Shown in pieces: positions 1-64,000 of a stretch of DNA of 64,000 nucleotides (its first letter is position 1; each line of letters begins with the position of its first letter). The DNA is taken from IMG/VR virus record IMGVR_UViG_3300029305_004897, positions 4,046-68,045 of that record, one strand, 5' to 3'. This DNA comes from a virus. Its lineage: Duplodnaviria; Caudoviricetes. Below the pieces are notes generated by a model. That model saw only the letters and a program-made list of their open reading frames with translations. It searched no databases and was not told the DNA's origin. The position numbers and the translations under genes are program-made.

Positions 1-76
1 TCCTTTTATAGCGAAGTCTACTATCTATGCGTACAATCAGGGGTATGCACATATATGTCTGGATTGTGTAGCGGAG

Positions 77-970
77 ATGACGACAGAGCTTGAGTCGAAA
101 TATCATGATCAGAAAACGGCATATATTGTGATGTGTCATTATCTGGATGTGTATTTTGATGAAGTCAAATATGAAGAAATGAAGTTCAACAAGGACTTCT
201 CTTTCAAGAGTTATTTCTCAGCCCTGAACCGTGGTACCGGTACCAAAACATTTCTAGACAATCTGGAAGGTATGGTGCTGACCGGTGCGTTTACCAAATC
301 CGAGGCGGAACTGGAAGAAGCACAGGAAGCAAAATGGAGCTCCGGAGATAACCGAAACAAGAACTACGTGATTTCAACGGTTGGGTATGATCCGTTCCGG
401 GACACCAATTTGTCACAGTTTGACCAGCGGTATTTATACAATACTTGCGTGGACTATCTGACTGGGGATGTAGTAGAAGATCCTCACCGCATACAGTGCA
501 TTCTGGAACTGGTGAATTCTCTGCTGCAGCAGGATAAGATCAATCGGATGATCATGGAGGAACACGCTAAGGCCAGACCAGATCCGAAACGGCTGAAGGA
601 TTTGGTGGACATTAAGCGAGACTATTCCAATGTGGTATCCACCATCGCCAATGAGAACGGGATTTCCCTGAAGGGCTCCGGTAAGAGCCAGAAGGGTTCG
701 AATACACTGACCAAGATCATGAAGGATATGGCTGATAAAGACTACGAGGAATGTAAGGCAAATTTCCTTACTGCAAAGATGACGGATTCCTATCAAGAAA
801 TTGCTGCCATCAATCTTCGAGCGATTCAGGATGAACTGAATTTACAGTCTGATGAATATGCTTCTATGGTTTCTGAACAAGCTGTTATGATATCAGGATT
901 TCAGACGGAAATCGACAAGCTGAAGGAGGAAAACCGTCTTCTGCGGATCGAACTTGCAGGAGGTAAATGA
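77..970 (+). CDS. Putative terminase small subunit / packaging-associated protein
   Basis: 297 aa acidic, helical ORF with a C-terminal coiled coil; overlaps the terL start (ATGA). Assignment is positional. Confidence 0.5.
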   Translation: MTTELESKYHDQKTAYIVMCHYLDVYFDEVKYEEMKFNKDFSFKSYFSALNRGTGTKTFLDNLEGMVLTGAFTKSEAELEEAQEAKWSSGDNRNKNYVISTVGYDPFRDTNLSQFDQRYLYNTCVDYLTGDVVEDPHRIQCILELVNSLLQQDKINRMIMEEHAKARPDPKRLKDLVDIKRDYSNVVSTIANENGISLKGSGKSQKGSNTLTKIMKDMADKDYEECKANFLTAKMTDSYQEIAAINLRAIQDELNLQSDEYASMVSEQAVMISGFQTEIDKLKEENRLLRIELAGGK

Positions 971-2814
971 TGGGTGCTTATGTATTTGTTAAGCCTTCTG
1001 AAAAGGAGCTGTCCCAAAGGGAGATGGAGACGTTTGATCGATATTGTAAAATCATCCAGTGGGGCCGTGCGCATCCGATAGAGTTCGGTAGACGGTTTTG
1101 TGGATTTGATTATTATGATTACCAATCGTATCAGATCTATAACACATGGTACTCCATGTTTGCCCTTTGGCTTGTATGTCGAGACGGAGCGAAGACTTAT
1201 GATATGTCCATGTATATCATGCTTCGTTCTATGCTTTTCCCGTATCATGTATCTTATTTTCTTGGAAACACAGGGGAACAGGCAAAAGAAGTCTTTAAGA
1301 AGATGGAGAAAATTGCCAAGAAGGAGATTGCTTCCGCTAAAGGGCTTACAGATGTGTTTATCAATGAGCTGGATAAAAGTGGATCTACCAGTGACGGGTT
1401 TATTCACAATCCGGCCAGCTTCACAACCAGGTTATTTAACGGTTCGGAGATTAACACACTGAATTCAGACATTATCAATATTAAAGGGAAGCGAGCGAAT
1501 TTTGTTGGTTTCGACGAAGCAGGTTGGATGTCTGATGAACTTTTTTTACAGGCTGGGCACTTCACTGACCAAAGCGAAGAAGCTATTCTTGGCGAAGGCG
1601 TGAATCTTGAACTTGAACCGGCTTCGTTTCCCAGACAAATTTTGTATGCTTCTTCTGCTTCTGATACAGATAGTGAATTTTACAAGAAGTTTAAGGATAT
1701 CTCCCGCCGGATGATGATGGGCGACCGGCGGTACTGGGCGTGTAATTTTACCATCGATACGATTTTAACTGCAAAAAGGAACGGCGAACCATATGCTTCG
1801 CTGATCTCTAAAGATAAAGTGGATCATGCTATGCAGAATCCCGAAAAAGGGATGCGCGAACTTTATAATAAGTTTACATCTGATACCCATGAAGGGCAGA
1901 TCGTGACTCGGCGGAACCTGATGAATGTAACTCGTCCGAAGGTACCGGAACTGGCGTATGAGAAAGGCAAACAATACATTATTGCATGGGACTCTGCGCG
2001 GTTGAACGACAACTCTACCGTTGGGATTGCATCGGTTTACGAGGATCCGGAAACTGGCTGGAATATGGATATTGTCAACTGCGTGAACTTTGTCGATGTT
2101 AAGACGAAAAATAAAACTCCGATGCGTATGCCGGATCAGGTAGAAGCGTTTAAGACTCTGTTATTGGATTACAACGGCACAGAGTTTGGTGCGCTCGACT
2201 ATGAAAATATCAAAGCGGTCATTTGTGACTCCGGGGCCGGGGGACAGATGATTGGTGGTATCAGTGACTATCTGCTGCAGGACTGGGAAGATAAAAAAGG
2301 CCACAAGCATCGTGGGATTATTGATCCGGATCACAAAGCAAATGAGACAGCAGTTCTGGAATTCCCGGATGCGGTTGAAATTATGAATCTGGTGGATCCG
2401 AAGAAATACCGGAACGAGATCTTTGATGCAGCTGAAAAGATGACAAAACTTGGCGTTGTGCATTTTCCGGCGGAATACGAAGGAAAAGACTTCTTTACAT
2501 TGATTGATGATAATGATGGTAAGGAAGAAACCGTCCAGCTGTCATTTGATGAACAGAACGCTATGGTACAGATTTCCCGAATGAAGGACGAGCTTGTGTT
2601 GATGTGCAAGTATTCCAACGGCGGGAATGTGACATACAATTTTCCTCCGGACAAGCGAAATAAAGAGCATGATGACCGGGCGTTTACCTATTCTTTGCTC
2701 TGCTGGTACCTGGCGAAACTTCGTCGGAATGATCAGCGCAGTAATCAGTCGGTAGATGAAAACGATGTGGCTTCCATGATACTGACGCGGAAGCCCTCAT
2801 ATCTTAAAAAATAA
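967..2814 (+). CDS. terL: Terminase large subunit
   Basis: 615 aa; Walker A-like CRDGAKT, Walker B VGFDEAG, nuclease acidic motifs AWDSARLND and HDDRAF; immediately upstream of the portal. Confidence 0.9.
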   Translation: MMGAYVFVKPSEKELSQREMETFDRYCKIIQWGRAHPIEFGRRFCGFDYYDYQSYQIYNTWYSMFALWLVCRDGAKTYDMSMYIMLRSMLFPYHVSYFLGNTGEQAKEVFKKMEKIAKKEIASAKGLTDVFINELDKSGSTSDGFIHNPASFTTRLFNGSEINTLNSDIINIKGKRANFVGFDEAGWMSDELFLQAGHFTDQSEEAILGEGVNLELEPASFPRQILYASSASDTDSEFYKKFKDISRRMMMGDRRYWACNFTIDTILTAKRNGEPYASLISKDKVDHAMQNPEKGMRELYNKFTSDTHEGQIVTRRNLMNVTRPKVPELAYEKGKQYIIAWDSARLNDNSTVGIASVYEDPETGWNMDIVNCVNFVDVKTKNKTPMRMPDQVEAFKTLLLDYNGTEFGALDYENIKAVICDSGAGGQMIGGISDYLLQDWEDKKGHKHRGIIDPDHKANETAVLEFPDAVEIMNLVDPKKYRNEIFDAAEKMTKLGVVHFPAEYEGKDFFTLIDDNDGKEETVQLSFDEQNAMVQISRMKDELVLMCKYSNGGNVTYNFPPDKRNKEHDDRAFTYSLLCWYLAKLRRNDQRSNQSVDENDVASMILTRKPSYLKK

Positions 2815-2834
2815 CAGGAAAGGAGTAGAGCCCG

Positions 2835-4385
2835 ATGGCAAATTTGATTCCCTACAGCGAGGAATACATCGAATCGCTGCAGGAAGCAGAAGAATTTGAC
2901 ATGGATGCGGTACAGGCATTTACGGAAGCGTACCATAATACACTGCGGTTTGCGAAGAATGCCCGTAATACGATCCGTGATGCGAATTCTAATGTAAACA
3001 AGACCATGTCTCTGAGCCGGTATACGAAATCCAGCGTGAATACGTATCTGGAAAATCCGGAGACGAATGAAAAACAGCTCCGGGATCTTTCCCGGTACCT
3101 GTACAATACAAGTTCTCAGTACAGACGTCTTCTGCAGTATTTTTCGCAGATGCTTGTCTGGTCGTACATCATGTATCCGATGAATGTGGATGTGATGACG
3201 GCAGATCCTGAGGCGATCCGAAAGGCATATCTGAAAGCTTTGAAATCCATGAGCGTGATCAATGCGCCCCATGAATTTGGCAAGGCCATGGAAATTTCCA
3301 TCAAGGAAGGTGTCTTTTATGGTTTTGTGAATGAGACCAAAGACAGTTTTCAATTTTTGCAGCTTGACCCGGATTATTGCCGGATCAATGCGGTGGAAGA
3401 CGGTTGCTATACGTACCAGTTTGACCTGAGCTATTTTGATATGTATGCGGATGAACTGGAACTGTACCCTACAGATTTTCAGTCGGCATACAATTCATAT
3501 AAGGCGGGTTCTGATACGGTGCTTCGTTGGCATGAATTTGACGCCAAGAAGACGGCTTGTTTCAAAGCGGATGAAAGTGTAAACTTCCCTATTCCGCCCT
3601 TCGTGTCTCTTTTCTCTCCTCTGGCTGATATCGAGGATTACAAGAGCATTTCCAAGGATGCTTCTGAATCCAGCAACTACAAGGTTGTTTATCTCAAGAT
3701 GCCGGTGGATGAAAAGGGACATCTGAAGGTGCCGAAGCCGCTGTGTATGCAGGCTTACAATGCTTTGCTGTCAATCCTGCCGGATGGTGTAGGGGCGTTC
3801 CTGACACCTTTGGATGTAGATTTTGTTAACTTCAAGCAGAACACGGTGCTTCAGGACACGACACTGGTTGTGGAAGCAGAGAATACATATTGGCGGGCTG
3901 CCGGTGTAAATGCGTTGATGTTTGGAGCAGGAGACGATCCTTCTTCTTATGCACTGGAAACCAGTATTCACTCTGATGAGTCTGTGTGTTTCCGATTCTT
4001 GCGGCAGGTTGAACGGTGGTGTAACCGTCGGCTGAAACAGATTTCTGGAACGCAGAAATTTGCTGTACAGTTCCTGGATGTGACCCGGTACAACTACAAA
4101 CAGATGAATGAGTTGTATATGAAAATGGGTCAATACGGACGGCCGGTACGTCAGGCAATTGACGCTACACTGTCGTTTACTCCCGATATGACTGCCGGGC
4201 TTTCGTTCCTTGAAAATACGGTACTTGCTATGTACAACAATGAAGTACCTATGCAGAGCTCCAACACGATGAGCAGTGATGACGAAGGCGGCAGACCTAC
4301 CAACGATTCCAAGGGTGAGGGATTGTCTGAGGCTGGAGAACAGACTGCGGATTCCGGTGGAAATCAGAACCGGGTGACGGAATAA
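2835..4385 (+). CDS. Portal protein
   Basis: 516 aa directly after terL with an acidic low-complexity C-terminal tail (GGRPTNDSKGEGLSEAGEQT) typical of SPbeta-like portals. Confidence 0.8.
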   Translation: MANLIPYSEEYIESLQEAEEFDMDAVQAFTEAYHNTLRFAKNARNTIRDANSNVNKTMSLSRYTKSSVNTYLENPETNEKQLRDLSRYLYNTSSQYRRLLQYFSQMLVWSYIMYPMNVDVMTADPEAIRKAYLKALKSMSVINAPHEFGKAMEISIKEGVFYGFVNETKDSFQFLQLDPDYCRINAVEDGCYTYQFDLSYFDMYADELELYPTDFQSAYNSYKAGSDTVLRWHEFDAKKTACFKADESVNFPIPPFVSLFSPLADIEDYKSISKDASESSNYKVVYLKMPVDEKGHLKVPKPLCMQAYNALLSILPDGVGAFLTPLDVDFVNFKQNTVLQDTTLVVEAENTYWRAAGVNALMFGAGDDPSSYALETSIHSDESVCFRFLRQVERWCNRRLKQISGTQKFAVQFLDVTRYNYKQMNELYMKMGQYGRPVRQAIDATLSFTPDMTAGLSFLENTVLAMYNNEVPMQSSNTMSSDDEGGRPTNDSKGEGLSEAGEQTADSGGNQNRVTE

Positions 4386-4400
4386 AAAGGAGACTGAACT

Positions 4401-4586
4401 ATGAAGTTTATCTATGTAAAAGATGAAAAGGTAGAAAAGCAGCTTCGTGCGCAGGGTGTTCCTTTTATTTGTAAATCCGGGCAGTTCTGGGTCTTTGAGA
4501 ATAATGGAAATATCCAACTGAATTTTGAGCACGAAAAGGGCTCTTTTTTCTTTTCGGACAAATTGACATTCAGTGGGGTATTTTGA
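4401..4586 (+). CDS. Small hypothetical protein
   Basis: 61 aa ORF with AAGGAG RBS between portal and protease. Confidence 0.55.
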   Translation: MKFIYVKDEKVEKQLRAQGVPFICKSGQFWVFENNGNIQLNFEHEKGSFFFSDKLTFSGVF

Positions 4587-4587
4587 T

Positions 4588-6204
4588 ATGGAAAGAAAAT
4601 TTATGAGCATTCCCGTGGAGTACACACTGGCGGATATTGTTGACATTAACGATGATCTGGCCGGCGGCAGTCTGCGGGTTGCGTATACAGGTGATAATCG
4701 GAATGGGTCAGTTATTGAGCAGATTGCTTTTGAAAAAGCGATCCCTACGCTGGCATACAAGCCGGTTGTTGCACATCTGATTGATGAGAAAAATGATTTT
4801 GGCGGGCATGATGGTGAAGTAGAAGAAACGGAAGACGGAGATGTTCGGTATGTGAATATTACGGAACCGGTCGGCGTTGTTCCTGAGCGGACACCATGGA
4901 AGTTTGAAGTGGTGGAAGAAGAAAGTGGAATTCATAATTATTTTACGATCAATGTGATTCTTTGGAAACGCCAGAAATCATTTGATATCATACAAAAGAA
5001 GAAGTTTACCAAACACAGCATGGAAATTGAAGTTCTGGATGGGTATTCAGACAATGAAGGGTATCACATCAATGATTTTAAGTTCCTTGCTTTTTGTTTG
5101 TTGGGGGACGATGTGGAGCCGTGTTTTGAAGGCTCCCGGCTGGAGCTGTTTACTGTGGACAAGTTCAAGGAAGAACTGGAATCGTTCATTGCTGCACTCC
5201 AGAATTACAGTGAAACTCAGCTGCCCTTGGCAGTAGAGTCTTCTGCCGGTAACGGTGGAAATACAGAAAATCAAAGAAAGGAGGACTCGGGAGCATTGAA
5301 CAGAATTGAGGAATTTACCAAAATCGGTTTTGATCCCGAAACTCTGGGACTTGATCTCGATGCGATGTCCGACGAGGATGTAACTGCCAAGGTATTTGAG
5401 CTGACCAGCAATCTGATGGAGCAGATTCGCGAATGCATGGCGGAACAGACCTTCGACACGGAATGGGGCAAGATCCAGAGATACTGGATGGTGGACACCA
5501 ATCTTGAAACCAAGGAACTGTATTGTTATGACGAACAGGATGGAAAGCTGTATGGCTTCTCCTATTCTATGTCCGGCGATGCTGTAACAGTTGATTGGGA
5601 ATCCAAGAAGCGGATGAAGTTTACCATTGTTGAATTTGTAGACGGCGAAGAAGCACATCAGGCCACCTTTGCTGCGGAAGTGATTGCGGCAAGAGACGCT
5701 GCGATGACTGCGAAGTATAGTGAGCTGAATGATAAGCTGACTGCTGCCAATGAAACCAAGACAGAACTGGAAAATCAGCTGGCCGCTGCCAACAATGAAA
5801 AGGCAACTATTTTTGCTGAAAAGGTTGCCGCACAGGAACAGATCGATGCTCTGAACGGAAACATTGCCGCTCTGCAGGAAACCGTTTCTGCGCTGGAATC
5901 TTTCAAGGCCGGTATTGAAGCCGAAGAGGTTATTGCCGCCAAGAATGAGCTGTTTGCCAAGTGGGAGAATCTGCTGGGCACCTCTGACGGCTACGTGGCT
6001 TTGAAATCTGAAATGGATCAGTATGAACTTGCTGATCTGGAAACCAAGCTGAAGTGTCTGTTTGCAGACACTAAGGCAAATTTTGAGTACAAGCCTTCTG
6101 CAAAGCCTTCGGCAAGACTGCCTGTAGGTACTGCAAAGGACAACGCTGACGCCGGTGATTATGGCGGACTGTATGAAAAGTATGGCATTAAGCCTGTAAA
6201 GTAA
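4588..6204 (+). CDS. Prohead protease/scaffold fusion
   Basis: N-terminal protease-like region (AYTGDNRNGS, HSMEI, FCLLGDDVEPCF) followed by an acidic coiled-coil scaffold; start moved to ATG 4588. Confidence 0.7.
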   Translation: MERKFMSIPVEYTLADIVDINDDLAGGSLRVAYTGDNRNGSVIEQIAFEKAIPTLAYKPVVAHLIDEKNDFGGHDGEVEETEDGDVRYVNITEPVGVVPERTPWKFEVVEEESGIHNYFTINVILWKRQKSFDIIQKKKFTKHSMEIEVLDGYSDNEGYHINDFKFLAFCLLGDDVEPCFEGSRLELFTVDKFKEELESFIAALQNYSETQLPLAVESSAGNGGNTENQRKEDSGALNRIEEFTKIGFDPETLGLDLDAMSDEDVTAKVFELTSNLMEQIRECMAEQTFDTEWGKIQRYWMVDTNLETKELYCYDEQDGKLYGFSYSMSGDAVTVDWESKKRMKFTIVEFVDGEEAHQATFAAEVIAARDAAMTAKYSELNDKLTAANETKTELENQLAAANNEKATIFAEKVAAQEQIDALNGNIAALQETVSALESFKAGIEAEEVIAAKNELFAKWENLLGTSDGYVALKSEMDQYELADLETKLKCLFADTKANFEYKPSAKPSARLPVGTAKDNADAGDYGGLYEKYGIKPVK

Positions 6205-6226
6205 AAAAATAAGGAGGATTTATATC

Positions 6227-6736
6227 ATGGCATATGCAATTGTAAGAACCGATCTGCTGACCGGTACTGATGATCGGGCCCATCTGACCCATTTTAAGTA
6301 TATGAAGGACGGCGAACTGGCCGCTATTGAACAGGGTAACTTTGTAACTCTGAAGAAGCTGTATGAAGAAGACGGTGTGATTCCCGATCGCGAAGTATGG
6401 GAAGCCGGTGATATGACTGCTGACACTGCTCTGCATGATCTGGTGCTGGTAGCATCCGTAGAACTGAATGATGACGATAGTGATATCGATCTGGGTACCT
6501 ATATTAATGTAGCTGGTCACATCTGCAGAGGTTATTTCCTGCACAACAGAAACTTCTTCTCTGTTACCAAGGAAGCTCTGACTGGTGCTGAACCCGCTCA
6601 GGGTATGATCGTAGAAGCCGCTGAAGGTACCAAGCTGAATGTTGTAGCATCTGAAACCGGTGCTACCAAGGTTGGTACTATCGTAGCCGTTGAAGTAGTT
6701 GGTAAGGATACTTACTACGTAATCAATGTTGCGTAA
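6227..6736 (+). CDS. Head decoration/cement protein
   Basis: 169 aa beta-rich protein between scaffold and capsid; strong RBS and highly biased codons. Confidence 0.55.
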   Translation: MAYAIVRTDLLTGTDDRAHLTHFKYMKDGELAAIEQGNFVTLKKLYEEDGVIPDREVWEAGDMTADTALHDLVLVASVELNDDDSDIDLGTYINVAGHICRGYFLHNRNFFSVTKEALTGAEPAQGMIVEAAEGTKLNVVASETGATKVGTIVAVEVVGKDTYYVINVA

Positions 6737-6767
6737 TTTGAACGCTTGAAGAAAGGAGAAAATACAT

Positions 6768-7763
6768 ATGGAAAACTTCGTAGAATTGGCCCTCGACGCT
6801 TATAGAGGTCGTGGCAAGCAGATGAACTATTCTGCATCTGATACCAACAAGATCCTGCTGGAAGAAGCTATCGCTCTGAACGGCGGTAAGAATTATCTGG
6901 ATCTGGCCAGCGCTCGTGACGGCCGCTGCAATGGTCTGTTCACTAAGATGGAAGAAATTATCACTATCGCCCGCGAAGAAGGCTTCAAGGGTACTGAATT
7001 CTTCTATAACCTGATCGATTATCGTAATGTTGCCAAGGGTGACAACATCGACTTCGTAATCAAGGAATCTGACTTCTATATGGTGTCTGCTGTTTCCGAT
7101 GGTAACCAGGGGCTCCGTCGTCAGAGACTGAATGGTACCCGTAAGGTTACCCCCAGCTTCACTACCTATGGTATTCGTGTATATGATGAACTGGATAGAT
7201 TCCTGGCTGGTCGTGTTACTATGTCTGAACTGATTTCTGACGTTGTAGCTTCCCAGAACAAGAGAAGAATGGAATCTTGCTTCCAGCTGTTTAACTCTAT
7301 CGATTCCGATAACGATGCTCTGATCGTTTCCGGTACTTATGATGAAGGCAAGCTGATTGATATGATCGCTGACCTGGAACTGGAAACTGGCGTTTCTGCT
7401 GTGATTACCGGTACCAAGAAGGCTCTGTCCAAGATCACTCTGGATCCTATCGCTTCTGCTTCTGATGCTGCTCGTAATGATATGTATAATGGCATCCACT
7501 TTGGTTCTTTCCACGGTACTCCTGTAGTTGGTTATAACAACGTATACATGGCCGGCACCAAGACCAAGGCAATGGATGATAATGCAATCTACGTATATGC
7601 AGGCGCTCCCAAGCCGATTAAGTTCATCACCAGAGGTACTACTATCATTGATATGAGAACCGATACCTCCAATGCTGATATGACTCAGGAATACAGTGCA
7701 TATGAATCCTATGGCGCTATTCTGCTGTCTGCAAAGGGCTTTGGTAAGTACGTACTTGCGTAA
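6768..7763 (+). CDS. Major capsid protein
   Basis: 331 aa, strongly biased codons, position after scaffold and decoration genes. Confidence 0.8.
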   Translation: MENFVELALDAYRGRGKQMNYSASDTNKILLEEAIALNGGKNYLDLASARDGRCNGLFTKMEEIITIAREEGFKGTEFFYNLIDYRNVAKGDNIDFVIKESDFYMVSAVSDGNQGLRRQRLNGTRKVTPSFTTYGIRVYDELDRFLAGRVTMSELISDVVASQNKRRMESCFQLFNSIDSDNDALIVSGTYDEGKLIDMIADLELETGVSAVITGTKKALSKITLDPIASASDAARNDMYNGIHFGSFHGTPVVGYNNVYMAGTKTKAMDDNAIYVYAGAPKPIKFITRGTTIIDMRTDTSNADMTQEYSAYESYGAILLSAKGFGKYVLA

Positions 7764-7801
7764 TCTGAGATAATAAAAAAGGAATGAAAGGATATTGCAC
7801 C

Positions 7802-8416
7802 ATGAATAACGAAATGGAAACTATGGTTACTGAACCGTCTGAAACATCTGAAACAATTGAAGTCAAGAAGCCTGCCCGTGGAAAGAAGGCGGCTGCAACG
7901 ACCGTTGCTGCCGAAGGAATAGCTTCCGCAGCAGCCGAGACTAAGCCGGAGAAGAAGCCAAAAACCAGGAAACAGTATGATCTCCATGAATTGGCAGATG
8001 TACGTAATATGACACCCGGCAAACTCATTTATAAGAGTGCAAGAAATGCGGGTTATCTGGTGGAATGGGATTCTTATGGCGACGAACAGTCTATTGAAAT
8101 TTCGGAGCTGAAGAATATGTTGGCATCCCAGCGGATTTTCTTTGAGCGTAACTGGATCTGGATTGACGATCCGGAACTTCTGGAATTTCTTGGTGCTGCT
8201 CGATACTATCGGAATATGCTCTCTCCCGACGAGGTAGATGATCTTTTCTCTTTGGACGCAGAATCCATGATTGCAAAGATCAAGACTCTGACCAGAGACA
8301 TGCAGAACACCGTGCGTGTCTTGGCCGGACATAAGGTTCGCGGGCAGGAGATCGAAGCCTATTCTGTTGTGCAGGCTCTTGAAAAGTATTTTGGCGTAGA
8401 TTTCAGCGAAGAATAA
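7802..8416 (+). CDS. Conserved head-associated hypothetical protein
   Basis: Lys/Ala/Glu-rich N-terminus then a globular domain; start moved to ATG 7802 after the GAAAGGA RBS. Confidence 0.5.
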   Translation: MNNEMETMVTEPSETSETIEVKKPARGKKAAATTVAAEGIASAAAETKPEKKPKTRKQYDLHELADVRNMTPGKLIYKSARNAGYLVEWDSYGDEQSIEISELKNMLASQRIFFERNWIWIDDPELLEFLGAARYYRNMLSPDEVDDLFSLDAESMIAKIKTLTRDMQNTVRVLAGHKVRGQEIEAYSVVQALEKYFGVDFSEE

Positions 8417-8428
8417 TGGAGGTGTCCC

Positions 8429-8845
8429 ATGGAATCTATGGAATGCACCTACATATTTGATAAATTTAGAAATAAGGTAAGTGACTACGACTTGCTGGAT
8501 ATGTGTCCGTCTTACGAAGAAGCAATTCTTTATGATTATCTGTTGGGTGCTGCGGGAGATTTTATGGAATGGACGGGAATGGAATTCACGTTCGACAAAC
8601 GGGTTCGTACAATCTCCCCTGCCCCATCGGAAAGACAGGCGGATATTCTGGCTCTTGGGATGTTATATTATTGGACATCTCATATTCTGCATAATACCGA
8701 TAAAATGCGGAATGTAATGAATACCAGAGATTTTCAGCAGTTTTCCCCGGAAAAGATACTCGGTCGTCTTGCGGAAATTCGAGACAGTTCTTATTCGGAT
8801 TTCAAGGCTCGTGTGATTGATCATTCCTTTATTGTGGGAGATTAA
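8429..8845 (+). CDS. Putative head-tail adaptor
   Basis: 138 aa helical ORF at the usual adaptor position; GGAGGT RBS. Confidence 0.5.
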   Translation: MESMECTYIFDKFRNKVSDYDLLDMCPSYEEAILYDYLLGAAGDFMEWTGMEFTFDKRVRTISPAPSERQADILALGMLYYWTSHILHNTDKMRNVMNTRDFQQFSPEKILGRLAEIRDSSYSDFKARVIDHSFIVGD

Positions 8846-8847
8846 CC

Positions 8848-9144
8848 ATGAATCTTGAAAATTATTTGCATTCACTTACCCCAAAGATTTTTAAGGTGCT
8901 GCCTATGTATGAAGAAACAGACCCCGGTCTTCCCGTATATCTGGAAAGACTGCTGGCAGAACTTCGAGGCAGCACTTTTACTTTTCCTGATCTGTCCGAT
9001 AATGTTCAATATATCACCATTATGAACAACTTAAACTATCTGCTGCATTATGAATACACCAAAGAAGAGTGCAGACGATTGGTCTTTGATTCTATTTCTC
9101 ATCTTGGAAAAATAACCGGGTCGGGAGGTGTTGTTGATGGCTGA
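8848..9144 (+). CDS. Hypothetical neck-region protein
   Basis: 98 aa ORF tightly coupled to its neighbours. Confidence 0.5.
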   Translation: MNLENYLHSLTPKIFKVLPMYEETDPGLPVYLERLLAELRGSTFTFPDLSDNVQYITIMNNLNYLLHYEYTKEECRRLVFDSISHLGKITGSGGVVDG

Positions 9145-10042
9145 CAGAGAGGTTTATAAAGCTCGTCTTCAACATAATGGTGTAACCAGACGCGACAGAG
9201 AGTTATCATGGTTGCGTCGTCGTATTTCTGATGGAGTGGGGGATCTTCTCGCATCTCACGAAGTTGAGTTTCAGGGGGAGAAAATTTTGATTACATCAGA
9301 AATAACTGAATTTGATTCTGTCAAGAAATTTACTTGTTCTCCGGAATATGGTGTCGGATATGGAGATTATTTCATTTGGAATAACATTCACTGGCTTGTT
9401 ACATCGCGAGATTATGATGATGAAGTCTATGTTCGGGGGAAAATCACTCAGTGCAATTATTATCTGACTTGGCAAAACGAAACCGGCGAGATTGTTGGCC
9501 GTTGGGCAGTAATCTCTCAGGTTACCAGATATAATAACGGTGTGTTCGAAGGCAAAGTCGTAGATAATATTGAGTCAACGCTTTCTGTTCAGATTCCGTG
9601 TGATCCTGAAACGATGAAGCTGAAGCGTGAAAAACGGTTCCTTGCAGATATATATCTTCATGAACCATATGCGTATAAAATTACGCAGAGAGACGTTCTT
9701 TCAGGATATTACGGCGATTCCGGCTTGATTACATGGGCGGTTTCCCAGGATGTGTTCAATCCGGAAACTGATAATGTAGAGCTTATGATTGCCGATTATT
9801 GGAAGCCATCTGGGGCAAGAGAAATTTCTGGCCCCTTGGCGCTGCGTATAGGACAGGAAGGTAGATATTCTTCATCCGTCACATCTGATTGGGCAATTCT
9901 GGATGGTGACTTTTGTGCTCTTATAATCGATGGAGAAGATGCGATTCTTAAAGTTCCTATGGATAGGCGGTATGTCGGACATACTGTTCGGTTAACAGAT
10001 GGTACGCAGGAAATTTCTGTCGTTATCCAATCTGTATATTAA
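9137..10042 (+). CDS. Putative head closure/neck protein
   Basis: Beta-rich ORF; start moved to ATG 9137 after GGAGGT. Assignment is positional. Confidence 0.5.
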   Translation: MADREVYKARLQHNGVTRRDRELSWLRRRISDGVGDLLASHEVEFQGEKILITSEITEFDSVKKFTCSPEYGVGYGDYFIWNNIHWLVTSRDYDDEVYVRGKITQCNYYLTWQNETGEIVGRWAVISQVTRYNNGVFEGKVVDNIESTLSVQIPCDPETMKLKREKRFLADIYLHEPYAYKITQRDVLSGYYGDSGLITWAVSQDVFNPETDNVELMIADYWKPSGAREISGPLALRIGQEGRYSSSVTSDWAILDGDFCALIIDGEDAILKVPMDRRYVGHTVRLTDGTQEISVVIQSVY

Positions 10043-10056
10043 AGGAGGTGCCTATC

Positions 10057-10548
10057 ATGAATCGTTTTCAAAATACGGCTCTTGCCAAAGAAAGGTTCAT
10101 TCTGGAAATGCTCCAGGATGATGATCTTGTAAAATGTCTTCGTTGTCCCGGTGCAGATTTTTTGGAACAGTCTGTTGGTAATCCTGCAGATCTTTTGTAT
10201 CGCAATATTTATCCGACAAAATATGTTCCAGAAGTTCATGAAGATGCGAAGTCCTATATTTGTATGGGATTCAACTACACCCCTACAAAAACGGATGGAC
10301 GATATTATACATATTCCTTTGCATCATTTTATATGTTTTGCCACAAGTCCATTGTTCAGACGAATTATGGAATTACCCGTCCTGATTTTATGCTGACCAG
10401 AGTAGATGATTTTGTGCTTGGTGCCAGAGGTGAGGAATGGCTCGGGCGGATGGAATTCTACGACGGCGGTGATGAGATCTTGGATCAGAACGGGAATTAT
10501 GTCGGTGTATATGCTCGTTATAGGAGTGTGTTGTTGCATGACTATTGA
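10057..10548 (+). CDS. Putative tail terminator/neck protein
   Basis: AAGGAGGT RBS then ATG 10057; lies upstream of the tail tube. Confidence 0.45.
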   Translation: MNRFQNTALAKERFILEMLQDDDLVKCLRCPGADFLEQSVGNPADLLYRNIYPTKYVPEVHEDAKSYICMGFNYTPTKTDGRYYTYSFASFYMFCHKSIVQTNYGITRPDFMLTRVDDFVLGARGEEWLGRMEFYDGGDEILDQNGNYVGVYARYRSVLLHDY

Positions 10549-11266
10549 TAAATTGGACAGGGCTCTGCTTTGCAATTCCAATGATCCAATTTTGGTGGAT
10601 GGGGTACCAATTTATCCGGTCACTATCCGACAAATTCGGCAGATGGGTTATGCTCAGTATAAAACAAATCTTGCTATCCTTTGCATAACAGAAGATGATG
10701 TACAAAGACTGGTTGAAGGAGCTTCGGGTGCGAATGCCCCTTTTTATTTTCTTCTGTCTATGCTCGCGTATCATGAAGATCAGTGCAATGATATTGTTCA
10801 AGCTTTTCGTATGGTATGCCGGGAAGATATAACGTGGGATGTTTCGACCATGGAAATCCGCACGGATAACGGAGTATTAAACGTGGAGAATTTCGGAACA
10901 TTCCAGGATGCTGTGCGCGAGAGGAACCAGTATGATCTGAAAGCTGTGGATGAAAATCCGGCGGATGAATTTACCAGGCAGTTGATGCAGAAAAGTCGTG
11001 AGATGGAGGAAAAACGTGCAAAAATGCGCGGAGGCGAGGATGGTGTTACATTATCAGATCTGATTAGTATATGTGCCGCCAAGCTGCAAACACATCCTGA
11101 TACCATCGGTGATTTTGATATGTATCAATTGAATGATATGCTGGGCAGATTCAAAATATTCGACGATTATGAAACAAATATAAATGCTCTTTTGCATGGA
11201 GCAAAGAAGGAAGATATCGATTTGACTCATTGGATCAGTGGGAACAAAGGTCTCTTTCAAGAATAA
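10538..11266 (+). CDS. Hypothetical tail assembly protein
   Basis: Start moved to ATG 10538 after a TAGGAG RBS; helical, acidic. Confidence 0.45.
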   Translation: MTIDKLDRALLCNSNDPILVDGVPIYPVTIRQIRQMGYAQYKTNLAILCITEDDVQRLVEGASGANAPFYFLLSMLAYHEDQCNDIVQAFRMVCREDITWDVSTMEIRTDNGVLNVENFGTFQDAVRERNQYDLKAVDENPADEFTRQLMQKSREMEEKRAKMRGGEDGVTLSDLISICAAKLQTHPDTIGDFDMYQLNDMLGRFKIFDDYETNINALLHGAKKEDIDLTHWISGNKGLFQE

Positions 11267-11290
11267 ATTTATAGAAAGGATGTAAATATT

Positions 11291-12091
11291 ATGTCTGCTA
11301 ATGAAAAATTTGGTATGAAGGAAGTTCTCAATGTCGTTCTGTATGACATGGAAACCGGTAAGCCGGTGATTCAGTTCGACTCTCTGAAGAACTCTTCTAT
11401 TAATGTAACTGCAGAAAAGGTACACGCCCGCGGCGGTTGGGGTAATCCCAAGCTGGTAACCTGGGAATTTAATAAGGAAGCTACTATGACTGTGGAAGAT
11501 GCTTTGCTTTCTCCCAGATCTTTTGCACTGGTTTCCGGAATTGATACTGAGACTGGTGCTCAGAATATTCCCATGCGTCAGACTAATGAATACGAAACTA
11601 CTGACAATGGCGTGAAGAATCTTGGTGAAAACCACCCTCTCAAGGTTAAGGAAGGTAAGATTACTCTGGCTTATACTCCTGTCGATTCCACCAAGGTATT
11701 TGTTTATACCTACAAAGATGATTGTGGTGAACCCATTGCTGTTTCTGTTGAAGGCAATGTGGTAACTCTGACCGGCGTTGAAGACGGCACCCGGGTTGTG
11801 GCATATTATGATTTTGCTTCTCCCGCTACTACCAAGACCTTTACCATCGACGCAGGTACCTTCTCCGGTACTTACAAGCTGATGGGCGATACTGTTGTTC
11901 GTAACAAGGAAACCGGTAAGGACGAAGCTTTCAAAGTTGTCATTCCGAACATTAAGTGGAGCTCTACTTTCTCCTTCAACCTGAGCGCTGATGGTGAACC
12001 CGCTTCTCAGTCTTTCGAATGTGACATTCTGAAGCCTTCTGATTCTTCTACTATGATTCAGATGTACAAGTACAACGAAACAATCGCGTAA
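11291..12091 (+). CDS. Major tail (tube) protein
   Basis: 266 aa beta-rich protein (FGMKEV...RGGWGNPKLVTWE), highly biased codons, followed by a terminator. No sheath gene is visible, consistent with a non-contractile tail. Confidence 0.75.
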   Translation: MSANEKFGMKEVLNVVLYDMETGKPVIQFDSLKNSSINVTAEKVHARGGWGNPKLVTWEFNKEATMTVEDALLSPRSFALVSGIDTETGAQNIPMRQTNEYETTDNGVKNLGENHPLKVKEGKITLAYTPVDSTKVFVYTYKDDCGEPIAVSVEGNVVTLTGVEDGTRVVAYYDFASPATTKTFTIDAGTFSGTYKLMGDTVVRNKETGKDEAFKVVIPNIKWSSTFSFNLSADGEPASQSFECDILKPSDSSTMIQMYKYNETIA

Positions 12092-12108
12092 AGATACATA
12101 ATGAAAAG

Positions 12109-12141
12109 AAAGGACGTATGGATAACCCTGCGTCCTTTTTT
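12109..12141 (+). terminator. Rho-independent terminator
   Basis: AAAGGACGTA...TGCGTCCTTT stem followed by a T-run. Confidence 0.7.
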
Positions 12142-12282
12142 ATTGATAAAAAATCGTATCTCTTACCGGGTAGGTGAGTCATCATCTGTCTCATAAGAGG
12201 TATGAGTAAAGGGAGTATGTCAGAAAGGCATTCCAAAATGATTTACAGACCGGAGATAAATTGGTAGTGAGTATTAAGAGAA

Positions 12283-12753
12283 ATGGCAAAAACAAGAAGC
12301 AAGTACAATGTAGATAAAAATACAGAAGACCGCACTTATCAGGGTGTGGTCTATGATTCCCAGAAGGAAATGGAGTTTTTCCGGGACTGGGTGGAGCCTA
12401 AGATGATGGTTGGAGAAATCTTGTCATGCAAGAGGCAGATCCGGTATGAACTGCAGCCGGGGTTCAAGCATGGCGAGAAAAAAATTCTTCCTATTATATA
12501 TACAGCCGATTATGTGCTGCAATATGCCGACGGGCGGGAGCAGATTATTGACATCAAAGGGTGTCCGGATTCTGTGGCACTTTTGAAGCGTAAGATGTTC
12601 TGGTTCCGGTATCCGGAGAAGGATTATATCTGGCTGACATATTCGCAGAAGGATGGCGGCTGGGTTGAATATGAAGTCGTGAAAGAACGGCGAGCAAGAG
12701 ATAAAAAGGAAAAGAAGAAGAAAAAGAAGAAGAAAAAGGAGAATGAGGAATGA
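12283..12753 (+). CDS. DUF1064-like PD-(D/E)XK nuclease
   Basis: Motifs YDSQKE, QIRYELQPGF, IYTADY, IIDIKG; Lys-run C-terminus. Confidence 0.7.
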   Translation: MAKTRSKYNVDKNTEDRTYQGVVYDSQKEMEFFRDWVEPKMMVGEILSCKRQIRYELQPGFKHGEKKILPIIYTADYVLQYADGREQIIDIKGCPDSVALLKRKMFWFRYPEKDYIWLTYSQKDGGWVEYEVVKERRARDKKEKKKKKKKKKENEE

Positions 12754-13436
12754 AGAAGATTACCGTAAATCAGATGAACGAAGCGTTGGCAGAAAGAGAA
12801 CATGAAAACAGATATGTGCGGTTGGCTCTTGGAGATCTGGAGATTGTTCTGGATACGGAGCTGTCCTTTGATGATATGCAAACATTCGTGGACAGAGTGG
12901 CTTCCGCTGTGGTGAACGAAGGTGGGTACTTCCCTGCCGTTCGGGATGTTGTGTTCTTTGCAACTGCATTGCAGATGATGTCCAATGTGAATGTGCCTAC
13001 TAAAAATACAGGCGTGACCGGTGAGACCATGAAGATTCTGGATCTGAAGAAGCTGCAGGAATGGCTGTACGCTCTCGGTGATGAATGGCAGAGAGTGGTT
13101 ACGTTTACGGTGGATTACTCGAATCTGTTCCATCTGACTGAACTCGTGGACGAAAAAATCGAGCATTTGCTCCGTATGCAGCAGGCTGACACTCCCATGC
13201 AGGAATTCTTCCGGAAGGCTATGGAGGCGATTGATAATCTGGGAAATGAGCATGGGATCGGGATGGCTGAGCTGGCTGAGATGATGACGCCGCAGGTTGC
13301 GAAGCCGGCACAGAAGGTTATTACGGGTAAAGTGATCGGTTCTGAATCCCCTGCTCCGCAGGATGGATCTGCGGAGGAAGACGAAGATGTGGAGATTCAG
13401 ATCGGGTATGATGAAGATGGGCAGATGATGTTTTAA
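12750..13436 (+). CDS. Putative tail assembly chaperone
   Basis: 228 aa helical acidic ORF between tail tube and TMP. Confidence 0.45.
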   Translation: MKKITVNQMNEALAEREHENRYVRLALGDLEIVLDTELSFDDMQTFVDRVASAVVNEGGYFPAVRDVVFFATALQMMSNVNVPTKNTGVTGETMKILDLKKLQEWLYALGDEWQRVVTFTVDYSNLFHLTELVDEKIEHLLRMQQADTPMQEFFRKAMEAIDNLGNEHGIGMAELAEMMTPQVAKPAQKVITGKVIGSESPAPQDGSAEEDEDVEIQIGYDEDGQMMF

Positions 13437-13447
13437 GGAGGGGTAAT

Positions 13448-14068
13448 ATGGCCCGGGTGAAAAGTATTGAGGAGCAGCTGGCGGAGATGCTGAGGCCAGA
13501 GAATTTATCAAAAAGTGGCAAGATCAACGGGAAATCGGTTGATCAAATCTTGGTGAGTGAAGCTGCCAGATTGAAAGAGATTTTAGCAAAACATATTCGG
13601 GCATATTATGATTCTTATTCCCCTAAAGTATACATCAGACATGAAAAATATGGAATGGTGAAACATCTTTTAATGGACGTAGTTCCAAAAAATGGTTCTA
13701 TTGCTATTTATTTTGACGAAAACCATGTCTGGGGTCCCAGTGTTATTGATGAGGAAAAGTATGGATGGGGATTTGAGCCGATCTTGATTGATAACGGCTG
13801 GAGAGTGAAGTCTTCTGCGCCACATGCGAATATTCATAGATTTGGATATTATGAAGGATATCATTTTATTGAGAAGGCGATCCGTGAATTTGAGAGAACG
13901 AATACATATGGGTTAAAGGTTGGTGTTCAGGTAGATCCGAATGCTCTGAAAGGTTCTTCCGCATATAAAGATTTTGCTTATAAAGAAAATTCGGATGGTA
14001 CTTGGAGGCGGACATTCAACATGAGTAAATCTTCGAAAGATGTATATAGCAGTATGGGAGTCTGGTAA
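13448..14068 (+). CDS. Hypothetical tail-associated protein
   Basis: 206 aa with AAGGAGG RBS, directly upstream of TMP. Confidence 0.45.
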   Translation: MARVKSIEEQLAEMLRPENLSKSGKINGKSVDQILVSEAARLKEILAKHIRAYYDSYSPKVYIRHEKYGMVKHLLMDVVPKNGSIAIYFDENHVWGPSVIDEEKYGWGFEPILIDNGWRVKSSAPHANIHRFGYYEGYHFIEKAIREFERTNTYGLKVGVQVDPNALKGSSAYKDFAYKENSDGTWRRTFNMSKSSKDVYSSMGVW

Positions 14069-14082
14069 GAAAGGAGGAAATT

Positions 14083-16959
14083 ATGGCAAGTACATTAAAA
14101 GTTTTGGTATCTGCAAATCCTGAAGCAAGTACAGAGCGGATACTGAAAGATATTGATAATATTCAAAAACAGATTACAGCCAGTAATAAAGAAATCTTTG
14201 TTGATGCTCGTATCAAAAAGATCCACATTGATAAATCGGCGGCGAACTATGTCAAGAACGAGCTCAAGAAAATGTTCAATACCATTACAGTGGATATTGA
14301 TGGAAATGTGCTTGGGTTTGGTGCGGGTGCTGCTACGGCGGTTAGAAAGCAGACGGACGAGATCCGGAAGGCAATTTCAGCGGCGCAGAAGAAACTTGGC
14401 AATATTCAGATTGATTATGGTGCTAATTTCACTGCTGCCGATGGCACGAAATTTGAACAGTTCCGGCAGGAGCTTGAGAGGATGGCAAAAGATCTCGGCT
14501 CTGTGATACCGTCCGACGTTGCCATTATCTCCGACCAGATGGATGTGTTTGCCCATGCGATGCTGGAAGCGAAAAAGGCTACAGCGGAGAATGCGAAGGA
14601 ACTTGAGAAATTTGCAGCTGCCTGTCAGCGGGCAGACAAGATGGCGATGGATATTGAACAGAACTATCTTGGTAAGGCGAATGCTGAACAGAAAGAGAAA
14701 TACGACGGTCTGTCCAGCAAACTGAGTTCCTGGCGGGCGAATCCGAACACTACGACACAGGACATTGATGGGATTGCAAATGAACTGGAAGTTCTGAGAA
14801 CCGGAATCAAGGCTACTGCAGCGGAAAGTGACAAAGCGGCGAAGGCTGCCAATGCTCATGCTGCGGCTATGACAAAGTCTTTGAACTCTGCACGGTTGGC
14901 TCTTGATCAGATTAAGGCAAAGAACTGGGATATCATGGACGACAGTCAGAAACAGGAGTATCAGGATCTTTCTCGTGAGATCATTACGCTCCGAAATTCT
15001 GGTAATCTCACTGATGAAGTTATGGACAAGCTGGTTGCTCGGATCAAACTTCTTGGGACAGAGACTGACAAGACAGCTTCCAGCGTAAAGGTTGCTGCGG
15101 CGGCATCTGAAAAAGAAGCTAAGGCGTTGCAATCTGCGCTTACTGCATTTGATAAAGCATGGGCCAGTGTGGAACGGATGGATCTTAGTGGTTTGACGGA
15201 TGAGCAGAAGAAGGCTTATCGGGAAATCAAGGAGATTGTTGATCTTGTGAATGCTGACCGTGGAGGAGCTTCTTCCGGGGTGATCAAGCAGTTCACTGCA
15301 GAGATTCTGCGGAACAAGGGCGACCTGCAGGCGATGCTTGCGAATCTGAAGAAGGTGCAGTCGGAAGCGAAGAGGACGGACACTGCTCTGAAAAGCATGG
15401 GTGACAAACTCGGCGGGTTTGAGCAGAAATATCTGTTAGATCTGGATACTGTTGATCTTAATAAGCTGGAAGACTTCAAGAAGAAGATCGCAGAATTGCA
15501 GGCAGAAGGTATGCCTGCGGCCAAAACCGTTCAAGAGCTTGGGGATGAGATCCAGGAGTTTATGCTCCGGATTCAAACCGGAGGAAATCGAAGCAACTTC
15601 TTATCCTCGCAGTTTGGTGAATTGATGAAGCAGTTCGAGCGGATTCAGAACATTGGCGGAGATACACAGGGGCTTGATCTGCGCGGGATCAAATCTGTTG
15701 AGAATGCTCTTGCAGAGCTGATGATTTTTTCCAAGAGTTACAGCGGAACCATTCCAGAAGAAATCGAAGCGATGATTCTGGAAATTCAGGTACAGTTCAA
15801 CAAACTGGGAACAATTGACATCAGCAAACTTCGCAGGGTTCAGGAACTTCTGACTTCAGTCCCGGCGTTCCAGACAGATGATTACTATGTTGACGTAGCG
15901 CATGATCTGATGCGTCTTGTTGATGCGGCCGGCAAAGCTGCGGATGCTGTGGATGATCTTCATCATGAGATGAGTGATGATTCACGGTCGCAGGGATTCC
16001 AGAATCGGGTCAATGATGATATCCGTAAGTTGGACGAGTTCTATGAGAAACATACAAAGCTGAGAAACAATAAAGCATTCTCTGACGAGTATCAGACAAT
16101 CCGGGCAGGCTTTGATGTTAAGGCTTCGGAAGAGGCTATTAAGAAGAACGAAGACGCCATGAAGGATTATATCCATCGTGCGAAAGAAGCCGGTCTGACC
16201 ACGGATACGTTTGGCGAAAAGATTCAGAAGGCGTATCAGAAGTTTGGCGGCTGGGCGATTGTCAGCGGGACGTTCATGCGGATTACGCAGGCGATCCGAG
16301 ACATGATAAATAATGTCGTGCGGTTAGATTCTTGTTTAACAGAGCTTCGTAAGGTTACCGATGAAACATCTGATTCATACGATGCTTTCATGCAGAGAAC
16401 CAAGAATACAGCAAAAGAAATTGGTTCTACTGTGACCGATCTTGTTTCGGCTACGGCAGACTGGGGCCGTCTTGGCTATAGTTTATCTGACGCTGAAGAA
16501 CTTGCGAAGATCTCGACGATTTACGCCAACGTAGGCGATGATATTGAAGGCATTGACGATGCAACGGCCAATCTTATCTCTACTATCCAAGGTTTTAAGG
16601 AACTTGACGCTTCTGATGCTCTGAATGTAGTTGATGTTCTGAACCGTGTGTCCAATGAATTCCCTGCATCTGCCGGCGGTCTCGGCGAATCTTTGAGACG
16701 GTCTTCTGCAGCTCTCTCTGCTGCCGGGAATACACTTCAGGAATCTGTCGCTCTGATTACTGCAGCTGATGCTGTACTTCAGGATCCTTCATCGACCGGT
16801 ACAATGATGAAGACCATTTCTATGTACCTCCGCGCAGCAAAGACGGATCTTGAAGCAGCCGGAGAATCCACTGACGGAATGGCGTCATCTGTATCTAAGC
16901 TTCGTTCGGAAATCATGGCTCTTACCGGTAACCGTGTTGATATCATGTTGAATGAGGAT
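14083..16959 (+). CDS. Tape measure protein, exon 1 of 3
   Basis: 959 codons, Ala/Lys/Glu coiled coil ending in a TP901-like core region (LDSCLTELRKVT, WGRLGYS, NRVSNEFP); ends ...AAT GAG GAT at the intron 1 splice site. Confidence 0.92.
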
Positions 16960-18295
16960 TAACTCTGGTCCTCAATAAACCTGCTCAAATCGGGAAACAA
17001 CCAGAGATGGTCAATCCCGAGGGTAAGACTTGAATGTAAAAAAATATATGGCAATAACATAAAGAAAAGATGTGATCTTTATAGAAGATTTAACTGGCAA
17101 GAAATTTGGACAATGGGAAGTTTTATATTATGTGATAGATAAAACAAAATCCCGTGGTGCCAGATGGTACTGTAGGTGTAGCTGCGGAACCGAGCGATCT
17201 GTTTTAGGTAAATACCTAAAAAATGGATCGAGCACTTCATGCGGTTGTACTCGAAAAGTAGATTGGGTTGGTAGAAGAATTGGCAGGCTCACAATACTAT
17301 CTGTTTACGAAGATGACGGTGATACATATTGTATGTGTAAATGTGATTGCGGCAATGAAATTGCAATAAAAAAGCGTGGCATACTCGGAAGGCATTCATG
17401 TGGATGTAGACTCTATGGGGCTACAGGAAACGAGCATACAATAGATTTGACAGGGCAAAAATTTGGACGATTATTCGTAAAAAGTATGAAGTACACAAAA
17501 GGTAGTTTAAGTGAGTGTGAGTGTTTATGTGATTGTGGAAACTTGATTGTTGTACCAGCATGTAGACTTACCTCTGGGAACACAACTTCATGTGGGTGCA
17601 TCCATTCTCCGTCACTAATTGGGAACACATACGGCAGATTGACTGTTGTTGAAGAATCTGGCAGAAAAGGTACCCAAAAATTATGGAAATGTATCTGTGA
17701 ATGTGGCAATGAAACATATTTAACATCGCATATATTGGCAAGTGGCCATACCCATTCATGCGGATGTTTGAGAAGTGAAAAGGTCAGTCGTAGAGAAGTT
17801 ATGATTTCAGAGATTTTATCATCCATGGGTATTAAGTATATATCGGAAAAGAGTTTTGATGACTTAAAAGGAGTTGGGAATAAATCTTTGAGATTTGACT
17901 TTTTTGTTCCATCTATAAACACTGTCATCGAATATGATGGGATGCAGCATTTTAAACCAATACAATACTTTGGTGGAGAAACACATTATAATCGACAAAA
18001 AGAAAATGATTTAATAAAAGATTCATATTGCGATATGAATGGAATTCGCCTGTTGAGACTGCCATATACTCTTACAGACGATCAAATTTATGAGCGGATA
18101 ATCGCTCTTTTTTAATTTACATTCAAGAATCCCGTAACGACCACAGCTATATGAGTAATCATATGGCGTACGCAGGTAAACTATGCATAACGTATAGTGA
18201 ATGGTATGGTCTGCTCTGCAAATATAATCCAATATGAAATTGCAGAGGCAGGCAGAAATGACCTGCCCCCTCTTTTTAGAGGAGTAACAAAAAGG
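16960..18295 (+). mobile_element. Group I intron 1 (IA-like) with homing endonuclease, 1336 nt
   Basis: P1: exon GAGGAU with IGS GUCCUC 16968-73 (U.G at the splice site). P3 ACCUGC 16979-84 / GCAGGU 18172-77. P7 GACCA 18139-43 / UGGUC 18207-11 with a P7.1 hairpin. A perfect 12-bp stem 17029-40 / 18116-27 brackets the ORF. Ends in G; splicing gives NED|TFKSTY in frame. Confidence 0.93.
17072..18115 (+). CDS. Intron-encoded putative homing endonuclease (Cys-rich repeats plus Vsr/DUF559-like nuclease)
   Basis: Four repeats of DLTGxKFGRLxV...CxCxCG...SCGC, then LRFDFFVP...VIEYDGMQH...NDLIKD...GIRLLRLPY; AT-rich; sits in the P6 loop; GTG start. Confidence 0.8.
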   Translation: MIFIEDLTGKKFGQWEVLYYVIDKTKSRGARWYCRCSCGTERSVLGKYLKNGSSTSCGCTRKVDWVGRRIGRLTILSVYEDDGDTYCMCKCDCGNEIAIKKRGILGRHSCGCRLYGATGNEHTIDLTGQKFGRLFVKSMKYTKGSLSECECLCDCGNLIVVPACRLTSGNTTSCGCIHSPSLIGNTYGRLTVVEESGRKGTQKLWKCICECGNETYLTSHILASGHTHSCGCLRSEKVSRREVMISEILSSMGIKYISEKSFDDLKGVGNKSLRFDFFVPSINTVIEYDGMQHFKPIQYFGGETHYNRQKENDLIKDSYCDMNGIRLLRLPYTLTDDQIYERIIALF

Positions 18296-18715
18296 ACTTT
18301 TAAGTCAACTTACCAGATTATTAAGGAAATTTCAGGAGTCTGGAAAGATCTTACCGACGTATCTCAAGCAAACATTCTGAACTTGCTGGCTGGCAAGAGA
18401 AACGCAAACGCAGTATCAAGTTTGATCGAGAATTTTGATATGGCTGAGGCTGCTCTCAACGCTGCGAACGATGCTGCCGGTTCTGCTATGACGGAACATG
18501 CCAAGTGGCTTGATTCTATCGAAGGGAAAATCAATCAGTTCAAGGCCAGTTTTGAAGCGCTTTCTTCCAGTGTTATTAGTTCTGATTTTATCAAGCATCT
18601 GGTTGATGGTGCAACATCTCTTATCTCTCTGCTTGATGCAATCACGCAGAAAATTGGTCCTCTGCCCGGGCTTTTAATGGGCATTACATCTTTACTTAAT
18701 GTATCTGGCTTCGGT
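18296..18715 (+). CDS. Tape measure protein, exon 2 of 3
   Basis: Exactly 140 codons (TFKSTYQIIKEISGVW...AGKRNAN...WLDSIEGKINQFKA...NVSGFG), continuing the TMP core. Confidence 0.92.
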
Positions 18716-19042
18716 AGGCATCCATCGACTTGCCTTTCAAATATGCCGAAGTATACCCTGATGGTGACATGGAACGAGCTTGCAGCGTAATCGTGCTGCT
18801 GGCAAGAGGGTATTGGAAAAACGTCTTAAACTGCATCCCGGTTCACAGATCCGGGTCGGGAACGAAAGAATCCGCAGCCAAGCTCTCAGTGCAAACTGCA
18901 GAGAAGGTTCAGAGACTATAATAGGCGTACGGTTGACCCACGATACGGGAATCAATCGTGAAGGGATAGTCCAGTCAAATCGATATTGCTTGTGCAAATC
19001 GAAAAATCTGTAAACGGTTGGCCGCCGTTGGTCAAAAAAGGC

Positions 19043-19071
19043 TTGACAAATAACCCGAACAGATGTACAAT
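19043..19071 (+). promoter_or_regulatory. SigmaA-type promoter inside intron 2
   Basis: TTGACA-17 nt-TACAAT upstream of the GGAGGT RBS of the SLOG gene. Confidence 0.75.
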
Positions 19072-19100
19072 ATATTCAGAACAACTGTTTGGAGGTAGCG

Positions 19101-19562
19101 ATGTACGTATATATTACCGGATCTCCGGAGATCACTTCCCTGCCGGAGACTGTCACAAAACGGTTTGATCAGATCGTCGATAAAGGTTACGATATTCTGG
19201 TTGGAGACAATAAAGGATTTGATTCCACTATCCAGAAGTATTTTGCCATGCGTAAATATCGTCGGGTGACTGTCTATGTGAGTGGGCAGCATACGAGATA
19301 TAACGAGGGAGCATTTAGTGAAGCTCACATTCCTGGTTTGCCGGGAGATTCTGCTGTAGAGTTTGCTCGGTTGAAGAATGACGCCATGATTGCGGATGCG
19401 GACTGTGCGGTTGCTGTATGGAACGGGTATAGTCGTGCTGTGCGGCAGGACCTGGAGGAGCTTTTGGATTGTGGGAAGAAAGTTTTGCTTTACTGGAATG
19501 GGAAGATGGTTTTGGTACGGGATGACGGGTCGTTTTCTATTGACAATTTTCTTTATTGGTGA
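19101..19562 (+). CDS. SLOG-superfamily (YspA/YpsA-like) protein, intron cargo
   Basis: 153 aa; MYVYITGSPEI, DILVGDNKGFD, KNDAMIADADCAVAVWNGYSRAV match the Rossmannoid SLOG pattern (GSR...GdaxGxD...D...WDGxSxGT). Confidence 0.65.
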   Translation: MYVYITGSPEITSLPETVTKRFDQIVDKGYDILVGDNKGFDSTIQKYFAMRKYRRVTVYVSGQHTRYNEGAFSEAHIPGLPGDSAVEFARLKNDAMIADADCAVAVWNGYSRAVRQDLEELLDCGKKVLLYWNGKMVLVRDDGSFSIDNFLYW

Positions 19563-19568
19563 TATAAT
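19540..19568 (+). promoter_or_regulatory. Perfect sigmaA consensus promoter for the toxin gene
   Basis: TTGACA-17 nt-TATAAT with an extended -10 TG, embedded in the end of the SLOG gene. Confidence 0.8.
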
Positions 19569-19590
19569 GGAGAAAATTGGAGGTGGAGTT

Positions 19591-20115
19591 GTGGCAAATT
19601 TACCTGGGCAGGAATATATTGATATTGGATGTTGGTTGAAAAGTAAATATCTATATCATATCAAGGCATCTTATAATAGAACAAAACGCTTACAAGTTCT
19701 TCGTGGGCAGGTATGGTACTGTGATTTCGGATATAACATTGGAACAGAGAAGAATAAGAAACGTCCAGTTCTTATTATATCCAGTAATAAGATAAACACA
19801 AGCGAAAAAGTGGTAGTTCTTCCAATTACGGATGCTAAGAATAAATTGAACAGCAATCATTTGCCCGCTCAAAATTCGTGGTATTTATTATATTCGAACA
19901 CCCAGGATCCTAATAATATGACTCACCCTCATCGTTCCATACCCGGCAATAATACACCGTACGCCTTTTTGATAAAAGACTCGCTGGTTCAATGCGAAGA
20001 AATACGATGTGTTAGTAAAGCAAGATTGGATGATGCCCAAGGATGCGTAGGCGTTTTATCAGCAATAGATATGAATAATATTGAGAATAAAATGCGAAAT
20101 ACATTTTGCTTATAA
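19591..20115 (+). CDS. MazF/PemK-fold endoribonuclease toxin, intron cargo
   Basis: 174 aa from GTG 19591 after GGAGGT; RGQVWYCDFGYNIGTEKNKKRPVLIIS, VVVLPIT and SLVQCEEIRCVSKARL are hallmark PemK/MazF motifs. Confidence 0.85.
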   Translation: MANLPGQEYIDIGCWLKSKYLYHIKASYNRTKRLQVLRGQVWYCDFGYNIGTEKNKKRPVLIISSNKINTSEKVVVLPITDAKNKLNSNHLPAQNSWYLLYSNTQDPNNMTHPHRSIPGNNTPYAFLIKDSLVQCEEIRCVSKARLDDAQGCVGVLSAIDMNNIENKMRNTFCL

Positions 20116-20120
20116 AACTC

Positions 20121-20149
20121 TTGACATACCTCTTTTATTGTGTTATAAT
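20121..20149 (+). promoter_or_regulatory. Perfect sigmaA consensus promoter downstream of the toxin
   Basis: TTGACA-17 nt-TATAAT with an extended -10 TG. Confidence 0.8.
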
Positions 20150-20155
20150 AAATGC

Positions 20156-20272
20156 ATAACATGATTAAGTCCCACAAATTACAGTGGGTACCTTATATAC
20201 TTTGTAACGAAGCCGTATGACCGAAAGGTATAGCTTCTGGAGCACACCGATTTAATTGCGGTGTGTTTTCCT
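20156..20272 (+). ncRNA. Candidate small RNA (pseudoknot, GAAA hairpin, terminator)
   Basis: Stem CCCAC 20171-75 / GTGGG 20184-88; loop TTACA can pair with TGTAA 20203-07; hairpin GAAGC...ACC-GAAA-GGT...GCTTC; terminator GCACACCG/CGGTGTGT plus T-rich tail. Confidence 0.55.
20242..20272 (+). terminator. Intrinsic terminator inside intron 2
   Basis: 8-bp stem GCACACCG/CGGTGTGT followed by TTTCCTT. Confidence 0.6.
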
Positions 20273-20288
20273 TATTAGGAGGTTCCGT

Positions 20289-20948
20289 ATGAACAAGAGA
20301 CCTGATGCCAGCAGTGCATTGAAATTCCTAACCATTTTATCCGGAATATCATCTGTTATATTATTGCTTGTAGCCTTTTATGTAAGTGTAGAAGATGAAT
20401 ATCTTGCTGGAACCGTTTGGGGAATATTTGCGGGATCTTTGGTAGCTTTTGCCGGTATGTTTGTTGTCACTGGGTTCCATAATGTTTTACTGGATATACG
20501 GGATCAGAAATATGAACATACTACTTTGCTTAGATCTATTCGAGATGCTGTCGATGGCGGTAAGGCAGCCGCAGAAGAAGCTATGGCAGAAGCTGAACGC
20601 CTGGATAGATGGAAAACTAAATGGCATAGAAGAGTTGATAAGTCTGTTGGTGAGGGCGGTATAACTGAAGATTTTGGCACATATATGCATAATCGCATAG
20701 ATTCGCGTTTCGATATTCCAAATAATGAAGATGAATGGTATTCTGGGTTGTTATCTGCATTTTCTGCAGCACTATCTAATGCAAAATCTTCTGACTGCGA
20801 ATACAAAAGCGAACTGGAAGCTTGGAAGGAAAATTATTTGAAGAAAATTGATGCTTCCCTTTCGGCTGGATCCATTACTTTAGACAAGGCAGAATCGCTA
20901 AGAGCAAAAGTACGTTCTTATACAAAAATCCCTGAGAGCCAGAAATGA
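20289..20948 (+). CDS. Membrane protein with two N-terminal TM helices, intron cargo
   Basis: 219 aa from ATG 20289 after AGGAGG; two hydrophobic stretches (FLTILSGISSVILLLVAFYV; GTVWGIFAGSLVAFAGMFVVTGF) then a soluble helical domain. Confidence 0.7.
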   Translation: MNKRPDASSALKFLTILSGISSVILLLVAFYVSVEDEYLAGTVWGIFAGSLVAFAGMFVVTGFHNVLLDIRDQKYEHTTLLRSIRDAVDGGKAAAEEAMAEAERLDRWKTKWHRRVDKSVGEGGITEDFGTYMHNRIDSRFDIPNNEDEWYSGLLSAFSAALSNAKSSDCEYKSELEAWKENYLKKIDASLSAGSITLDKAESLRAKVRSYTKIPESQK

Positions 20949-20990
20949 CTCTCTTTTTCTTTGGCCTGACCAGCCAAGTAATGATGACTG

Positions 20991-23900
20991 ATATTTGATT
21001 ATAAAATTGATATTGATGGCACAATTTTTGATAATGGCATATGGGCTACGTTAGATACGAATTCAAAAAAATATAAGAAAATTGCTTCTGAAGTAGATAA
21101 TTACAATCGTATTCTCGGTACTGACAATGGGACTAAAGAAGCTATAGAAAATATAGCGAAGCAGGTAGATGCGTACGATGCTTCTCTTGCAAAAACGATG
21201 AGAAGCCAACAAGAATTGGGTAAGAGTGGAGATGAGTATGTTGGGTCTCTTCGGAAGCAAGCTACGCAGACAATGATTGCTACTGCCAAGACAATCGCAT
21301 ATAATGCAGCCTTGTCTCTTGGTGTTTCCGCTGTTGTAGGTCTTGTTACATGGATTGGCAAGAAGCTGTATGATGCACTTACTGTGTCTGCAGAAGAAAT
21401 GGAAAATTGCGCAGCGGCCGCTCAAAAAATGAGTGATTCTATAGATCAGAATAAAGCTTGGATTTCTGAAATAACAGAATTACGAGAAAAATTGTCTGAT
21501 ACAACACTCTCTTTATCTGAGCAGCGAGAAGCCAAAGAAAATCTTTTAGAAATTCAAGATGCCATTATAAAGAAATATGGAGATGAAGCTGCTGCTGTCG
21601 ATCTTGTTAATGGCTCTTATCAAGAGATGATAGACATGCTTGATAAGGTAAATAAAAAGGAATTTAACAATTGGCAATCTACTAACAGAAAAGAGATAGA
21701 AGAAGCTATCGATAAATATGGCACTTCTGATAAATATGCAAAGTTTATAAATGGTTATTCATACCAATATGGTACATTCTTAAATCGTGCAAAAAAAGAA
21801 GATGCAGACAAACTTCGTAGTATTTTTAAGCTTGTAGATTCAAACCCATATGACGATTACGATGACCAAAGAATACTTCAGGTTAATCCTGGTAAAAATT
21901 TAGGGGAATTAAAAGATTCATTATCTGATCTTTACGCAATTATTCAATCATATAATTCCTCTGGAATGTATAATGGATTGCTTGATATAATAGGTGAGAT
22001 TTCATCTGATGTAACAAACGATGCGGCTGATTATGAGGAGACGTATCTTCATTATATGAAAAATATAGTGTTGGTAAATGATACATTATCCGATAGTTAT
22101 CAGCAAACACAGAAATCTGTCAGTGAATTTTATCAAGAAGTCGCTTCTGGTAATCCCGAAGAAGTAGCGCAAGCATACGGTCAGTTACAGAATGATGTTT
22201 CTCAATTTATCGAAACCATAAAAACAAACGCTGGAGAGAATTCTGAAGAGATTGCAGAGTATTATAAAAATACGTTTAATGATATTTTAGCTAAAGCTAA
22301 AGGAGAATCTGTAAAAGTTGACCTCAAAGCAGATACCAGCAATCTAAAGACCGAAGTAAAATCTGTTTTAGAAGGGCTTGCAAATCTTGGATATGATGAT
22401 GCTATTGAGATCAAGGGTTCCCTTGGATCTCTTTCGAAGCACTCTGAAGCATATAAAGTTCTGAACCGTCTTGCCGGTGACCTTGACACTACCATGGCCG
22501 GGGTTATTGACAAGCTTGAAGAGTATGGCTACTTTGGTGAAACTTCCATTCCTGAGGTCAATGATGAGATTGACAAGGCTGTACAGAGCTATCAGAACAT
22601 CATTGCGACTTTGACAGCGGTTCGCGAAGAACAGGACGCAACTGGCCAGATCTCTACAGCAACCATGATGAAGCTTACCGCTCTTGGCGAGGATTATGCT
22701 GAACTGATCAAGACGGAGACGAATGCGCTTGGCGAGCTTGTTTATGTGTTTGACACGGACGCCGCTGAAAAGTTCGCTCTGGATCAACTGCAGATTGCAA
22801 CCAATGCGGTGATTGCTGCCGACGGTACAGAAGAACAGATTGATGCTTTGAACAGCTATTATCGTAGTATGCAACCCTTAACTTCTCAGATGGAAGGTTA
22901 TATTGCTACGGTAAAAGATCTCGATGAAATCCAGAAAGAAGTTGCCAAGGGTACACAGTATACGGAAGAAGAAATCAACGAACTTCTTAAAAAGTATCCT
23001 CAATTAACGGCAGTGGTTGATGAATCTACTGGTAAGTACAAGATTACGGAAACCAGTATTGAATCACTTAAAGGCAAGTTCACCAGTCTTATCCAAACCA
23101 TCATTGATGTAAAAACAGAGATGGCAAAGCTTATGGCTGTGTTTGCAGCCAAAGAAGCTCGTGACGGATGGGCTGGCGCTGAGCAGTGGGTTAAACTGAT
23201 ACAGAAGAAGATCAAAGAAACCGGCGCGAAGACCATAGAAGAGCTTGAAAAGGAACTTGGCGTTACATTTGCAGATGATCTTCGGGGGACTGTACAGGTT
23301 CTCGTGGATACAACACCGGCAGTTGACAGTTATGAGGATGTTATTTCCGGCGAAAAAGATGCTGCTGATTTCATTTATAACCCCACTACTGACAAATCCG
23401 ACCCGTGGAAAGAGGCTTTTGAGAAAGAGTATCAGGCCAAGAAACATGCTCTGGCAATGGAACAGATTGATCAGAAAGCATATCTGGATTGGCTTGATGG
23501 AGCATACAAAAAGTATTTCTCCGATATGTCAAAGTATCAGGACGAATATTATCAGTATGAAGAAGAAGTCTTCAATGGCCGCCGGGCTCTCATTGATGAG
23601 CATATTTCTGATCTCGAAAAAGAATATGAATACCTTGGTGATGAGCCGAAAGTCATTGAGGAGCTGAACCGGCTGCTGGAAGAAAAAAATGATTTGCTTT
23701 CTGAAGAACAGCGTAACACCATCAGCTCTAAGATTCTGCAATATCAGGAGGACGGGTACCGCAAGCAGATTGCTGCCATAGAAGATCAAATTGACCTTCT
23801 GGATGAAAAAGAAGGAACCGAAGAACAGACTATTGAGTGTTATAAACAGATGATCAATCTGCTGAGCAATATTAAGTCTATTTATGCTGGCATCTATGAT

Positions 23901-25544
23901 GAGAACAGTGAACTGATGATATCTCTTAATCGTGAGATCGCAGATATGTTTTCTGAGATAAATGATATCAAGAAAGAGATCTGGGAAGCTCAACGGGATG
24001 CTCAGGTCGAAGCGCTTGAAGAAGAACAAGATGCTATTGAGGATTATCAGGATGCTATTGAAGACATTCTGGATGCTACGGTAGATTTGATCAAACGGGA
24101 GACCGAGGCTGAAATTGAAGCACTGGAAGAAGCTCGGGACGCTCGGGAGGAATATTACGATGCAGAACTCGACCAGATCAAAGAAGTCGCTGATGCCAGG
24201 AAAGAAGCTCTTGAGGATGAGCTTGAAGGCTACCGCAAAATTATTGAAGCTAAGAAAGAAGCTCTTCGGAATGAAGCTGAAGAAGAAGACTACAATGATG
24301 AGGTTGCCAAGCGTTCTAAAGAGATTAGCGACCTGCAGTCCCGGATTGATGTTCTGAAATTGGATGATTCCAAGGCTGCAGCTGCAGAACGGTTACAGCT
24401 GGAAAGCGAGCTTCAGACTAAAAAAGATGAGCTTGCTAAGTATCAGCGCGATCATTCTCTTGATAAGCAAATTGAGGCACTTGACAAAGAACTTGAAGCC
24501 TTCGAGGAAAACAATGACAGTAGAATTGAACTGATTGACAAGGAGCAGGAACGTGAAGAACAACGGATAGAAGAATTAAAGAAGAAAGATCTTCAGGCTT
24601 ATGATGATCGTATTGCCGCGCTCCGTGCATACCTTGAAAAAGAAGGGGTTCTTTGGAGAGAGGCCAATCGTCGGATCCGTGAAGAAGGTGATTCTTTATG
24701 GCTGGAACTCCGTGCTTATGCGGAAGAATATACCCGGGATGTTGAATCTCTGGAGCAGGCATGGGAATTTGCCCTTACCGGCGTTCAGAAATATAATGAC
24801 GGCATCAGAGATCTTCTCGCTACCAGCAATAAGATGGACAACATCTTCAATCGGAACGAAAGTACGATTAAAGACCTGGAGAACTCTGAGTATACCGGAG
24901 AATTTACTGTGTCTCAGAAAAACAGCATTGCTGAAATCCGAGCACAAATGAAGGCAAATTCTGCTGCTTGGTGGGATGCACATAATGCTGGTGATGAAGC
25001 CGCAAAGAACTGGTGGTCTGATGAAAACCAGAGACTGAAGGACAAACTGAACGACATCCTTGGTGGCGAGTATCTGGTGTATAACGCTAAAAAAGGTACG
25101 TGGTCTTTCAATGGTGTTCCGTTTTACGATATGCCTATTTATCATAAAGGCGGCGTCGTAGGTGATTTTGGTTCTATGCAGCAGGATGAACTTCTGGCTG
25201 TTTTGAAAAACCGAGAGATGGTTCTTACCGAACCTATGCAGGACACGCTGGCAAAGTATATTGATTTTGCTAAGAATGCTTCTTTTGCCATCACTTCCAT
25301 CTTATCTGATGATCCCGTGAAGAATATTGTTGCCGGGCTGAAATCCGGCAGGACATTCGCCGGGGATACACTTAGCACGATCCATGTGGATAAGCTCTTT
25401 GAATTCCATGCAGATAATGTGACTAAGGAGACGTTGCCTGATTTGAAGAAGACTCTTCGGGAGACGGCAGATTATACTATTCGCCAAATGGAAGACCGTC
25501 TTTCTCGACGCGGAGTTAAAACCAAAGCAAAAACAACACTGTAA
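20991..25544 (+). CDS. Tape measure protein, exon 3 of 3
   Basis: Frame is open from 20988, well upstream of the ORF-track ATG at 21198; long coiled coil ending in the YHKGGVVG...AVLKNREMVLT motif typical of TMP C-termini. Confidence 0.92.
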   Translation: MFDYKIDIDGTIFDNGIWATLDTNSKKYKKIASEVDNYNRILGTDNGTKEAIENIAKQVDAYDASLAKTMRSQQELGKSGDEYVGSLRKQATQTMIATAKTIAYNAALSLGVSAVVGLVTWIGKKLYDALTVSAEEMENCAAAAQKMSDSIDQNKAWISEITELREKLSDTTLSLSEQREAKENLLEIQDAIIKKYGDEAAAVDLVNGSYQEMIDMLDKVNKKEFNNWQSTNRKEIEEAIDKYGTSDKYAKFINGYSYQYGTFLNRAKKEDADKLRSIFKLVDSNPYDDYDDQRILQVNPGKNLGELKDSLSDLYAIIQSYNSSGMYNGLLDIIGEISSDVTNDAADYEETYLHYMKNIVLVNDTLSDSYQQTQKSVSEFYQEVASGNPEEVAQAYGQLQNDVSQFIETIKTNAGENSEEIAEYYKNTFNDILAKAKGESVKVDLKADTSNLKTEVKSVLEGLANLGYDDAIEIKGSLGSLSKHSEAYKVLNRLAGDLDTTMAGVIDKLEEYGYFGETSIPEVNDEIDKAVQSYQNIIATLTAVREEQDATGQISTATMMKLTALGEDYAELIKTETNALGELVYVFDTDAAEKFALDQLQIATNAVIAADGTEEQIDALNSYYRSMQPLTSQMEGYIATVKDLDEIQKEVAKGTQYTEEEINELLKKYPQLTAVVDESTGKYKITETSIESLKGKFTSLIQTIIDVKTEMAKLMAVFAAKEARDGWAGAEQWVKLIQKKIKETGAKTIEELEKELGVTFADDLRGTVQVLVDTTPAVDSYEDVISGEKDAADFIYNPTTDKSDPWKEAFEKEYQAKKHALAMEQIDQKAYLDWLDGAYKKYFSDMSKYQDEYYQYEEEVFNGRRALIDEHISDLEKEYEYLGDEPKVIEELNRLLEEKNDLLSEEQRNTISSKILQYQEDGYRKQIAAIEDQIDLLDEKEGTEEQTIECYKQMINLLSNIKSIYAGIYDENSELMISLNREIADMFSEINDIKKEIWEAQRDAQVEALEEEQDAIEDYQDAIEDILDATVDLIKRETEAEIEALEEARDAREEYYDAELDQIKEVADARKEALEDELEGYRKIIEAKKEALRNEAEEEDYNDEVAKRSKEISDLQSRIDVLKLDDSKAAAAERLQLESELQTKKDELAKYQRDHSLDKQIEALDKELEAFEENNDSRIELIDKEQEREEQRIEELKKKDLQAYDDRIAALRAYLEKEGVLWREANRRIREEGDSLWLELRAYAEEYTRDVESLEQAWEFALTGVQKYNDGIRDLLATSNKMDNIFNRNESTIKDLENSEYTGEFTVSQKNSIAEIRAQMKANSAAWWDAHNAGDEAAKNWWSDENQRLKDKLNDILGGEYLVYNAKKGTWSFNGVPFYDMPIYHKGGVVGDFGSMQQDELLAVLKNREMVLTEPMQDTLAKYIDFAKNASFAITSILSDDPVKNIVAGLKSGRTFAGDTLSTIHVDKLFEFHADNVTKETLPDLKKTLRETADYTIRQMEDRLSRRGVKTKAKTTL

Positions 25545-25546
25545 TA

Positions 25547-25572
25547 ATCCGCCTTGAGCGGCTTTTTCTTTT
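25547..25572 (+). terminator. Weak terminator-like hairpin
   Basis: CCGC-CTTGA-GCGG then a T-rich run. Confidence 0.35.
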
Positions 25573-25584
25573 GGAGGTGATTTT

Positions 25585-26367
25585 ATGGCTTTTCAGGCTG
25601 AACACATACTCTATAACGGAATCTCCTCCGAGAGGTTCGGTTTAAGATTATATAATGAAAATGGGGGTCTCGACGATGCAACCGGGACCTCCTTTTCTAT
25701 TTTACGCTCTTCCCTGCGCGGAGGACAGTCTTTCGTTTATATGGGCAGAGAAGCAAGGGATCCTATGCCGATGCAACTTTCTCTTGTGTCAGATAAACCT
25801 TTGGATTCCGCCATGCAGGGTGCAATACATAAATGGCTTATTGGCCATGATGGATATAAAGAACTGCGGATTGTACAGGCGGACATGAGTACGCTACGTA
25901 TAGGATGTATTTTCTATGAGTTGAATTATCTGCAGGTTGGAAATGATACTGTAGGTGTTTCTGTAGAAGGAGAGTGTGATTCATGCTATTTCCGGGGCAA
26001 TGATATTCATATTACACGCTCCGGGGAGTCAGGATCTTTTCAAGTTCAGAATACATCGGATGTGAATGAATATATTTTTCCTGAGATGAAAATTTCTATG
26101 CCGTCAGGCGGCGGAAGTTTTTCTTTTATCAATGAAACAGATAATTCCAGAGAATCTGTGTTTGATACTTTGTCTGGCGACGAAGAGATATTGTTGGACA
26201 ATTTCCGCAAGATTATTGTTTCTTCTCATGGTTTTCGGCGTCTGTCCAATTTTAACAAAAAGTGGATTCGCCTGCTGCCGGGGAAAAATACGTTTTCATT
26301 TGCTTTTACAGGTGGTTCCGGTAAAATAGAAATGAGGATCCCCGTTTACAGAATGACAGGACAGTAA
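25585..26367 (+). CDS. Distal tail protein (Dit)
   Basis: 260 aa directly after TMP; YNGISSERFGL start and NKKWIRLLPGKN near the end. Confidence 0.8.
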   Translation: MAFQAEHILYNGISSERFGLRLYNENGGLDDATGTSFSILRSSLRGGQSFVYMGREARDPMPMQLSLVSDKPLDSAMQGAIHKWLIGHDGYKELRIVQADMSTLRIGCIFYELNYLQVGNDTVGVSVEGECDSCYFRGNDIHITRSGESGSFQVQNTSDVNEYIFPEMKISMPSGGGSFSFINETDNSRESVFDTLSGDEEILLDNFRKIIVSSHGFRRLSNFNKKWIRLLPGKNTFSFAFTGGSGKIEMRIPVYRMTGQ

Positions 26368-26381
26368 GGAGGTGTCCGGCT

Positions 26382-29300
26382 TTGATACAGAAGTTTGACT
26401 ATTACCGGCAGAGTGAAAAGCCGGATTTTATTTTATGTAATCCCGACGGAACGGAACTTTGTTCTCTTTCGGTTTCTTCTACAAATTGTATTCTTCGATA
26501 CAATGATACTTCTGAACTGACATTTATTGCAGAAGAAGGTATTACTGACGGGTATGAACTTATCGAAACACACAGGCAGATCTTCGTAGAGGATCTTGGA
26601 TATTTCTTGATTGATTCAGTTTCGGAAGATCTTAGCGATGACGAGCATCATGGAACGAAGACTGTAAATGCAAAATCTGCACAGTATGAACTGAGTTTTC
26701 GAATCTTAGATTATCTGAGCGGTGTTTATCCTTTTTATGATTCAACCGGTAATTTTGATGTTGATGGAAATCCTACAACCTTTATGGGTTTCGTTTTGTC
26801 TCTTGCACCACAGTGGAGCGTTTCTTATATAGATTCTGCTCTTGAAATGCGATATCGTAGTTTGGAAATTACGAAGCAGACTTTGCTGGATTCGCTTTAT
26901 TCTACTGCGTCGAAGGCTTACTCTTGTATTTTTACATTTGATTTTTTACATAGAACAATTCGTGCTGATGCAGTTTCTACTCTTACGGAAACCGAAACGA
27001 ACCGGACGGACATTTACCTTTCATTCGATAATATTATTGAAGGTATGGATGTAAGCGAATCTGCTGATGGTATTGTAACCAGACTTGGTGTATACGGGCA
27101 GGATCTTGACATTCGCCAGGTTAATCCTCTCGGCACATCTTATATAATCAATCTCGATTATTACAAAACTTCGGATTGGATGAACCAAGAGTTGATTGAT
27201 GCAATAAATGCATGGGAAGAAAAAGTAGATCGGTTCAAGGAAACATACAGTTCCCTACTGGAAGAACTTCGTGTTCGCAGGGCTTCTTTGACACAAATGC
27301 AGTCGGATCTGACGACATTAGAAGGCGAGAAAGCGGAACTGGATAATGTAATCAGTGCTCAGATCGAACAGGGTCTTACCAACGAGGAGATCCGAAAAAG
27401 ATACGCAGAAAATGTTGCTGCGCTGTCTGAAAAGAATGCTGAAATTACAGAGAAGAAGAAAGACATTTCAAACAGACAAGCGGAAGTGGACAGTACCACG
27501 GCACAACTTTCTTCCATCAATGAACAATGTGCAATGGATGCTAACTTCACTGCAGAGCAGCTTCTGGAATTGGAAGGCTTTCTGATAGATGGAGAGTATT
27601 CCAACAATAACTATATCGTTACAGATCTGATGACCGCAGAAGATATTCAGGATGAAGCAGAACAGCTTTATCTGGAAGGTCTCGTTGTCGCCAAAAAGTT
27701 GGCGCAGCCAAGTTTTACACTGTCTGTAGATTCTATTGCGTTCTTGCATTTACCTGAGTTTCTTGCGTTTACAAATCAGCTGGAGCTCGGCTGCATGGTA
27801 ACGGTAGAAAAGACAGAGGATGTGTACTATACGCCAATTCTTCTGGAGATGGAATTTTCATGGGATGATAAGGATGAGTTTGCATTGTCTTTTGGCAACC
27901 GCTTTCACTTAAATGATGCAGGATATACTTACGAAGAACTTCTCGGTACTGCTGCTGGAACTTCTTCATCCGTTTCTGCCAACTGGGACTCCATTGTAGA
28001 TTTTAACAAAAACTACAAAGACATGGTTTCCAGTCTATTGAACAATGCATTTAACGTGGCTTTGCATAACATCATATCATCTTCTAACCAGGATATTGTG
28101 TGGGATGCATCCGGTTTTACTTGCAGGAAATTGAATGAAAACGGATATTATGAAAACGAGCAGTTTAAGATCATCAACAATATGATCGCTTTTACGGATG
28201 ATGGATGGAATACGCTGAAGACTGTAGTTGGAAAAATTCTTCTAGAAGATGGTTCTTATAAGTATGGTGTAGCGGCTGAAGTTCTGGTTGGTAAGCTATT
28301 GGCTGGCAACAATCTGGTCATCACTAATGAGGGCGGCACCTTCCGCATTGATGAGAATGGTGTGTCTTTTCTCGTCGGATCGGATGACGGCACTGAAGAG
28401 CTTATTCGTTTAGAGGATTTCATCCGGAATGAAATGGAGTCTATACAATCTTTAGTGGACGGTATGGTACATACATACTGGCAGGAAGAGATGCCGTATG
28501 AAGAATATCACAATGTAACCACTGGTAGTCAGCAGTATAATACCTGCTTGAATTATGTCGGTGACTTGTGGTATAACCCGGAAACAAGGGAGACAAGACG
28601 TTATACTTTGACGGAAGTCGATGGTGGCGTAAGCTTTACTTGGGAAGCTTTTGCGGACACAGAAATTCCCGATGAATTGTGGGATCAGATTGACGGCAAA
28701 CGTACTATCTATACATCCTGTCCCGTGAATGGCTTTGCCAAGGATGATCTTTGGATATACGAGGGAGTCGGTATTGTACAGGAAAGTACCTCTGCGGATT
28801 ATCGTGCTCCTTATGATGATGACGGCACATATTTCGAGAAAAACGATTTATTGATTGCTACAGCAGACTCTGATTCTTACAACCCTGCTCTTTGGAGAAA
28901 GTATAATACAAATATTGATAAGGAAAACGGTTCATTTGAATTTCATCTGAACGATGAAGGAATGCAGCTGAAGAACGGCGAGATTCGCATGGAAACCGGA
29001 AAGAATACGGTTTTGTTGGATCCTACGGTTGGCATTAAAATTCTGAAAGATTCTTCTCAGCAGTTCTGGGCAGATACGGACGGAAATCTTCATTTGGCTG
29101 GGATTCTGAACGCAGCGGGTGGGACATTCGCTGGCGAACTTCAGGCGGCGAAAGGAACTTTTTCGGGAGATCTTGTTGCTGTGGGAGGTACGTTTTCTGG
29201 CAACCTCAGTGCTGCAGGTGGAACATTCTCTGGCATTGTTCAAGCGGAAGATTTTTTGGACGCAGACGGTAATAGTATGTTGAACAGTGCTAATCAGTTC

Positions 29301-29864
29301 AAGGGAGAGTATCTGGAACTAAAAGGTATTACTGTTCGAAATCGTGATGGAGAGATTACTTTTCAGGTAGATAATAACGGGAATGTAACAGTAAACGGTG
29401 ATGTTACACTCTCCGGGGATACTACGTTTACATGGGAGGATATTGAAGAAGAAGCGGCGGCTGCGGCAGACAGTGCAGTGTCCGATCTTGCGAATGGTAA
29501 TTATTCCGGAGGAACATTTATCTCCGGGACAAAAATATATTCTCCTGAAATCTATTCTAATGATTTCACGGTTTATCCGAAAGATGAAACATCCAGCGGT
29601 GGATTTACCATATATGGATATTTTGACGGTTATTACAGAGATATGTTTTCTGTGTCGTACTATGATTCTGTTGGAGCTCCTGTGACAACGATGTCTACAT
29701 ATGGTATTTTGAATATGGATTCGTATATTCATTTTAATGAGGGTATTACTTTCAATGCTCCGGATGGTGAATATATTGAAGTGCGCGGAGCTGTTGATTT
29801 TTCTAATGCAGATGTGATTCTGCCGGATGGTATCGTTGGTGGCGGCGTTGCTAAATTTGGATGA
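26382..29864 (+). CDS. Tail-associated hub/spike protein (Tal-like)
   Basis: 1160 aa after Dit; N-terminal hub region, central coiled coil, GTFSGxLxAAxG repeats near the C-terminus; TTG start after AAGGAGG. Confidence 0.75.
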   Translation: MIQKFDYYRQSEKPDFILCNPDGTELCSLSVSSTNCILRYNDTSELTFIAEEGITDGYELIETHRQIFVEDLGYFLIDSVSEDLSDDEHHGTKTVNAKSAQYELSFRILDYLSGVYPFYDSTGNFDVDGNPTTFMGFVLSLAPQWSVSYIDSALEMRYRSLEITKQTLLDSLYSTASKAYSCIFTFDFLHRTIRADAVSTLTETETNRTDIYLSFDNIIEGMDVSESADGIVTRLGVYGQDLDIRQVNPLGTSYIINLDYYKTSDWMNQELIDAINAWEEKVDRFKETYSSLLEELRVRRASLTQMQSDLTTLEGEKAELDNVISAQIEQGLTNEEIRKRYAENVAALSEKNAEITEKKKDISNRQAEVDSTTAQLSSINEQCAMDANFTAEQLLELEGFLIDGEYSNNNYIVTDLMTAEDIQDEAEQLYLEGLVVAKKLAQPSFTLSVDSIAFLHLPEFLAFTNQLELGCMVTVEKTEDVYYTPILLEMEFSWDDKDEFALSFGNRFHLNDAGYTYEELLGTAAGTSSSVSANWDSIVDFNKNYKDMVSSLLNNAFNVALHNIISSSNQDIVWDASGFTCRKLNENGYYENEQFKIINNMIAFTDDGWNTLKTVVGKILLEDGSYKYGVAAEVLVGKLLAGNNLVITNEGGTFRIDENGVSFLVGSDDGTEELIRLEDFIRNEMESIQSLVDGMVHTYWQEEMPYEEYHNVTTGSQQYNTCLNYVGDLWYNPETRETRRYTLTEVDGGVSFTWEAFADTEIPDELWDQIDGKRTIYTSCPVNGFAKDDLWIYEGVGIVQESTSADYRAPYDDDGTYFEKNDLLIATADSDSYNPALWRKYNTNIDKENGSFEFHLNDEGMQLKNGEIRMETGKNTVLLDPTVGIKILKDSSQQFWADTDGNLHLAGILNAAGGTFAGELQAAKGTFSGDLVAVGGTFSGNLSAAGGTFSGIVQAEDFLDADGNSMLNSANQFKGEYLELKGITVRNRDGEITFQVDNNGNVTVNGDVTLSGDTTFTWEDIEEEAAAAADSAVSDLANGNYSGGTFISGTKIYSPEIYSNDFTVYPKDETSSGGFTIYGYFDGYYRDMFSVSYYDSVGAPVTTMSTYGILNMDSYIHFNEGITFNAPDGEYIEVRGAVDFSNADVILPDGIVGGGVAKFG

Positions 29865-29876
29865 TGAGGTGAGATT

Positions 29877-32228
29877 TTGGCTGACGTTATTATTACGAAA
29901 CTGGATGAATATTCTTCATCAACAAATATTGAGGTGTGTGTTGAAGCTCCTTCCGGGTATGGATATTATGAATTTCTTGTGGAAATTTATGATACGGACG
30001 GAGAGCTTTTAGATCAAAGATCCCTTAGCTCAACAAGTTGTGCCGAATATGTGGTGTTTTCAGATTTAACCCCTAATACTGCATATATCATAAAGGCAGG
30101 GGTAACTTGTAAATCAGATTCTTCTGCTAATTTTGGAGCTGTCTTTTATGGTGAACTTGCAACATCAACACTGCCCCATGCTACTGGTGGTAGTGACTAC
30201 ACGCCAGATTTAAGTTCTGTCACACCAATTCAAGACGATGAATCAACTACGACATCACAAGTTGGCATTAAGGTTGTCGGTTTGGATTCGTACTATGGCG
30301 GAACGTGGAAATTAGAAATTAGCGTTTTGTATGGTACATCAGGAAGCTCTGTTGTTACTAAAACGGAGTCTTTTTCTGGCGGAGTTTCAGAGTCACCAAC
30401 AATTGTTTTTGATGGACTTTCACAAGGCACTGCTTATGATGCATATGGATCTCTTCAGTACGTTGTTAGTGACGTAACATCGACATATTCAATTGACCCA
30501 TTTACAGTAACTACAGACGAGCCTGATGATAGTTATTATCCGGATTTAGATAAAATTGATTTTGTTGTAACTTCTCTTACGCAGACTTCTATTACTGTGC
30601 ATCTTACAGGCCTTGATACAAAATACAGTGCGTCGGAATGGATGATATCGTGGTATCTTTGGACACCGTCCGGAAGCAGAGTTGATTCAAATCTTGAGAA
30701 TTATGTATCTGCAGGAGCCAGTACGTCGGAACCCGTAGAATTTACCGGTCTTGATCAAAATACAGATTATGATCTGGAGGCTCGGATAACATACCGATAT
30801 GCTGGGGAAGATGAAACTGTTTCGAAATGGTTCCCCTTCAAAACGGGTACATCTGCGTCCTATGTTCCCGACATGGAAAATGAAGACCTTGAGGTTAAAG
30901 ATGTATCCGCTCCGACAGACACATCATTGAAGGTATATGTTGAGGGACTTGATGCTGCATATAGCGGAACATGGGAGTTTGAGTGGCAGGTATTTAAGTA
31001 TAATAGTGACGACGATTCATCTACATATATTAAATCGGTTACATCATCTGATAGCGGATCCAGGAATAAATCGTCATATATAACGATTACAGGACTTGAT
31101 GAAGGAACCACGTATGTGGTAGGCGTGTATGTGACCGCCACTGTGCAAGGCGTTTCTTACACATGGTATGCCGAAGGTATGTTTGGTACATCCGGCAATG
31201 TTTCGCCGGAAGACACATATGGCGGTGCGCAATATGCATTTCTTGTGTTGGAAGGCGCAGATGACGGAACGTGGATTTCTGCCCATGTTGCGGGACTTGA
31301 TACAAGTTACGCTAAAAATGATCGTGTGATTCATTGGTATGTGGACGGTGTTCTGCAGACAGATTCAACCCCTATATCACCTTATGTATCATCAACGCAA
31401 GATGATCCTTTTATTATTTGGACTACTCCAGGTGAGACATATACAGTTCAGGCAGTCGTTGTTTATGAAGTCGATGATTTAGCTTATGAATATCCGCTGC
31501 CGGAGCAACAGTTTACAACTGCTTCCACTGCAGATAAGTGGACGGTTTACGTACATGGGCCTTATACTAATCTTTCACGGGAGCAGAGCTTAAACATTGG
31601 TTTTAGTGCTGGATATGTAGCAAGAATTGGTTTTACCTGTGCGCACGATGGTACTGTTACGATTTATTCTGAGGGTTCTATTGATGTTATTGGATATCTA
31701 AGTGATTCTACAATATTTGATACATCTACTGGTGTGCCGGATAGTGTACTTGTACGAGACGATGATTCTGGCAGCGGAAACAACTTTTCACTGACATATG
31801 ATGTGACAGCAGGTATAAGGTACTATCTGTATTTCAGATGCTTTTACATTGACGAAACCGGCTCATCTGTTGTATATATAGTTCCGCCGTCTGCAGCTCA
31901 GAGACCGGATTATTTTGAATGGGATAACCCCAAGGTATCAGGCGGAGATTTTAACATTACCGCCTCTGAGTGGGGACGGCTTCTTGACAATATAAATGCA
32001 GTCAGAGAGTATAAAGGATTATCTGCGATATCCGATGGATCAACCGTTGGATATTTTTTATATCCAGTTACGGGAGATGATTTCTTGGCGCTGCATTACA
32101 ACCAGGCTCTGAACGGTATAACCGGTATTCTTGGCACTGGATACAATACCAACGCTGTGTATGTCGGAGATGATGTTACGGCGGCAAAAATCAATTTGCT
32201 GCGGGATATGATCAATGATATTGAATGA
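29877..32228 (+). CDS. Tail protein with tandem Fn3/Ig-like repeats
   Basis: 783 aa, acidic and Ser/Thr-rich; repeated I.V...GLD..Y...W...F.GL...T.Y units. Confidence 0.6.
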   Translation: MADVIITKLDEYSSSTNIEVCVEAPSGYGYYEFLVEIYDTDGELLDQRSLSSTSCAEYVVFSDLTPNTAYIIKAGVTCKSDSSANFGAVFYGELATSTLPHATGGSDYTPDLSSVTPIQDDESTTTSQVGIKVVGLDSYYGGTWKLEISVLYGTSGSSVVTKTESFSGGVSESPTIVFDGLSQGTAYDAYGSLQYVVSDVTSTYSIDPFTVTTDEPDDSYYPDLDKIDFVVTSLTQTSITVHLTGLDTKYSASEWMISWYLWTPSGSRVDSNLENYVSAGASTSEPVEFTGLDQNTDYDLEARITYRYAGEDETVSKWFPFKTGTSASYVPDMENEDLEVKDVSAPTDTSLKVYVEGLDAAYSGTWEFEWQVFKYNSDDDSSTYIKSVTSSDSGSRNKSSYITITGLDEGTTYVVGVYVTATVQGVSYTWYAEGMFGTSGNVSPEDTYGGAQYAFLVLEGADDGTWISAHVAGLDTSYAKNDRVIHWYVDGVLQTDSTPISPYVSSTQDDPFIIWTTPGETYTVQAVVVYEVDDLAYEYPLPEQQFTTASTADKWTVYVHGPYTNLSREQSLNIGFSAGYVARIGFTCAHDGTVTIYSEGSIDVIGYLSDSTIFDTSTGVPDSVLVRDDDSGSGNNFSLTYDVTAGIRYYLYFRCFYIDETGSSVVYIVPPSAAQRPDYFEWDNPKVSGGDFNITASEWGRLLDNINAVREYKGLSAISDGSTVGYFLYPVTGDDFLALHYNQALNGITGILGTGYNTNAVYVGDDVTAAKINLLRDMINDIE

Positions 32229-32240
32229 AAGGATTATTAT

Positions 32241-32429
32241 ATGAAGAAGGAAATTGTAGCCAAACTTTTGGCTGTAAGACGGGCTCTCGGCAATGTTTAT
32301 GTGAGTGAGGAACAAAACTGTCTGAATCTCGGCGGGGCTATGCAAATGCTTCGGGAAACGATTGCGTTGCTTGAACGCTGTGATGTTGCAATCTGTGCCG
32401 AGGACTCTGATAAATCAGAAGGGAGTTGA
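32241..32429 (+). CDS. Small hypothetical protein
   Basis: 62 aa with GAAAGGA RBS. Confidence 0.5.
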   Translation: MKKEIVAKLLAVRRALGNVYVSEEQNCLNLGGAMQMLRETIALLERCDVAICAEDSDKSEGS

Positions 32430-32433
32430 TTCT

Positions 32434-32775
32434 TTGGGAGCATTCGAAGAAATTCATTGTCTTGAAGATTTTGGTATGATTGCAGGGGGCTATAAAGTCA
32501 TCTATATAGATTGTACAGATAATGTGGGCAACCCTATTGATCTGACTGACGCATCGTCTTTTGGATGTCGATTTTATTATTACGGTACAACCGATCTCGT
32601 TTTTTCGATTTCCGGAACTGTTTCGGCTCAGCGTTCTTATCGAATGAAGATCGAACTTTCTTCGGAAATTACACAGGATATCGGGGAATGCTGTTTAGAA
32701 TATGTCCCCTATGTTGTTTTTGGAAATGAGGTTATCAAATACGGAAAAGGTCGAATTGTGATTGAGGAGGAATGA
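32434..32775 (+). CDS. Hypothetical baseplate/adaptor-like protein
   Basis: Start moved to TTG 32434 after AAGGGAG; beta-rich. Confidence 0.4.
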   Translation: MGAFEEIHCLEDFGMIAGGYKVIYIDCTDNVGNPIDLTDASSFGCRFYYYGTTDLVFSISGTVSAQRSYRMKIELSSEITQDIGECCLEYVPYVVFGNEVIKYGKGRIVIEEE

Positions 32776-32776
32776 T

Positions 32777-32992
32777 ATGAACAACCCAATTCATAGGGAC
32801 CTGTGCATGAGAGTAAAGTTGGACAATGTGTATCTTTCTGCTCATAGCAGCGATGTTTATGCTCTTGTCATTCCGGATGTACCCATGCAAAAAAGTATTC
32901 TGGATAACTGTAAAATAGGAGCACTTGATAATGTTCCGATTTCCGAAATTGACGATTTACGGTTTTACGATATTTACAGAGGTGAAACATGA
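32777..32992 (+). CDS. Small hypothetical protein
   Basis: ATG 32777 after GAGGAGG. Confidence 0.4.
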   Translation: MNNPIHRDLCMRVKLDNVYLSAHSSDVYALVIPDVPMQKSILDNCKIGALDNVPISEIDDLRFYDIYRGET

Positions 32993-34098
32993 GCAATACA
33001 CCATATTATAGTTTTCAGCTTGTGCCCTCTGTCACAGATATGACGGTTAGGGAATTCCGTGAAGCCGTAGTTGGCGAAAACGGGAATTTTGCAAAGCTGG
33101 ATGAATTTCTGGCGGCATCTGACATTATTTCTTGTGTTACAGAAGAAGTAGTCGGTGGTTATCAGAAATTTGTTTTTACAAAAAAGAACGGAACGGTGAT
33201 GGAAGTACAACTTCCATCTGACTCCACGAAAGCGGATGTTGCTGCTGTTCCTAATGCTGCTTCTATATCCGGAAATGTTCTGCAGATGATTCGAGAAGAT
33301 GTTGACGAAGATGGTTCTGTAACCAAAGAGGTTTTGTTCTCGGTTGTATTGCCAACTGGTTCTGAATCTGGCGATCCTGTTCCAGGTTTTTCTCCGGTTG
33401 CAGTTGTTGAACAAACAGAATCCGGCGCTGTGATTACCATTACAGATATCAATGGTACAACCACAGCAAACATTACAAGTGGAAAAGATGGTTCTGATGG
33501 TGTCAGTCCTACTGCGAAAGTTGAACAGACATCCACCGGGGCAGTTATTACTATCACTGATGCATCTGGAACGACTACTGCAGTTATTACAAATGGTAAG
33601 GATGGAGCGGACACCGGTAGTGAAGGCTCCGCTTCTGACGGATTCAGCCCCATTGCGGTCGTTGAAAACGTCGAGAATGGTGTCCTCATAACCATTACAG
33701 ATGCCAATGGGACAACATCTGCCGTTGTAACAAACGGTAAGGACGGAACGGATGGCGATGACGGCATGAGTCCTTCTGCCAAAATTGAAGCGACGGAAGA
33801 TGGTGCAGTTGTAACAATTTCGGATGTCGATGGTACGACAACAGCTGTTTTAAAAAATGGGAAAGACGGAACCAATGGAAATGATGGAGTTAGTCCTACT
33901 GTATCATTTGAAGAGACAGAGACTGGAACAATAATGACCGTTTCAGATGAAAATGGCACTACTGCCATTACAATATTAAACGGAGAAGATGGTCATACGC
34001 CGGAAAAAGGCGTAGATTATTTCACAGAAGAAGACAAGCTTTCACTTGTAGAGGCTGTACTTGATTCTCTGGAATCTGCAGAGGAGGTTGGTTTCTAA
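32989..34098 (+). CDS. Fibre-like protein with interrupted collagen-like repeats
   Basis: Four roughly 34-38 aa units SP.A.VE....GAVITITD..GTTTA...NGKDG.DG, plus a partial fifth, ending TPEKGVDYFT. Confidence 0.7.
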   Translation: MSNTPYYSFQLVPSVTDMTVREFREAVVGENGNFAKLDEFLAASDIISCVTEEVVGGYQKFVFTKKNGTVMEVQLPSDSTKADVAAVPNAASISGNVLQMIREDVDEDGSVTKEVLFSVVLPTGSESGDPVPGFSPVAVVEQTESGAVITITDINGTTTANITSGKDGSDGVSPTAKVEQTSTGAVITITDASGTTTAVITNGKDGADTGSEGSASDGFSPIAVVENVENGVLITITDANGTTSAVVTNGKDGTDGDDGMSPSAKIEATEDGAVVTISDVDGTTTAVLKNGKDGTNGNDGVSPTVSFEETETGTIMTVSDENGTTAITILNGEDGHTPEKGVDYFTEEDKLSLVEAVLDSLESAEEVGF

Positions 34099-35492
34099 TG
34101 GCAGAACGCTATGTTATTCGTGGCAGTACGCTCACAGAAATTGCTGACAAGCTCAGATCTTTGCAGAACGGAGAGGAAACTTTGACTCCGTCAGCTATGT
34201 CTACAGTATTGGACGATCTCAATGAAGCGGTAACGGAGCAAGAGTCTGTTATTGAAGATATTATTGAGGCTCTTCAGGGTAAAAGTATAGACTATGATTC
34301 GTCCGGCGTTACAGCATTGCCGGAAGACGTATCGGAATCTGTCATGTTTATGGATGCAAACGGTGTTTTATGCCCCGGTACCATGCCGGAGATTCTCGAT
34401 GAGGATGTTGTTCTGGATACCAACAATACTTCTTTCGAAATCGAACCGGGTCGGCATACAGGTGGGACGGTTCAGATTGTTTCAGAAACAGAAAATAACC
34501 GATTTACGCCCTCCTCAACAGAACAAACGATAAATGCGCCGTCCGGTAAGGTTTTCACGAAAATTATACTGGATCCAATTCCGGATATTTATGTTGACTA
34601 TACAGGAGCTACAGCAGAGGACAGTCATGTGCTTTCCGGGATAAAGTATATCGGTAAATCCGGGAATCTTGAATCTGGTGCAATCGCCACTGTGTCCGGC
34701 AAACAAGGGAGTACAATCACTTCCAATGGTACGAAGTATATAAATAAAGGGTATCATGACGGATCGTCCTATATGACTGTTAATGTGTCGCAGACTATTA
34801 ACAGTGGAGAGGACAGCAGTGCATGTACGGCTACGGCTGCAGATGTCAGGATAAACAAAACATTCAGAGCTGGTGGTACTCAGAAAACCGGTACTATGCC
34901 GGATATTACACTGCCGTCTTTGGAGGTATCCTATGATACAACATCTTCTGACACAGACGTTACCATCAAGGCTACTCTGCCAGCTACATCTGCAGGATAT
35001 CTTGCGGAGCGGAGCATATCCCAAAACATGAAACTTATTCCGAAATACACCGGTTCCTATTCCGTGACACCCGGCAGTTCTGCGCAGACGCTGCAGACAT
35101 CCGGGAAATACATGACCGAGAATATAACGGTAAGTGCTGTACCGGCTGCGGAAGTTACATCGGGATATGGTGAGAAAATCATTACCAGTCAGACAAAGAC
35201 ATTTACAATTACGGGTGTCACCAAACAGCCGAATATGATATCGCTTTGCCTCAATGCAGATTACGGTGGAAGTTATTATCAGATACATGATTTTTTCTAT
35301 AATATGAATAGCGCTACATATACAATGACATGGGAAGACGAGGTACAGAAAGACGATAGTATATCTGTTGTTGTTCTGAAAAGCGAACACGCAGGAAGTA
35401 ATGCGTCTGTTACATATGCCAACAACACGATAACCATTACACTGAATTCCGCTCAGTTTTTTCAAGGAACTTACAGATGGATGTGGGCGTAA
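34098..35492 (+). CDS. Tail fibre-like protein
   Basis: 464 aa, Thr/Ser-rich; TATAADVRINKTF and YTGSYSVTP...QTLQTSGKYMTENITV motifs. Confidence 0.55.
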   Translation: MAERYVIRGSTLTEIADKLRSLQNGEETLTPSAMSTVLDDLNEAVTEQESVIEDIIEALQGKSIDYDSSGVTALPEDVSESVMFMDANGVLCPGTMPEILDEDVVLDTNNTSFEIEPGRHTGGTVQIVSETENNRFTPSSTEQTINAPSGKVFTKIILDPIPDIYVDYTGATAEDSHVLSGIKYIGKSGNLESGAIATVSGKQGSTITSNGTKYINKGYHDGSSYMTVNVSQTINSGEDSSACTATAADVRINKTFRAGGTQKTGTMPDITLPSLEVSYDTTSSDTDVTIKATLPATSAGYLAERSISQNMKLIPKYTGSYSVTPGSSAQTLQTSGKYMTENITVSAVPAAEVTSGYGEKIITSQTKTFTITGVTKQPNMISLCLNADYGGSYYQIHDFFYNMNSATYTMTWEDEVQKDDSISVVVLKSEHAGSNASVTYANNTITITLNSAQFFQGTYRWMWA

Positions 35493-35555
35493 TACGTCAT
35501 GTGCATGACTGGTTTATCTGCGTATATAATTGCACATAAAAAATAAGGAGATTGT

Positions 35556-35888
35556 ATGCCTAACAAAATTGAAGACAACAACACTTCTTTATATGAGATT
35601 TTAAGAACAATTCAGGAGCTTCCCGAAGGTGATTCTGCTGTTATTACTGCTGCTGTGGAAGAAACGGATTCCGGTGCTGTTATTTCAGTGACGGATGCCA
35701 ATGGAACAACGACAGCAACTTTGTCGAATGGTAAAGACGGAGTTACACCAGAAAAAGGTGTCGATTATTTTACCAGTGCAGACAAGCAGGAACTTGTCGA
35801 TGCTGTTATTGCATCGTTTGCTACTGAAAGCTGGACGTTTGTTCTTGAAGATGGCTCTGAGGTTGTTAAGGAAGTGTTTGTAAAATGA
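35556..35888 (+). CDS. Short paralogue of the collagen-like fibre C-terminus
   Basis: GAVISVTDANGTTTATLSNGKDGVTPEKGVDYFT closely matches the 32989 protein. Confidence 0.6.
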   Translation: MPNKIEDNNTSLYEILRTIQELPEGDSAVITAAVEETDSGAVISVTDANGTTTATLSNGKDGVTPEKGVDYFTSADKQELVDAVIASFATESWTFVLEDGSEVVKEVFVK

Positions 35889-36985
35889 GTATTGATTTTT
35901 CTGGGATCACATCTTTGACTATCCCGGAGGGGGTAGTGACAAAAATAATTCGGAATGCAGATAATGCGGTGATCTGGGAACAACCTTCGTCCTATCCTTC
36001 GCTTGGACGGTTGGAAGTCGGCGCTTCCGTTTATATGAATGTAAATAAAGAGCCGAAAGAATTTCTTGTTGTACATCAGGGGTTGCCGTCATCTGCTTAT
36101 GATCAGTCTTGTAACGGAACCTGGCTGTTATCAAAAGAATGTTTGGGGCGGCATTTGATTAGCGGTTATAATAATGACTATGCCGACACAGATTTACACA
36201 GATATCTAAACAATATCAGCGATTTTTTGGGGTTTTTTGACAATGCGATACAAAATATTATCAAAGAAGTGAAAGTTCCGTATACTGCTGGTACCGGCAA
36301 GACCGGTTCAGTTGCAGATGGCTCCGCAGGACTTTCTACAAAGATATTTCTGCCCTCTATGACCGAGCTTGGGTTTTCTATAACGGGAAGCAATCAGAAT
36401 AACGTAGAAGGCGCTGTGCTTGACTATTTCAATGGCTGTTCTGCAACAGGAAAAGATAGTAAGCGGGTTGCTTATTATAATGGATCAGAAAATGCTTATA
36501 CGTGGGTCAGCCGCTCTCCTATCGTTGACAGCGATATTTATCTTTTTAGTATTGAAAGTACAGGATCGTATTATATAGCTCATTATACAGAGAGCGTTTA
36601 TTTCCGGCCAGCATTGATATTACCGAGTGAAACAATTATTGATGGAACCAATATTTGGGAAGGATCGGCTGTACAAACTTGTACTGTAACGATTCAATAT
36701 AAACCAATGTATGGCGGCGATATGACAATTGAGTATCAGTCTATTGCTGGAGAAACGAGTTACGTTTGGGATGTTTCAAGTGGCGATTCTACCGAGCAGA
36801 CATATATTATCGAATGCGTTGCCGGTTCAAATGTTAATTTGAGTTATAAGCATTTCGATGGGTATGACCCTGTAGTAACGGGTAGTGCTGAACTTGCAAC
36901 AAGTGAAAATACTGGTTCTTCGTACAAACATACTGTATATGTAACGGGCGATTGTACTATTTCCTGCGAAGGTATGTTTGTATAA
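35885..36985 (+). CDS. DUF6273-like (C-type lectin-like) domain protein
   Basis: LEVGASV...EFLVVHQG...TWLLSKE...NDY..TDLHRYLN...KIFLPS..ELG...W.SRSP...FRPALIL pattern. Confidence 0.65.
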   Translation: MSIDFSGITSLTIPEGVVTKIIRNADNAVIWEQPSSYPSLGRLEVGASVYMNVNKEPKEFLVVHQGLPSSAYDQSCNGTWLLSKECLGRHLISGYNNDYADTDLHRYLNNISDFLGFFDNAIQNIIKEVKVPYTAGTGKTGSVADGSAGLSTKIFLPSMTELGFSITGSNQNNVEGAVLDYFNGCSATGKDSKRVAYYNGSENAYTWVSRSPIVDSDIYLFSIESTGSYYIAHYTESVYFRPALILPSETIIDGTNIWEGSAVQTCTVTIQYKPMYGGDMTIEYQSIAGETSYVWDVSSGDSTEQTYIIECVAGSNVNLSYKHFDGYDPVVTGSAELATSENTGSSYKHTVYVTGDCTISCEGMFV

Positions 36986-37050
36986 ATTCAGAATTATTTC
37001 ATCATTTAATACAATTAACATAAGTATTATGAAAGGAGGGATGAGCGGAA

Positions 37051-37788
37051 ATGTACGTGATTTTAATCAACGATGACAATACGCTTATCGCAACGGAACG
37101 GCAGCGGCTTGTACAGCGCAGCAAGTTATTTGACACATTTTGGTTTCTTGTACACCCGGAATACAATGGTTATGATATGAGTGTATGTACGGTTCTTTTG
37201 GAGTATGTTCTGCCAGTCAGCCGGGAATACAGAAGTGAAACGCTCCAATTATCTCCGGAACGGTATGAAGGCTACTTAAAATATCTGCTCCCTGTAGATA
37301 CGAAATTCACAAAAGAAGCAGGCGAACTTGAAGTCAAGCTGACCTTTATTTATCTGGACATTGATGCTGACGGCAAGCCTGTGCAGAGAGTCAGAAAAAC
37401 AGAACCCGCTTTACCTGTTACGATTGTGCCGATCAGCGCATGGAGCAACATTATTCCGGATGAAGCTCTCACCGTTATTGACCAGCGGCTCATCAAAACA
37501 GATGCACAGATTAAGGCGCTTGAAGAAATGAGTATTCTCATGGATGCTCTGAAAGCAGATGATCTGGATTATGACAAACAGACCGGTGAACTTCAGCTTA
37601 CAGCGGACGGCGATCCGATTGGGCAGAAAGTTGTTCTTACCGGGGAAAACGCGATCCGGGACGGCGTTCCTGCTGTGGAATTCGGTGAAAACGATGAACC
37701 ATCCGAAGATGAGAATGGTGAGATCGATAATGTCGTAGACTTCGAAAAGAAGAAGCCTACTGAAACCAACAATGTAGTTACGTTCTAA
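37051..37788 (+). CDS. BppU-like baseplate/adaptor protein
   Basis: 245 aa beta-sandwich-like N-terminus (LEYVLP...KYLLPVDTKFTKEAGELEVKLTF). Confidence 0.45.
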   Translation: MYVILINDDNTLIATERQRLVQRSKLFDTFWFLVHPEYNGYDMSVCTVLLEYVLPVSREYRSETLQLSPERYEGYLKYLLPVDTKFTKEAGELEVKLTFIYLDIDADGKPVQRVRKTEPALPVTIVPISAWSNIIPDEALTVIDQRLIKTDAQIKALEEMSILMDALKADDLDYDKQTGELQLTADGDPIGQKVVLTGENAIRDGVPAVEFGENDEPSEDENGEIDNVVDFEKKKPTETNNVVTF

Positions 37789-37791
37789 TAC

Positions 37792-37813
37792 AAGAGGGGC
37801 TGCCCTCTTTTTT
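37792..37813 (+). terminator. Rho-independent terminator
   Basis: AAGAGGG/CCCTCTT stem plus T-run. Confidence 0.6.
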
Positions 37814-37827
37814 ATACGGAGGAAAAA

Positions 37828-40800
37828 ATGGCTCTTAGTTTTGAAGAATCACTGAAAAGAGCAAAGGCGGCTGCGGCGGCAAAACAAGCGGCATTGGACA
37901 ATGCAAAAGCGGCTGCTGCAGTCCCTGCTTCTTATGAAATTGCTGTCATGGATATGGCATCTGCCCCGGCTACTCTGGCTGTGGAAGATAATATGATTGC
38001 AGCTTATTCCGGGGATGACTGGACGCTTGATGATAATTATTTGTATTATCAGGAATATCATGACGACAAAATGTCCTATGTGGACGAAAACAAAAAAATT
38101 AAGGTTAATGAGAGTCAGATTAACCTTACACAGGAAAAGAACTCTCAGTTTGTACCTTTTGAAATGCCCAGATTCTATGACGGGTTTGATCTGAGGACTG
38201 CTACTGTTCTTGTTTATTTCGTAAACGAAGTCGGTGCCGGTGATTATGCAAATCCGATCAATATGTATTATTCGCAGGACAAGCTGAGATTCGGATGGCT
38301 GATTGATGATCGCGCAACGGTTGTTACAGGCAAGCTTCATTTTGAAATTCAGGCGATTGGTGTAAACTCCAAGGGGGACGAATATATTTGGAAAACCCAG
38401 CCGAATGACTCTTTGGAAGTTCTGCAGTCCTTGTCCGGCGATGGGGTTATTGAACCGGATACCACATGGCTTTCCGGATTTATGACACAGATCACAGAAC
38501 AGGTGGCTCTTGCACAGGCTGCCGCGAACGAGGCGAAAGGGGTTGTCTCTACAGTTAAGGGTTACTCCGATGATGCTGCAAATTCAGCGGCGGAAGCGCA
38601 GGGGGTTGTAGATTCTGCGGCGTCTGAGCTGGAAGCATCCGTTCAGTCTGCGGTTGACACAAAAGTGGAAGAGGCTCTGGTTGGATATTACACCTCTGAG
38701 GAAGTGGACGAACTGATTGCTGGTGTAGACGTATCCGATCAACTGAACGCTCTGAAAGAAGAGCTGCAGGGAGAAATTGATTCTATTGATGGCTTGGCGG
38801 CTTTCAACGTAGATTACGATGGATCTACTATGACCTTCTATAATGGCGAAAGTGTCATGAAGGAAATCAAGATTACATCAGATCCTACTGCGGAATGGAC
38901 GACTGCTTATACAGCTACCATTGAACAGAAAATTTCAGCAGGAGACAAGACTGTTTCCGATGATCTGGCGGCGTACAAAGAAAAGACGGATGCAGATCTG
39001 ACTGGCATCCATGATGCTGTAGATGCTTTGCCGGAAACTCTGCAGAATGATTACTACAACAAAACCGCTTCTGATGAAAAGTTTGCTGAAAAATCTGCGG
39101 TAACAGAAATCGCCGGTCAGATTGCTTCTATTGAGTCAACGGCAAACACCAATAAAGAAGGGCTTGAATCTGCTACTACAAAACTTCTGGAACTTGATGA
39201 AACAGTCGCAGGTATAGACAAATCTCCGAGACTGACATATAACATTGATTACAACAATCTTGACGATCCGGATGTTGGTGAAAATCAGCTTGCTTTCTTT
39301 GAATATGAGAATGAAGGTCAGGAAAATGAAGTTCGCACGTTAAAGAAACGTGTTGTTATTACTGGCGGCTCCGGTGGCGGGACAAGTTCAACCCTGAAGA
39401 TAGAACCCATTACACCTAATCCGTATGTAGTGACGGCGAATGACACTGCCCTGCTCACATTTAATTTCTCCGGCGTCGATTCATCCGGGAATGCAATTCA
39501 GGAAGGTACATATACGGTAAAAATTAAAAACGATGTTCTGGCTACAGGAACTGTATATGCGGGTGAAAATACAATTGATGTTACAGATTATCTGAACGAT
39601 GGTTCTCAGACTTTGTTCATTACTATTGTTGATTACAACAATACTCTGATTACACTTCCGTGGCGGGTACAGAAGATTGATCTCAGCATTAAGTCTTCTT
39701 TTGATGACAGTCTGACATATACCGGTGATGTTTCTTTTTCGTACACGCCTTATGGTGCTATTTCCAAGGAAATTCATTTTAAGCTTGACGGAGAAGAGTT
39801 GGAACCTGTTACGACATCCGCATCCGGTATTCAGATGGGGTATACAATTCCTGCGCAGAAGCATGGATCTCATTTGCTGGAAGTTTGGTCAACCGCTAAT
39901 ATTTCCAATAATATTGTACCGTCCAATCACATTGTTAAGGATATCTTATTTGTGGATCCTCTTTCCGTTTTGCCTGTAATTGGCTGTACAATGCAGGATT
40001 TCACAATGAGACAATATGACACGACACAAATCCGATATGTTGTGTATGATCCGACTTCTGAAATGCCCAAAGTAAAACTGGCTGTTGATGGAAAAGTAGT
40101 GTCAGAACCTACACTGGAAACTGCTGTACAAACATGGGCTTTCAAATCCGCTGATATTGGTGAACATACGCTGACTATCACTTGTGGAGAGACAGTAAAA
40201 ACGCTCCGTGTTGTTGTAGAAAAACTGGAAATCGATGTTATTCCTGTTACCGCAGGGCTTGCATTTGATTTTAACCCTGTTGGGTATTCCAATGGAGATA
40301 CAGACGGACGCATCTGGTCTGACGGTGATGTAACCATGACCGTCACTGACAACTTTGACTGGGTAAATGGTGGTTATCAGCTTGATGAGAACGGGAATCA
40401 GTATTTTTGCGTGAAAGCAGGAACACGGGCAGTCATCAACTATAATTTGTTTGCAGATGACCCCAAGAAAAATGGTAAGGAATTTAAGGCAATATTCCGC
40501 ACAAGAAATATCCGCAAGCGGGATACATCCTTCCTGACCTGCATGAATGACGGTATTGGTCTGGACATGAAGGTAGAACATGCTTCTGTTCACAACACTG
40601 GTGGCACACTGAAATCCAATTACTGCGAAGATGCAATTATTGAGTATGAGTTTAACATCAACAAAGATACTGATATGATGATTGTCATGTCGTATGAAGA
40701 TGGTACGCCCAGCACTCCTTATGAATATACAAGCACTGCCTCCTTTAAGCAGTCTGTTCCGCAGCCTATAACCATTGGCAGTGATGACTGTGATGTTCTC

Positions 40801-41309
40801 ATTTATAGAATAAAGGCATACTCTACATCTTTAACAGATACAGATATCAAAAACAATTTTATTGCAGATGCACCGAGTGCGGATGAGATGATCGCACGGT
40901 ATACCAGAAATCAGATTTATAATGACAACAATGCATTGGTATCTACTTCTGCAAATGGCGGTTTTTCTGCGGAAGCCGTAATGAAGACCAATCCGGAACT
41001 GCGGTATATCTTCCTCGAAGTGCCTCAGTTTACGAACGATAAAGATAATAAGATTGATGGATGTACGGTATATTTCAGATATCCAAATGGAAAGAGACCG
41101 CAGGATAACTGGGATTGTACCGGCATGAGACACAGAGGACAGGGGACTTCCAGTAACCTTTATGGTGATGCTGGCAGAAACATTGACCTGTGTATGGATA
41201 GAAGTTCTTCCCTGTTTACATGGAAAGACGAGAATGGAGATACTGTTGAATCTGACAAGATCACATTGACAGATACATCTATTCCGACCAATTATCTCAA
41301 TGTAAAGGT
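37828..41309 (+). CDS. Giant virion-associated protein, exon 1 (BppU-like, coiled coil, Ig/LamG-like, start of CotH-kinase-like domain)
   Basis: Ends ...CTC AAT GTA AAG GT at the intron 3 splice site; RGQGTSS..Y...N motif near the end. Confidence 0.85.
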
Positions 41310-41601
41310 AAAATATTTGCCCCTATATATGGTGACATATATAGCGTAGCGCAGAAGAAATCTGGAAGGCTGGAATGCCGATCAGAGTGGAAGGCTATAT
41401 GTAAAACTATAGTCACACGCAACGCATAGATTCTGAACCTCTCCGCAGGAGAGAATATAATGAATCCACGAGTCTGCGCCAACTCATTTTTTTGAGTTGA
41501 AAAGATATGCTGAACTAATACAAATCAACCACATATTTACATAATAAATGTGGTTAAGTATTAGAAGCAGAAGATAAAAAGCTTTTGCGATAACAAAATT
41601 G
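41310..41601 (+). ncRNA. Group I intron 3 (IA-like, ORF-less), 292 nt
   Basis: Exon ends in U with IGS GCC 41319-21. P10 AAUAUUU 41312-18 with exon AAAUAUU. P3 GCGCAGA 41349-55 / UCUGCGC 41473-79. P7 GCAUA 41424-28 / UAUGC 41506-10 with a P7.1 extension and P8 hairpin. Ends in G 41601; splicing gives YLNVKV|NIASSENANNA. Confidence 0.9.
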
Positions 41602-44600
41602 AAATATTGCATCTTCTGAAAATGCAAACAACGCTGAAATGGCACGGCGGTTCAATCAGTATCAGCCGTTCCTGCGTTATGCACGAAGGAAAGATAGCCG
41701 GGTTAAGGATACGATGGAATTTTATAACTGTGTCGTATTTATCCGGGAAACCAGTACGGACTCTTCTGTTCCGCACAGAGAATTTACAGACAACAACTGG
41801 CACTTCTATGCTCTGGGTAACGTAGGGGATTCCAAAAAGACCGACTACACCCGTGTAAACAATGCAAATGATCCTCTGGAACATGTCATTGAAATTGCAG
41901 ACGTAGACAAGCCGCTTGCATCATTCCCTACCGGCAAAGCAGGTCATGCTATTTGTTCTGAAAGCGAATGGACAGCTGGAAACGGTGCATATGATGTTTT
42001 GCATTCCACAGAATATGTTTATGATGACGAAGGTGAATTTGAATCCTTTGGTGGCGAAACATATGAATTCCGTTATGAAATGGAAGACATTACTGCAGAA
42101 CAGCGGGAAGTCAACATCAATACATGGAGAGAACTGTATCGGTTTATTGTTACCTCTTCCGATGAAGAATTCCATGCACATCTGAAAGACTACTTTGTTG
42201 TGGATTCTGCACTGTATTATTATCTTTTTACGGAAAGATATACAATGGTAGACAACAGGGCCAAGAACTCATTCTGGCATTACGGGAAGGTATACATTTC
42301 CCATGCAGAAGCAGAGGTTCTTGGGGAAGAAGAGGCAAGCTATTACATCATTGATGATGAAGCGGCTGCTATCCGGAATGGTTACAGATACGACCTGACA
42401 TTCTTCTATGATGCCGATACTTGTCTCGGTATTGACAACACCGGGGATTTTGTATTCCCTTACGGTAAGGAAGACACGGATTACTATGTAGACGGCGATC
42501 CTTCTTCTGACTATGTATTCCGGGCGGCAGACAGTGTATTCTTCTGCAGACTGCGGGATCTGTTCCCTGTTGAAATGCAGGCTATGTTCAAAGACAGAGA
42601 AGAAAAAGGCGCTTGGTTGTCTCAATCTCTGATCGACCAGTGGGATGATTCTCAGGCGCAGTTCTCAGAAGAACTCTGGCGTCTTGATTACGAAAGAAAG
42701 TATTATCGTACATATAAAGGAATTTCCATTGACAACAGTATTCCGAAGCTCGATAAAACATTCCTGATCGGTAAATTCTTTGGTCGCAAAAAGTATGCAA
42801 GACGTTCTTTTGAAACCAATAATGATATGTACTTTGCCACCAAATACTTCGGGAACAAGGCGCTGGAAGACGTTTTCTGGATTCGTGGTAATGTGCCTAT
42901 TGGCAGCAGTCTGACCCCGAACTATTCACTTACGCTTGTACCATATTCTGATATGTATGTCTGTGTGCAGTACGGCAGTACAGGTACGCCGATTCATCAG
43001 AAGGTGAAAGCAGGACAGACCTGTTACTTTGAAAGCACTGCTGATAGAATGGACTTCATCTATGTGTATGCAGCAAGCTATATTCAGGAAGTTGGCGACC
43101 TGTCCAGATGCTATATTGGTGATAACAGCTTCTCTGCGGCTACGAGACTACAAAAGCTCGTTATTGGCAGCACAGTTGATGGATATGAAAATACATTTAT
43201 GAAGGAAGTATTGGTTGAAAACAACCCGCTTCTGGAGTATCTGGATCTTCGTAATGTTTCTGGTATCAATACAGAAATTGATGTAAGCAGTTGCAGCAAT
43301 CTGAAGGAGCTGTATGCAGAAGGCACGAATGCTTCCGGTGTTCTTTTTGCAAACGGCGGCCTATTGGAAGTTGCCCATCTGCCGAAGATTGCTTCCCTGT
43401 CAATGAAGAATATGAATTTTGTGCGTGAATTTATTGTAGATGACTATGAAAACATGCAGACACTCGTTGTCGAAAATGTTCCTGCTATCAATACGTATGA
43501 AATTGTCCAGTCCGCTCCGCTCCTGAGATTGGTACGTCTGGTTGGCATGGATTGGAATTCTTCTTATCGGATTGAAGATTCTTCTGTTTTTAACAGACTG
43601 CTGACGATTGACGGTATAGATTCTTCCGGACATGAAACGGATATGTCTGTGCTGATTGGTACTGCGTTTGTGCCTGTTCTTTACCAGCAGGAGGCAAATG
43701 ACTATCAGGACGCTTGGCCTGATCTGGTAATCTCATGCGATACACTTGTTGAACAGTACGTTGTTACCTTCGTGAATGATGATGGCACTGTGTTAAAGAC
43801 TCAATATGTTGTGAAGGGTGAAATCCCTGGGGATCCCGGTATTATTCCTGAAAAAGAACCGTCTGTAAGTCATGCCTATACATTTGATTCCTGGGATGTG
43901 GATCCTGCCACAACGCAGGTTTTCGCAGACAAGACATTCACTGCAACATATACTTCTGCTCTGCGTGAATATGCTGTTCGTTATGTTTCCATGAATACAG
44001 TGCTTCAGGAAAGAACTGCAACTTATGGATCCAGTGTGTTGTATGAGGGAGAAATTCCGGTTTACACGGCACAGGAATCTGCATATGCGTACTATCTGTT
44101 CAATCGTTGGGACAAGTCCGGATATGTAGATGGCGATAAAACGATTACAGCTGTATTTGATAAATACGAATATGACGGCAATCTGGCAAATATTGACTTT
44201 GAGGATATGACGCCGGTTCAGATCTATGCTCTGACTAAATTGTATAAGCAAGGAACATTGTCTTTGCCTTCTGAAGGGCATATTGAAGTAGGATCATCTA
44301 CACTTGTTTCTCTGGGTAATGATATCGATTATGATGATATTGAACAGACAGTGCTGATTGATACACCAATGCACTTCGATGGATCCAATGCTTATGACAC
44401 TGGTGTTTCCATCTTTGACAAAGATAGGGATTTCGTACTGGCAGTAGATTATATGTTTTCTTCAAACTGCTCTACTGGCGGCGTACTTATGCAGTGTCTG
44501 CAGCCGATTGCATTGCAGGGCGTTCGTTTGTTCTACAATGAAAATCCGAGAATCACATGGAATCAGAATACGAATACTTCCCTTTCTCCTGCTGAACGCA

Positions 44601-45424
44601 GAGAAATCCTGATTCTTAGACATACTGCCGGTTCTGATATTCTGAAGGTATACAATTCCAATGTGACCGGAGAAATCAGCCTCATCGAATTGTCCGCTGT
44701 GTCTGCAATGGGAACATTTGCAAACACGCTTGTATTCGGCGCAGCAAAAGCGGCTGATGGTGTATTCCAGAATTATGCTATTGGTGATGTGTATTGGGCG
44801 AAGTTATGGTATGCTGATCTTGGAGATGCGGCATGCAGAGAGCTTGCAGCATGGGTACATGAAGATGTCAGAATGGAGATCGGGTCGTTCCGCAGTTATA
44901 CTCTTGCTAATGACATGACGCAGACCTGCTCTATGTCTCTGCTTGCATCCAATGTGCTTTCCGTAGATACTCCATGGAGCGATACAGGCACAACTGGTGG
45001 GTTTGCAAACAGCAAGTTAAGAGAAGTAATGAATAGCCGGGTATACAAAGCAATTCCTATGCAGATACGCAGTATTTTGAAATCTGTGCTTGTACCATCA
45101 ACGGTTGGTGACAACAAGTCTGAAATTACAAGTTCTGCTTGCTATGTATATGCCCCTGCTTATGTGGAGGTATATAAGACTTCTACTGAACCATATGTAA
45201 ATGAAGGATCCACAATTCCGTACATGGTAGACGACAAGTCCCGTATGAAGATGGATACTACAGGATCCTACAGACGCTGGTGGACAAGATCTCCGAAGAT
45301 TTACGGTTCTGGTTCTTTGGATTACGTATGGGGGTTCAGTGAAACCGGTGCTGTACTTTCGACAAGTTATAGTTATGCGGCATCATCTGTTCGCAATTAT
45401 ATGTTGATTCAGTTCTCTATTTGA
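41602..45424 (+). CDS. Giant virion-associated protein, exon 2 (CotH-kinase-like, LRR, InlB-B-like repeats, LamG-like, DUF6273-like C-terminus)
   Basis: Frame open from 41602 and includes the track ORF at 41639; DNRAKN and YDADTCLGIDN kinase-like motifs; LRR units (LQKLVIG, LEYLDLRN, LKELYAEG); YVVTFVNDDGTVL repeats; WWTRSP near the end. Spliced product 2434 aa. Confidence 0.85.
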
Positions 45425-45429
45425 TGTAT

Positions 45430-45462
45430 AAACCGGGTATCTTGCGGTACCCGGTTTTCCTT
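45430..45462 (+). terminator. Rho-independent terminator
   Basis: AAACCGGGTAT/GTACCCGGTTT stem. Confidence 0.6.
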
Positions 45463-45473
45463 ATGGAGGGTTT

Positions 45474-45872
45474 ATGTTTTATAAAATAATTAAAGATGGC
45501 AATGTGATCGATGTATCTGACGGTTTGTCATTTATGAGATGGCAGGATAAGTTCTGCCGCATGATCTATTGCAGTATGGACGAAGCGCAGGCGATACAAT
45601 CCTCTGACGGAGAAACGGTGTGGCATGAAATATCTCTTGCACCTGTTCCTGTTGATGGATTTGATACGGTAACGGCGGTTCCCATTGATGAACGTGAATA
45701 CCGTTCGCTTCGTGCGCTGCATTGTTCTACGCCGGAAGATATCATTGATGCATTTGTGTTGGCGCTTATGTCGGATGCTTCCGTATTGGAAGATCCGTTT
45801 ATCCGGCTTATTGCTTCCGGAGATATTGCTTCGGTAGATGCAGAAAACCTGAAGGCACGTTTTGTTGGTTGA
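45474..45872 (+). CDS. Hypothetical protein (possible fibre chaperone)
   Basis: 132 aa, GGAGG RBS. Confidence 0.5.
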   Translation: MFYKIIKDGNVIDVSDGLSFMRWQDKFCRMIYCSMDEAQAIQSSDGETVWHEISLAPVPVDGFDTVTAVPIDEREYRSLRALHCSTPEDIIDAFVLALMSDASVLEDPFIRLIASGDIASVDAENLKARFVG

Positions 45873-45875
45873 AGG

Positions 45876-45896
45876 AACTGCTTCGGCAGCTTTTTT
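45876..45896 (+). terminator. Rho-independent terminator with UUCG tetraloop
   Basis: CTGC-TTCG-GCAG then TTTTTT. Confidence 0.65.
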
Positions 45897-45928
45897 AACA
45901 TATATCTTTTATAAAGGAGGACAAAATA

Positions 45929-46357
45929 ATGTCTGAAATTCTGAAATCCAAACATGGTTTTGGTCAGTCCAGTGGATTGGCGCAGGCCATCAGTAATGGT
46001 TTGCTGGATGCTTATGACATCCTGTTTCTGGATGGGGACACATCCCCGAAGATCGGCTGGATTGACAAAAACGGGAATGTAGTAATCTCTGAAGGCAAGG
46101 AGCAGGTTATTAAGGTAGATGAACTGCCCACTGAAAACGGTGACGAAAATGTAATCTATCTGTATAACCATGAGGCTTATGTATGGGATGGCACAAAGTG
46201 TGTATCTATTGCAAAGTCTGCTGATCTGACTATTCTGGAAACTCAGGTATCTAATCTGGAAACGCAGATCACAAACAAGGTTGACGCTTCTGAAGTACAG
46301 GTTATGGTAACCAACGCCGTAAATGAAGCTGTTGCTTCTGAAGTTGTTGAATTTTAA
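45929..46357 (+). CDS. Fibre-module protein
   Basis: N-terminus KHGFG...LDAYDILFLD...WIDKNGN is paralogous to the next gene. Confidence 0.55.
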   Translation: MSEILKSKHGFGQSSGLAQAISNGLLDAYDILFLDGDTSPKIGWIDKNGNVVISEGKEQVIKVDELPTENGDENVIYLYNHEAYVWDGTKCVSIAKSADLTILETQVSNLETQITNKVDASEVQVMVTNAVNEAVASEVVEF

Positions 46358-46375
46358 TTTAAGGAGGACTAAAAA

Positions 46376-47365
46376 ATGGCTGAAGTAAAAACCACCAAAC
46401 ATGCGTTTGGTTCCAAGGCGAATATTGAAACCGCCAAGACTTCCGGTGCAATTGATGCGTTTGACGTACTGCATCTGGACAATGGCGAAATGGCATGGAT
46501 CGACAAGAACGGCAATACCGTTATGGCAACCTCCCGCACCCAGGAAGATGTTGTGGTTAATGGCGTAACCGGTCTGGGTATTGGCAATGGTGAAACTATT
46601 CCTGCCGGTACTTCTATTGAAGATATCGTAAAGATGCTGGTACAGAAAGCCGTTCCCGCGTCTTACACCAAGCCCACTCTGTCTCTGAGTAACAACGGCG
46701 GTCAGGCTTCCGGTAACGTAGAAGCTGGTACTACCATCACCCCCAAACTGAAGGCAACATTCACCAAGAATGATGCTGGCGATCTGACTGCTATTTCTAT
46801 CAGCAAGGGCGGCGAAGCTGTTGTTGAAGGCACTTCTTCCCCGCAGGTTTATGATGGTGAAGACATTGTGATCGGTGACGAAACCATCACCTTCTCTGCT
46901 TCTGCTTCTTATAATGCAGCTCCTGTGAAGACCAACAACCTTGGTCAGGAATCCAAGGAAAACTGGTTCGATGCTGGCAGCGTTGCTTCTTCCAACTACA
47001 GCATTACCGGTAAGAGAAATCTGTTCTATGGTACCGGTGTTGGTGATCTGCCTGCAATCAACTCCGCAACCGTTCGTGGCTTGTCCAATACTAAGCTGGC
47101 TCCCACTCAGGGATATAGCTGGACTATCAGTGTAGATGTTGGTCAGCAGTATATTATCTTTGCTTATCCTGCAGATCTGCGTGATGTAAATCAGGTTGAA
47201 TATGTAGAAGCAAACGATAAGGGTATGGCATCCAGCTTTACCAAGCACACCATTGACGTTGCTGACGCTCGTGGTGACGAAAATGGCATGAAGTCTTACA
47301 AGGTTTATACATATCGTATGGCTGTTCCTGCTGCTGCCGGTATGACCTTTAAGGTTACTATCTAA
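46376..47365 (+). CDS. Structural fibre/decoration protein
   Basis: 329 aa, highly biased codons; KHAFG...IDAFDVLHLD...WIDKNGN N-terminus; beta-rich C-terminus. Confidence 0.55.
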   Translation: MAEVKTTKHAFGSKANIETAKTSGAIDAFDVLHLDNGEMAWIDKNGNTVMATSRTQEDVVVNGVTGLGIGNGETIPAGTSIEDIVKMLVQKAVPASYTKPTLSLSNNGGQASGNVEAGTTITPKLKATFTKNDAGDLTAISISKGGEAVVEGTSSPQVYDGEDIVIGDETITFSASASYNAAPVKTNNLGQESKENWFDAGSVASSNYSITGKRNLFYGTGVGDLPAINSATVRGLSNTKLAPTQGYSWTISVDVGQQYIIFAYPADLRDVNQVEYVEANDKGMASSFTKHTIDVADARGDENGMKSYKVYTYRMAVPAAAGMTFKVTI

Positions 47366-47387
47366 GGAAATGGAGGTTTAAGAAACT

Positions 47388-48770
47388 ATGGCTATTGAAA
47401 GTAAAAACCTGCTTGTATGGGTAAAAGCGATGTCAAGAGGTCAGGCACTGCCGCTTGACGCTTCTGAAATCCACGAGTCTATTGCCGCTGCTGAAGCGTA
47501 TGCCGCTACTGCGACTGCGTATGCTGGTCAGACTGTAAAGGCTCTTGCCGCTGATGGCAAATATCATGAATATATTCTGCAGCCTTCTGAGGCCGGTTAT
47601 GTACTGGAAGAAGTCGGTGCTATTAAGCAGTCTGATCTGAAACAGTATGTAATGGTGGTGGATGCTCTGCCGGAAGCTGATCAGGAACAGGGGATTCTGT
47701 ACATTTGCGGTACCACTGGTTCTATCTGGACTGGCACTGCATGGAAAGAAGTATTCTGGGATGTGAGTGCCGACGTTACTGCGGTTTCTGACAAGGTAGA
47801 CGAACTGGAAGCTTCTCTGGCTGACTATGCACCTCTGGCTAACCCTGTGTTCTCCGGTGTTGTGAAGGTTGGTGAAGATGAAGTTGCCCTGAAGTCTTAT
47901 GTGGAAGGTCTGTTCGCACAGCTGGAAGAAACCAGTATTCCAGGTATCGTTGACTCCGGCAATCCCCTGCCCTCTGCTGACTACAAGGCCGGTGCATCTT
48001 ACCGTGTTGCCGAAGCTGGTACTTATGCAGGCGTTGTATGTGAAGCTGGCGACCTGATCCTGGTAGTTAAGGATTACAATGCAGATTCTGCTTCTGATTC
48101 TGACTTCTTGGTTATTCAGGCAAACATTGATGGTGCTGTTTCTTCCAAATCTGAAACTTCCACCATCGGTGAAATCGTTGTCTTTGACTCTGTTACCGGC
48201 AAGGTAATCAAGGGTTCCGGCATTCAGATTGCTTCTCTGGAAGATGCTATTGCAAAGGCTCATGAACATGCAAACAAGGATAAGCTCGATACTTATGACA
48301 AGACTCAGGCTGAACTGCTTGCTGAAGCCGCTTCTGCTGCACAGGCTCTTGTTGATGCTCATGACGAAGCTGTTACCGAAGCTCTGAATGGCAAGGCTGA
48401 CAAGGCCACCACTCTGGCTGGCTACGGCATTACCGATGCGTACACTTCCACCGAAATCGATGGTAAGCTGCAGACTATTACCGAAAATCTGAATACCAAG
48501 ATTTCTGCTACAGAAGTGGACACTAAGATTGCTACTGCCAAGACAGAAACTCTGGAAGAAGCTGCGGCTGCGGCAAGCGAAGCTCTGGAAGAAAGGGTTG
48601 GTTCTATTCCTGCTGACACTACTATCCAGTCTTACATCGACACAGCAGTTGGTTCCGGCGGGACTGCATCCGCACAGGCAATTGCTACTGCAAAGCAGGA
48701 AGCTATTGAAATTTCCAATACTTACACCGATGAACAGATTATCAATGCGATGACTGTTGTTGAGTTCTAA
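47388..48770 (+). CDS. Structural fibre protein
   Basis: 460 aa Ala-rich coiled coil with the fibre motif KADKATTLAGYGITDAY. Confidence 0.65.
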   Translation: MAIESKNLLVWVKAMSRGQALPLDASEIHESIAAAEAYAATATAYAGQTVKALAADGKYHEYILQPSEAGYVLEEVGAIKQSDLKQYVMVVDALPEADQEQGILYICGTTGSIWTGTAWKEVFWDVSADVTAVSDKVDELEASLADYAPLANPVFSGVVKVGEDEVALKSYVEGLFAQLEETSIPGIVDSGNPLPSADYKAGASYRVAEAGTYAGVVCEAGDLILVVKDYNADSASDSDFLVIQANIDGAVSSKSETSTIGEIVVFDSVTGKVIKGSGIQIASLEDAIAKAHEHANKDKLDTYDKTQAELLAEAASAAQALVDAHDEAVTEALNGKADKATTLAGYGITDAYTSTEIDGKLQTITENLNTKISATEVDTKIATAKTETLEEAAAAASEALEERVGSIPADTTIQSYIDTAVGSGGTASAQAIATAKQEAIEISNTYTDEQIINAMTVVEF

Positions 48771-48805
48771 ACCAATTATAGCCATTAAAATACGGAGGTA
48801 CTTAC

Positions 48806-49273
48806 ATGGCAGATGAAAAAAATTATCCCGTCTTGTCGGTATGTGCCACGAAAGGTAGTCGGCTGCCCGATCTTGCTATTACAGACGGGCAGCTGATTTT
48901 TGTTCAGGATAAACACCAGATCGCGCTTGATTATAACGGTAAACGTGTATTTTACAATCAGATTGAGGAGCTGGATACGGAGCTTGCGAGAACATCTATA
49001 CTGGCTCCTATTACCGGCAGATATTATTTTGTAATTGACACTGCCGTACTCTGGACATATCGTGACACCGGTTGGGTGCAGATTACAACTCCGCCCGATG
49101 AAATTGTATTTATCGGCACGGAACTGCCTGAACTTGGCGCTCGACAGACTTTATATGTGGATACTACCAATGATCGTATTTCTGTATGGGATGAAACTGC
49201 AGAAACTTATCACGTAGTTTCCGACAAAACAAACGAAATTGAAGAAACGGATATCGAAGCGCTGTTTGCATAA
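48806..49273 (+). CDS. Hypothetical fibre-module protein
   Basis: 155 aa, GGAGG RBS. Confidence 0.5.
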   Translation: MADEKNYPVLSVCATKGSRLPDLAITDGQLIFVQDKHQIALDYNGKRVFYNQIEELDTELARTSILAPITGRYYFVIDTAVLWTYRDTGWVQITTPPDEIVFIGTELPELGARQTLYVDTTNDRISVWDETAETYHVVSDKTNEIEETDIEALFA

Positions 49274-49318
49274 GGCACAGCGCTTTTGATATAAAAAAAT
49301 TTATGGAGGATTTTTATT

Positions 49319-50626
49319 ATGGCTAACGAAATCAAAAAGTATTTGTCTCTTGATGGTCTGAAGGACTATGATGCGAGAATTAAGGCGCTGATCGATTCTG
49401 AAGCTTCTGCCGCCGAACAGGCTGCAAAGGATCATGCAGATGGTCTGGCTTCCAATTATGATCCTGCTGGTACTGCTCAGACCAAGGTAAATGAACTGGC
49501 TGACGGTCAGGTTAAGACCAACACTGAAGCTATCGCTGAAATCAACGATGAAAAGACTGGTATTCTGAAGCAGGCAAAGGATCATGCAGATGGTAAGGAT
49601 GCTGCTATTCAGGCTGCCGCTGACGCCGCTGCCGCTGCTCAGGCCGCAGCTGACAATGCTCAGACTGCCGCTGATAATGCACAAGCTGACTATGATGCAC
49701 TGGTTGATGAAACCGAAGGCTCCAAGGGTCGTATCCCTGTACTGGAAGAAAAGGTGCAGAACCTGATCACCAATGCATATGACGACACCGAAATTCGTGG
49801 TCTGATCCAGACCAATGCAGGCGACATTGATACTCTGGAAGGTCGTGCCGATGCACTGGAAGACACTGTTACCACTCTGGTTGGTGACGATGCTGACAAG
49901 TCTGTTCGCACCATCGCTAACGAAGAACTGGCAAAGCAGCTGATTGCTGAAGGCGCAAAGGAATCTTTGGATACTCTCACTGAAATTGTTGCATGGATTC
50001 AGTCTCATCCCGACGATGCTTCTGCCATGAATAAGGCTATCGAAGATCTGGAAGCTCTGGTTGGCACTCTGCCTGAAGGCGTTACCGCTACTACTATCGT
50101 TGGTTACATTCAGGAAGCTGTAGCTGCTGAAAAGAGTCGTGCCGAACTTGCCGAAGGCGCTCTGTCTGACAGACTGGATGTTGTTGAAGGTCTGCTGGGC
50201 GATGGCGAAAACAATGTTGACGCTCGTATTGCCGCTGCAAAGCAGGAAGCTATCAACACCGCTGCCGGTGATGCTACCACCAAGGCTGGTCAGGCTCTGA
50301 CTGATGCCAACGCTTACACTGACGGTGAAATCGATAAGGTTGAAGCAACTGTTGGTACCAATACTCAGAACATCACTGCTCTGACTGGCCGTGTTGATAC
50401 TGCCGAAGACGACATTGATGCTCTGGAAGCTTCTCTGGCTGAAGGCGGCGCAACTGCCAATGCTATCGCTGCTGCAAAGAAGGCTGGCGATGATGCACAG
50501 GCTGATGTTGATGCTCTGGTTGCTGAAGGCGGCAGAATTCCTACCCTGGAAAGCAAGGTTGCTACTCTGGAATCCGTAACTTGGACTGAAATCTCCGGCG
50601 TAGAAATCGAAGCTATGTTTGCGTAA
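49319..50626 (+). CDS. Coiled-coil fibre protein
   Basis: 435 aa Ala/Asp/Glu-rich; KYLSLDGL N-terminus; GAKESLDTLTEIVAWI motif. Confidence 0.6.
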   Translation: MANEIKKYLSLDGLKDYDARIKALIDSEASAAEQAAKDHADGLASNYDPAGTAQTKVNELADGQVKTNTEAIAEINDEKTGILKQAKDHADGKDAAIQAAADAAAAAQAAADNAQTAADNAQADYDALVDETEGSKGRIPVLEEKVQNLITNAYDDTEIRGLIQTNAGDIDTLEGRADALEDTVTTLVGDDADKSVRTIANEELAKQLIAEGAKESLDTLTEIVAWIQSHPDDASAMNKAIEDLEALVGTLPEGVTATTIVGYIQEAVAAEKSRAELAEGALSDRLDVVEGLLGDGENNVDARIAAAKQEAINTAAGDATTKAGQALTDANAYTDGEIDKVEATVGTNTQNITALTGRVDTAEDDIDALEASLAEGGATANAIAAAKKAGDDAQADVDALVAEGGRIPTLESKVATLESVTWTEISGVEIEAMFA

Positions 50627-50754
50627 TTCTATATAAATCCATGGGGGCAGGAGGTCTTCCTCCTCCCCCTTGTTTATATAAGCTGCCCGATGTTATTGGG
50701 TATGACAAATGATGTCGGGGAGTTTGTATCCCCGGAAATTACAGGAGGTTTTTT

Positions 50755-51054
50755 ATGGGCGAAAATGAAAGAAAATATGTAGGTCAGACTGCGCTCGATG
50801 CTCTTATTGCTAAAATTAAAGCCTTATTTTCTACAAAAGATGAAGTTAGTGAGATTCAGTCTGCCCTGAATGAAAAAGTATCTACAGATAGAACAATTAA
50901 TGAAAAACCATTGAATGAAAACATTACCCTTACCGCATCCGATGTTGGCGCTTATTCCAAAGAGGAAATCAATACATTTGAATTTATCACCGTTGAGGAT
51001 ATTGATACTATTTGTGGAAGCGAAATTCAGCCTGCGAGTGACGTTATGTTTTAA
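50755..51054 (+). CDS. Short fibre-module protein
   Basis: KYVGQTALDALIAKIKALF N-terminus; RTINEKPLNENITLTASDVGA fibre repeat. Confidence 0.55.
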   Translation: MGENERKYVGQTALDALIAKIKALFSTKDEVSEIQSALNEKVSTDRTINEKPLNENITLTASDVGAYSKEEINTFEFITVEDIDTICGSEIQPASDVMF

Positions 51055-51073
51055 GATCGGGTAAGGTGATGCT

Positions 51074-53269
51074 ATGAATGAAGAACTGATCATTGCCAAC
51101 AAATCCGACATAACCAATATCGCAGACGCAGTTCGTGAACAAACCGGCGAAGAGGATTTGATGTCTATCGGAGAAATCCCGGCAAAAATTAAATCCTTAT
51201 CCAACAGCGGGCCGCAGATTCAGGCAGACTTAAATCAGAATGATGAAACGGCAGTAGATTATGTAAAAAACAGAACACATTGGATTGAAGATGATGGAGA
51301 AACGTATCATCCTCTTGATGAAAAGTTTATTCCAGACACAATCGCAACCAAAGATTATGTTGAAGAGTTTTATAAGAAATTAAGTTCAGATAGGGCATTA
51401 AGATTTTATTGTATTGAAGATGTGACTGTCGTTCTTAATGGTGTTTCTACAACATATCCAGCAAATTCAAACGTAGAAGTTAAATTTTTGGAGACCGATA
51501 CGTTTGAGATTATTCCTACATCAGATAATTCCATTTTGGCGTTAAACGGTTTCCCAGGTACTCTTGGAACTTATTATTCCTGGTTGGAAGGCGTTAAGCA
51601 GTTTTCAAATATCTTGTTTGATATGAACGCAGAGGATATGTATTCCAAATGGAGCCAAGGCAATCAAGGTGCATATCAAGTGCAATTCGCGCAATACGCA
51701 AACTGCATTTTCTGGAGTGACAATCCTTATATAAGTGAAGTTGCCAGAAGAACAAACTATACATTGTATTACACATCACAATTGCCTTTATGCTATTCAA
51801 CCATTCCAGACAACACATTTAAAGCCTTTTATTTGGCTTTCGGCGCAAATAGCGACCCTAACTGGGGAAACCAAGCATATAGAGATAGCTTCGCAAAAGC
51901 GACATGGGCAACACAGGTATTTAGTTATTATGGCGCAAGAACAATCGGTATTTTTGGACATGATGATCCTGATTTTAACATCATTTTACCCAAAGACTGT
52001 AGGGGTTTAATGTGTGAGGCGACGGCTATTGAAAATGCTGGTACATTTGATGCCCTTAATGTTACCAACTTCGGGGCGAAGTCTGGAAGCTGGAGAGACG
52101 CTTTTAGAATGTGCTATTCTTTAAGAAACTTATACATCAAGAATCTTAAAGTCAATCTAAATGTATCATGGTCTCCATTAAACTATGATTCTATTTATTT
52201 CATTATTTCCTCTGCTGCAAATACAAATGCGATAACAATATCTGTTTCGCCTTACACATACCACTTATTAAGCCAGGCCGATTTTGATCTGGCGGCAAGT
52301 AAAAACATTACCATAGAATTGCTTACAACTAATTATGCTGAAGATAGACGTTTGAGTTCTATTACAATTAATGGTGATGGTACAAAAGTTTTGAGTAATG
52401 ATGGCACGTATAAAACATTACCTACAAAAACGAGTCAGTTAGAAAATAATAGTGGATTTGTTAGTAGTGATGAAGCTCTTCTAAAAACTGAACAAACACT
52501 AACAGATGAAGAATTAACGCAAGTTCGTACAAATCTTAAATTTATTGGTAAGAGTTTGGGCGGGGAAACAATAACACTTGATGATACTGATTATACCGCT
52601 TCAAATACTGCTGAAATTTTTGGCGATTATGATACCAATATTGCCATAGGCGATTGGTCTATTGCTGAGGGCAGTAATACTGTAGCAAAAGGTCGTGCAT
52701 CTCATGCAGAAGGAGCTTTTTCTCAAGCTCTACAAGATGGCACTCACGTAGAAGGTTATCAAACCAAAGCTACAGGATATTGGTCACACGCAGAGGGCGA
52801 AATGACAATTGTATCGTCCTATGCTTCTCATGCTGAAGGTTCTTATACCACCATGCCTGATGGAACTACTAGATATAGTACCGCTGCTGGCTATGCTTCT
52901 CATACGGAAGGCGGTGGATGTCATACAAATGGTGTTGCCTCTCACGCAGAAGGTATCGGTACAACCGCGAATGGAAGATGTGCACACACAGAAGGCACAT
53001 ATACCATAGCATCTGGTAAAGCGCAACATGTAGAAGGTTTAGCAAATATAGAAGATACCGAAGATAAATATATTCATATTGCTGGTAATGGTGTTGACCC
53101 ATCAAATAGAAGCAATGCTTATACTCTTGACTGGGATGGCAATGGATGGTTTGCAGGAAGTGTTGAAGCAACCGCAATTATATTACGGTCTTCTACAGAA
53201 GGAAGCGCCAAAACCTTTAAGATCACCGTTGACGACTCCGGTACTCTTTCTGTGACCGAAAATGTTTAA
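51074..53269 (+). CDS. Adhesin-like fibre with YadA-head-like (S/T)HAEG repeats
   Basis: 731 aa; about 10 SHAEG/THVEG-type repeats near the C-terminus, then HIAGNG...RSNAYTLDWDGN; AT-rich central region. Confidence 0.7.
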   Translation: MNEELIIANKSDITNIADAVREQTGEEDLMSIGEIPAKIKSLSNSGPQIQADLNQNDETAVDYVKNRTHWIEDDGETYHPLDEKFIPDTIATKDYVEEFYKKLSSDRALRFYCIEDVTVVLNGVSTTYPANSNVEVKFLETDTFEIIPTSDNSILALNGFPGTLGTYYSWLEGVKQFSNILFDMNAEDMYSKWSQGNQGAYQVQFAQYANCIFWSDNPYISEVARRTNYTLYYTSQLPLCYSTIPDNTFKAFYLAFGANSDPNWGNQAYRDSFAKATWATQVFSYYGARTIGIFGHDDPDFNIILPKDCRGLMCEATAIENAGTFDALNVTNFGAKSGSWRDAFRMCYSLRNLYIKNLKVNLNVSWSPLNYDSIYFIISSAANTNAITISVSPYTYHLLSQADFDLAASKNITIELLTTNYAEDRRLSSITINGDGTKVLSNDGTYKTLPTKTSQLENNSGFVSSDEALLKTEQTLTDEELTQVRTNLKFIGKSLGGETITLDDTDYTASNTAEIFGDYDTNIAIGDWSIAEGSNTVAKGRASHAEGAFSQALQDGTHVEGYQTKATGYWSHAEGEMTIVSSYASHAEGSYTTMPDGTTRYSTAAGYASHTEGGGCHTNGVASHAEGIGTTANGRCAHTEGTYTIASGKAQHVEGLANIEDTEDKYIHIAGNGVDPSNRSNAYTLDWDGNGWFAGSVEATAIILRSSTEGSAKTFKITVDDSGTLSVTENV

Positions 53270-53290
53270 TAAAGGAACGAGGTGTTTTTA

Positions 53291-53803
53291 ATGAGTGATA
53301 ACATAAAAATTATTGCTGACAAAGAAGAGATTGATAATATTGCTGACGCTGTCAGAGAGAAGACTGGCAAAACGGAAAAGATGTCGCTTGGGGAAATTGC
53401 AAGCGAGATTAACGGGATTGAGGATGGTGGTTCTGGGAGTATTGTTGCGCCAGAATTATTTACTGTTACGTTTGAAACAGAAAAAGGCTACTCTGGTAAT
53501 ACAACAATATACCCTATTAATATTTCATATTTGACCATCGATGAAAACAATATGCTTTGTCGCAAGACGGTGTCTGGTTTGTCTGGTTCATTCAGTTTTA
53601 TTCCAAATACTTGGTTTGAATTATGGACAGATGAGGTCGAGGTCGATAGTGGATGGGGAGCATCTGAAACAGTCTATCCAAGTATACTTGAAACCAATGG
53701 CGAAACACCATATGTATCCGCTGGAGGGTCAGACCATTCTATGTGTGCATATAATGCAGCAATGTTATCAGATACTGACCATATCATTATTAAAATAAGC
53801 TGA
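53291..53803 (+). CDS. Fibre-module protein
   Basis: N-terminus NIADAVREKTG is paralogous to the 51074 N-terminus. Confidence 0.55.
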   Translation: MSDNIKIIADKEEIDNIADAVREKTGKTEKMSLGEIASEINGIEDGGSGSIVAPELFTVTFETEKGYSGNTTIYPINISYLTIDENNMLCRKTVSGLSGSFSFIPNTWFELWTDEVEVDSGWGASETVYPSILETNGETPYVSAGGSDHSMCAYNAAMLSDTDHIIIKIS

Positions 53804-53819
53804 TAAGAAGGCAATTGTC

Positions 53820-54590
53820 ATGCAGTGGCACACACGAATACTGGGTGTTTTCTTATGTATTATCATGCTTTGCATATATGCTCCTTCTTTTATTTTCGCA
53901 GCCGTTGATACCTCCATTGACATTTCCCATTCATCCGATGGTTATTTCACAGTTAACTACTCAGAACAAAATCCTGTCAAAATGAAGGTTGAGGTAACCT
54001 ATGGCAAGACAACAACCTATTATGATTACACTGCCGGAGAAGAGTCTTCCTATGCTTTTGTAAAAGGGGATGGCATCTACACGATTGGGTTATACAAGAA
54101 TGTATCCGGAACGAAGTACAAACGTGTTGCTGTGGCAAGCGTGAATGTAATTCTTGATGATCCGCTGTCTCCTTATCTCGTAAGCACGAAGGAAGTGGCG
54201 TTTTCCGAGGATGATGCCGTCAGCAAGAAAGCTGCTGAAATATGCGACAAGCTATCTGATCAGGTATCTAAAATTATAGCGATATACGAATATGTCCACG
54301 ACAATATTTCATATGATTATGAAATTGCTGCAGATATAAGTAGTGGCAAGATTAAACTATATTCTCCGAAAGCTACTGAAATACTCAGTAGTCATAAAGG
54401 AATCTGCTATGATTTCGCTACACTATTTGCAGCTATGTGTAGAAGTCAAGGAATTCCTTGTCGTATAGTAAAGGGTTATTATCGGAATGTTTATCATGCT
54501 TGGAACGAAGTTTACCTTGATGGACTTTGGTACAAGGTTGATTCTACCATTTCGATTAACAAAGAAATATTAAAGAAAAAATCCAATTAA
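53820..54590 (+). CDS. Secreted transglutaminase-like domain protein
   Basis: Signal-peptide-like N-terminus; catalytic-triad pattern GICYDFA...HAWNEVYLDGLWYKVDST (Cys, His, Asp). Confidence 0.8.
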   Translation: MQWHTRILGVFLCIIMLCIYAPSFIFAAVDTSIDISHSSDGYFTVNYSEQNPVKMKVEVTYGKTTTYYDYTAGEESSYAFVKGDGIYTIGLYKNVSGTKYKRVAVASVNVILDDPLSPYLVSTKEVAFSEDDAVSKKAAEICDKLSDQVSKIIAIYEYVHDNISYDYEIAADISSGKIKLYSPKATEILSSHKGICYDFATLFAAMCRSQGIPCRIVKGYYRNVYHAWNEVYLDGLWYKVDSTISINKEILKKKSN

Positions 54591-54605
54591 AAAGGAGGAA
54601 ACGAG

Positions 54606-55727
54606 ATGACAAATCCTTCCATTTTTGCTGCATTCGAAAGGATGTGGCAGCATGTCGTCGCTTTGACCGGCGGGAAAGCGAATGCCGTTCACAATCACGA
54701 TGACTTGTATTATACCGAAGCGGAAGTGGATGGAATGGTTTCCGGATTCGAAACCACGGATGACGCCGCTTCCAAACTTGCCGAAGCAAAAACGTATGCG
54801 GAGACACAGGCTTCCGGTGCTGTTACTTCTGCGGGATCTGCGGCGGATACCAAAATCAGCACACACAATACGGCCACAAATGCGCATAATGATATCCGCA
54901 ATCTGATTACCGGACTAACTGACCGGTTGAACGCTCTGGCGAACTCCGATGATACGACTCTTGACCAGATGGCGGAAGTTGTTGCTTATATCAAGTCCAA
55001 CCGAACGCTGATTGAAGGTATAACCACCAACAAGGTTAATGTTTCTGATATTATTGACAATCTGACGACCAATGTGGCGAACAAGCCTTTGTCTGCGGCG
55101 CAGGGTGTTGCGCTGAAAGCACTGATTGATGCGATTGAAGTTCCGGTTCAGTCTGTTAACGGTAAGACTGGTACTGTATCTCTTGGCGCTTCTGACGTTG
55201 GTGCTGATGCAAGTGGGACTGCGTCTTCGGCTGTTTCTGCGCATAACAGTTCTGCTACAGCGCACTCTGATATCCGGGACGCTATTCCCACCAAGGTTTC
55301 TGATCTGACGAATGATAGCGGGTTTACTTCTAACACTGGTACTATTACCGGGGTGAGTGCTAATGGAACGTCTGTAGCAACTTCTGGTGTTGCTGACATT
55401 CCTGCGGCAAGCACGAGTGCGTATGGTGTGACGAAGCTGAGTACATCTACTTCCGGGACAAGCACTGCTCTGGCAGCTACGGAAAGTGCGGTTAAGGCTG
55501 CTTATGATAAGGGGGTAAGCGCAGAAACTGCTGCTTCTAATGCGCAGACTACCGCTGAAGCTGCTATGCCGAAAGCTGGTGGGACATTTACTGGTCAGGT
55601 AACTGCTGCGGCCAATAATACCGGGACTACTGCCTGTGTGCGTAATGTTGCGTTTGGGTCTTCTTCTGCTTTGGCTTCTCTCGCAAGTACGGCGAATAAC
55701 GGGACTATCCTGATTTATACGTCGTGA
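54606..55727 (+). CDS. Tail fibre protein
   Basis: HNHDDLYYTEAEVD, DTTLDQMAEVV, KPLSAAQGVALK, VQSVNGKTGTVSL and YGVTKLSTS fibre motifs. Confidence 0.7.
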   Translation: MTNPSIFAAFERMWQHVVALTGGKANAVHNHDDLYYTEAEVDGMVSGFETTDDAASKLAEAKTYAETQASGAVTSAGSAADTKISTHNTATNAHNDIRNLITGLTDRLNALANSDDTTLDQMAEVVAYIKSNRTLIEGITTNKVNVSDIIDNLTTNVANKPLSAAQGVALKALIDAIEVPVQSVNGKTGTVSLGASDVGADASGTASSAVSAHNSSATAHSDIRDAIPTKVSDLTNDSGFTSNTGTITGVSANGTSVATSGVADIPAASTSAYGVTKLSTSTSGTSTALAATESAVKAAYDKGVSAETAASNAQTTAEAAMPKAGGTFTGQVTAAANNTGTTACVRNVAFGSSSALASLASTANNGTILIYTS

Positions 55728-55765
55728 TGGTCGTAAAATTTGAGAGAAAGGAGATGACTTAAAAT

Positions 55766-56860
55766 ATGGCAACAACAGTAGCGTCGGGAACACTATACCT
55801 AAAGCATTCAACTATGATCGCTGGGTTTGGACAAATCAATTATAGTTTTTATGATTCTGGCTATTTTAGTTATAGTTTTACCGCGGGTGCTGGCACTTGG
55901 AAATCCGGTATGTACTTAGAGGTAACGTATAATGGGACAACAAAAAAGCTTGATTCTTGGACTCGTTCGACTACTTTTACTTATAAGCGATCCGTAAGTG
56001 AAATAACATTTAATTTTATCGATAGCACCTATGGTGATAATAGTGTAGGTTGTTTTTATCCTTATTCATATCAGGATGGCCCGTATGCTCCTTATACGGT
56101 ATCATGGACGCCGCCAAACACAGCTCCCTCAGTTAGCTTTAGTTCGTTACCAACATTATATGCTGGGAAAACTGCTAAAATTTCATGGACATCAAGCGAC
56201 CCGGAAGGTGACAGTGTATCATATCAAAATCTCTATAGATATTACAAAGCATCAGGTGCAACGCAGTATTCATATAACATTTTAACGTATAATACAACCT
56301 CAAAATCTTATACTGATACAATTCCTGATATTGTTGGCGGATCTGTATATTATAAGATTACAGCCAAGGATGCGTATGGATTGACCGCATCGGCAACAAG
56401 CAGCACGGTTACAGTTCAAAAATATAACAACGCTCCAACTGCTTCCATATCCGTCTCACCATCTACATTATATAACGGAAAGACGGCTACTATTACGTGG
56501 TCGTTCTCAGATGCTGATGGTGATACTGTAAATACCACGAAACTGGTGCGATACTATAAGGCAGCCGGAGCAAGCAGTTATTCATCTACCACTTTAACGA
56601 CAAGCAACGTAAAGACATACACGGACACCATTCCGAGCAATCTTGCTGGCGGTTCTGTTTACTATATTGTTACGTTTACTGATGGCACAGCCACGGCAAC
56701 AAAACAAAGCAGCACATATACCGTTCAGCAGTCTTGTAACGTGAATGTGATTGTAAGTGGCGTTATCACACAGGCATCGGATGTAGCAGTTATTTCCAAT
56801 GGCGTTATCACGACAATGAATGGTGAACTGCATCCTGTGGTCAGCGGTGTAATTACATAA
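55766..56860 (+). CDS. Fn3/Ig-like repeat fibre-tip protein
   Basis: Two repeats of N.AP..S....TLY.GKTA.I.WS.SD..GD.V.....RYYKA.GA...YTDTIP...GGSVYY. Confidence 0.6.
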   Translation: MATTVASGTLYLKHSTMIAGFGQINYSFYDSGYFSYSFTAGAGTWKSGMYLEVTYNGTTKKLDSWTRSTTFTYKRSVSEITFNFIDSTYGDNSVGCFYPYSYQDGPYAPYTVSWTPPNTAPSVSFSSLPTLYAGKTAKISWTSSDPEGDSVSYQNLYRYYKASGATQYSYNILTYNTTSKSYTDTIPDIVGGSVYYKITAKDAYGLTASATSSTVTVQKYNNAPTASISVSPSTLYNGKTATITWSFSDADGDTVNTTKLVRYYKAAGASSYSSTTLTTSNVKTYTDTIPSNLAGGSVYYIVTFTDGTATATKQSSTYTVQQSCNVNVIVSGVITQASDVAVISNGVITTMNGELHPVVSGVIT

Positions 56861-56881
56861 AGCAAAGGAGAAATTGAAATT

Positions 56882-57235
56882 ATGATTATTAGAACGAGCG
56901 ACAGAGATATTCATGTTATCGCTGTTTATGACGATATTATGACGGAAAACAAGCGCACTTTTCCGGCACTGAGATTTGAATTTGAAGCTGGTGTATCAAC
57001 CGAAGAAATCCAGTCTTTGATGAGCGGAAGCTTCGAAATCCTGAATGACCTTGGCGAAGTTCTTGGTACTCACGAAGGTTATAACACTCTGAACAAGGTT
57101 TCCGTTACCATTGCGCAGGTGAAAACAGCAGAACAGGAAAGAGACGAAGCTGAACAGCAGAGAGATGCAGCAGAACAGGAAAGAGATGAACTTCAGGAAA
57201 CCCTGAATATCCTTCTTGGAGGTGAAGTAGAATGA
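56882..57235 (+). CDS. Hypothetical fibre assembly protein
   Basis: 117 aa with C-terminal EQERDE heptad repeats ending LNILLGGE. Confidence 0.55.
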   Translation: MIIRTSDRDIHVIAVYDDIMTENKRTFPALRFEFEAGVSTEEIQSLMSGSFEILNDLGEVLGTHEGYNTLNKVSVTIAQVKTAEQERDEAEQQRDAAEQERDELQETLNILLGGEVE

Positions 57236-57654
57236 AAATCAGCAGAGAAAAAGCGTTGAGACTGAGAAAGATTATTGAAATGGCTATGAATTCCGCTCCG
57301 CTGGATGATGCCATTGCTATTGAAGGGACGACCCTGTTTGCAGAATGGGAAGTCGGAATGGAATACAAAGTTGGAGATAAGGTCAGATATAATGATATTC
57401 TGTACAGAGTGCTGACAGAACATGTATCTCAGGAAACCTGGACGCCCGATGTTTCTCCTTCCCTGTTTGCGGAAGTGTTGATTCCTGATGAAGAACAGAT
57501 TTATCCTTGGGAACAGCCGGACAGCACCAATCCTTATATGAAGGGCGACAAGGTAACACACAATGACAAGGTTTGGGAATCTCAGGTTGATAATAATACT
57601 TGGGAACCCGGCGTAGTTGGCACTGAAGCTCTGTGGACTGAAGTGGTTGAATAA
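57232..57654 (+). CDS. CBM5/12-like carbohydrate-binding protein
   Basis: EW..GMEYKVGDKVRYNDILYRV...H.SQETWTPD and YMKGDKVTHNDKVWES..DNN.WEPG repeats. Confidence 0.7.
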   Translation: MKISREKALRLRKIIEMAMNSAPLDDAIAIEGTTLFAEWEVGMEYKVGDKVRYNDILYRVLTEHVSQETWTPDVSPSLFAEVLIPDEEQIYPWEQPDSTNPYMKGDKVTHNDKVWESQVDNNTWEPGVVGTEALWTEVVE

Positions 57655-57664
57655 TTAAGATTTT

Positions 57665-57689
57665 AGCCGTTTGAAGGCTTTTTTATTTT
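57665..57689 (+). terminator. Rho-independent terminator
   Basis: AGCC/GGCT stem plus T-run. Confidence 0.5.
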
Positions 57690-57698
57690 GGAGTACAT

Positions 57699-58034
57699 AT
57701 GAAACGACTTTGTATGATATTGGTGACAATTTGCATACTGGTTGTTTTCGTAGTAGGAATTTCCGCCAGACATGTTGTTATATCTCAGCCGGATGAAACC
57801 GAGGATATAATTTATGAATCTGGCGGAAAGATCTATTACGTCCATCCGCCAAAATATTGTATGTTTTGCGGTGAAGAACAGCCATATTATGTAAAATATG
57901 AGCCATGGACTAAAAGGAATCATGTCGTAAGGCATTACTGCATTGAGTGCAGACGGGATCAGCTTGGCGGCGTTATAAGCAAACAACACCGCTGGGTTGA
58001 TGATGTATGCGAATATTGCGGTGAGGAACGATGA
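57699..58034 (+). CDS. Small secreted/membrane Cys-rich protein
   Basis: Hydrophobic N-terminus then CMFC, CIEC and CEYC motifs. Confidence 0.55.
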   Translation: MKRLCMILVTICILVVFVVGISARHVVISQPDETEDIIYESGGKIYYVHPPKYCMFCGEEQPYYVKYEPWTKRNHVVRHYCIECRRDQLGGVISKQHRWVDDVCEYCGEER

Positions 58035-58053
58035 TTTATTAAGGAGTGATTGG

Positions 58054-59217
58054 ATGAGATATCCATATAAAAATGGAAGCACTGTTCGGATTTCATCCCC
58101 TTACGGATGGCGGAAAGATCCGTTCGGAGGGGGTTCTACAGAATGGCATCCGGGTATCGACTTCGTAGGAAGTGACAAAACTGTTTGTGCGGTCAGCGAC
58201 GGGAAAGTGGCTTGGGCTGGACGGGTTCTTGCATCTGCCGGTGGCCGCACATGGGAATGGGGCAATTATGTCAGAATAGAGACGGCTGACGGCACGAAGG
58301 AATATTATTGTCATCTGGATTCCATTCTGGTATATGCCGGTAAAAAGGTAAAAGCCGGGGATCCTATCGGTATTGAAGGATCTACCGGTAATGTAACCGG
58401 CAGGCATTTGCATTTTGAAGTGCGGAACAAGGCTGGCACAAAGTTAAACGCAGCGACATATTTGGGAATCGAAAATGCTGTTGGATCCTATTCTACACAG
58501 AAGGAAGTTACGAAGAAATACCCGGACAGCTATGAACGGAATGGGCTGACTTTTGTTCGCGCTTCTAATTTCGCCGTAAAATACCATGATGCAAGCAAGA
58601 GAACCGGTAATTACAGCCGCTATGTAAATGGCGGCTTTTTTGCTACCTACAGAACAAAAGAAGGTGTTTATTTCACGCTGCCGGTTGGCAATCTGGTATG
58701 CGATATGAAGACAATTCCGTTTGCTTCGCGGGAGTATATCGGTCAATATGTATCCGGCGGGAAATTCAGATATGATTGCGATGAGAATCACAGCAATCAA
58801 TTTCATGGAAAAATGGTTTCTACGCTGATCGTGCCCAAGTCCGGAGATCCGTACATTGCGGATGTAAACAAGGTTCCGGCAGATGCGAAATATGCGATCT
58901 CCGGGGTACCTACAGTAAGGAACGGGGATGATGTAGACTACTATAATTATGTTCAGTCTCAGGGTTGGGACACTTCCTGCATGTATGCTACATATCGGAG
59001 TTGGCTTGGGGTACGGGACGGAGAGATCTGGCTGATCACCGGGCGGACGACCACAAAGAATTACATTTACGGGATGGAATTCTGGAAGAAGGTTCGGGAC
59101 GAGCAGTTCGATGATATCATCTGTATTGACGGCGGCGGCAGCTATTACTGGAAGAACGGCAAGACTGTGAAGACTACTGCGGGATCCAGGCAGGTTAATA
59201 CGATTGTGGTGATTTGA
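58054..59217 (+). CDS. M23 peptidase fused to phosphodiester-glycosidase-like domain (putative lysin)
   Basis: M23 motifs HPGID, HLD, HLHFE; C-terminal ICIDGGGS motif; start moved to ATG 58054. Confidence 0.8.
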   Translation: MRYPYKNGSTVRISSPYGWRKDPFGGGSTEWHPGIDFVGSDKTVCAVSDGKVAWAGRVLASAGGRTWEWGNYVRIETADGTKEYYCHLDSILVYAGKKVKAGDPIGIEGSTGNVTGRHLHFEVRNKAGTKLNAATYLGIENAVGSYSTQKEVTKKYPDSYERNGLTFVRASNFAVKYHDASKRTGNYSRYVNGGFFATYRTKEGVYFTLPVGNLVCDMKTIPFASREYIGQYVSGGKFRYDCDENHSNQFHGKMVSTLIVPKSGDPYIADVNKVPADAKYAISGVPTVRNGDDVDYYNYVQSQGWDTSCMYATYRSWLGVRDGEIWLITGRTTTKNYIYGMEFWKKVRDEQFDDIICIDGGGSYYWKNGKTVKTTAGSRQVNTIVVI

Positions 59218-59226
59218 GGTATTGAC

Positions 59227-59586
59227 ATGGATGAGAGAGAAAAAGTTACAAAACGGGCGCTGAAGCTGATCCGGAAGAGGAGACGGGCGGCGGCGAGAGA
59301 TATTTCGTTTTCTAAAATTGTCATGATCGTGGTACTGGCAAATGGGATGCTGATGATGTGGTGTTCGTATGTTCTGGCATGGTTTGATAAGATTACGATT
59401 GCGGAAACGCTGTCATCTACTGTTGCTGATGTAATTGTTGGTTCTGTGCTTGGATATCTTGGCACCAAAACCGTGGAGAACATCAGCAAGTATGGGAGCC
59501 GGTTGAACGGGACGACAAAGGAGCAAGAAAAAGTGATTGAACTTGATGCTCCTATGGAAGAAGAAAAGATTGAGGAAATTGAGTAA
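59227..59586 (+). CDS. Two-TM membrane protein (holin-like)
   Basis: FSKIVMIVVLANGMLMMWCSYVLAWF and IVGSVLGYLGTKTVEN; located in the lysis region. Confidence 0.55.
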   Translation: MDEREKVTKRALKLIRKRRRAAARDISFSKIVMIVVLANGMLMMWCSYVLAWFDKITIAETLSSTVADVIVGSVLGYLGTKTVENISKYGSRLNGTTKEQEKVIELDAPMEEEKIEEIE

Positions 59587-59780
59587 TGCCATACAAGAAA
59601 GGAATCAATCAGGACAATGTGCCTACGGTTTACGGGAGAGATTCTGTAGACTGGGCCCTGCGGGCGGGAATCCTGAAGGAAGATGAGAGACACAACATTC
59701 ATCTGCAAAAGGTCTGCACACGGCAGGAAGCAATTCAGTATTTAAAAGGTCTTTATGATCTGTTGAAAAAGAAAGGATAA
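59586..59780 (+). CDS. Stand-alone SLH-like domain protein
   Basis: YGRDSVDWALRAGIL...CTRQEAIQYL pattern. Confidence 0.55.
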   Translation: MPYKKGINQDNVPTVYGRDSVDWALRAGILKEDERHNIHLQKVCTRQEAIQYLKGLYDLLKKKG

Positions 59781-59783
59781 GAT

Positions 59784-60122
59784 ATGGATACGATGAAATG
59801 GGTAGAGCTGATTCTGGCGGTGGTTGCAGGTATACTTACCTGTATACCTCTGGTAATCAAGCTGATTGAACATGTACAGGCCAGTATCCGGGAAAAGAAC
59901 TGGCCGGAGATTATGGAACTGGTAATGGATCTGATGGCTGATGCAGAGAAGATGTTCGACGAAGGCTCTGAACGGAAAGAATGGGTTATGGATCAGATTG
60001 TATTTGTATCGGATCACGTAGATTATGATATCAACATGGCAGTGGTATCTAACATGATCGATGCGATGTGCGCAATGTCCAAAGCAGTAAATGTACAGGA
60101 GAAAGGGCCTACTGATGCGTAA
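59784..60122 (+). CDS. Putative holin
   Basis: Single N-terminal TM then AEKMFDEGSERKEWV...IDAMC, typical of Firmicutes phage holins. Confidence 0.65.
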   Translation: MDTMKWVELILAVVAGILTCIPLVIKLIEHVQASIREKNWPEIMELVMDLMADAEKMFDEGSERKEWVMDQIVFVSDHVDYDINMAVVSNMIDAMCAMSKAVNVQEKGPTDA

Positions 60123-60933
60123 TCCTGATAAACTGCCGGGCGGAGCAGACATCTGTGCAGAAGATGGAATCATTCGTTGGGAATCTGTTAAGACAGCACG
60201 GACACAGTTTGTTATGATCAAGGCGTCTGATGGAGGGGAGGAAGGCCTTCCCTGTTCTGCGGATCCGATGTTTTTGGAAAATGTACGTGGTGCTTATGCT
60301 GCCGGGCTGCGGGTTGGAGCGTACCATTGGTTTACAGCTATGTCTGTTGACGAAGCTAAAGACCAGGCAGCGTTCTTTTTGGAACAGATATCCATGGCTG
60401 GTGTTATGATAAACTTTTATTGTGGGGTTGTTTTAACGGAATGGGAAGACAGAGACAGCACATTTTTATTTGTGGATATTTTTATGGGACTTCTTTCGGC
60501 TGCGGGATATAAACCGATATTTTATGCTCCGACAGATTTTTTTGATGATCTCAAAAAACTTAATCTCCCTCTCTGGTTGCCCTGTTTACCGGATAATTGG
60601 GATGAACTACCACGAAACTTACAAAACTGCGCAGTGCTTTGGCAATACAGGACAGACACACTCCGTGGAATTGATGCGGATATGATGCGTTCTGTTCTGC
60701 TCCGTCCGGAAGTTTTGATGCTGGATGATTTCAATGCATCCGTTATCCCGTACAGATTTTCTGGATCTGGTAGAAAGAAAAAGAATTTGTCGGCTCCGGA
60801 AGCGGACTGGGCGATACGGCTTGGTATCTGGCGTTCTAATGAAGAATTTGATCCTCAGGAAGAGATTACCAGAGAAGAGCTGATGATTATGTACAGGCGG
60901 TTTTACGATATGTGGGAAGCTGCACACAGATGA
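60115..60933 (+). CDS. GH25-like muramidase (degenerate) with C-terminal SLH-like motif
   Basis: GADIC...FVMIKASDG...GLRVGAYHWF...A.DQAAFF...WQY pattern; C-terminal DWAIRLGI...ITREEL; start moved to ATG 60115. Confidence 0.7.
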   Translation: MRNPDKLPGGADICAEDGIIRWESVKTARTQFVMIKASDGGEEGLPCSADPMFLENVRGAYAAGLRVGAYHWFTAMSVDEAKDQAAFFLEQISMAGVMINFYCGVVLTEWEDRDSTFLFVDIFMGLLSAAGYKPIFYAPTDFFDDLKKLNLPLWLPCLPDNWDELPRNLQNCAVLWQYRTDTLRGIDADMMRSVLLRPEVLMLDDFNASVIPYRFSGSGRKKKNLSAPEADWAIRLGIWRSNEEFDPQEEITREELMIMYRRFYDMWEAAHR

Positions 60934-60961
60934 CTGTGCGAGAAATGGAGTATATTTTGAA

Positions 60962-61576
60962 ATGGTGAATTTAATTGAATATCTGGGGATACCTAAAACC
61001 ATTGGTATTGTACTGGTTGGGATTCTTCTGGTAACACAAGTGATCGGGATTATACTGGACATTAAAGGAAAATATGTGCCTGAATTCTTGAGTCTACGTA
61101 AATATTTTTTAAGACGAAAACAAGAGCGTCAGGCACTTCGTGATCTTCCGCAGGCTCTTATAAAAATGGAAGGGCTTTATGAGGATATGCTTGAACACTA
61201 TAACGCGGATAATATTGCTATGCGGGATGAATGGATTCGCGGAGTTAATGAAGGTATGAAACAACACGACGAAAATATGCAGGAGATATCCAGGAAGCTG
61301 GATCAGAATAATCACGACACACTGGAAATTAAGATTGAAAACATGCGGTCGGAAATCATAAATTTTGCCACGCTTGTCAGCGATGAAAAGATGCCAGTAA
61401 CCAAGGAACGATTTGACAGGATGTTCCGACTTTACGAACGATATGAAAACATACTGGAAGAAAACAAAATGACAAACGGGCAAGTGGATATATCTTATCA
61501 ACTGATCCGCGAAGCATATGAAAAGCACGTACGGGATCGTACATTTATTGAAGATTCCCGTGGAATGTACAAGTAA
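60962..61576 (+). CDS. Membrane-anchored coiled-coil protein of the lysis region
   Basis: N-terminal TM then MRSEIINFA...YENIL...NGQV motif. Confidence 0.6.
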   Translation: MVNLIEYLGIPKTIGIVLVGILLVTQVIGIILDIKGKYVPEFLSLRKYFLRRKQERQALRDLPQALIKMEGLYEDMLEHYNADNIAMRDEWIRGVNEGMKQHDENMQEISRKLDQNNHDTLEIKIENMRSEIINFATLVSDEKMPVTKERFDRMFRLYERYENILEENKMTNGQVDISYQLIREAYEKHVRDRTFIEDSRGMYK

Positions 61577-61588
61577 GAAAGAAAGGAC

Positions 61589-61612
61589 AGGAGCGTTCGC
61601 GCTCCTTTTTTA
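61589..61612 (+). terminator. Rho-independent terminator
   Basis: AGGAGCG-TTCG-CGCTCCT plus T-run. Confidence 0.7.
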
Positions 61613-61621
61613 TTGCAGGAA

Positions 61622-62020
61622 ATGTTTGACATTGGTGATGTAGTTTCTGTTCGGACTGTACAGGTTGATGGATTTCCATACGGCAGAAATGCGATTGGCG
61701 GGCAATTCCCGGTAAACAGAGACTACTATGAAATTATTACGGATATTGGTAATGGCATCTACATTATCGGAGTTGGAAATCTTGCCATTGCTGCTGTCTG
61801 CGCAGGAGAGCTCCGATTGGAAACTGTGATACTGGATTGGCCGAAAGTACCAGTTGGAGGCCCTGCCAAAATACGTAAAGGTTCCAGAAATTGGATGGGA
61901 TATCCCCTTCCTTCTTACATTTATGAACAGGATTTTGTCATTGACAGTGTATTATTTGATCGGGTTCTTTTGAGAAACGAAACCCTATCTTTGGCTGTTA
62001 GAGCGGAGGATTTATTATGA
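61622..62020 (+). CDS. Hypothetical protein (SH3-like repeats)
   Basis: FDIGDVVSV and VGGPAKIRKG...Y.I.SV..DRVLL resemble lysin cell-wall-binding modules. Confidence 0.4.
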   Translation: MFDIGDVVSVRTVQVDGFPYGRNAIGGQFPVNRDYYEIITDIGNGIYIIGVGNLAIAAVCAGELRLETVILDWPKVPVGGPAKIRKGSRNWMGYPLPSYIYEQDFVIDSVLFDRVLLRNETLSLAVRAEDLL

Positions 62021-62235
62021 AGCAATTTATTAGTGGTGTTATGTTTGGTATACTGGTGATCCCGGTTGTATCTTATACTGTACAGATATTGGAGACAGCG
62101 GCGAATCTTGTAATCACAAAGCTGTCTGTAGTGATGGCCAAGGATGCGGCGGAGCTGGAACAAGATGGATCAACCACGACATCAGCAATTGGATTCTGCG
62201 CTCCTGATGAAAATGATGAGGAGGAAGAGGAATGA
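62017..62235 (+). CDS. Small membrane protein
   Basis: Hydrophobic N-terminus; AIGF motif and acidic tail. Confidence 0.5.
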   Translation: MKQFISGVMFGILVIPVVSYTVQILETAANLVITKLSVVMAKDAAELEQDGSTTTSAIGFCAPDENDEEEEE

Positions 62236-63656
62236 AGAAGACCAAAGTTCAATTTCTTGGAAACTCTGCCACGGATGTAACGCAGAGTTGTTATCAGGTG
62301 GTTTCTGAAAAGTACACAATACTTCTTGATTATGGTCTCTATCAAGATCAAAATCCAATAGAGAACTATAAGGTTAATCACGCAAAGATCAAAGAAATAC
62401 GCCCAAGAAAAATAGACTACATCTTTATTTCTCATGCAAATATTGACCATTGCGGCGCTTTACCGGAATTGTATCGTCGTGGCTGCACGGCGAAAATTGT
62501 AGTCCCGCGAGGCAATAAAGAGTTGATTGCACTGATGCTTCGAGACTCTGCCAAAATCATGTCATCGGATGCCGAGAAACTGAAGAAAATTTATAAAATG
62601 AAGGCATGTCCTCTTTACACAGAGGAGGATATAGAAGTTTGTCTGGAAAACATGGAGGAATACGAATTTGATAGGGAGTATTTTCTGGCAGAGGATCTTT
62701 CATTTACTTTTTATGCGGCAAATCACATTGTGAATGCGGCGCAGATTGTACTATCTATTCGTAATGAGCTTGATATGCCGAAGCGGATTCTGTACACAGG
62801 AGATATTGGGTCGCCATCCATTCAAAAAATGTACACGAAACCATTTTGCTGTCCGGATGAATATATGGACCTGGTGATCGGGGAGTCTACGTATGCAGGA
62901 AATCAGAGGGTTCATCAGTTGCGGGACAGAGATAAAGACAAGGAAAAGATACGGGCGATCATAACAGAGTCTTGTATAGATGCAGGCGGAAAGGTGTTAT
63001 TCCCCGTATTTGCGCTGGATAGATTGCAAGTTGTTTTAACGGTGCTCTATGAAATTTATGGAGAGGATCCTGATTTTCGGATTCCCGTTATTGTGGATAC
63101 ACCGCTTGGTGTTGCCGTAACAACGATGTGGAGAAATCTGATTGCTTGTGGGAATACACTCTGGACTCGGGTTCTTGATTGGAAGAATATTCATTTTACG
63201 TCCAGCTGGGAAGAAAGTCTGGAATATCAAAAATCCAAAGAACCGATGGTCATACTGGCATCCAGCGGAATGTGTACTAACGGACGATCTGTTGCCTGGG
63301 TGAAAAATTTACTGCCGCTTGAAAAGAATCACATTTGTTTTTGCGGATACAGTGCTGCTGGCTCTCTGGCTGCAAAGATAAAAGAAGGATGCGGCAAGAA
63401 TCCTACGTTACAAGTAGAGGGACGAAATGTCCCGAATCGAGCAAAGATAACCTCTTTGTTCAGTTTCAGTTCTCATGCTTGCCGGGCAGAACTAATGGAA
63501 TACTATTCATCTCTGCGTTACGGAAGATTATGTTTAGTACATGGAGATCAAAACGATAAGTCGGAATTCGGTACAGAATTACGTGAGAAACTTCTTGATA
63601 ATGGAATTTCTTCCCCTGTGATAGCGGCATTTACAGGATATGAAATTTCTATTTGA
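62232..63656 (+). CDS. Metallo-beta-lactamase/beta-CASP ribonuclease
   Basis: LLDYGLYQ, SHANIDHCGALP, NHIVNAA, TGDIG, ESTY, ASSGMC, FCGY, FSSHAC and LVHGD match the beta-CASP motifs. Confidence 0.88.
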   Translation: MKKTKVQFLGNSATDVTQSCYQVVSEKYTILLDYGLYQDQNPIENYKVNHAKIKEIRPRKIDYIFISHANIDHCGALPELYRRGCTAKIVVPRGNKELIALMLRDSAKIMSSDAEKLKKIYKMKACPLYTEEDIEVCLENMEEYEFDREYFLAEDLSFTFYAANHIVNAAQIVLSIRNELDMPKRILYTGDIGSPSIQKMYTKPFCCPDEYMDLVIGESTYAGNQRVHQLRDRDKDKEKIRAIITESCIDAGGKVLFPVFALDRLQVVLTVLYEIYGEDPDFRIPVIVDTPLGVAVTTMWRNLIACGNTLWTRVLDWKNIHFTSSWEESLEYQKSKEPMVILASSGMCTNGRSVAWVKNLLPLEKNHICFCGYSAAGSLAAKIKEGCGKNPTLQVEGRNVPNRAKITSLFSFSSHACRAELMEYYSSLRYGRLCLVHGDQNDKSEFGTELREKLLDNGISSPVIAAFTGYEISI

Positions 63657-63664
63657 GTAAGTAT

Positions 63665-63725
63665 AAAAAAGGCACACTTCACTTAGGCTGACTGTTGTCG
63701 GCGTTAGGTGGGTGTGCCTTTTTTA
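63665..63725. terminator. Long bidirectional terminator hairpin
   Basis: AAAAAAGGCACAC 63665-77 / GTGTGCCTTTTTT 63712-24 with an inner stem. Confidence 0.7.
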
Positions 63726-63797
63726 TAGCTATTCAATTTGGACATGGTTGCTCCTATGTATGCTCCCGAAGGAGCTGCTGTATTGGGATCATTGATT

Positions 63798-63818
63798 TGT
63801 GGTAAAAGTGTGGTAAAA
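63798..63818. repeat. Tandem 10-nt direct repeat TGTGGTAAAA x2
   Basis: Copies at 63798-807 and 63809-818. Confidence 0.6.
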
Positions 63819-63924
63819 TATTAACTATAGTAAAAACAAGATATGCGTTTTCCTTTGTGTTTCCTCACTATCTTGTATTTGACGTAGAAAAATCAAAATA
63901 ATTTCAATTTTTTTGAAAAAAAGC

Positions 63925-63953
63925 TTGACACAGGCCCACTCTCCTACTATAAT
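63925..63953 (+). promoter_or_regulatory. Perfect sigmaA consensus promoter for a gene beyond the window
   Basis: TTGACA-17 nt-TATAAT with an upstream A/T tract; GGAGG RBS at the window end. Confidence 0.8.
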
Positions 63954-64000
63954 AATAGATGTTATTGCCATAAATGGCATACTACAGAAAATGCAGGAGG

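Follow-up and report, generated by a model that had tools for sequence, protein, structure and literature searches.

The common view of phage introns is that of selfish pairs of a ribozyme and an endonuclease. In the T4 sunY intron, 3'-terminal RNA elements follow the ORF, and PeSL is a concept of modular shuffling of promoter cassettes in phages. The intron described here lies at 18716-20990 (intron 2) of a 64,000-nt window, which is the whole stretch of DNA analysed, and interrupts the tape-measure (tail-length) gene, TMP, of a gut phage. Like T4 sunY (nrdD) and the endonuclease-bearing phage introns, it is a group I intron that interrupts an essential gene of a phage and has coding sequence outside the core; those introns, however, carry one homing endonuclease gene, whereas intron 2 carries three unrelated genes, none of which matches a nuclease family, and these are swapped in relatives.

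TMP is a known intron host, as in ICP1 (PMC10448857) and mycobacteriophage Cluster J (PMC3706429). IStrons of the Clostridioides difficile CdISt1 type (bioRxiv 10.1101/2023.11.20.567912) likewise combine a 5' group I core with 3' protein genes, have a 3' splice site kilobases from the core, and insert into coding genes where the insertion is silenced by splicing. Their cargo, in contrast, is the IS200/605 TnpA/TnpB transposon responsible for the mobility of the element, and neither TnpA nor TnpB was found in the cargo ORFs of intron 2 with Pfam, PHROGs, or NCBIfam, nor were terminal repeats (a transposon signature) found flanking the cargo; instead, intron 2 holds variable accessory genes with their own predicted promoters in a phage structural gene. 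The giant group I intron ND5-717 of hexacoral mitochondria (PMC6545197) also contains several functional non-endonuclease genes and is precisely removed, with back-splicing in corallimorphs, but its cargo consists of core mitochondrial genes, is located in P8 and is fixed by lineage, whereas the cargo of intron 2 is accessory and variable, is located 3' of P9.1, and has a phage host. HEG-islands (PMC10448857) and PeSL-type shuffling also swap accessory genes at short conserved regulatory sequences, and in HEG-islands, as here, a neighbouring homing endonuclease could co-convert the cargo; those islands lie between genes, whereas that of intron 2 is nested in a ribozyme within an ORF. With IStrons and T4 sunY for a 5' core and 3' ORFs, and hexacoral ND5-717 for many genes, the architecture has precedent; literature searches with coverage mostly outside subscription journals returned no phage group I intron with a multi-gene, non-endonuclease cargo.

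The interrupted tape-measure gene and its ribozyme core

The three TMP exons (Table 1) are colinear on phrog_4211, and exon 2 shares 38-56% identity with 12 viral TMP loci. Across the intron 1 site, exon 1 is colinear with the uninterrupted TMP of the relative L004 (...NED joined to TFKSTYQ, compared with ...NKNFKSTYQ); the ORF of intron 1 matches phrog_374/559/9084 (HNH or homing endonuclease) with E down to 3e-51. Deleting the 2275 nt of intron 2 restores the TMP frame (...GFG joined to IFDYK...), exactly as a sequence-only reading of the window had proposed, and the predicted ligated-exon junction is GGCTTCGGT followed by ATATTTGAT. The introns of the window, L110, and L004 fall at one column of the TMP alignment, and TMP runs unbroken through this site in six relatives. 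A megablast of 14000-26000 against GenBank phages gave no match, thus there is no near-identical phage genome among them.

Table 1. Positions of the TMP exons and of the elements of intron 2 in the window
Feature	Position	Strand	Description
TMP exon 1	14083..16959	+	PhageMin_Tail (Pfam); phrog_4211 tape measure, profile positions 553-788
Intron 1 (context only)	16960..18295	+	Homing-endonuclease ORF 17072-18115
TMP exon 2	18296..18715	+	phrog_4211 positions 808-943, E=2.5e-33; ends ...GGC TTC GGT (GFG)
Group I ribozyme core	18716..19037 (~320 nt)	+	P1 loop hairpin, guide, P2, P2.1, P3, P4-P6, P7, P8, P9, P9.1, conserved GTCAAAA
Cargo promoter 1 (predicted)	19043..19071	+	TTGACA-17-TACAAT, 11/12 sigma-70 consensus; starts 6 nt past conserved core end
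Cargo ORF1	19101..19562	+	153 aa, SLOG/DprA/LOG-like Rossmannoid protein (predicted)
Cargo promoter 2 (predicted)	19540..19568	+	TTGACA-17-TATAAT, extended TG, 12/12 consensus
Cargo ORF2	19591..20115	+	174 aa, PemK/MazF-like toxin (predicted); GTG start after GGAGGTGGAG
Cargo promoter 3 (predicted)	20121..20149	+	TTGACA-17-TATAAT, extended TG, 12/12 consensus
Structured leader or candidate small RNA	20156..20282	+	MFE -35.6 kcal/mol, z = -2.95
Cargo ORF3	20289..20948	+	219 aa, helical, N-terminal hydrophobic helices (predicted)
Terminator-like hairpin closing cargo	20934..20960	+	GAGAG/CTCTC and T-run
Intron 3' tail	20961..20990	+	Hairpin TTGGC/GCCAA, loop CTGACCA, 13-nt linker, terminal G
TMP exon 3	20991..25544	+	phrog_4211 positions 1983-2578; starts ATA TTT GAT (IFD)

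The earliest in-frame ATG of exon 3 is at 21198, which leaves 69 codons with no start codon or ribosome-binding site. Its first 16 residues match those of L110 almost exactly, and over these 69 codons the two differ by 15 synonymous and 40 non-synonymous changes; by this comparison, exon 3 is under coding selection from its first codon.

The group I signatures that the sequence-only reading had listed were all located, and the core maps to the 5' part of the intron, as it had also suggested. P1 is formed by exon CTTCGGT (18709-15) and guide GCCGAAG (18745-51), with 7 bp and a U.G at the splice site, and directly adjoins P10, in which the guide TCAAATAT (18737-44) pairs with ATATTTGA (20991-98) over 8/8 bp. 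The latter octamer occurs once in 18716-25544 (about 0.09 expected per 2.5 kb), after a G (20990, the terminal G of the intron) and exactly at the position that restores the frame. P3 lies at 18821-26/18923-28 and P7 at 18914-19 (GACTAT) and 18966-71 (ATAGTC), and P8 and P9 were located as well.

A match to the Rfam group I model, anticipated in the same reading, was obtained in part: the R/S core motifs GTTCAGAGACTA and GGGATAGTCC align to the RF00028 consensus, but intron 2 scores 15.8 bits (E=1.7), under the 50-bit gathering score, and no match is reported at that threshold. Large insertions in P2 and P5, together with the remote 3' end, probably lower the score. In L006 and L010, neighbouring TMP introns are recognised by RF00028, while an Rfam search up to E 5 on the relatives' loci missed the cores of a sister intron lineage that occupies the same TMP codon (about 45 copies overall in public viromes, 24 of them complete, 2003-3987 nt). 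With a profile built from 15 introns of this sister lineage, nhmmer gave a sole match in the window, at 18740-18922 (E=4.9e-8). A 23-mer from the P7 region was absent among the viral contigs searched.

Compensatory changes among the window, L110, L113, and the L004 family occur in P1, P2, P3, the base of P6, P7, P8, P9, and the 3'-tail hairpin. For example, the P1 of the window, CTTCGGT/GCCGAAG, becomes GCTGGGT/GCCCAGC in the L004 family; its P3, ACGTCT/AGGCGT, corresponds to ACGACT/AGTCGT in L113 and to CCGAC/GTCGG in L004; and P7 changes from GACTAT/ATAGTC to GAGCAT/GTGCTC in L004. For the sister lineage, RNAalifold recovered P1, P3, P6, P8, and P9.1. The U at the 5' site, the G at the 3' site, and P10 (5-7 bp in the sister lineage) are kept in all 24+ copies. 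On these features, 18716-20990 reads as a genuine group I intron that is predicted to splice.

Cargo genes and their transcription signals

The sequence-only reading had placed three ORFs in the intron and had seen neither a homing endonuclease nor a transposase among them. The ORFs were confirmed, and searches of Pfam, PHROGs, NCBIfam, and PADLOC for those two families returned nothing for any of the three; similarly, no LAGLIDADG, GIY-YIG, HNH, His-Cys, PD-(D/E)xK or EDxHD homing endonuclease was found in intron 2, and the PADLOC defence families gave no meaningful match for the cargo proteins of the window or its relatives. ORF1 has no Pfam family above cutoff. Its AF2 model (pLDDT 94) has ShosA (8zva), YpsA (2nx2), LOG, and DprA as top Foldseek matches, with probability about 1.0 and TM 0.55-0.64, yet E of only 1e-3 to 3e-2. 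In the alignment of its family, which comprises 940 representative relatives, G7, G35-D36, and G39 are invariant, in keeping with the Gly-rich nucleotide-binding loop of SLOG proteins. The model thus predicts a fold of the SLOG superfamily (DprA/LOG/YpsA-like).

ORF2, for which an in-frame ATG at 19567 is an alternative start, matches PF02452 with E=1.2e-18 and 67.7 bits (cutoff 23.1) over profile positions 2-107/109, as well as the MazF-like growth inhibitor phrog_1936, and is therefore predicted to be a PemK/MazF toxin. No match to a MazE/PemI-type antitoxin family was found beside it; the gene upstream is the SLOG-fold ORF1, which has its own predicted promoter. ORF3 has no family match in Pfam, PHROGs, NCBIfam or PADLOC, and its single-sequence AF2 model is all-helical, of low confidence and too uncertain for a fold search; it is a likely membrane-type helical protein, with a shorter homologue in L110 that has the N- and C-termini in common.

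Each cargo gene is preceded by a near-perfect sigma-70 promoter motif, from which transcription would start. The element at 20121-20155, which includes the third of these, is also present in other contexts in gut metagenomes, as its loose ends and raised depth indicate. The structured leader or candidate small RNA that follows it has no Rfam family, and ends in a terminator-like hairpin (CACACCG 20243-49/CGGTGTG 20259-65 and a U-run) just 5' of the ORF3 ribosome-binding site. At the place of the second terminator-like hairpin, which closes the cargo, L110 has a perfect 9-bp stem with a T-run. As both hairpins (20243-75 and 20934-60) are upstream of the 3' splice site, a full-length pre-mRNA would need read-through or antitermination.

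These hairpins could also fit an inactive intron relic or an intergenic island, with TMP made as two polypeptides, one ending at TAA 18788-90 and the other starting from ATG 21198 or translated from a cargo-promoter transcript. Transcription from promoter 3 could continue into exon 3, the Rfam score of the core is below threshold, and splicing is something that we infer. We nevertheless consider a split TMP unlikely, as the core helices are preserved by compensatory changes in two lineages, the 5' U, the 3' G and P10 persist in every copy, the 69 codons ahead of the first ATG are under coding selection despite having nowhere to start translation, and uninterrupted homologues exist.

Cargo exchange among relatives and the 3' tail

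The relatives L109-L114 and metagenome run X7 have the core, ORF1, and the tail in common with the window, while their middle genes differ. ORF1 copies are 84-93% identical in all window-like introns, and homology to L110, L111, L113, and X7 ends or restarts within a recombination breakpoint zone at 19521-19595. In L113, the MazF-like frame is broken; the idea that its 166-aa protein is ToxN/AbiQ-like was unsupported by Pfam and PADLOC. The landing-pad idea of the sequence-only reading, which had proposed to look among TMP genes of relatives for the same core with different cargo, is supported by these loci and by the sister lineage. None of the 24 complete sister introns is empty. All 24 sister introns carry mosaic cargo on both strands, and some also include a MazF/PemK-like gene. 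Since the same intron holds different cassettes in relatives, intron 2 seems to be a silent gene island with exchangeable content.

It could be argued instead that the element is a mobile intron of the ordinary kind, with passengers, and that a homing nuclease has gone unrecognised among its cargo proteins, the candidates being ORF1, ORF3 and, in the sister lineage, the Zn-ribbon protein C1. The cargo that stays constant in the window lineage comprises ORF1 and an ORF3-like gene, 17/17 analysed sister introns have C1, and new homing endonuclease families are still turning up. We regard this as quite improbable, however, given that no nuclease family or motif was found, that ORF1 is predicted to have a SLOG nucleotide-binding-type fold, and that ORF3 is likely a membrane-type helical protein.

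The 3' tail was initially read as a long-range clamp that loops out the cargo through two pairings with the end of the core. For GCCAA (20973-77), one of the strands involved, a local hairpin with TTGGC (20961-65) is the better explanation, and this hairpin shows covariation among relatives: the stem is TGGG/CCCA in L110, and AATAATCT/AGATTATT and TTGTATCA/TGATACAA in the sister lineage, while the loop YGACCAY is conserved as the stem changes. The second pairing, between the tail loop TGACCA and TGGTCA (19029-34), could form, but no covariation supports it, and in the sister lineage none of the candidate partners of the loop (GTCA, GTGG, GGTGGTGAC and the P9.1 strand) covaried.

In another scheme, the TMP transcript would stop at the internal terminators, exon 3 with the tail would come from a cargo-promoter transcript, and the two RNAs would assemble (e.g., via TGGTCA 19029-34 and the loop) for trans-splicing. 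This is consistent with the two same-strand terminator-like hairpins, with the strong predicted promoter at 20121-49, which precedes ORF3, the tail, and exon 3, with the complementarity between the conserved tail loop of the window lineage and the core end, and with examples of trans-splicing and back-splicing of group I introns in organelles (for the latter, PMC6545197). We consider it very improbable, however, as promoter 3 too is separated from exon 3 by the second terminator (20934-60), the loop pairing shows no covariation and lacks a clear complement in the sister lineage, the final cargo gene of that lineage is on the opposite strand so that no co-oriented promoter feeds exon 3, and read-through alone would be enough for a TMP needed in few copies per virion.

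A proposed intron island and its implications

We favour, as the likely explanation, a functional group I intron in the TMP gene that provides a slot for an exchangeable cargo of three units. The guide at 18737-51 would form P1 with the final 7 nt of exon 2 and P10 with the initial 8 nt of exon 3, and GTP attack followed by exon ligation would yield an mRNA; as the guide pairs with both exon ends, this mRNA is expected to encode a single TMP of roughly 2,600 aa. Between the last core hairpin and the 30-nt 3' tail, the RNA would tolerate any insert. The slot of roughly 1.9 kb would hold three transcription units that are independent of one another, each with a host-type sigma-70 promoter; their products, one a protein with a SLOG fold, one an endoribonuclease toxin of the MazF/PemK kind, and one a small membrane protein, may serve as toxins or in competition. 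With promoters of their own, these units could be expressed independently of late TMP transcription, and splicing would keep the cargo out of the TMP protein. Intron 2 has no endonuclease of its own. It would be inherited along with the TMP gene, and its spread probably relies on recombination or on co-conversion with intron 1, which lies 420 nt upstream and bears an endonuclease. Cassettes would be swapped between phages at conserved junctions of promoters and ribosome-binding sites, with the intron arms serving as homology.

More broadly, and only tentatively, since we rate it slightly below an even chance, endonuclease-less group I introns in TMP genes of gut phages may be widespread as an "intron island" that, 3' of its core, accumulates and exchanges promoter-bearing cassettes. 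Through the ribozyme, one fixed site within an essential gene would become phenotypically silent; the cassettes would include MazF-like toxins, SLOG-fold proteins, membrane proteins, structured RNAs, and other accessory genes; and the conserved arms and promoter junctions would provide portable homology. Because the terminators within the intron are co-oriented with TMP, the state of the cargo or antitermination may in turn gate full-length TMP and hence the number of tails.

These findings suggest that a ribozyme may be a neutral docking site for accessory or conflict genes within an essential ORF, in a place that gene callers and finders of islands or defence systems never inspect. If so, the annotation of interrupted structural genes in metagenomic phages would have to change, such introns would represent a natural design for hiding multi-gene payloads in coding sequences, and phages would have an added route by which toxin or defence-type genes move between them.

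Tape-measure exons and the anatomy of intron 2

The source, an IMG/VR virus record of 68 kb, is estimated by CheckV to be about 45% complete, and the structural module in the window encodes a large terminase, a portal, a capsid-like protein, the tape-measure protein (TMP), and minor tail proteins. The TMP gene is in three pieces that are colinear on the tape-measure profile phrog_4211. It is uninterrupted across the intron 2 site in six relatives (L002, L003, L006, L008, L009, and L013), and other TMP relatives among viral contigs are split at exactly the alignment column of the window. The window and L110, a locus with a closely related intron, are nearly identical over the 16 residues that open exon 3 and about 35% identical beyond them; upstream of the first in-frame ATG (21198), 14 of the 69 codons are identical, 15 synonymous, and 40 non-synonymous. 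No start codon or Shine-Dalgarno sequence was found in these 69 codons, and translation of exon 3, coding from its codon 1, therefore needs ligation to exon 2. Among the indirect evidence for splicing, these observations are the strongest.

Features of the TMP gene and intron 2 in the window
Feature	Coordinates	Details
TMP exon 1	14083-16959	phrog_4211 positions 553-788
Intron 1	16960-18295	homing-endonuclease ORF
TMP exon 2	18296-18715	phrog_4211 positions 808-943
Intron 2	18716-20990	
P1	18709-15 / 18745-51	CTTCGGT (5' exon end) / GCCGAAG; U.G at cut
P10	18737-44 / 20991-98	TCAAATAT / first eight bases of exon 3; perfectly complementary
P2, P2.1, P3, P4-P6, P7, P8, P9, P9.1 hairpin	18753-19028	
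ORF1	19101-19562	
ORF2	19591-20115	PemK/MazF family
ORF3	20289-20948	helical protein (predicted)
Second terminator-like hairpin	20934-60	closes cargo
TMP exon 3	20991-25544	phrog_4211 positions 1983-2578

Every element of intron 2 named in the sequence-only reading lies where that reading had placed it. TCAAATAT adjoins the P1 guide on its 5' side, and P1 and P10 are laid out exactly as in the internal guide sequence of a group I intron. ATATTTGA is present a single time in 18716-25544 (0.09 expected per 2.5 kb), right after a G and in the sole frame-restoring register. Against the Rfam group I model RF00028, the core, with GTTCAGAGACTA and GGGATAGTCC among the aligned segments, scores 15.8 bits (E=1.7), and no Rfam model, RF00028 included, matched the core at its gathering threshold. 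Within the core, a 14-nt segment (18920-18933) that spans P3' and the P8 5' strand is 93% complementary to 19956-19969 in the MazF-like ORF; the match may be coincidental, or the two segments may pair in competition with folding of the core.

The intron ends in a hairpin made by its final 30-45 nt, whose loop, YGACCAY, is conserved in the window and its relatives. A long-range clamp had been proposed to loop out the cargo, pairing 19018-22 with 20973-77 and 19028-34 with 20967-73. The former pairing did not stand, as GCCAA at 20973-77 pairs locally in the tail hairpin; contact between TGACCA in the tail loop and TGGTCA (19029-34) is possible, with no covariation found for it in the window and relatives.

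Besides intron 2, the same gene contains intron 1, whose endonuclease (347 aa) has Cys-rich repeats and a PD-(D/E)xK/Vsr-like C-terminus (phrog_374/559/9084). An Rfam search of intron 1 detected no ribozyme, and window 41310-41601 has no Rfam match at the gathering threshold. In a 2022 gut metagenome contig (run X7) with a closely related intron 2, the intron 1 region is replaced by 338 nt. RF00028-positive group I introns occupy the intron 1 position in the TMP genes of two related phages (L006:5527-5825, 93.9 bits; L010:5248-5687, 54 bits), and in L012 exon 2 is additionally interrupted by about 400 nt (6189 to 6594). In this phage group, the TMP gene is a hot spot for introns.

Covariation with a sister lineage

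A conserved 18-mer in the P4/P6 region led to about 45 further copies of the L004 family, a sister lineage with introns at the same TMP codon. A sequence profile of 15 L004 family introns has one match in the window (18740-18922, E=4.9e-8), which makes the window intron and the family homologous. Their identity is about 60%, with helices preserved by two-sided changes and compensatory changes in P9 too. RNAalifold on the L004 family alone recovered P1, the P1-loop hairpin, P3, P5-region hairpins, P6, P8, and P9.1. The U before the 5' site, the G before the 3' site, and a P10 of 5-7 bp are kept in all copies.

Paired strands in the window intron and its relatives
Helix	Window	L004 family	Individual loci
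P1	CTTCGGT/GCCGAAG	GCTGGGT/GCCCAGC	
P1-loop hairpin	AGGCA/TGCCT	AAACCC/GGGTTT	
P2	ATACCCT/AGGGTAT	ATACTCC/GGAGTAT	
P3	ACGTCT/AGGCGT	CCGAC/GTCGG (L004)	L113 ACGACT/AGTCGT; L110 CACCT/AGGTG
Base of P6	CC/GG	GC/GC	
P7	GACTAT/ATAGTC	GAGCAT/GTGCTC	
P8	ACGGTTGA/TCAATCGT		L110 GCGGTTGC/GCAATCGT
3'-tail stem, covarying	TTGGC/GCCAA		L110 TGGG/CCCA; L052 AATAATCT/AGATTATT and L106 TTGTATCA/TGATACAA (both sister lineage)

Cargo genes and their variation

ORF1 has 940 representative relatives and a confident structure model (pLDDT 94), whose best structural matches (ShosA, YpsA, LOG, and DprA, with modest E-values) place it in the SLOG Rossmannoid group; against Pfam, no family exceeded its cutoff. ORF2 belongs to the PemK/MazF toxin family (PF02452, E=1e-18) and retains RP and PIT motifs, at positions that we take to be those of the MazF catalytic Arg and Thr. 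ORF3 is predicted to have hydrophobic N-terminal helices. The cargo had been described as free of homing endonucleases and transposases, and indeed none of the three ORFs matches a nuclease, transposase, or PADLOC family. Upstream of each ORF is a predicted near-perfect sigma-70 promoter (11/12, 12/12, and 12/12 consensus matches, the second and third with extended TG); shuffled controls overall gave only weak matches. The 127 nt that separate promoter 3 from ORF3 constitute a structured leader or candidate small RNA (z = -2.95), ending in a terminator-like hairpin.

Close kin of the window intron were reached through ORF1 homologs, and the same core with different cargo, proposed earlier as a check, is seen in L109, L110, L113, L114, and X7. 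In L109 and L110, homology to the window runs through the core and ORF1 up to 19595 and resumes at 20905; in between, they have a 149-aa gene that is unrelated and a shorter homolog of ORF3. L113 and L114 have an additional 1.5 kb between ORF1 and ORF2, and X7 diverges from the window at 19529 and rejoins it at 20278. The breakpoints coincide with promoter 2 and the start codon (19521-19595) and with the ribosome-binding site and start of ORF3 (20281-20307). The extra module of L113 and L114 contains a skipping-rope RNA (RF02924; L113:2163-2243, 57.6 bits, threshold 36.7 bits) and, downstream of it, an ORF of 166 aa without a family match. The MazF-like ORF of L113 (3184-3778) has 98% DNA identity to that of the window and is split by a frameshift (3184-3501, 3473-3778), owing either to decay of the toxin or to an error in the assembly. 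In gut metagenome contigs, summed depth rises several-fold over the promoter 3 element (20121-20155) and the 3' end of intron 1 (18156-18339), and loose ends there continue into other sequence; both stretches therefore recur in other genomic contexts.

All 24 complete L004 family introns (2003-3987 nt) contain cargo, assembled as a mosaic from about 10 recurring genes that lie on both strands. A Zn-ribbon protein gene is present in 17 of 17 copies analyzed, retropepsin-like and coiled-coil proteins also recur, and two copies encode a 227-aa PemK-like protein (E=8e-20). In L004, the predicted promoter of the minus-strand Zn-ribbon gene (TTGACT-17-TATAAT; 9224-9252, minus strand) spans the 3' splice site: its -35 box lies in exon 3 and its -10 box in the tail of the intron. 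This placement may be the reason why AAGTCAAT, where exon 3 begins, is strongly conserved.

Splicing, mobility, and known systems

We infer from sequence that intron 2 splices, and it is most simply read as an intron that splices in cis and whose 3' periphery has turned into an exchangeable accessory-gene slot. With two co-oriented terminator-like hairpins in the intron, a full-length pre-mRNA depends on read-through or antitermination; bipartite splicing or trans-splicing is the less likely reading. Only a few TMP copies are needed per virion, which may be why TMP tolerates such an insert. Lacking an endonuclease of its own, the cis-splicing intron might move by co-conversion through the intron 1 nuclease, 420 nt upstream. 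The L004 family has no endonuclease-intron neighbor, so ordinary recombination must suffice there.

Endonuclease-bearing TMP introns are known, and the TMP intron of ICP1 was validated by RNA-seq (PMC10448857). IStrons and sunY resemble intron 2 in having the core at the 5' end and ORFs on the 3' side, and group I introns in hexacoral mitochondria contain many genes (PMC6545197). In full-text literature searches, no group I intron of a phage or bacterium turned up whose cargo is variable, multi-gene, and endonuclease-less. Intron 2, with its variable multi-gene cargo and probable splicing, is of considerable interest.

Follow-up and report, generated by a model that had tools for sequence, protein, structure and literature searches.

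The window, by which we mean the entire 64,000-nucleotide stretch of viral DNA analyzed here, contains a toxin gene of the MazF/PemK family which has no protein antitoxin and is tied to a structured small RNA, encoded in single copy directly downstream and predicted to be transcribed from a promoter of its own. This association is strongly supported by comparing the sequences of many loci. We consider the chances slightly better than even that the small RNA acts as a type III-like antitoxin of a genuine MazF, single-copy, placed downstream and independently promoted. This reading is based on the obligatory linkage of both genes across distant hosts, the lack of a protein partner and the active-looking toxin, furthermore on the dedicated strong promoter of the RNA and its many invariant unpaired bases, and finally on the co-divergence of the two genes and on the occurrence of orphan RNAs while no orphan toxins were seen. 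The chances appear evenly balanced for the more far-reaching view that the pair represents a new family of RNA antitoxins, in which a genuine MazF/PemK toxin would be neutralized by a two-domain downstream RNA, present in single copy with its own promoter and not requiring any repeat processing, and that the pair is carried as cargo in an insertion, probably a group I intron, within the tape-measure gene of a phage.

An Enlarged MazF/PemK Toxin without a Protein Partner

The toxin gene is located on the plus strand at positions 19591–20115 and codes for a PemK/MazF-family endoribonuclease of 174 amino acids (Pfam PemK_toxin, E = 1.2e-18), in agreement with the assignment made in the sequence-only reading that preceded this analysis. 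Its most plausible start is the GTG at 19591, which is preceded by a GGAGG motif at a distance of 7 nt, and the frame ends with the TAA stop codon at 20113–20115; an alternative in-frame ATG at 19567 falls on the −10 box of the promoter. This promoter (TTGACA, 17 nt spacer, TATAAT, with TG before the −10 box) occupies positions 19540–19568 of the plus strand. The promoter scan returned exactly two perfect 12/12 matches to a sigma-70-type promoter, both with the TG before the −10 box, namely the one of the toxin gene and a second one at 20121–20149, and thus recovered both perfect promoters that had been pointed out before.

The protein is about 60 residues longer than the type II MazF/PemK enzymes of roughly 115 residues and has an N-terminal helical extension (about amino acids 7–32) with an invariant Trp15 and an internal insertion of about 30 amino acids (about amino acids 86–116). 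Two residues, R58 within an RP motif and T80, do not vary among 24 toxin homologues, and in the alignment they fall on the RP and IT motifs of Gram-positive MazF/PemK chains with known structures; going by B. subtilis MazF, we take them to be the catalytic arginine and threonine. A profile of the 24 homologues was compared with the sequences in the PDB and matched PemK/MoxT of B. cereus and B. anthracis, EndoA of B. subtilis and MazF of S. aureus with E values of about 1e-10, and the PDB matches consisted of MazF or Kid only, with no ToxN-type chain among them. An AlphaFold2 model of the toxin (pLDDT 87.9) gave S. aureus and B. subtilis MazF as the best Foldseek matches, with TM scores of about 0.84 on the target. 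The toxin is a genuine PemK/MazF endoribonuclease homologue, and it looks active as judged from the invariance of the motif residues and their alignment with the solved MazF toxins.

By its Pfam match, its structural relatives and its RP and IT motifs, the toxin clearly resembles those of the type II systems MazEF/PemIK (Kis-Kid). Unlike these, it is not accompanied by an adjacent gene for MazE/PemI or by any other conserved protein gene. A MazE/PemI-type domain is absent from both flanking ORFs (19089–19562 and 20289–20948), so the earlier statement that no such antitoxin gene lies beside the toxin holds.

An exhaustive search with the toxin profile yielded 14 representatives (at 50% identity) with E values below 1e-30, indicating that the narrow toxin family is rare. 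The tail of this search contained 156 representatives with E values below 1e-10, several of which are MazF-like proteins of 150–190 residues that match from near the N-terminus. NCBIfam and PADLOC did not provide the toxin with a defence-system or specific family name, and PADLOC contains a model for none of the three proteins, the toxin and its two neighbours. No relative of the toxin was found in plasmid records, and those in phage records are distant, with 27–30% identity; phage records also contained no DNA match to the region. Viral contigs returned no toxin relative with a protein query and no copy of the RNA with a strict P2 pattern.

A Two-Domain RNA Backed by Covariation

The second promoter (TTGACA, 17 nt spacer, TATAAT, TG before the −10 box; plus strand, 20121–20149) begins at the sixth base past the stop codon of the toxin gene and precedes a structured RNA of about 115 nt, which covers positions from about 20156 to 20272 of the plus strand, its 5′ end being predicted from the promoter and its 3′ end from the terminator. 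There is no terminator between the toxin and RNA genes, and both occur only once in the 68-kb IMG/VR virus record. The 5′ domain of the RNA (20163–20191) consists of a conserved single-stranded segment, GAUUAAGU (20163–20170), the hairpin P1 (20171–20188) with the strands CCCAC (20171–20175) and GUGGG (20184–20188) and a loop ending in ACAG, and a following UAC; five of the seven P1 pairs are changed on both sides within the family. An AU-rich linker separates P1 from P2. The 3′ domain (20209–20237), which is also supported by covariation, is formed by the P2 stem GAAGC/GCUUC, which encloses an inner ACC-GAAA-GGU hairpin at 20220–20229, and by a conserved internal loop. It is followed by an intrinsic terminator at 20242–20272 with a U-tract behind a sequence that folds as a hairpin, six of whose eight pairs show compensatory changes; this terminator would also stop toxin transcripts reading through. 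All of these elements lie on the plus strand. GAUUAAG and ACAG are nearly invariant in the toxin-linked copies of the RNA, and 17 of 19 downstream sequences (the window counted) contain a near-consensus promoter with a 17-nt spacer before the RNA. The folding energy of the small RNA is modestly better than that of shuffled sequences (z = −2.36).

For the RNA, we constructed a covariance model, R1, and an alignment of 36 distinct copies; the copy in the window scores 111.7 bits with this model. Standard pairs are present in 97.9% of the cells across the family, compared to 37–43% after displacing the partners by one to three columns, and 17 of the 29 pairs show changes on both sides, while none of 500 shuffles reached any of these measures. 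Compensatory support was found in every helix, i.e., P1, P1a, P2, the inner hairpin, and the terminator, P1a being an optional inserted hairpin which the copy in the window does not have. Pairing is complete (100%) in helices 3 and 4, three of whose pairs show compensatory changes. The fold of the small RNA is backed by covariation, and the covariance analysis downstream of homologous toxins that had been suggested beforehand thus revealed a conserved structure.

The structure proposed from the window sequence survived for the most part: the CCCAC/GTGGG hairpin, the GAAA hairpin, and the terminator are supported by compensatory changes across the 36 homologues, whereas the H-type pseudoknot is not. 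In the window, TTACA (20179–20183) is able to pair with TGTAA (20203–20207). Across the family, only 40.5% of the cells are paired in this register, a value reached by 481 of 500 shuffles; shifting the register by three raises it to an ambiguous 67.5%. The TTACA/TGTAA pseudoknot is, as far as the alignment tells, peculiar to the window and not conserved in the family.

Two further candidate features of the RNA were rejected. A small peptide encoded within it was dismissed, as several family members lack the ATG in UAUGAUUAAG, which, where present, mostly opens a frame of 6 codons. A likeness to 16S rRNA was noticed for GAUUAAGUCCCAC (20163–20175), which resembles 16S positions 1079–1090, and for AGCCGUAU (20211–20218), which resembles helix 45, and is treated as chance because the local alignment scores do not exceed those of shuffled sequences.

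Linkage of the Two Genes in Other Genomes

With each species represented by one genome, a toxin-first scan blind to the RNA yielded 19 loci across the Bacillota, coding for proteins of 50–60% identity. The hosts belong to the Lachnospiraceae, Oscillospiraceae, Eubacterium, Ruminiclostridium, Desulfosporosinus, Brevibacillus, and others. The RNA directly follows the toxin gene in all 18 loci that extend past the stop codon, the nineteenth ending at a contig edge, and no toxin without the RNA was seen among the loci readable beyond this point. What had been proposed from a single locus, an RNA in single copy, downstream of the toxin and with its own promoter, is strongly supported by the comparative data. 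Clustering of all ORFs of at least 60 residues from 20 loci revealed the toxin as the sole shared protein family; in particular, the SLOG-like and membrane proteins encoded in the window have no homologues beside the toxin in other loci, and no overlapping or antisense ORF was found at a conserved position across the loci. The 400 nt upstream of the toxin gene are also unrelated between the loci, except for near-identical ones, and the homologous toxin genes have their own promoters and ribosome-binding sites within this otherwise unrelated DNA. Because neighbours and upstream DNA differ between the loci, we define the conserved unit as promoter, toxin, promoter, RNA, and terminator. The distances between the toxins correlate with those between the RNAs (Mantel r = 0.585, reached by 8 of 5000 permutations), although any two neighbouring genes that move as one would be expected to stay linked and to diverge in parallel.

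The toxin-RNA element is rare. Under strict filters, 2 of 151 genomes of Lachnospiraceae species matched the RNA, a sample too sparse for co-occurrence statistics. A further match of 35 bits (G001:C8) was discarded as a terminator look-alike rather than a copy of the RNA.

A similar layout was observed in the Latilactobacillus phage TMW 1.1365 P2 (OQ240256.1, L152:1084-1702), which codes for an N-extended PemK protein of 159 amino acids with 27% identity to the toxin of the window. A promoter overlaps the stop codon of this gene and is followed by a strongly structured three-hairpin RNA of about 115 nt (z = −4.57) with a terminator, and the pair adjoins an integrase gene. R1 does not match this RNA, and we regard the phage locus as the same architecture with an unrelated RNA family, which speaks in favour of the RNA-antitoxin reading.

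Some of the loci exhibit additional structured elements nearby. Six of them (L006, L012, L013, L015, L017, and L147) contain another conserved hairpin together with a T-run (GGCAGGA..GTTCC) about 60–110 nt past the terminator of the RNA, which is missing in the window and may be part of a downstream leader. A type I toxin RNA of the BsrG family (71 bits) is located at L146:499-794 on the minus strand near the toxin-RNA cassette of Brevibacillus, and the sequence L149:1965-2004, whose score of 33.4 bits with the abiF RNA motif is just short of the cut-off of 37, precedes an Abi_2 gene beside an orphan copy of the RNA. Both sites look like defence or toxin-antitoxin islands.

Copies of the RNA without the Toxin

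A pattern scan of metagenomes that started from the RNA retrieved 120 loci. The toxin gene is present just upstream in 66 of them (17 of these are cut by contig ends), 8 are too short to judge, and 46 lack the toxin despite at least 750 nt of upstream sequence. These 46 loci represent a few near-identical sequences from a single human-gut clade and occur in three contexts. In the first, a complete UPF0175/DUF3368 (PIN) type II pair is followed by a promoterless RNA, which may be kept there simply as a terminator. In the second, a truncated UPF0175 ORF precedes a promoter and additional hairpins, which are combined with a variant RNA whose P1 loop is altered, and in the third a promoter-bearing RNA lies beside unrelated genes, for example an MFS transporter gene, a regulator-like ORF, or a transposase-like ORF. 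The ACAG closing the P1 loop, which is so strongly conserved in the toxin-linked RNAs, has disappeared from the lineage of orphan variants, a difference that speaks for the antitoxin reading. Both kinds of copy, toxin-linked (L013) and variant orphan, occur in R. torques ATCC 27756.

In the clade of Dorea, R. torques, and Blautia (L012:4589-5966, L020, L147), the toxin-RNA cassette is located immediately upstream of metK. The same site is alternatively occupied by the UPF0175/DUF3368 PIN pair with the RNA or by the truncated UPF0175 ORF with the variant RNA. Because at least the L012 and L020 types both lie just upstream of metK, this site looks like one recombination hot spot for toxin cassettes.

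A pattern for P1 only detected the 5′ domain of the RNA (GAUUAAGUCCCAC, loop, ACAGUGGGUAC) in two phage contigs of IMG/VR (L154:6017-6100 and L155:8051-8119, the latter on the minus strand), joined to a different second hairpin with the loop UUAGAU. No toxin gene was found within the 10–12 kb fetched around these two domains. Because the 5′ domain is found alone in these contigs, its role may not depend on the toxin. One copy borders an IS200/IS605 element with TnpA and TnpB, lying immediately beyond its left end. The other is equipped with a promoter and is followed downstream by a GIY-YIG gene and a skipping-rope RNA (70 bits).

The persistence of the RNA behind other cassettes at the metK-upstream site and the solitary 5′ domains in phages would fit an RNA that is unrelated to neutralization, either a hitch-hiking terminator or insulator or an sRNA aimed at host or phage targets. 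The N-terminal extension with its conserved helix and invariant Trp, or else an unlinked gene or factor, could then neutralize the toxin instead, or the protein would not be toxic at all. We consider this explanation unlikely, though still to be reckoned with, since a plain terminator needs neither two further covarying domains nor a consensus promoter of its own, and since the RNA is retained across distant taxa in all 18 toxin-first loci that extend beyond the stop codon, while all other flanks differ. If the RNA is an antitoxin, on the other hand, the observed asymmetry, with RNAs occurring without the toxin and the reverse not seen, is as expected.

Relation to Known Toxin-Antitoxin Systems

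Known type III loci possess a single promoter, followed by an upstream tandem array of repeats of 34–45 nt, a terminator, and then the toxin gene, and their toxins, which belong to the ToxN, CptN, or TenpN families, cut the repeat array into units (PMC5086642). The system of the window shares with the type III systems ToxIN/AbiQ, CptIN, and TenpIN (PMC5086642, PMC3401426) an endoribonuclease with a Kid/MazF core and an adjacent small structured RNA, which is here proposed to neutralize it. Mobility and an association with phages and defence are further common traits, and orphan or mimic RNAs are known for ToxI, just as the RNA family described here has toxin-less copies. In contrast to the type III loci, the order of the genes is reversed, with a single RNA of about 115 nt downstream of the toxin gene, and no tandem repeat was found near the toxin gene of the window. 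Moreover, there are two promoters instead of one, the terminator follows the RNA, the toxin belongs to PemK/MazF and not to ToxN, CptN, or TenpN at the sequence level, and the RNA family shows no conserved pseudoknot in the TTACA/TGTAA register, the register shifted by three being ambiguous. Because gene order, repeats, promoters, terminator, and toxin family all differ, the system is not a member of ToxIN, CptIN, or TenpIN, and it may at best work like a type III pair.

Structured RNAs beside toxin or Abi genes of Bacillota are also represented by the pemK RNA motif, ToxI, the abiF RNA, and BsrG/SR4, and a comparison with Rfam entries such as ToxI, CptI, and pemK-associated motifs had been suggested before. 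Searching Rfam 15, we obtained no match for the RNA of the window at E values up to 10 and none for it at the gathering score when the whole window was searched; seven homologous loci were likewise without a match at E values up to 5–10. A full-text search of the literature for RNA antitoxins of MazF/PemK returned known type III work only, and pemK is not mentioned in the main text of a 2017 paper on 224 RNA motifs. The RNA family reported here, together with its covariance model, adds an uncatalogued structured RNA.

Proposed Mode of Action and Remaining Alternatives

As an RNA-controlled system, the cassette would form a two-part toxin-antitoxin unit of about 730 bases, whose enlarged MazF/PemK endoribonuclease would cleave RNA of the cell or of the phage. 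The small RNA would be made in two ways, from its own strong promoter and as the 3′ end of every toxin transcript, the latter because no terminator separates the two genes. It would bind directly to the toxin and block the RNA groove, and the exposed, nearly invariant ACA(G) of the P1 loop may serve as a pseudo-substrate, a role suggested by analogy. If synthesis of the RNA stopped or the RNA was degraded, e.g., upon infection or loss of the element, the toxin would be set free, provided that it is more stable than its presumably labile antitoxin.

The missing intergenic terminator is also compatible with an RNA that controls the expression of the toxin, acting either as a 3′-UTR or processing element that affects mRNA stability or in trans as a block of translation, similar to type I systems. 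The toxin mRNAs should then end in the RNA, and the extra promoter would yield an excess of the free form. As to a type I mechanism, the RNA is encoded on the same strand as the toxin, and its predicted pairing with toxin initiation regions was no better for the cognate (−21.9 kcal/mol) than for non-cognate ones (−21.6 kcal/mol) in what is a crude test, which lends an antisense mechanism no support. The many invariant unpaired bases, too, suggest contacts with a protein or tertiary contacts rather than a variable antisense target, and we regard control of toxin expression as a rather improbable function.

The same linkage and co-divergence data would apply if the RNA were a cofactor, guide, or sensor needed by the nuclease, making the pair an RNP effector instead of a toxin and its inhibitor, and the enlarged toxin offers extra surfaces. 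This seems quite improbable, since the toxin-less RNA copies are easier to understand as harmless antitoxins than as orphan cofactors, and enzymes of the MazF family are not known to need a cofactor. That the RNA is a leader or riboswitch of the downstream gene, as might be suggested by the ribosome-binding site and ORF directly following the terminator in the window and in L008, is close to refuted because each lineage has different genes downstream, often encoded on the opposite strand, and no riboswitch of Rfam matched.

To our knowledge, MazF, which is among the most studied toxins, has always been described with a protein antitoxin. If a genuine MazF were controlled by an RNA antitoxin, type II and type III systems would be connected through a single toxin family, and many MazF genes regarded as "orphans" would have a partner after all. 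It would also mean that searches for type III systems which require upstream repeats miss a whole architecture. On the more far-reaching view of a new family of RNA antitoxins, the bacterial and phage copies of the RNA, or of its 5′ domain, that lack the toxin would represent anti-addiction or counter-defence decoys.

The Cassette within a Phage Structural Gene

The two immediate neighbours of the cassette are outside of the conserved module. Upstream, an ORF on the plus strand at 19089–19562 codes for a protein of 157 amino acids which had been described as SLOG-like in the sequence-only reading and for which no match was found in Pfam, NCBIfam, or PADLOC. The downstream gene (plus strand, 20289–20948), which is preceded by a ribosome-binding site at 20277–20282, codes for a membrane protein of 219 amino acids.

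The toxin-RNA cassette sits between two pieces of a tape-measure gene, and this placement in a phage structural gene is relevant to the ways in which phages transport and regulate cassettes of this kind. The end of the PhageMin_Tail domain is at 16962, an open tape-measure frame extends from 18197 to 18790, and another one opens near 20985 and runs into an ORF of 1448 residues. The gene appears to be divided into three pieces by two insertions at 16963–18196 and 18716–20990. The second insertion contains the SLOG-like gene, the toxin gene, the RNA, and the membrane protein gene, and a weak match to Intron_gpI (15.8 bits, E = 0.84) is located at its start, at 18774–18992. The first insertion contains an ORF of 347 amino acids with Cys repeats and a weakly DUF2726-like C-terminus (E = 0.0032).
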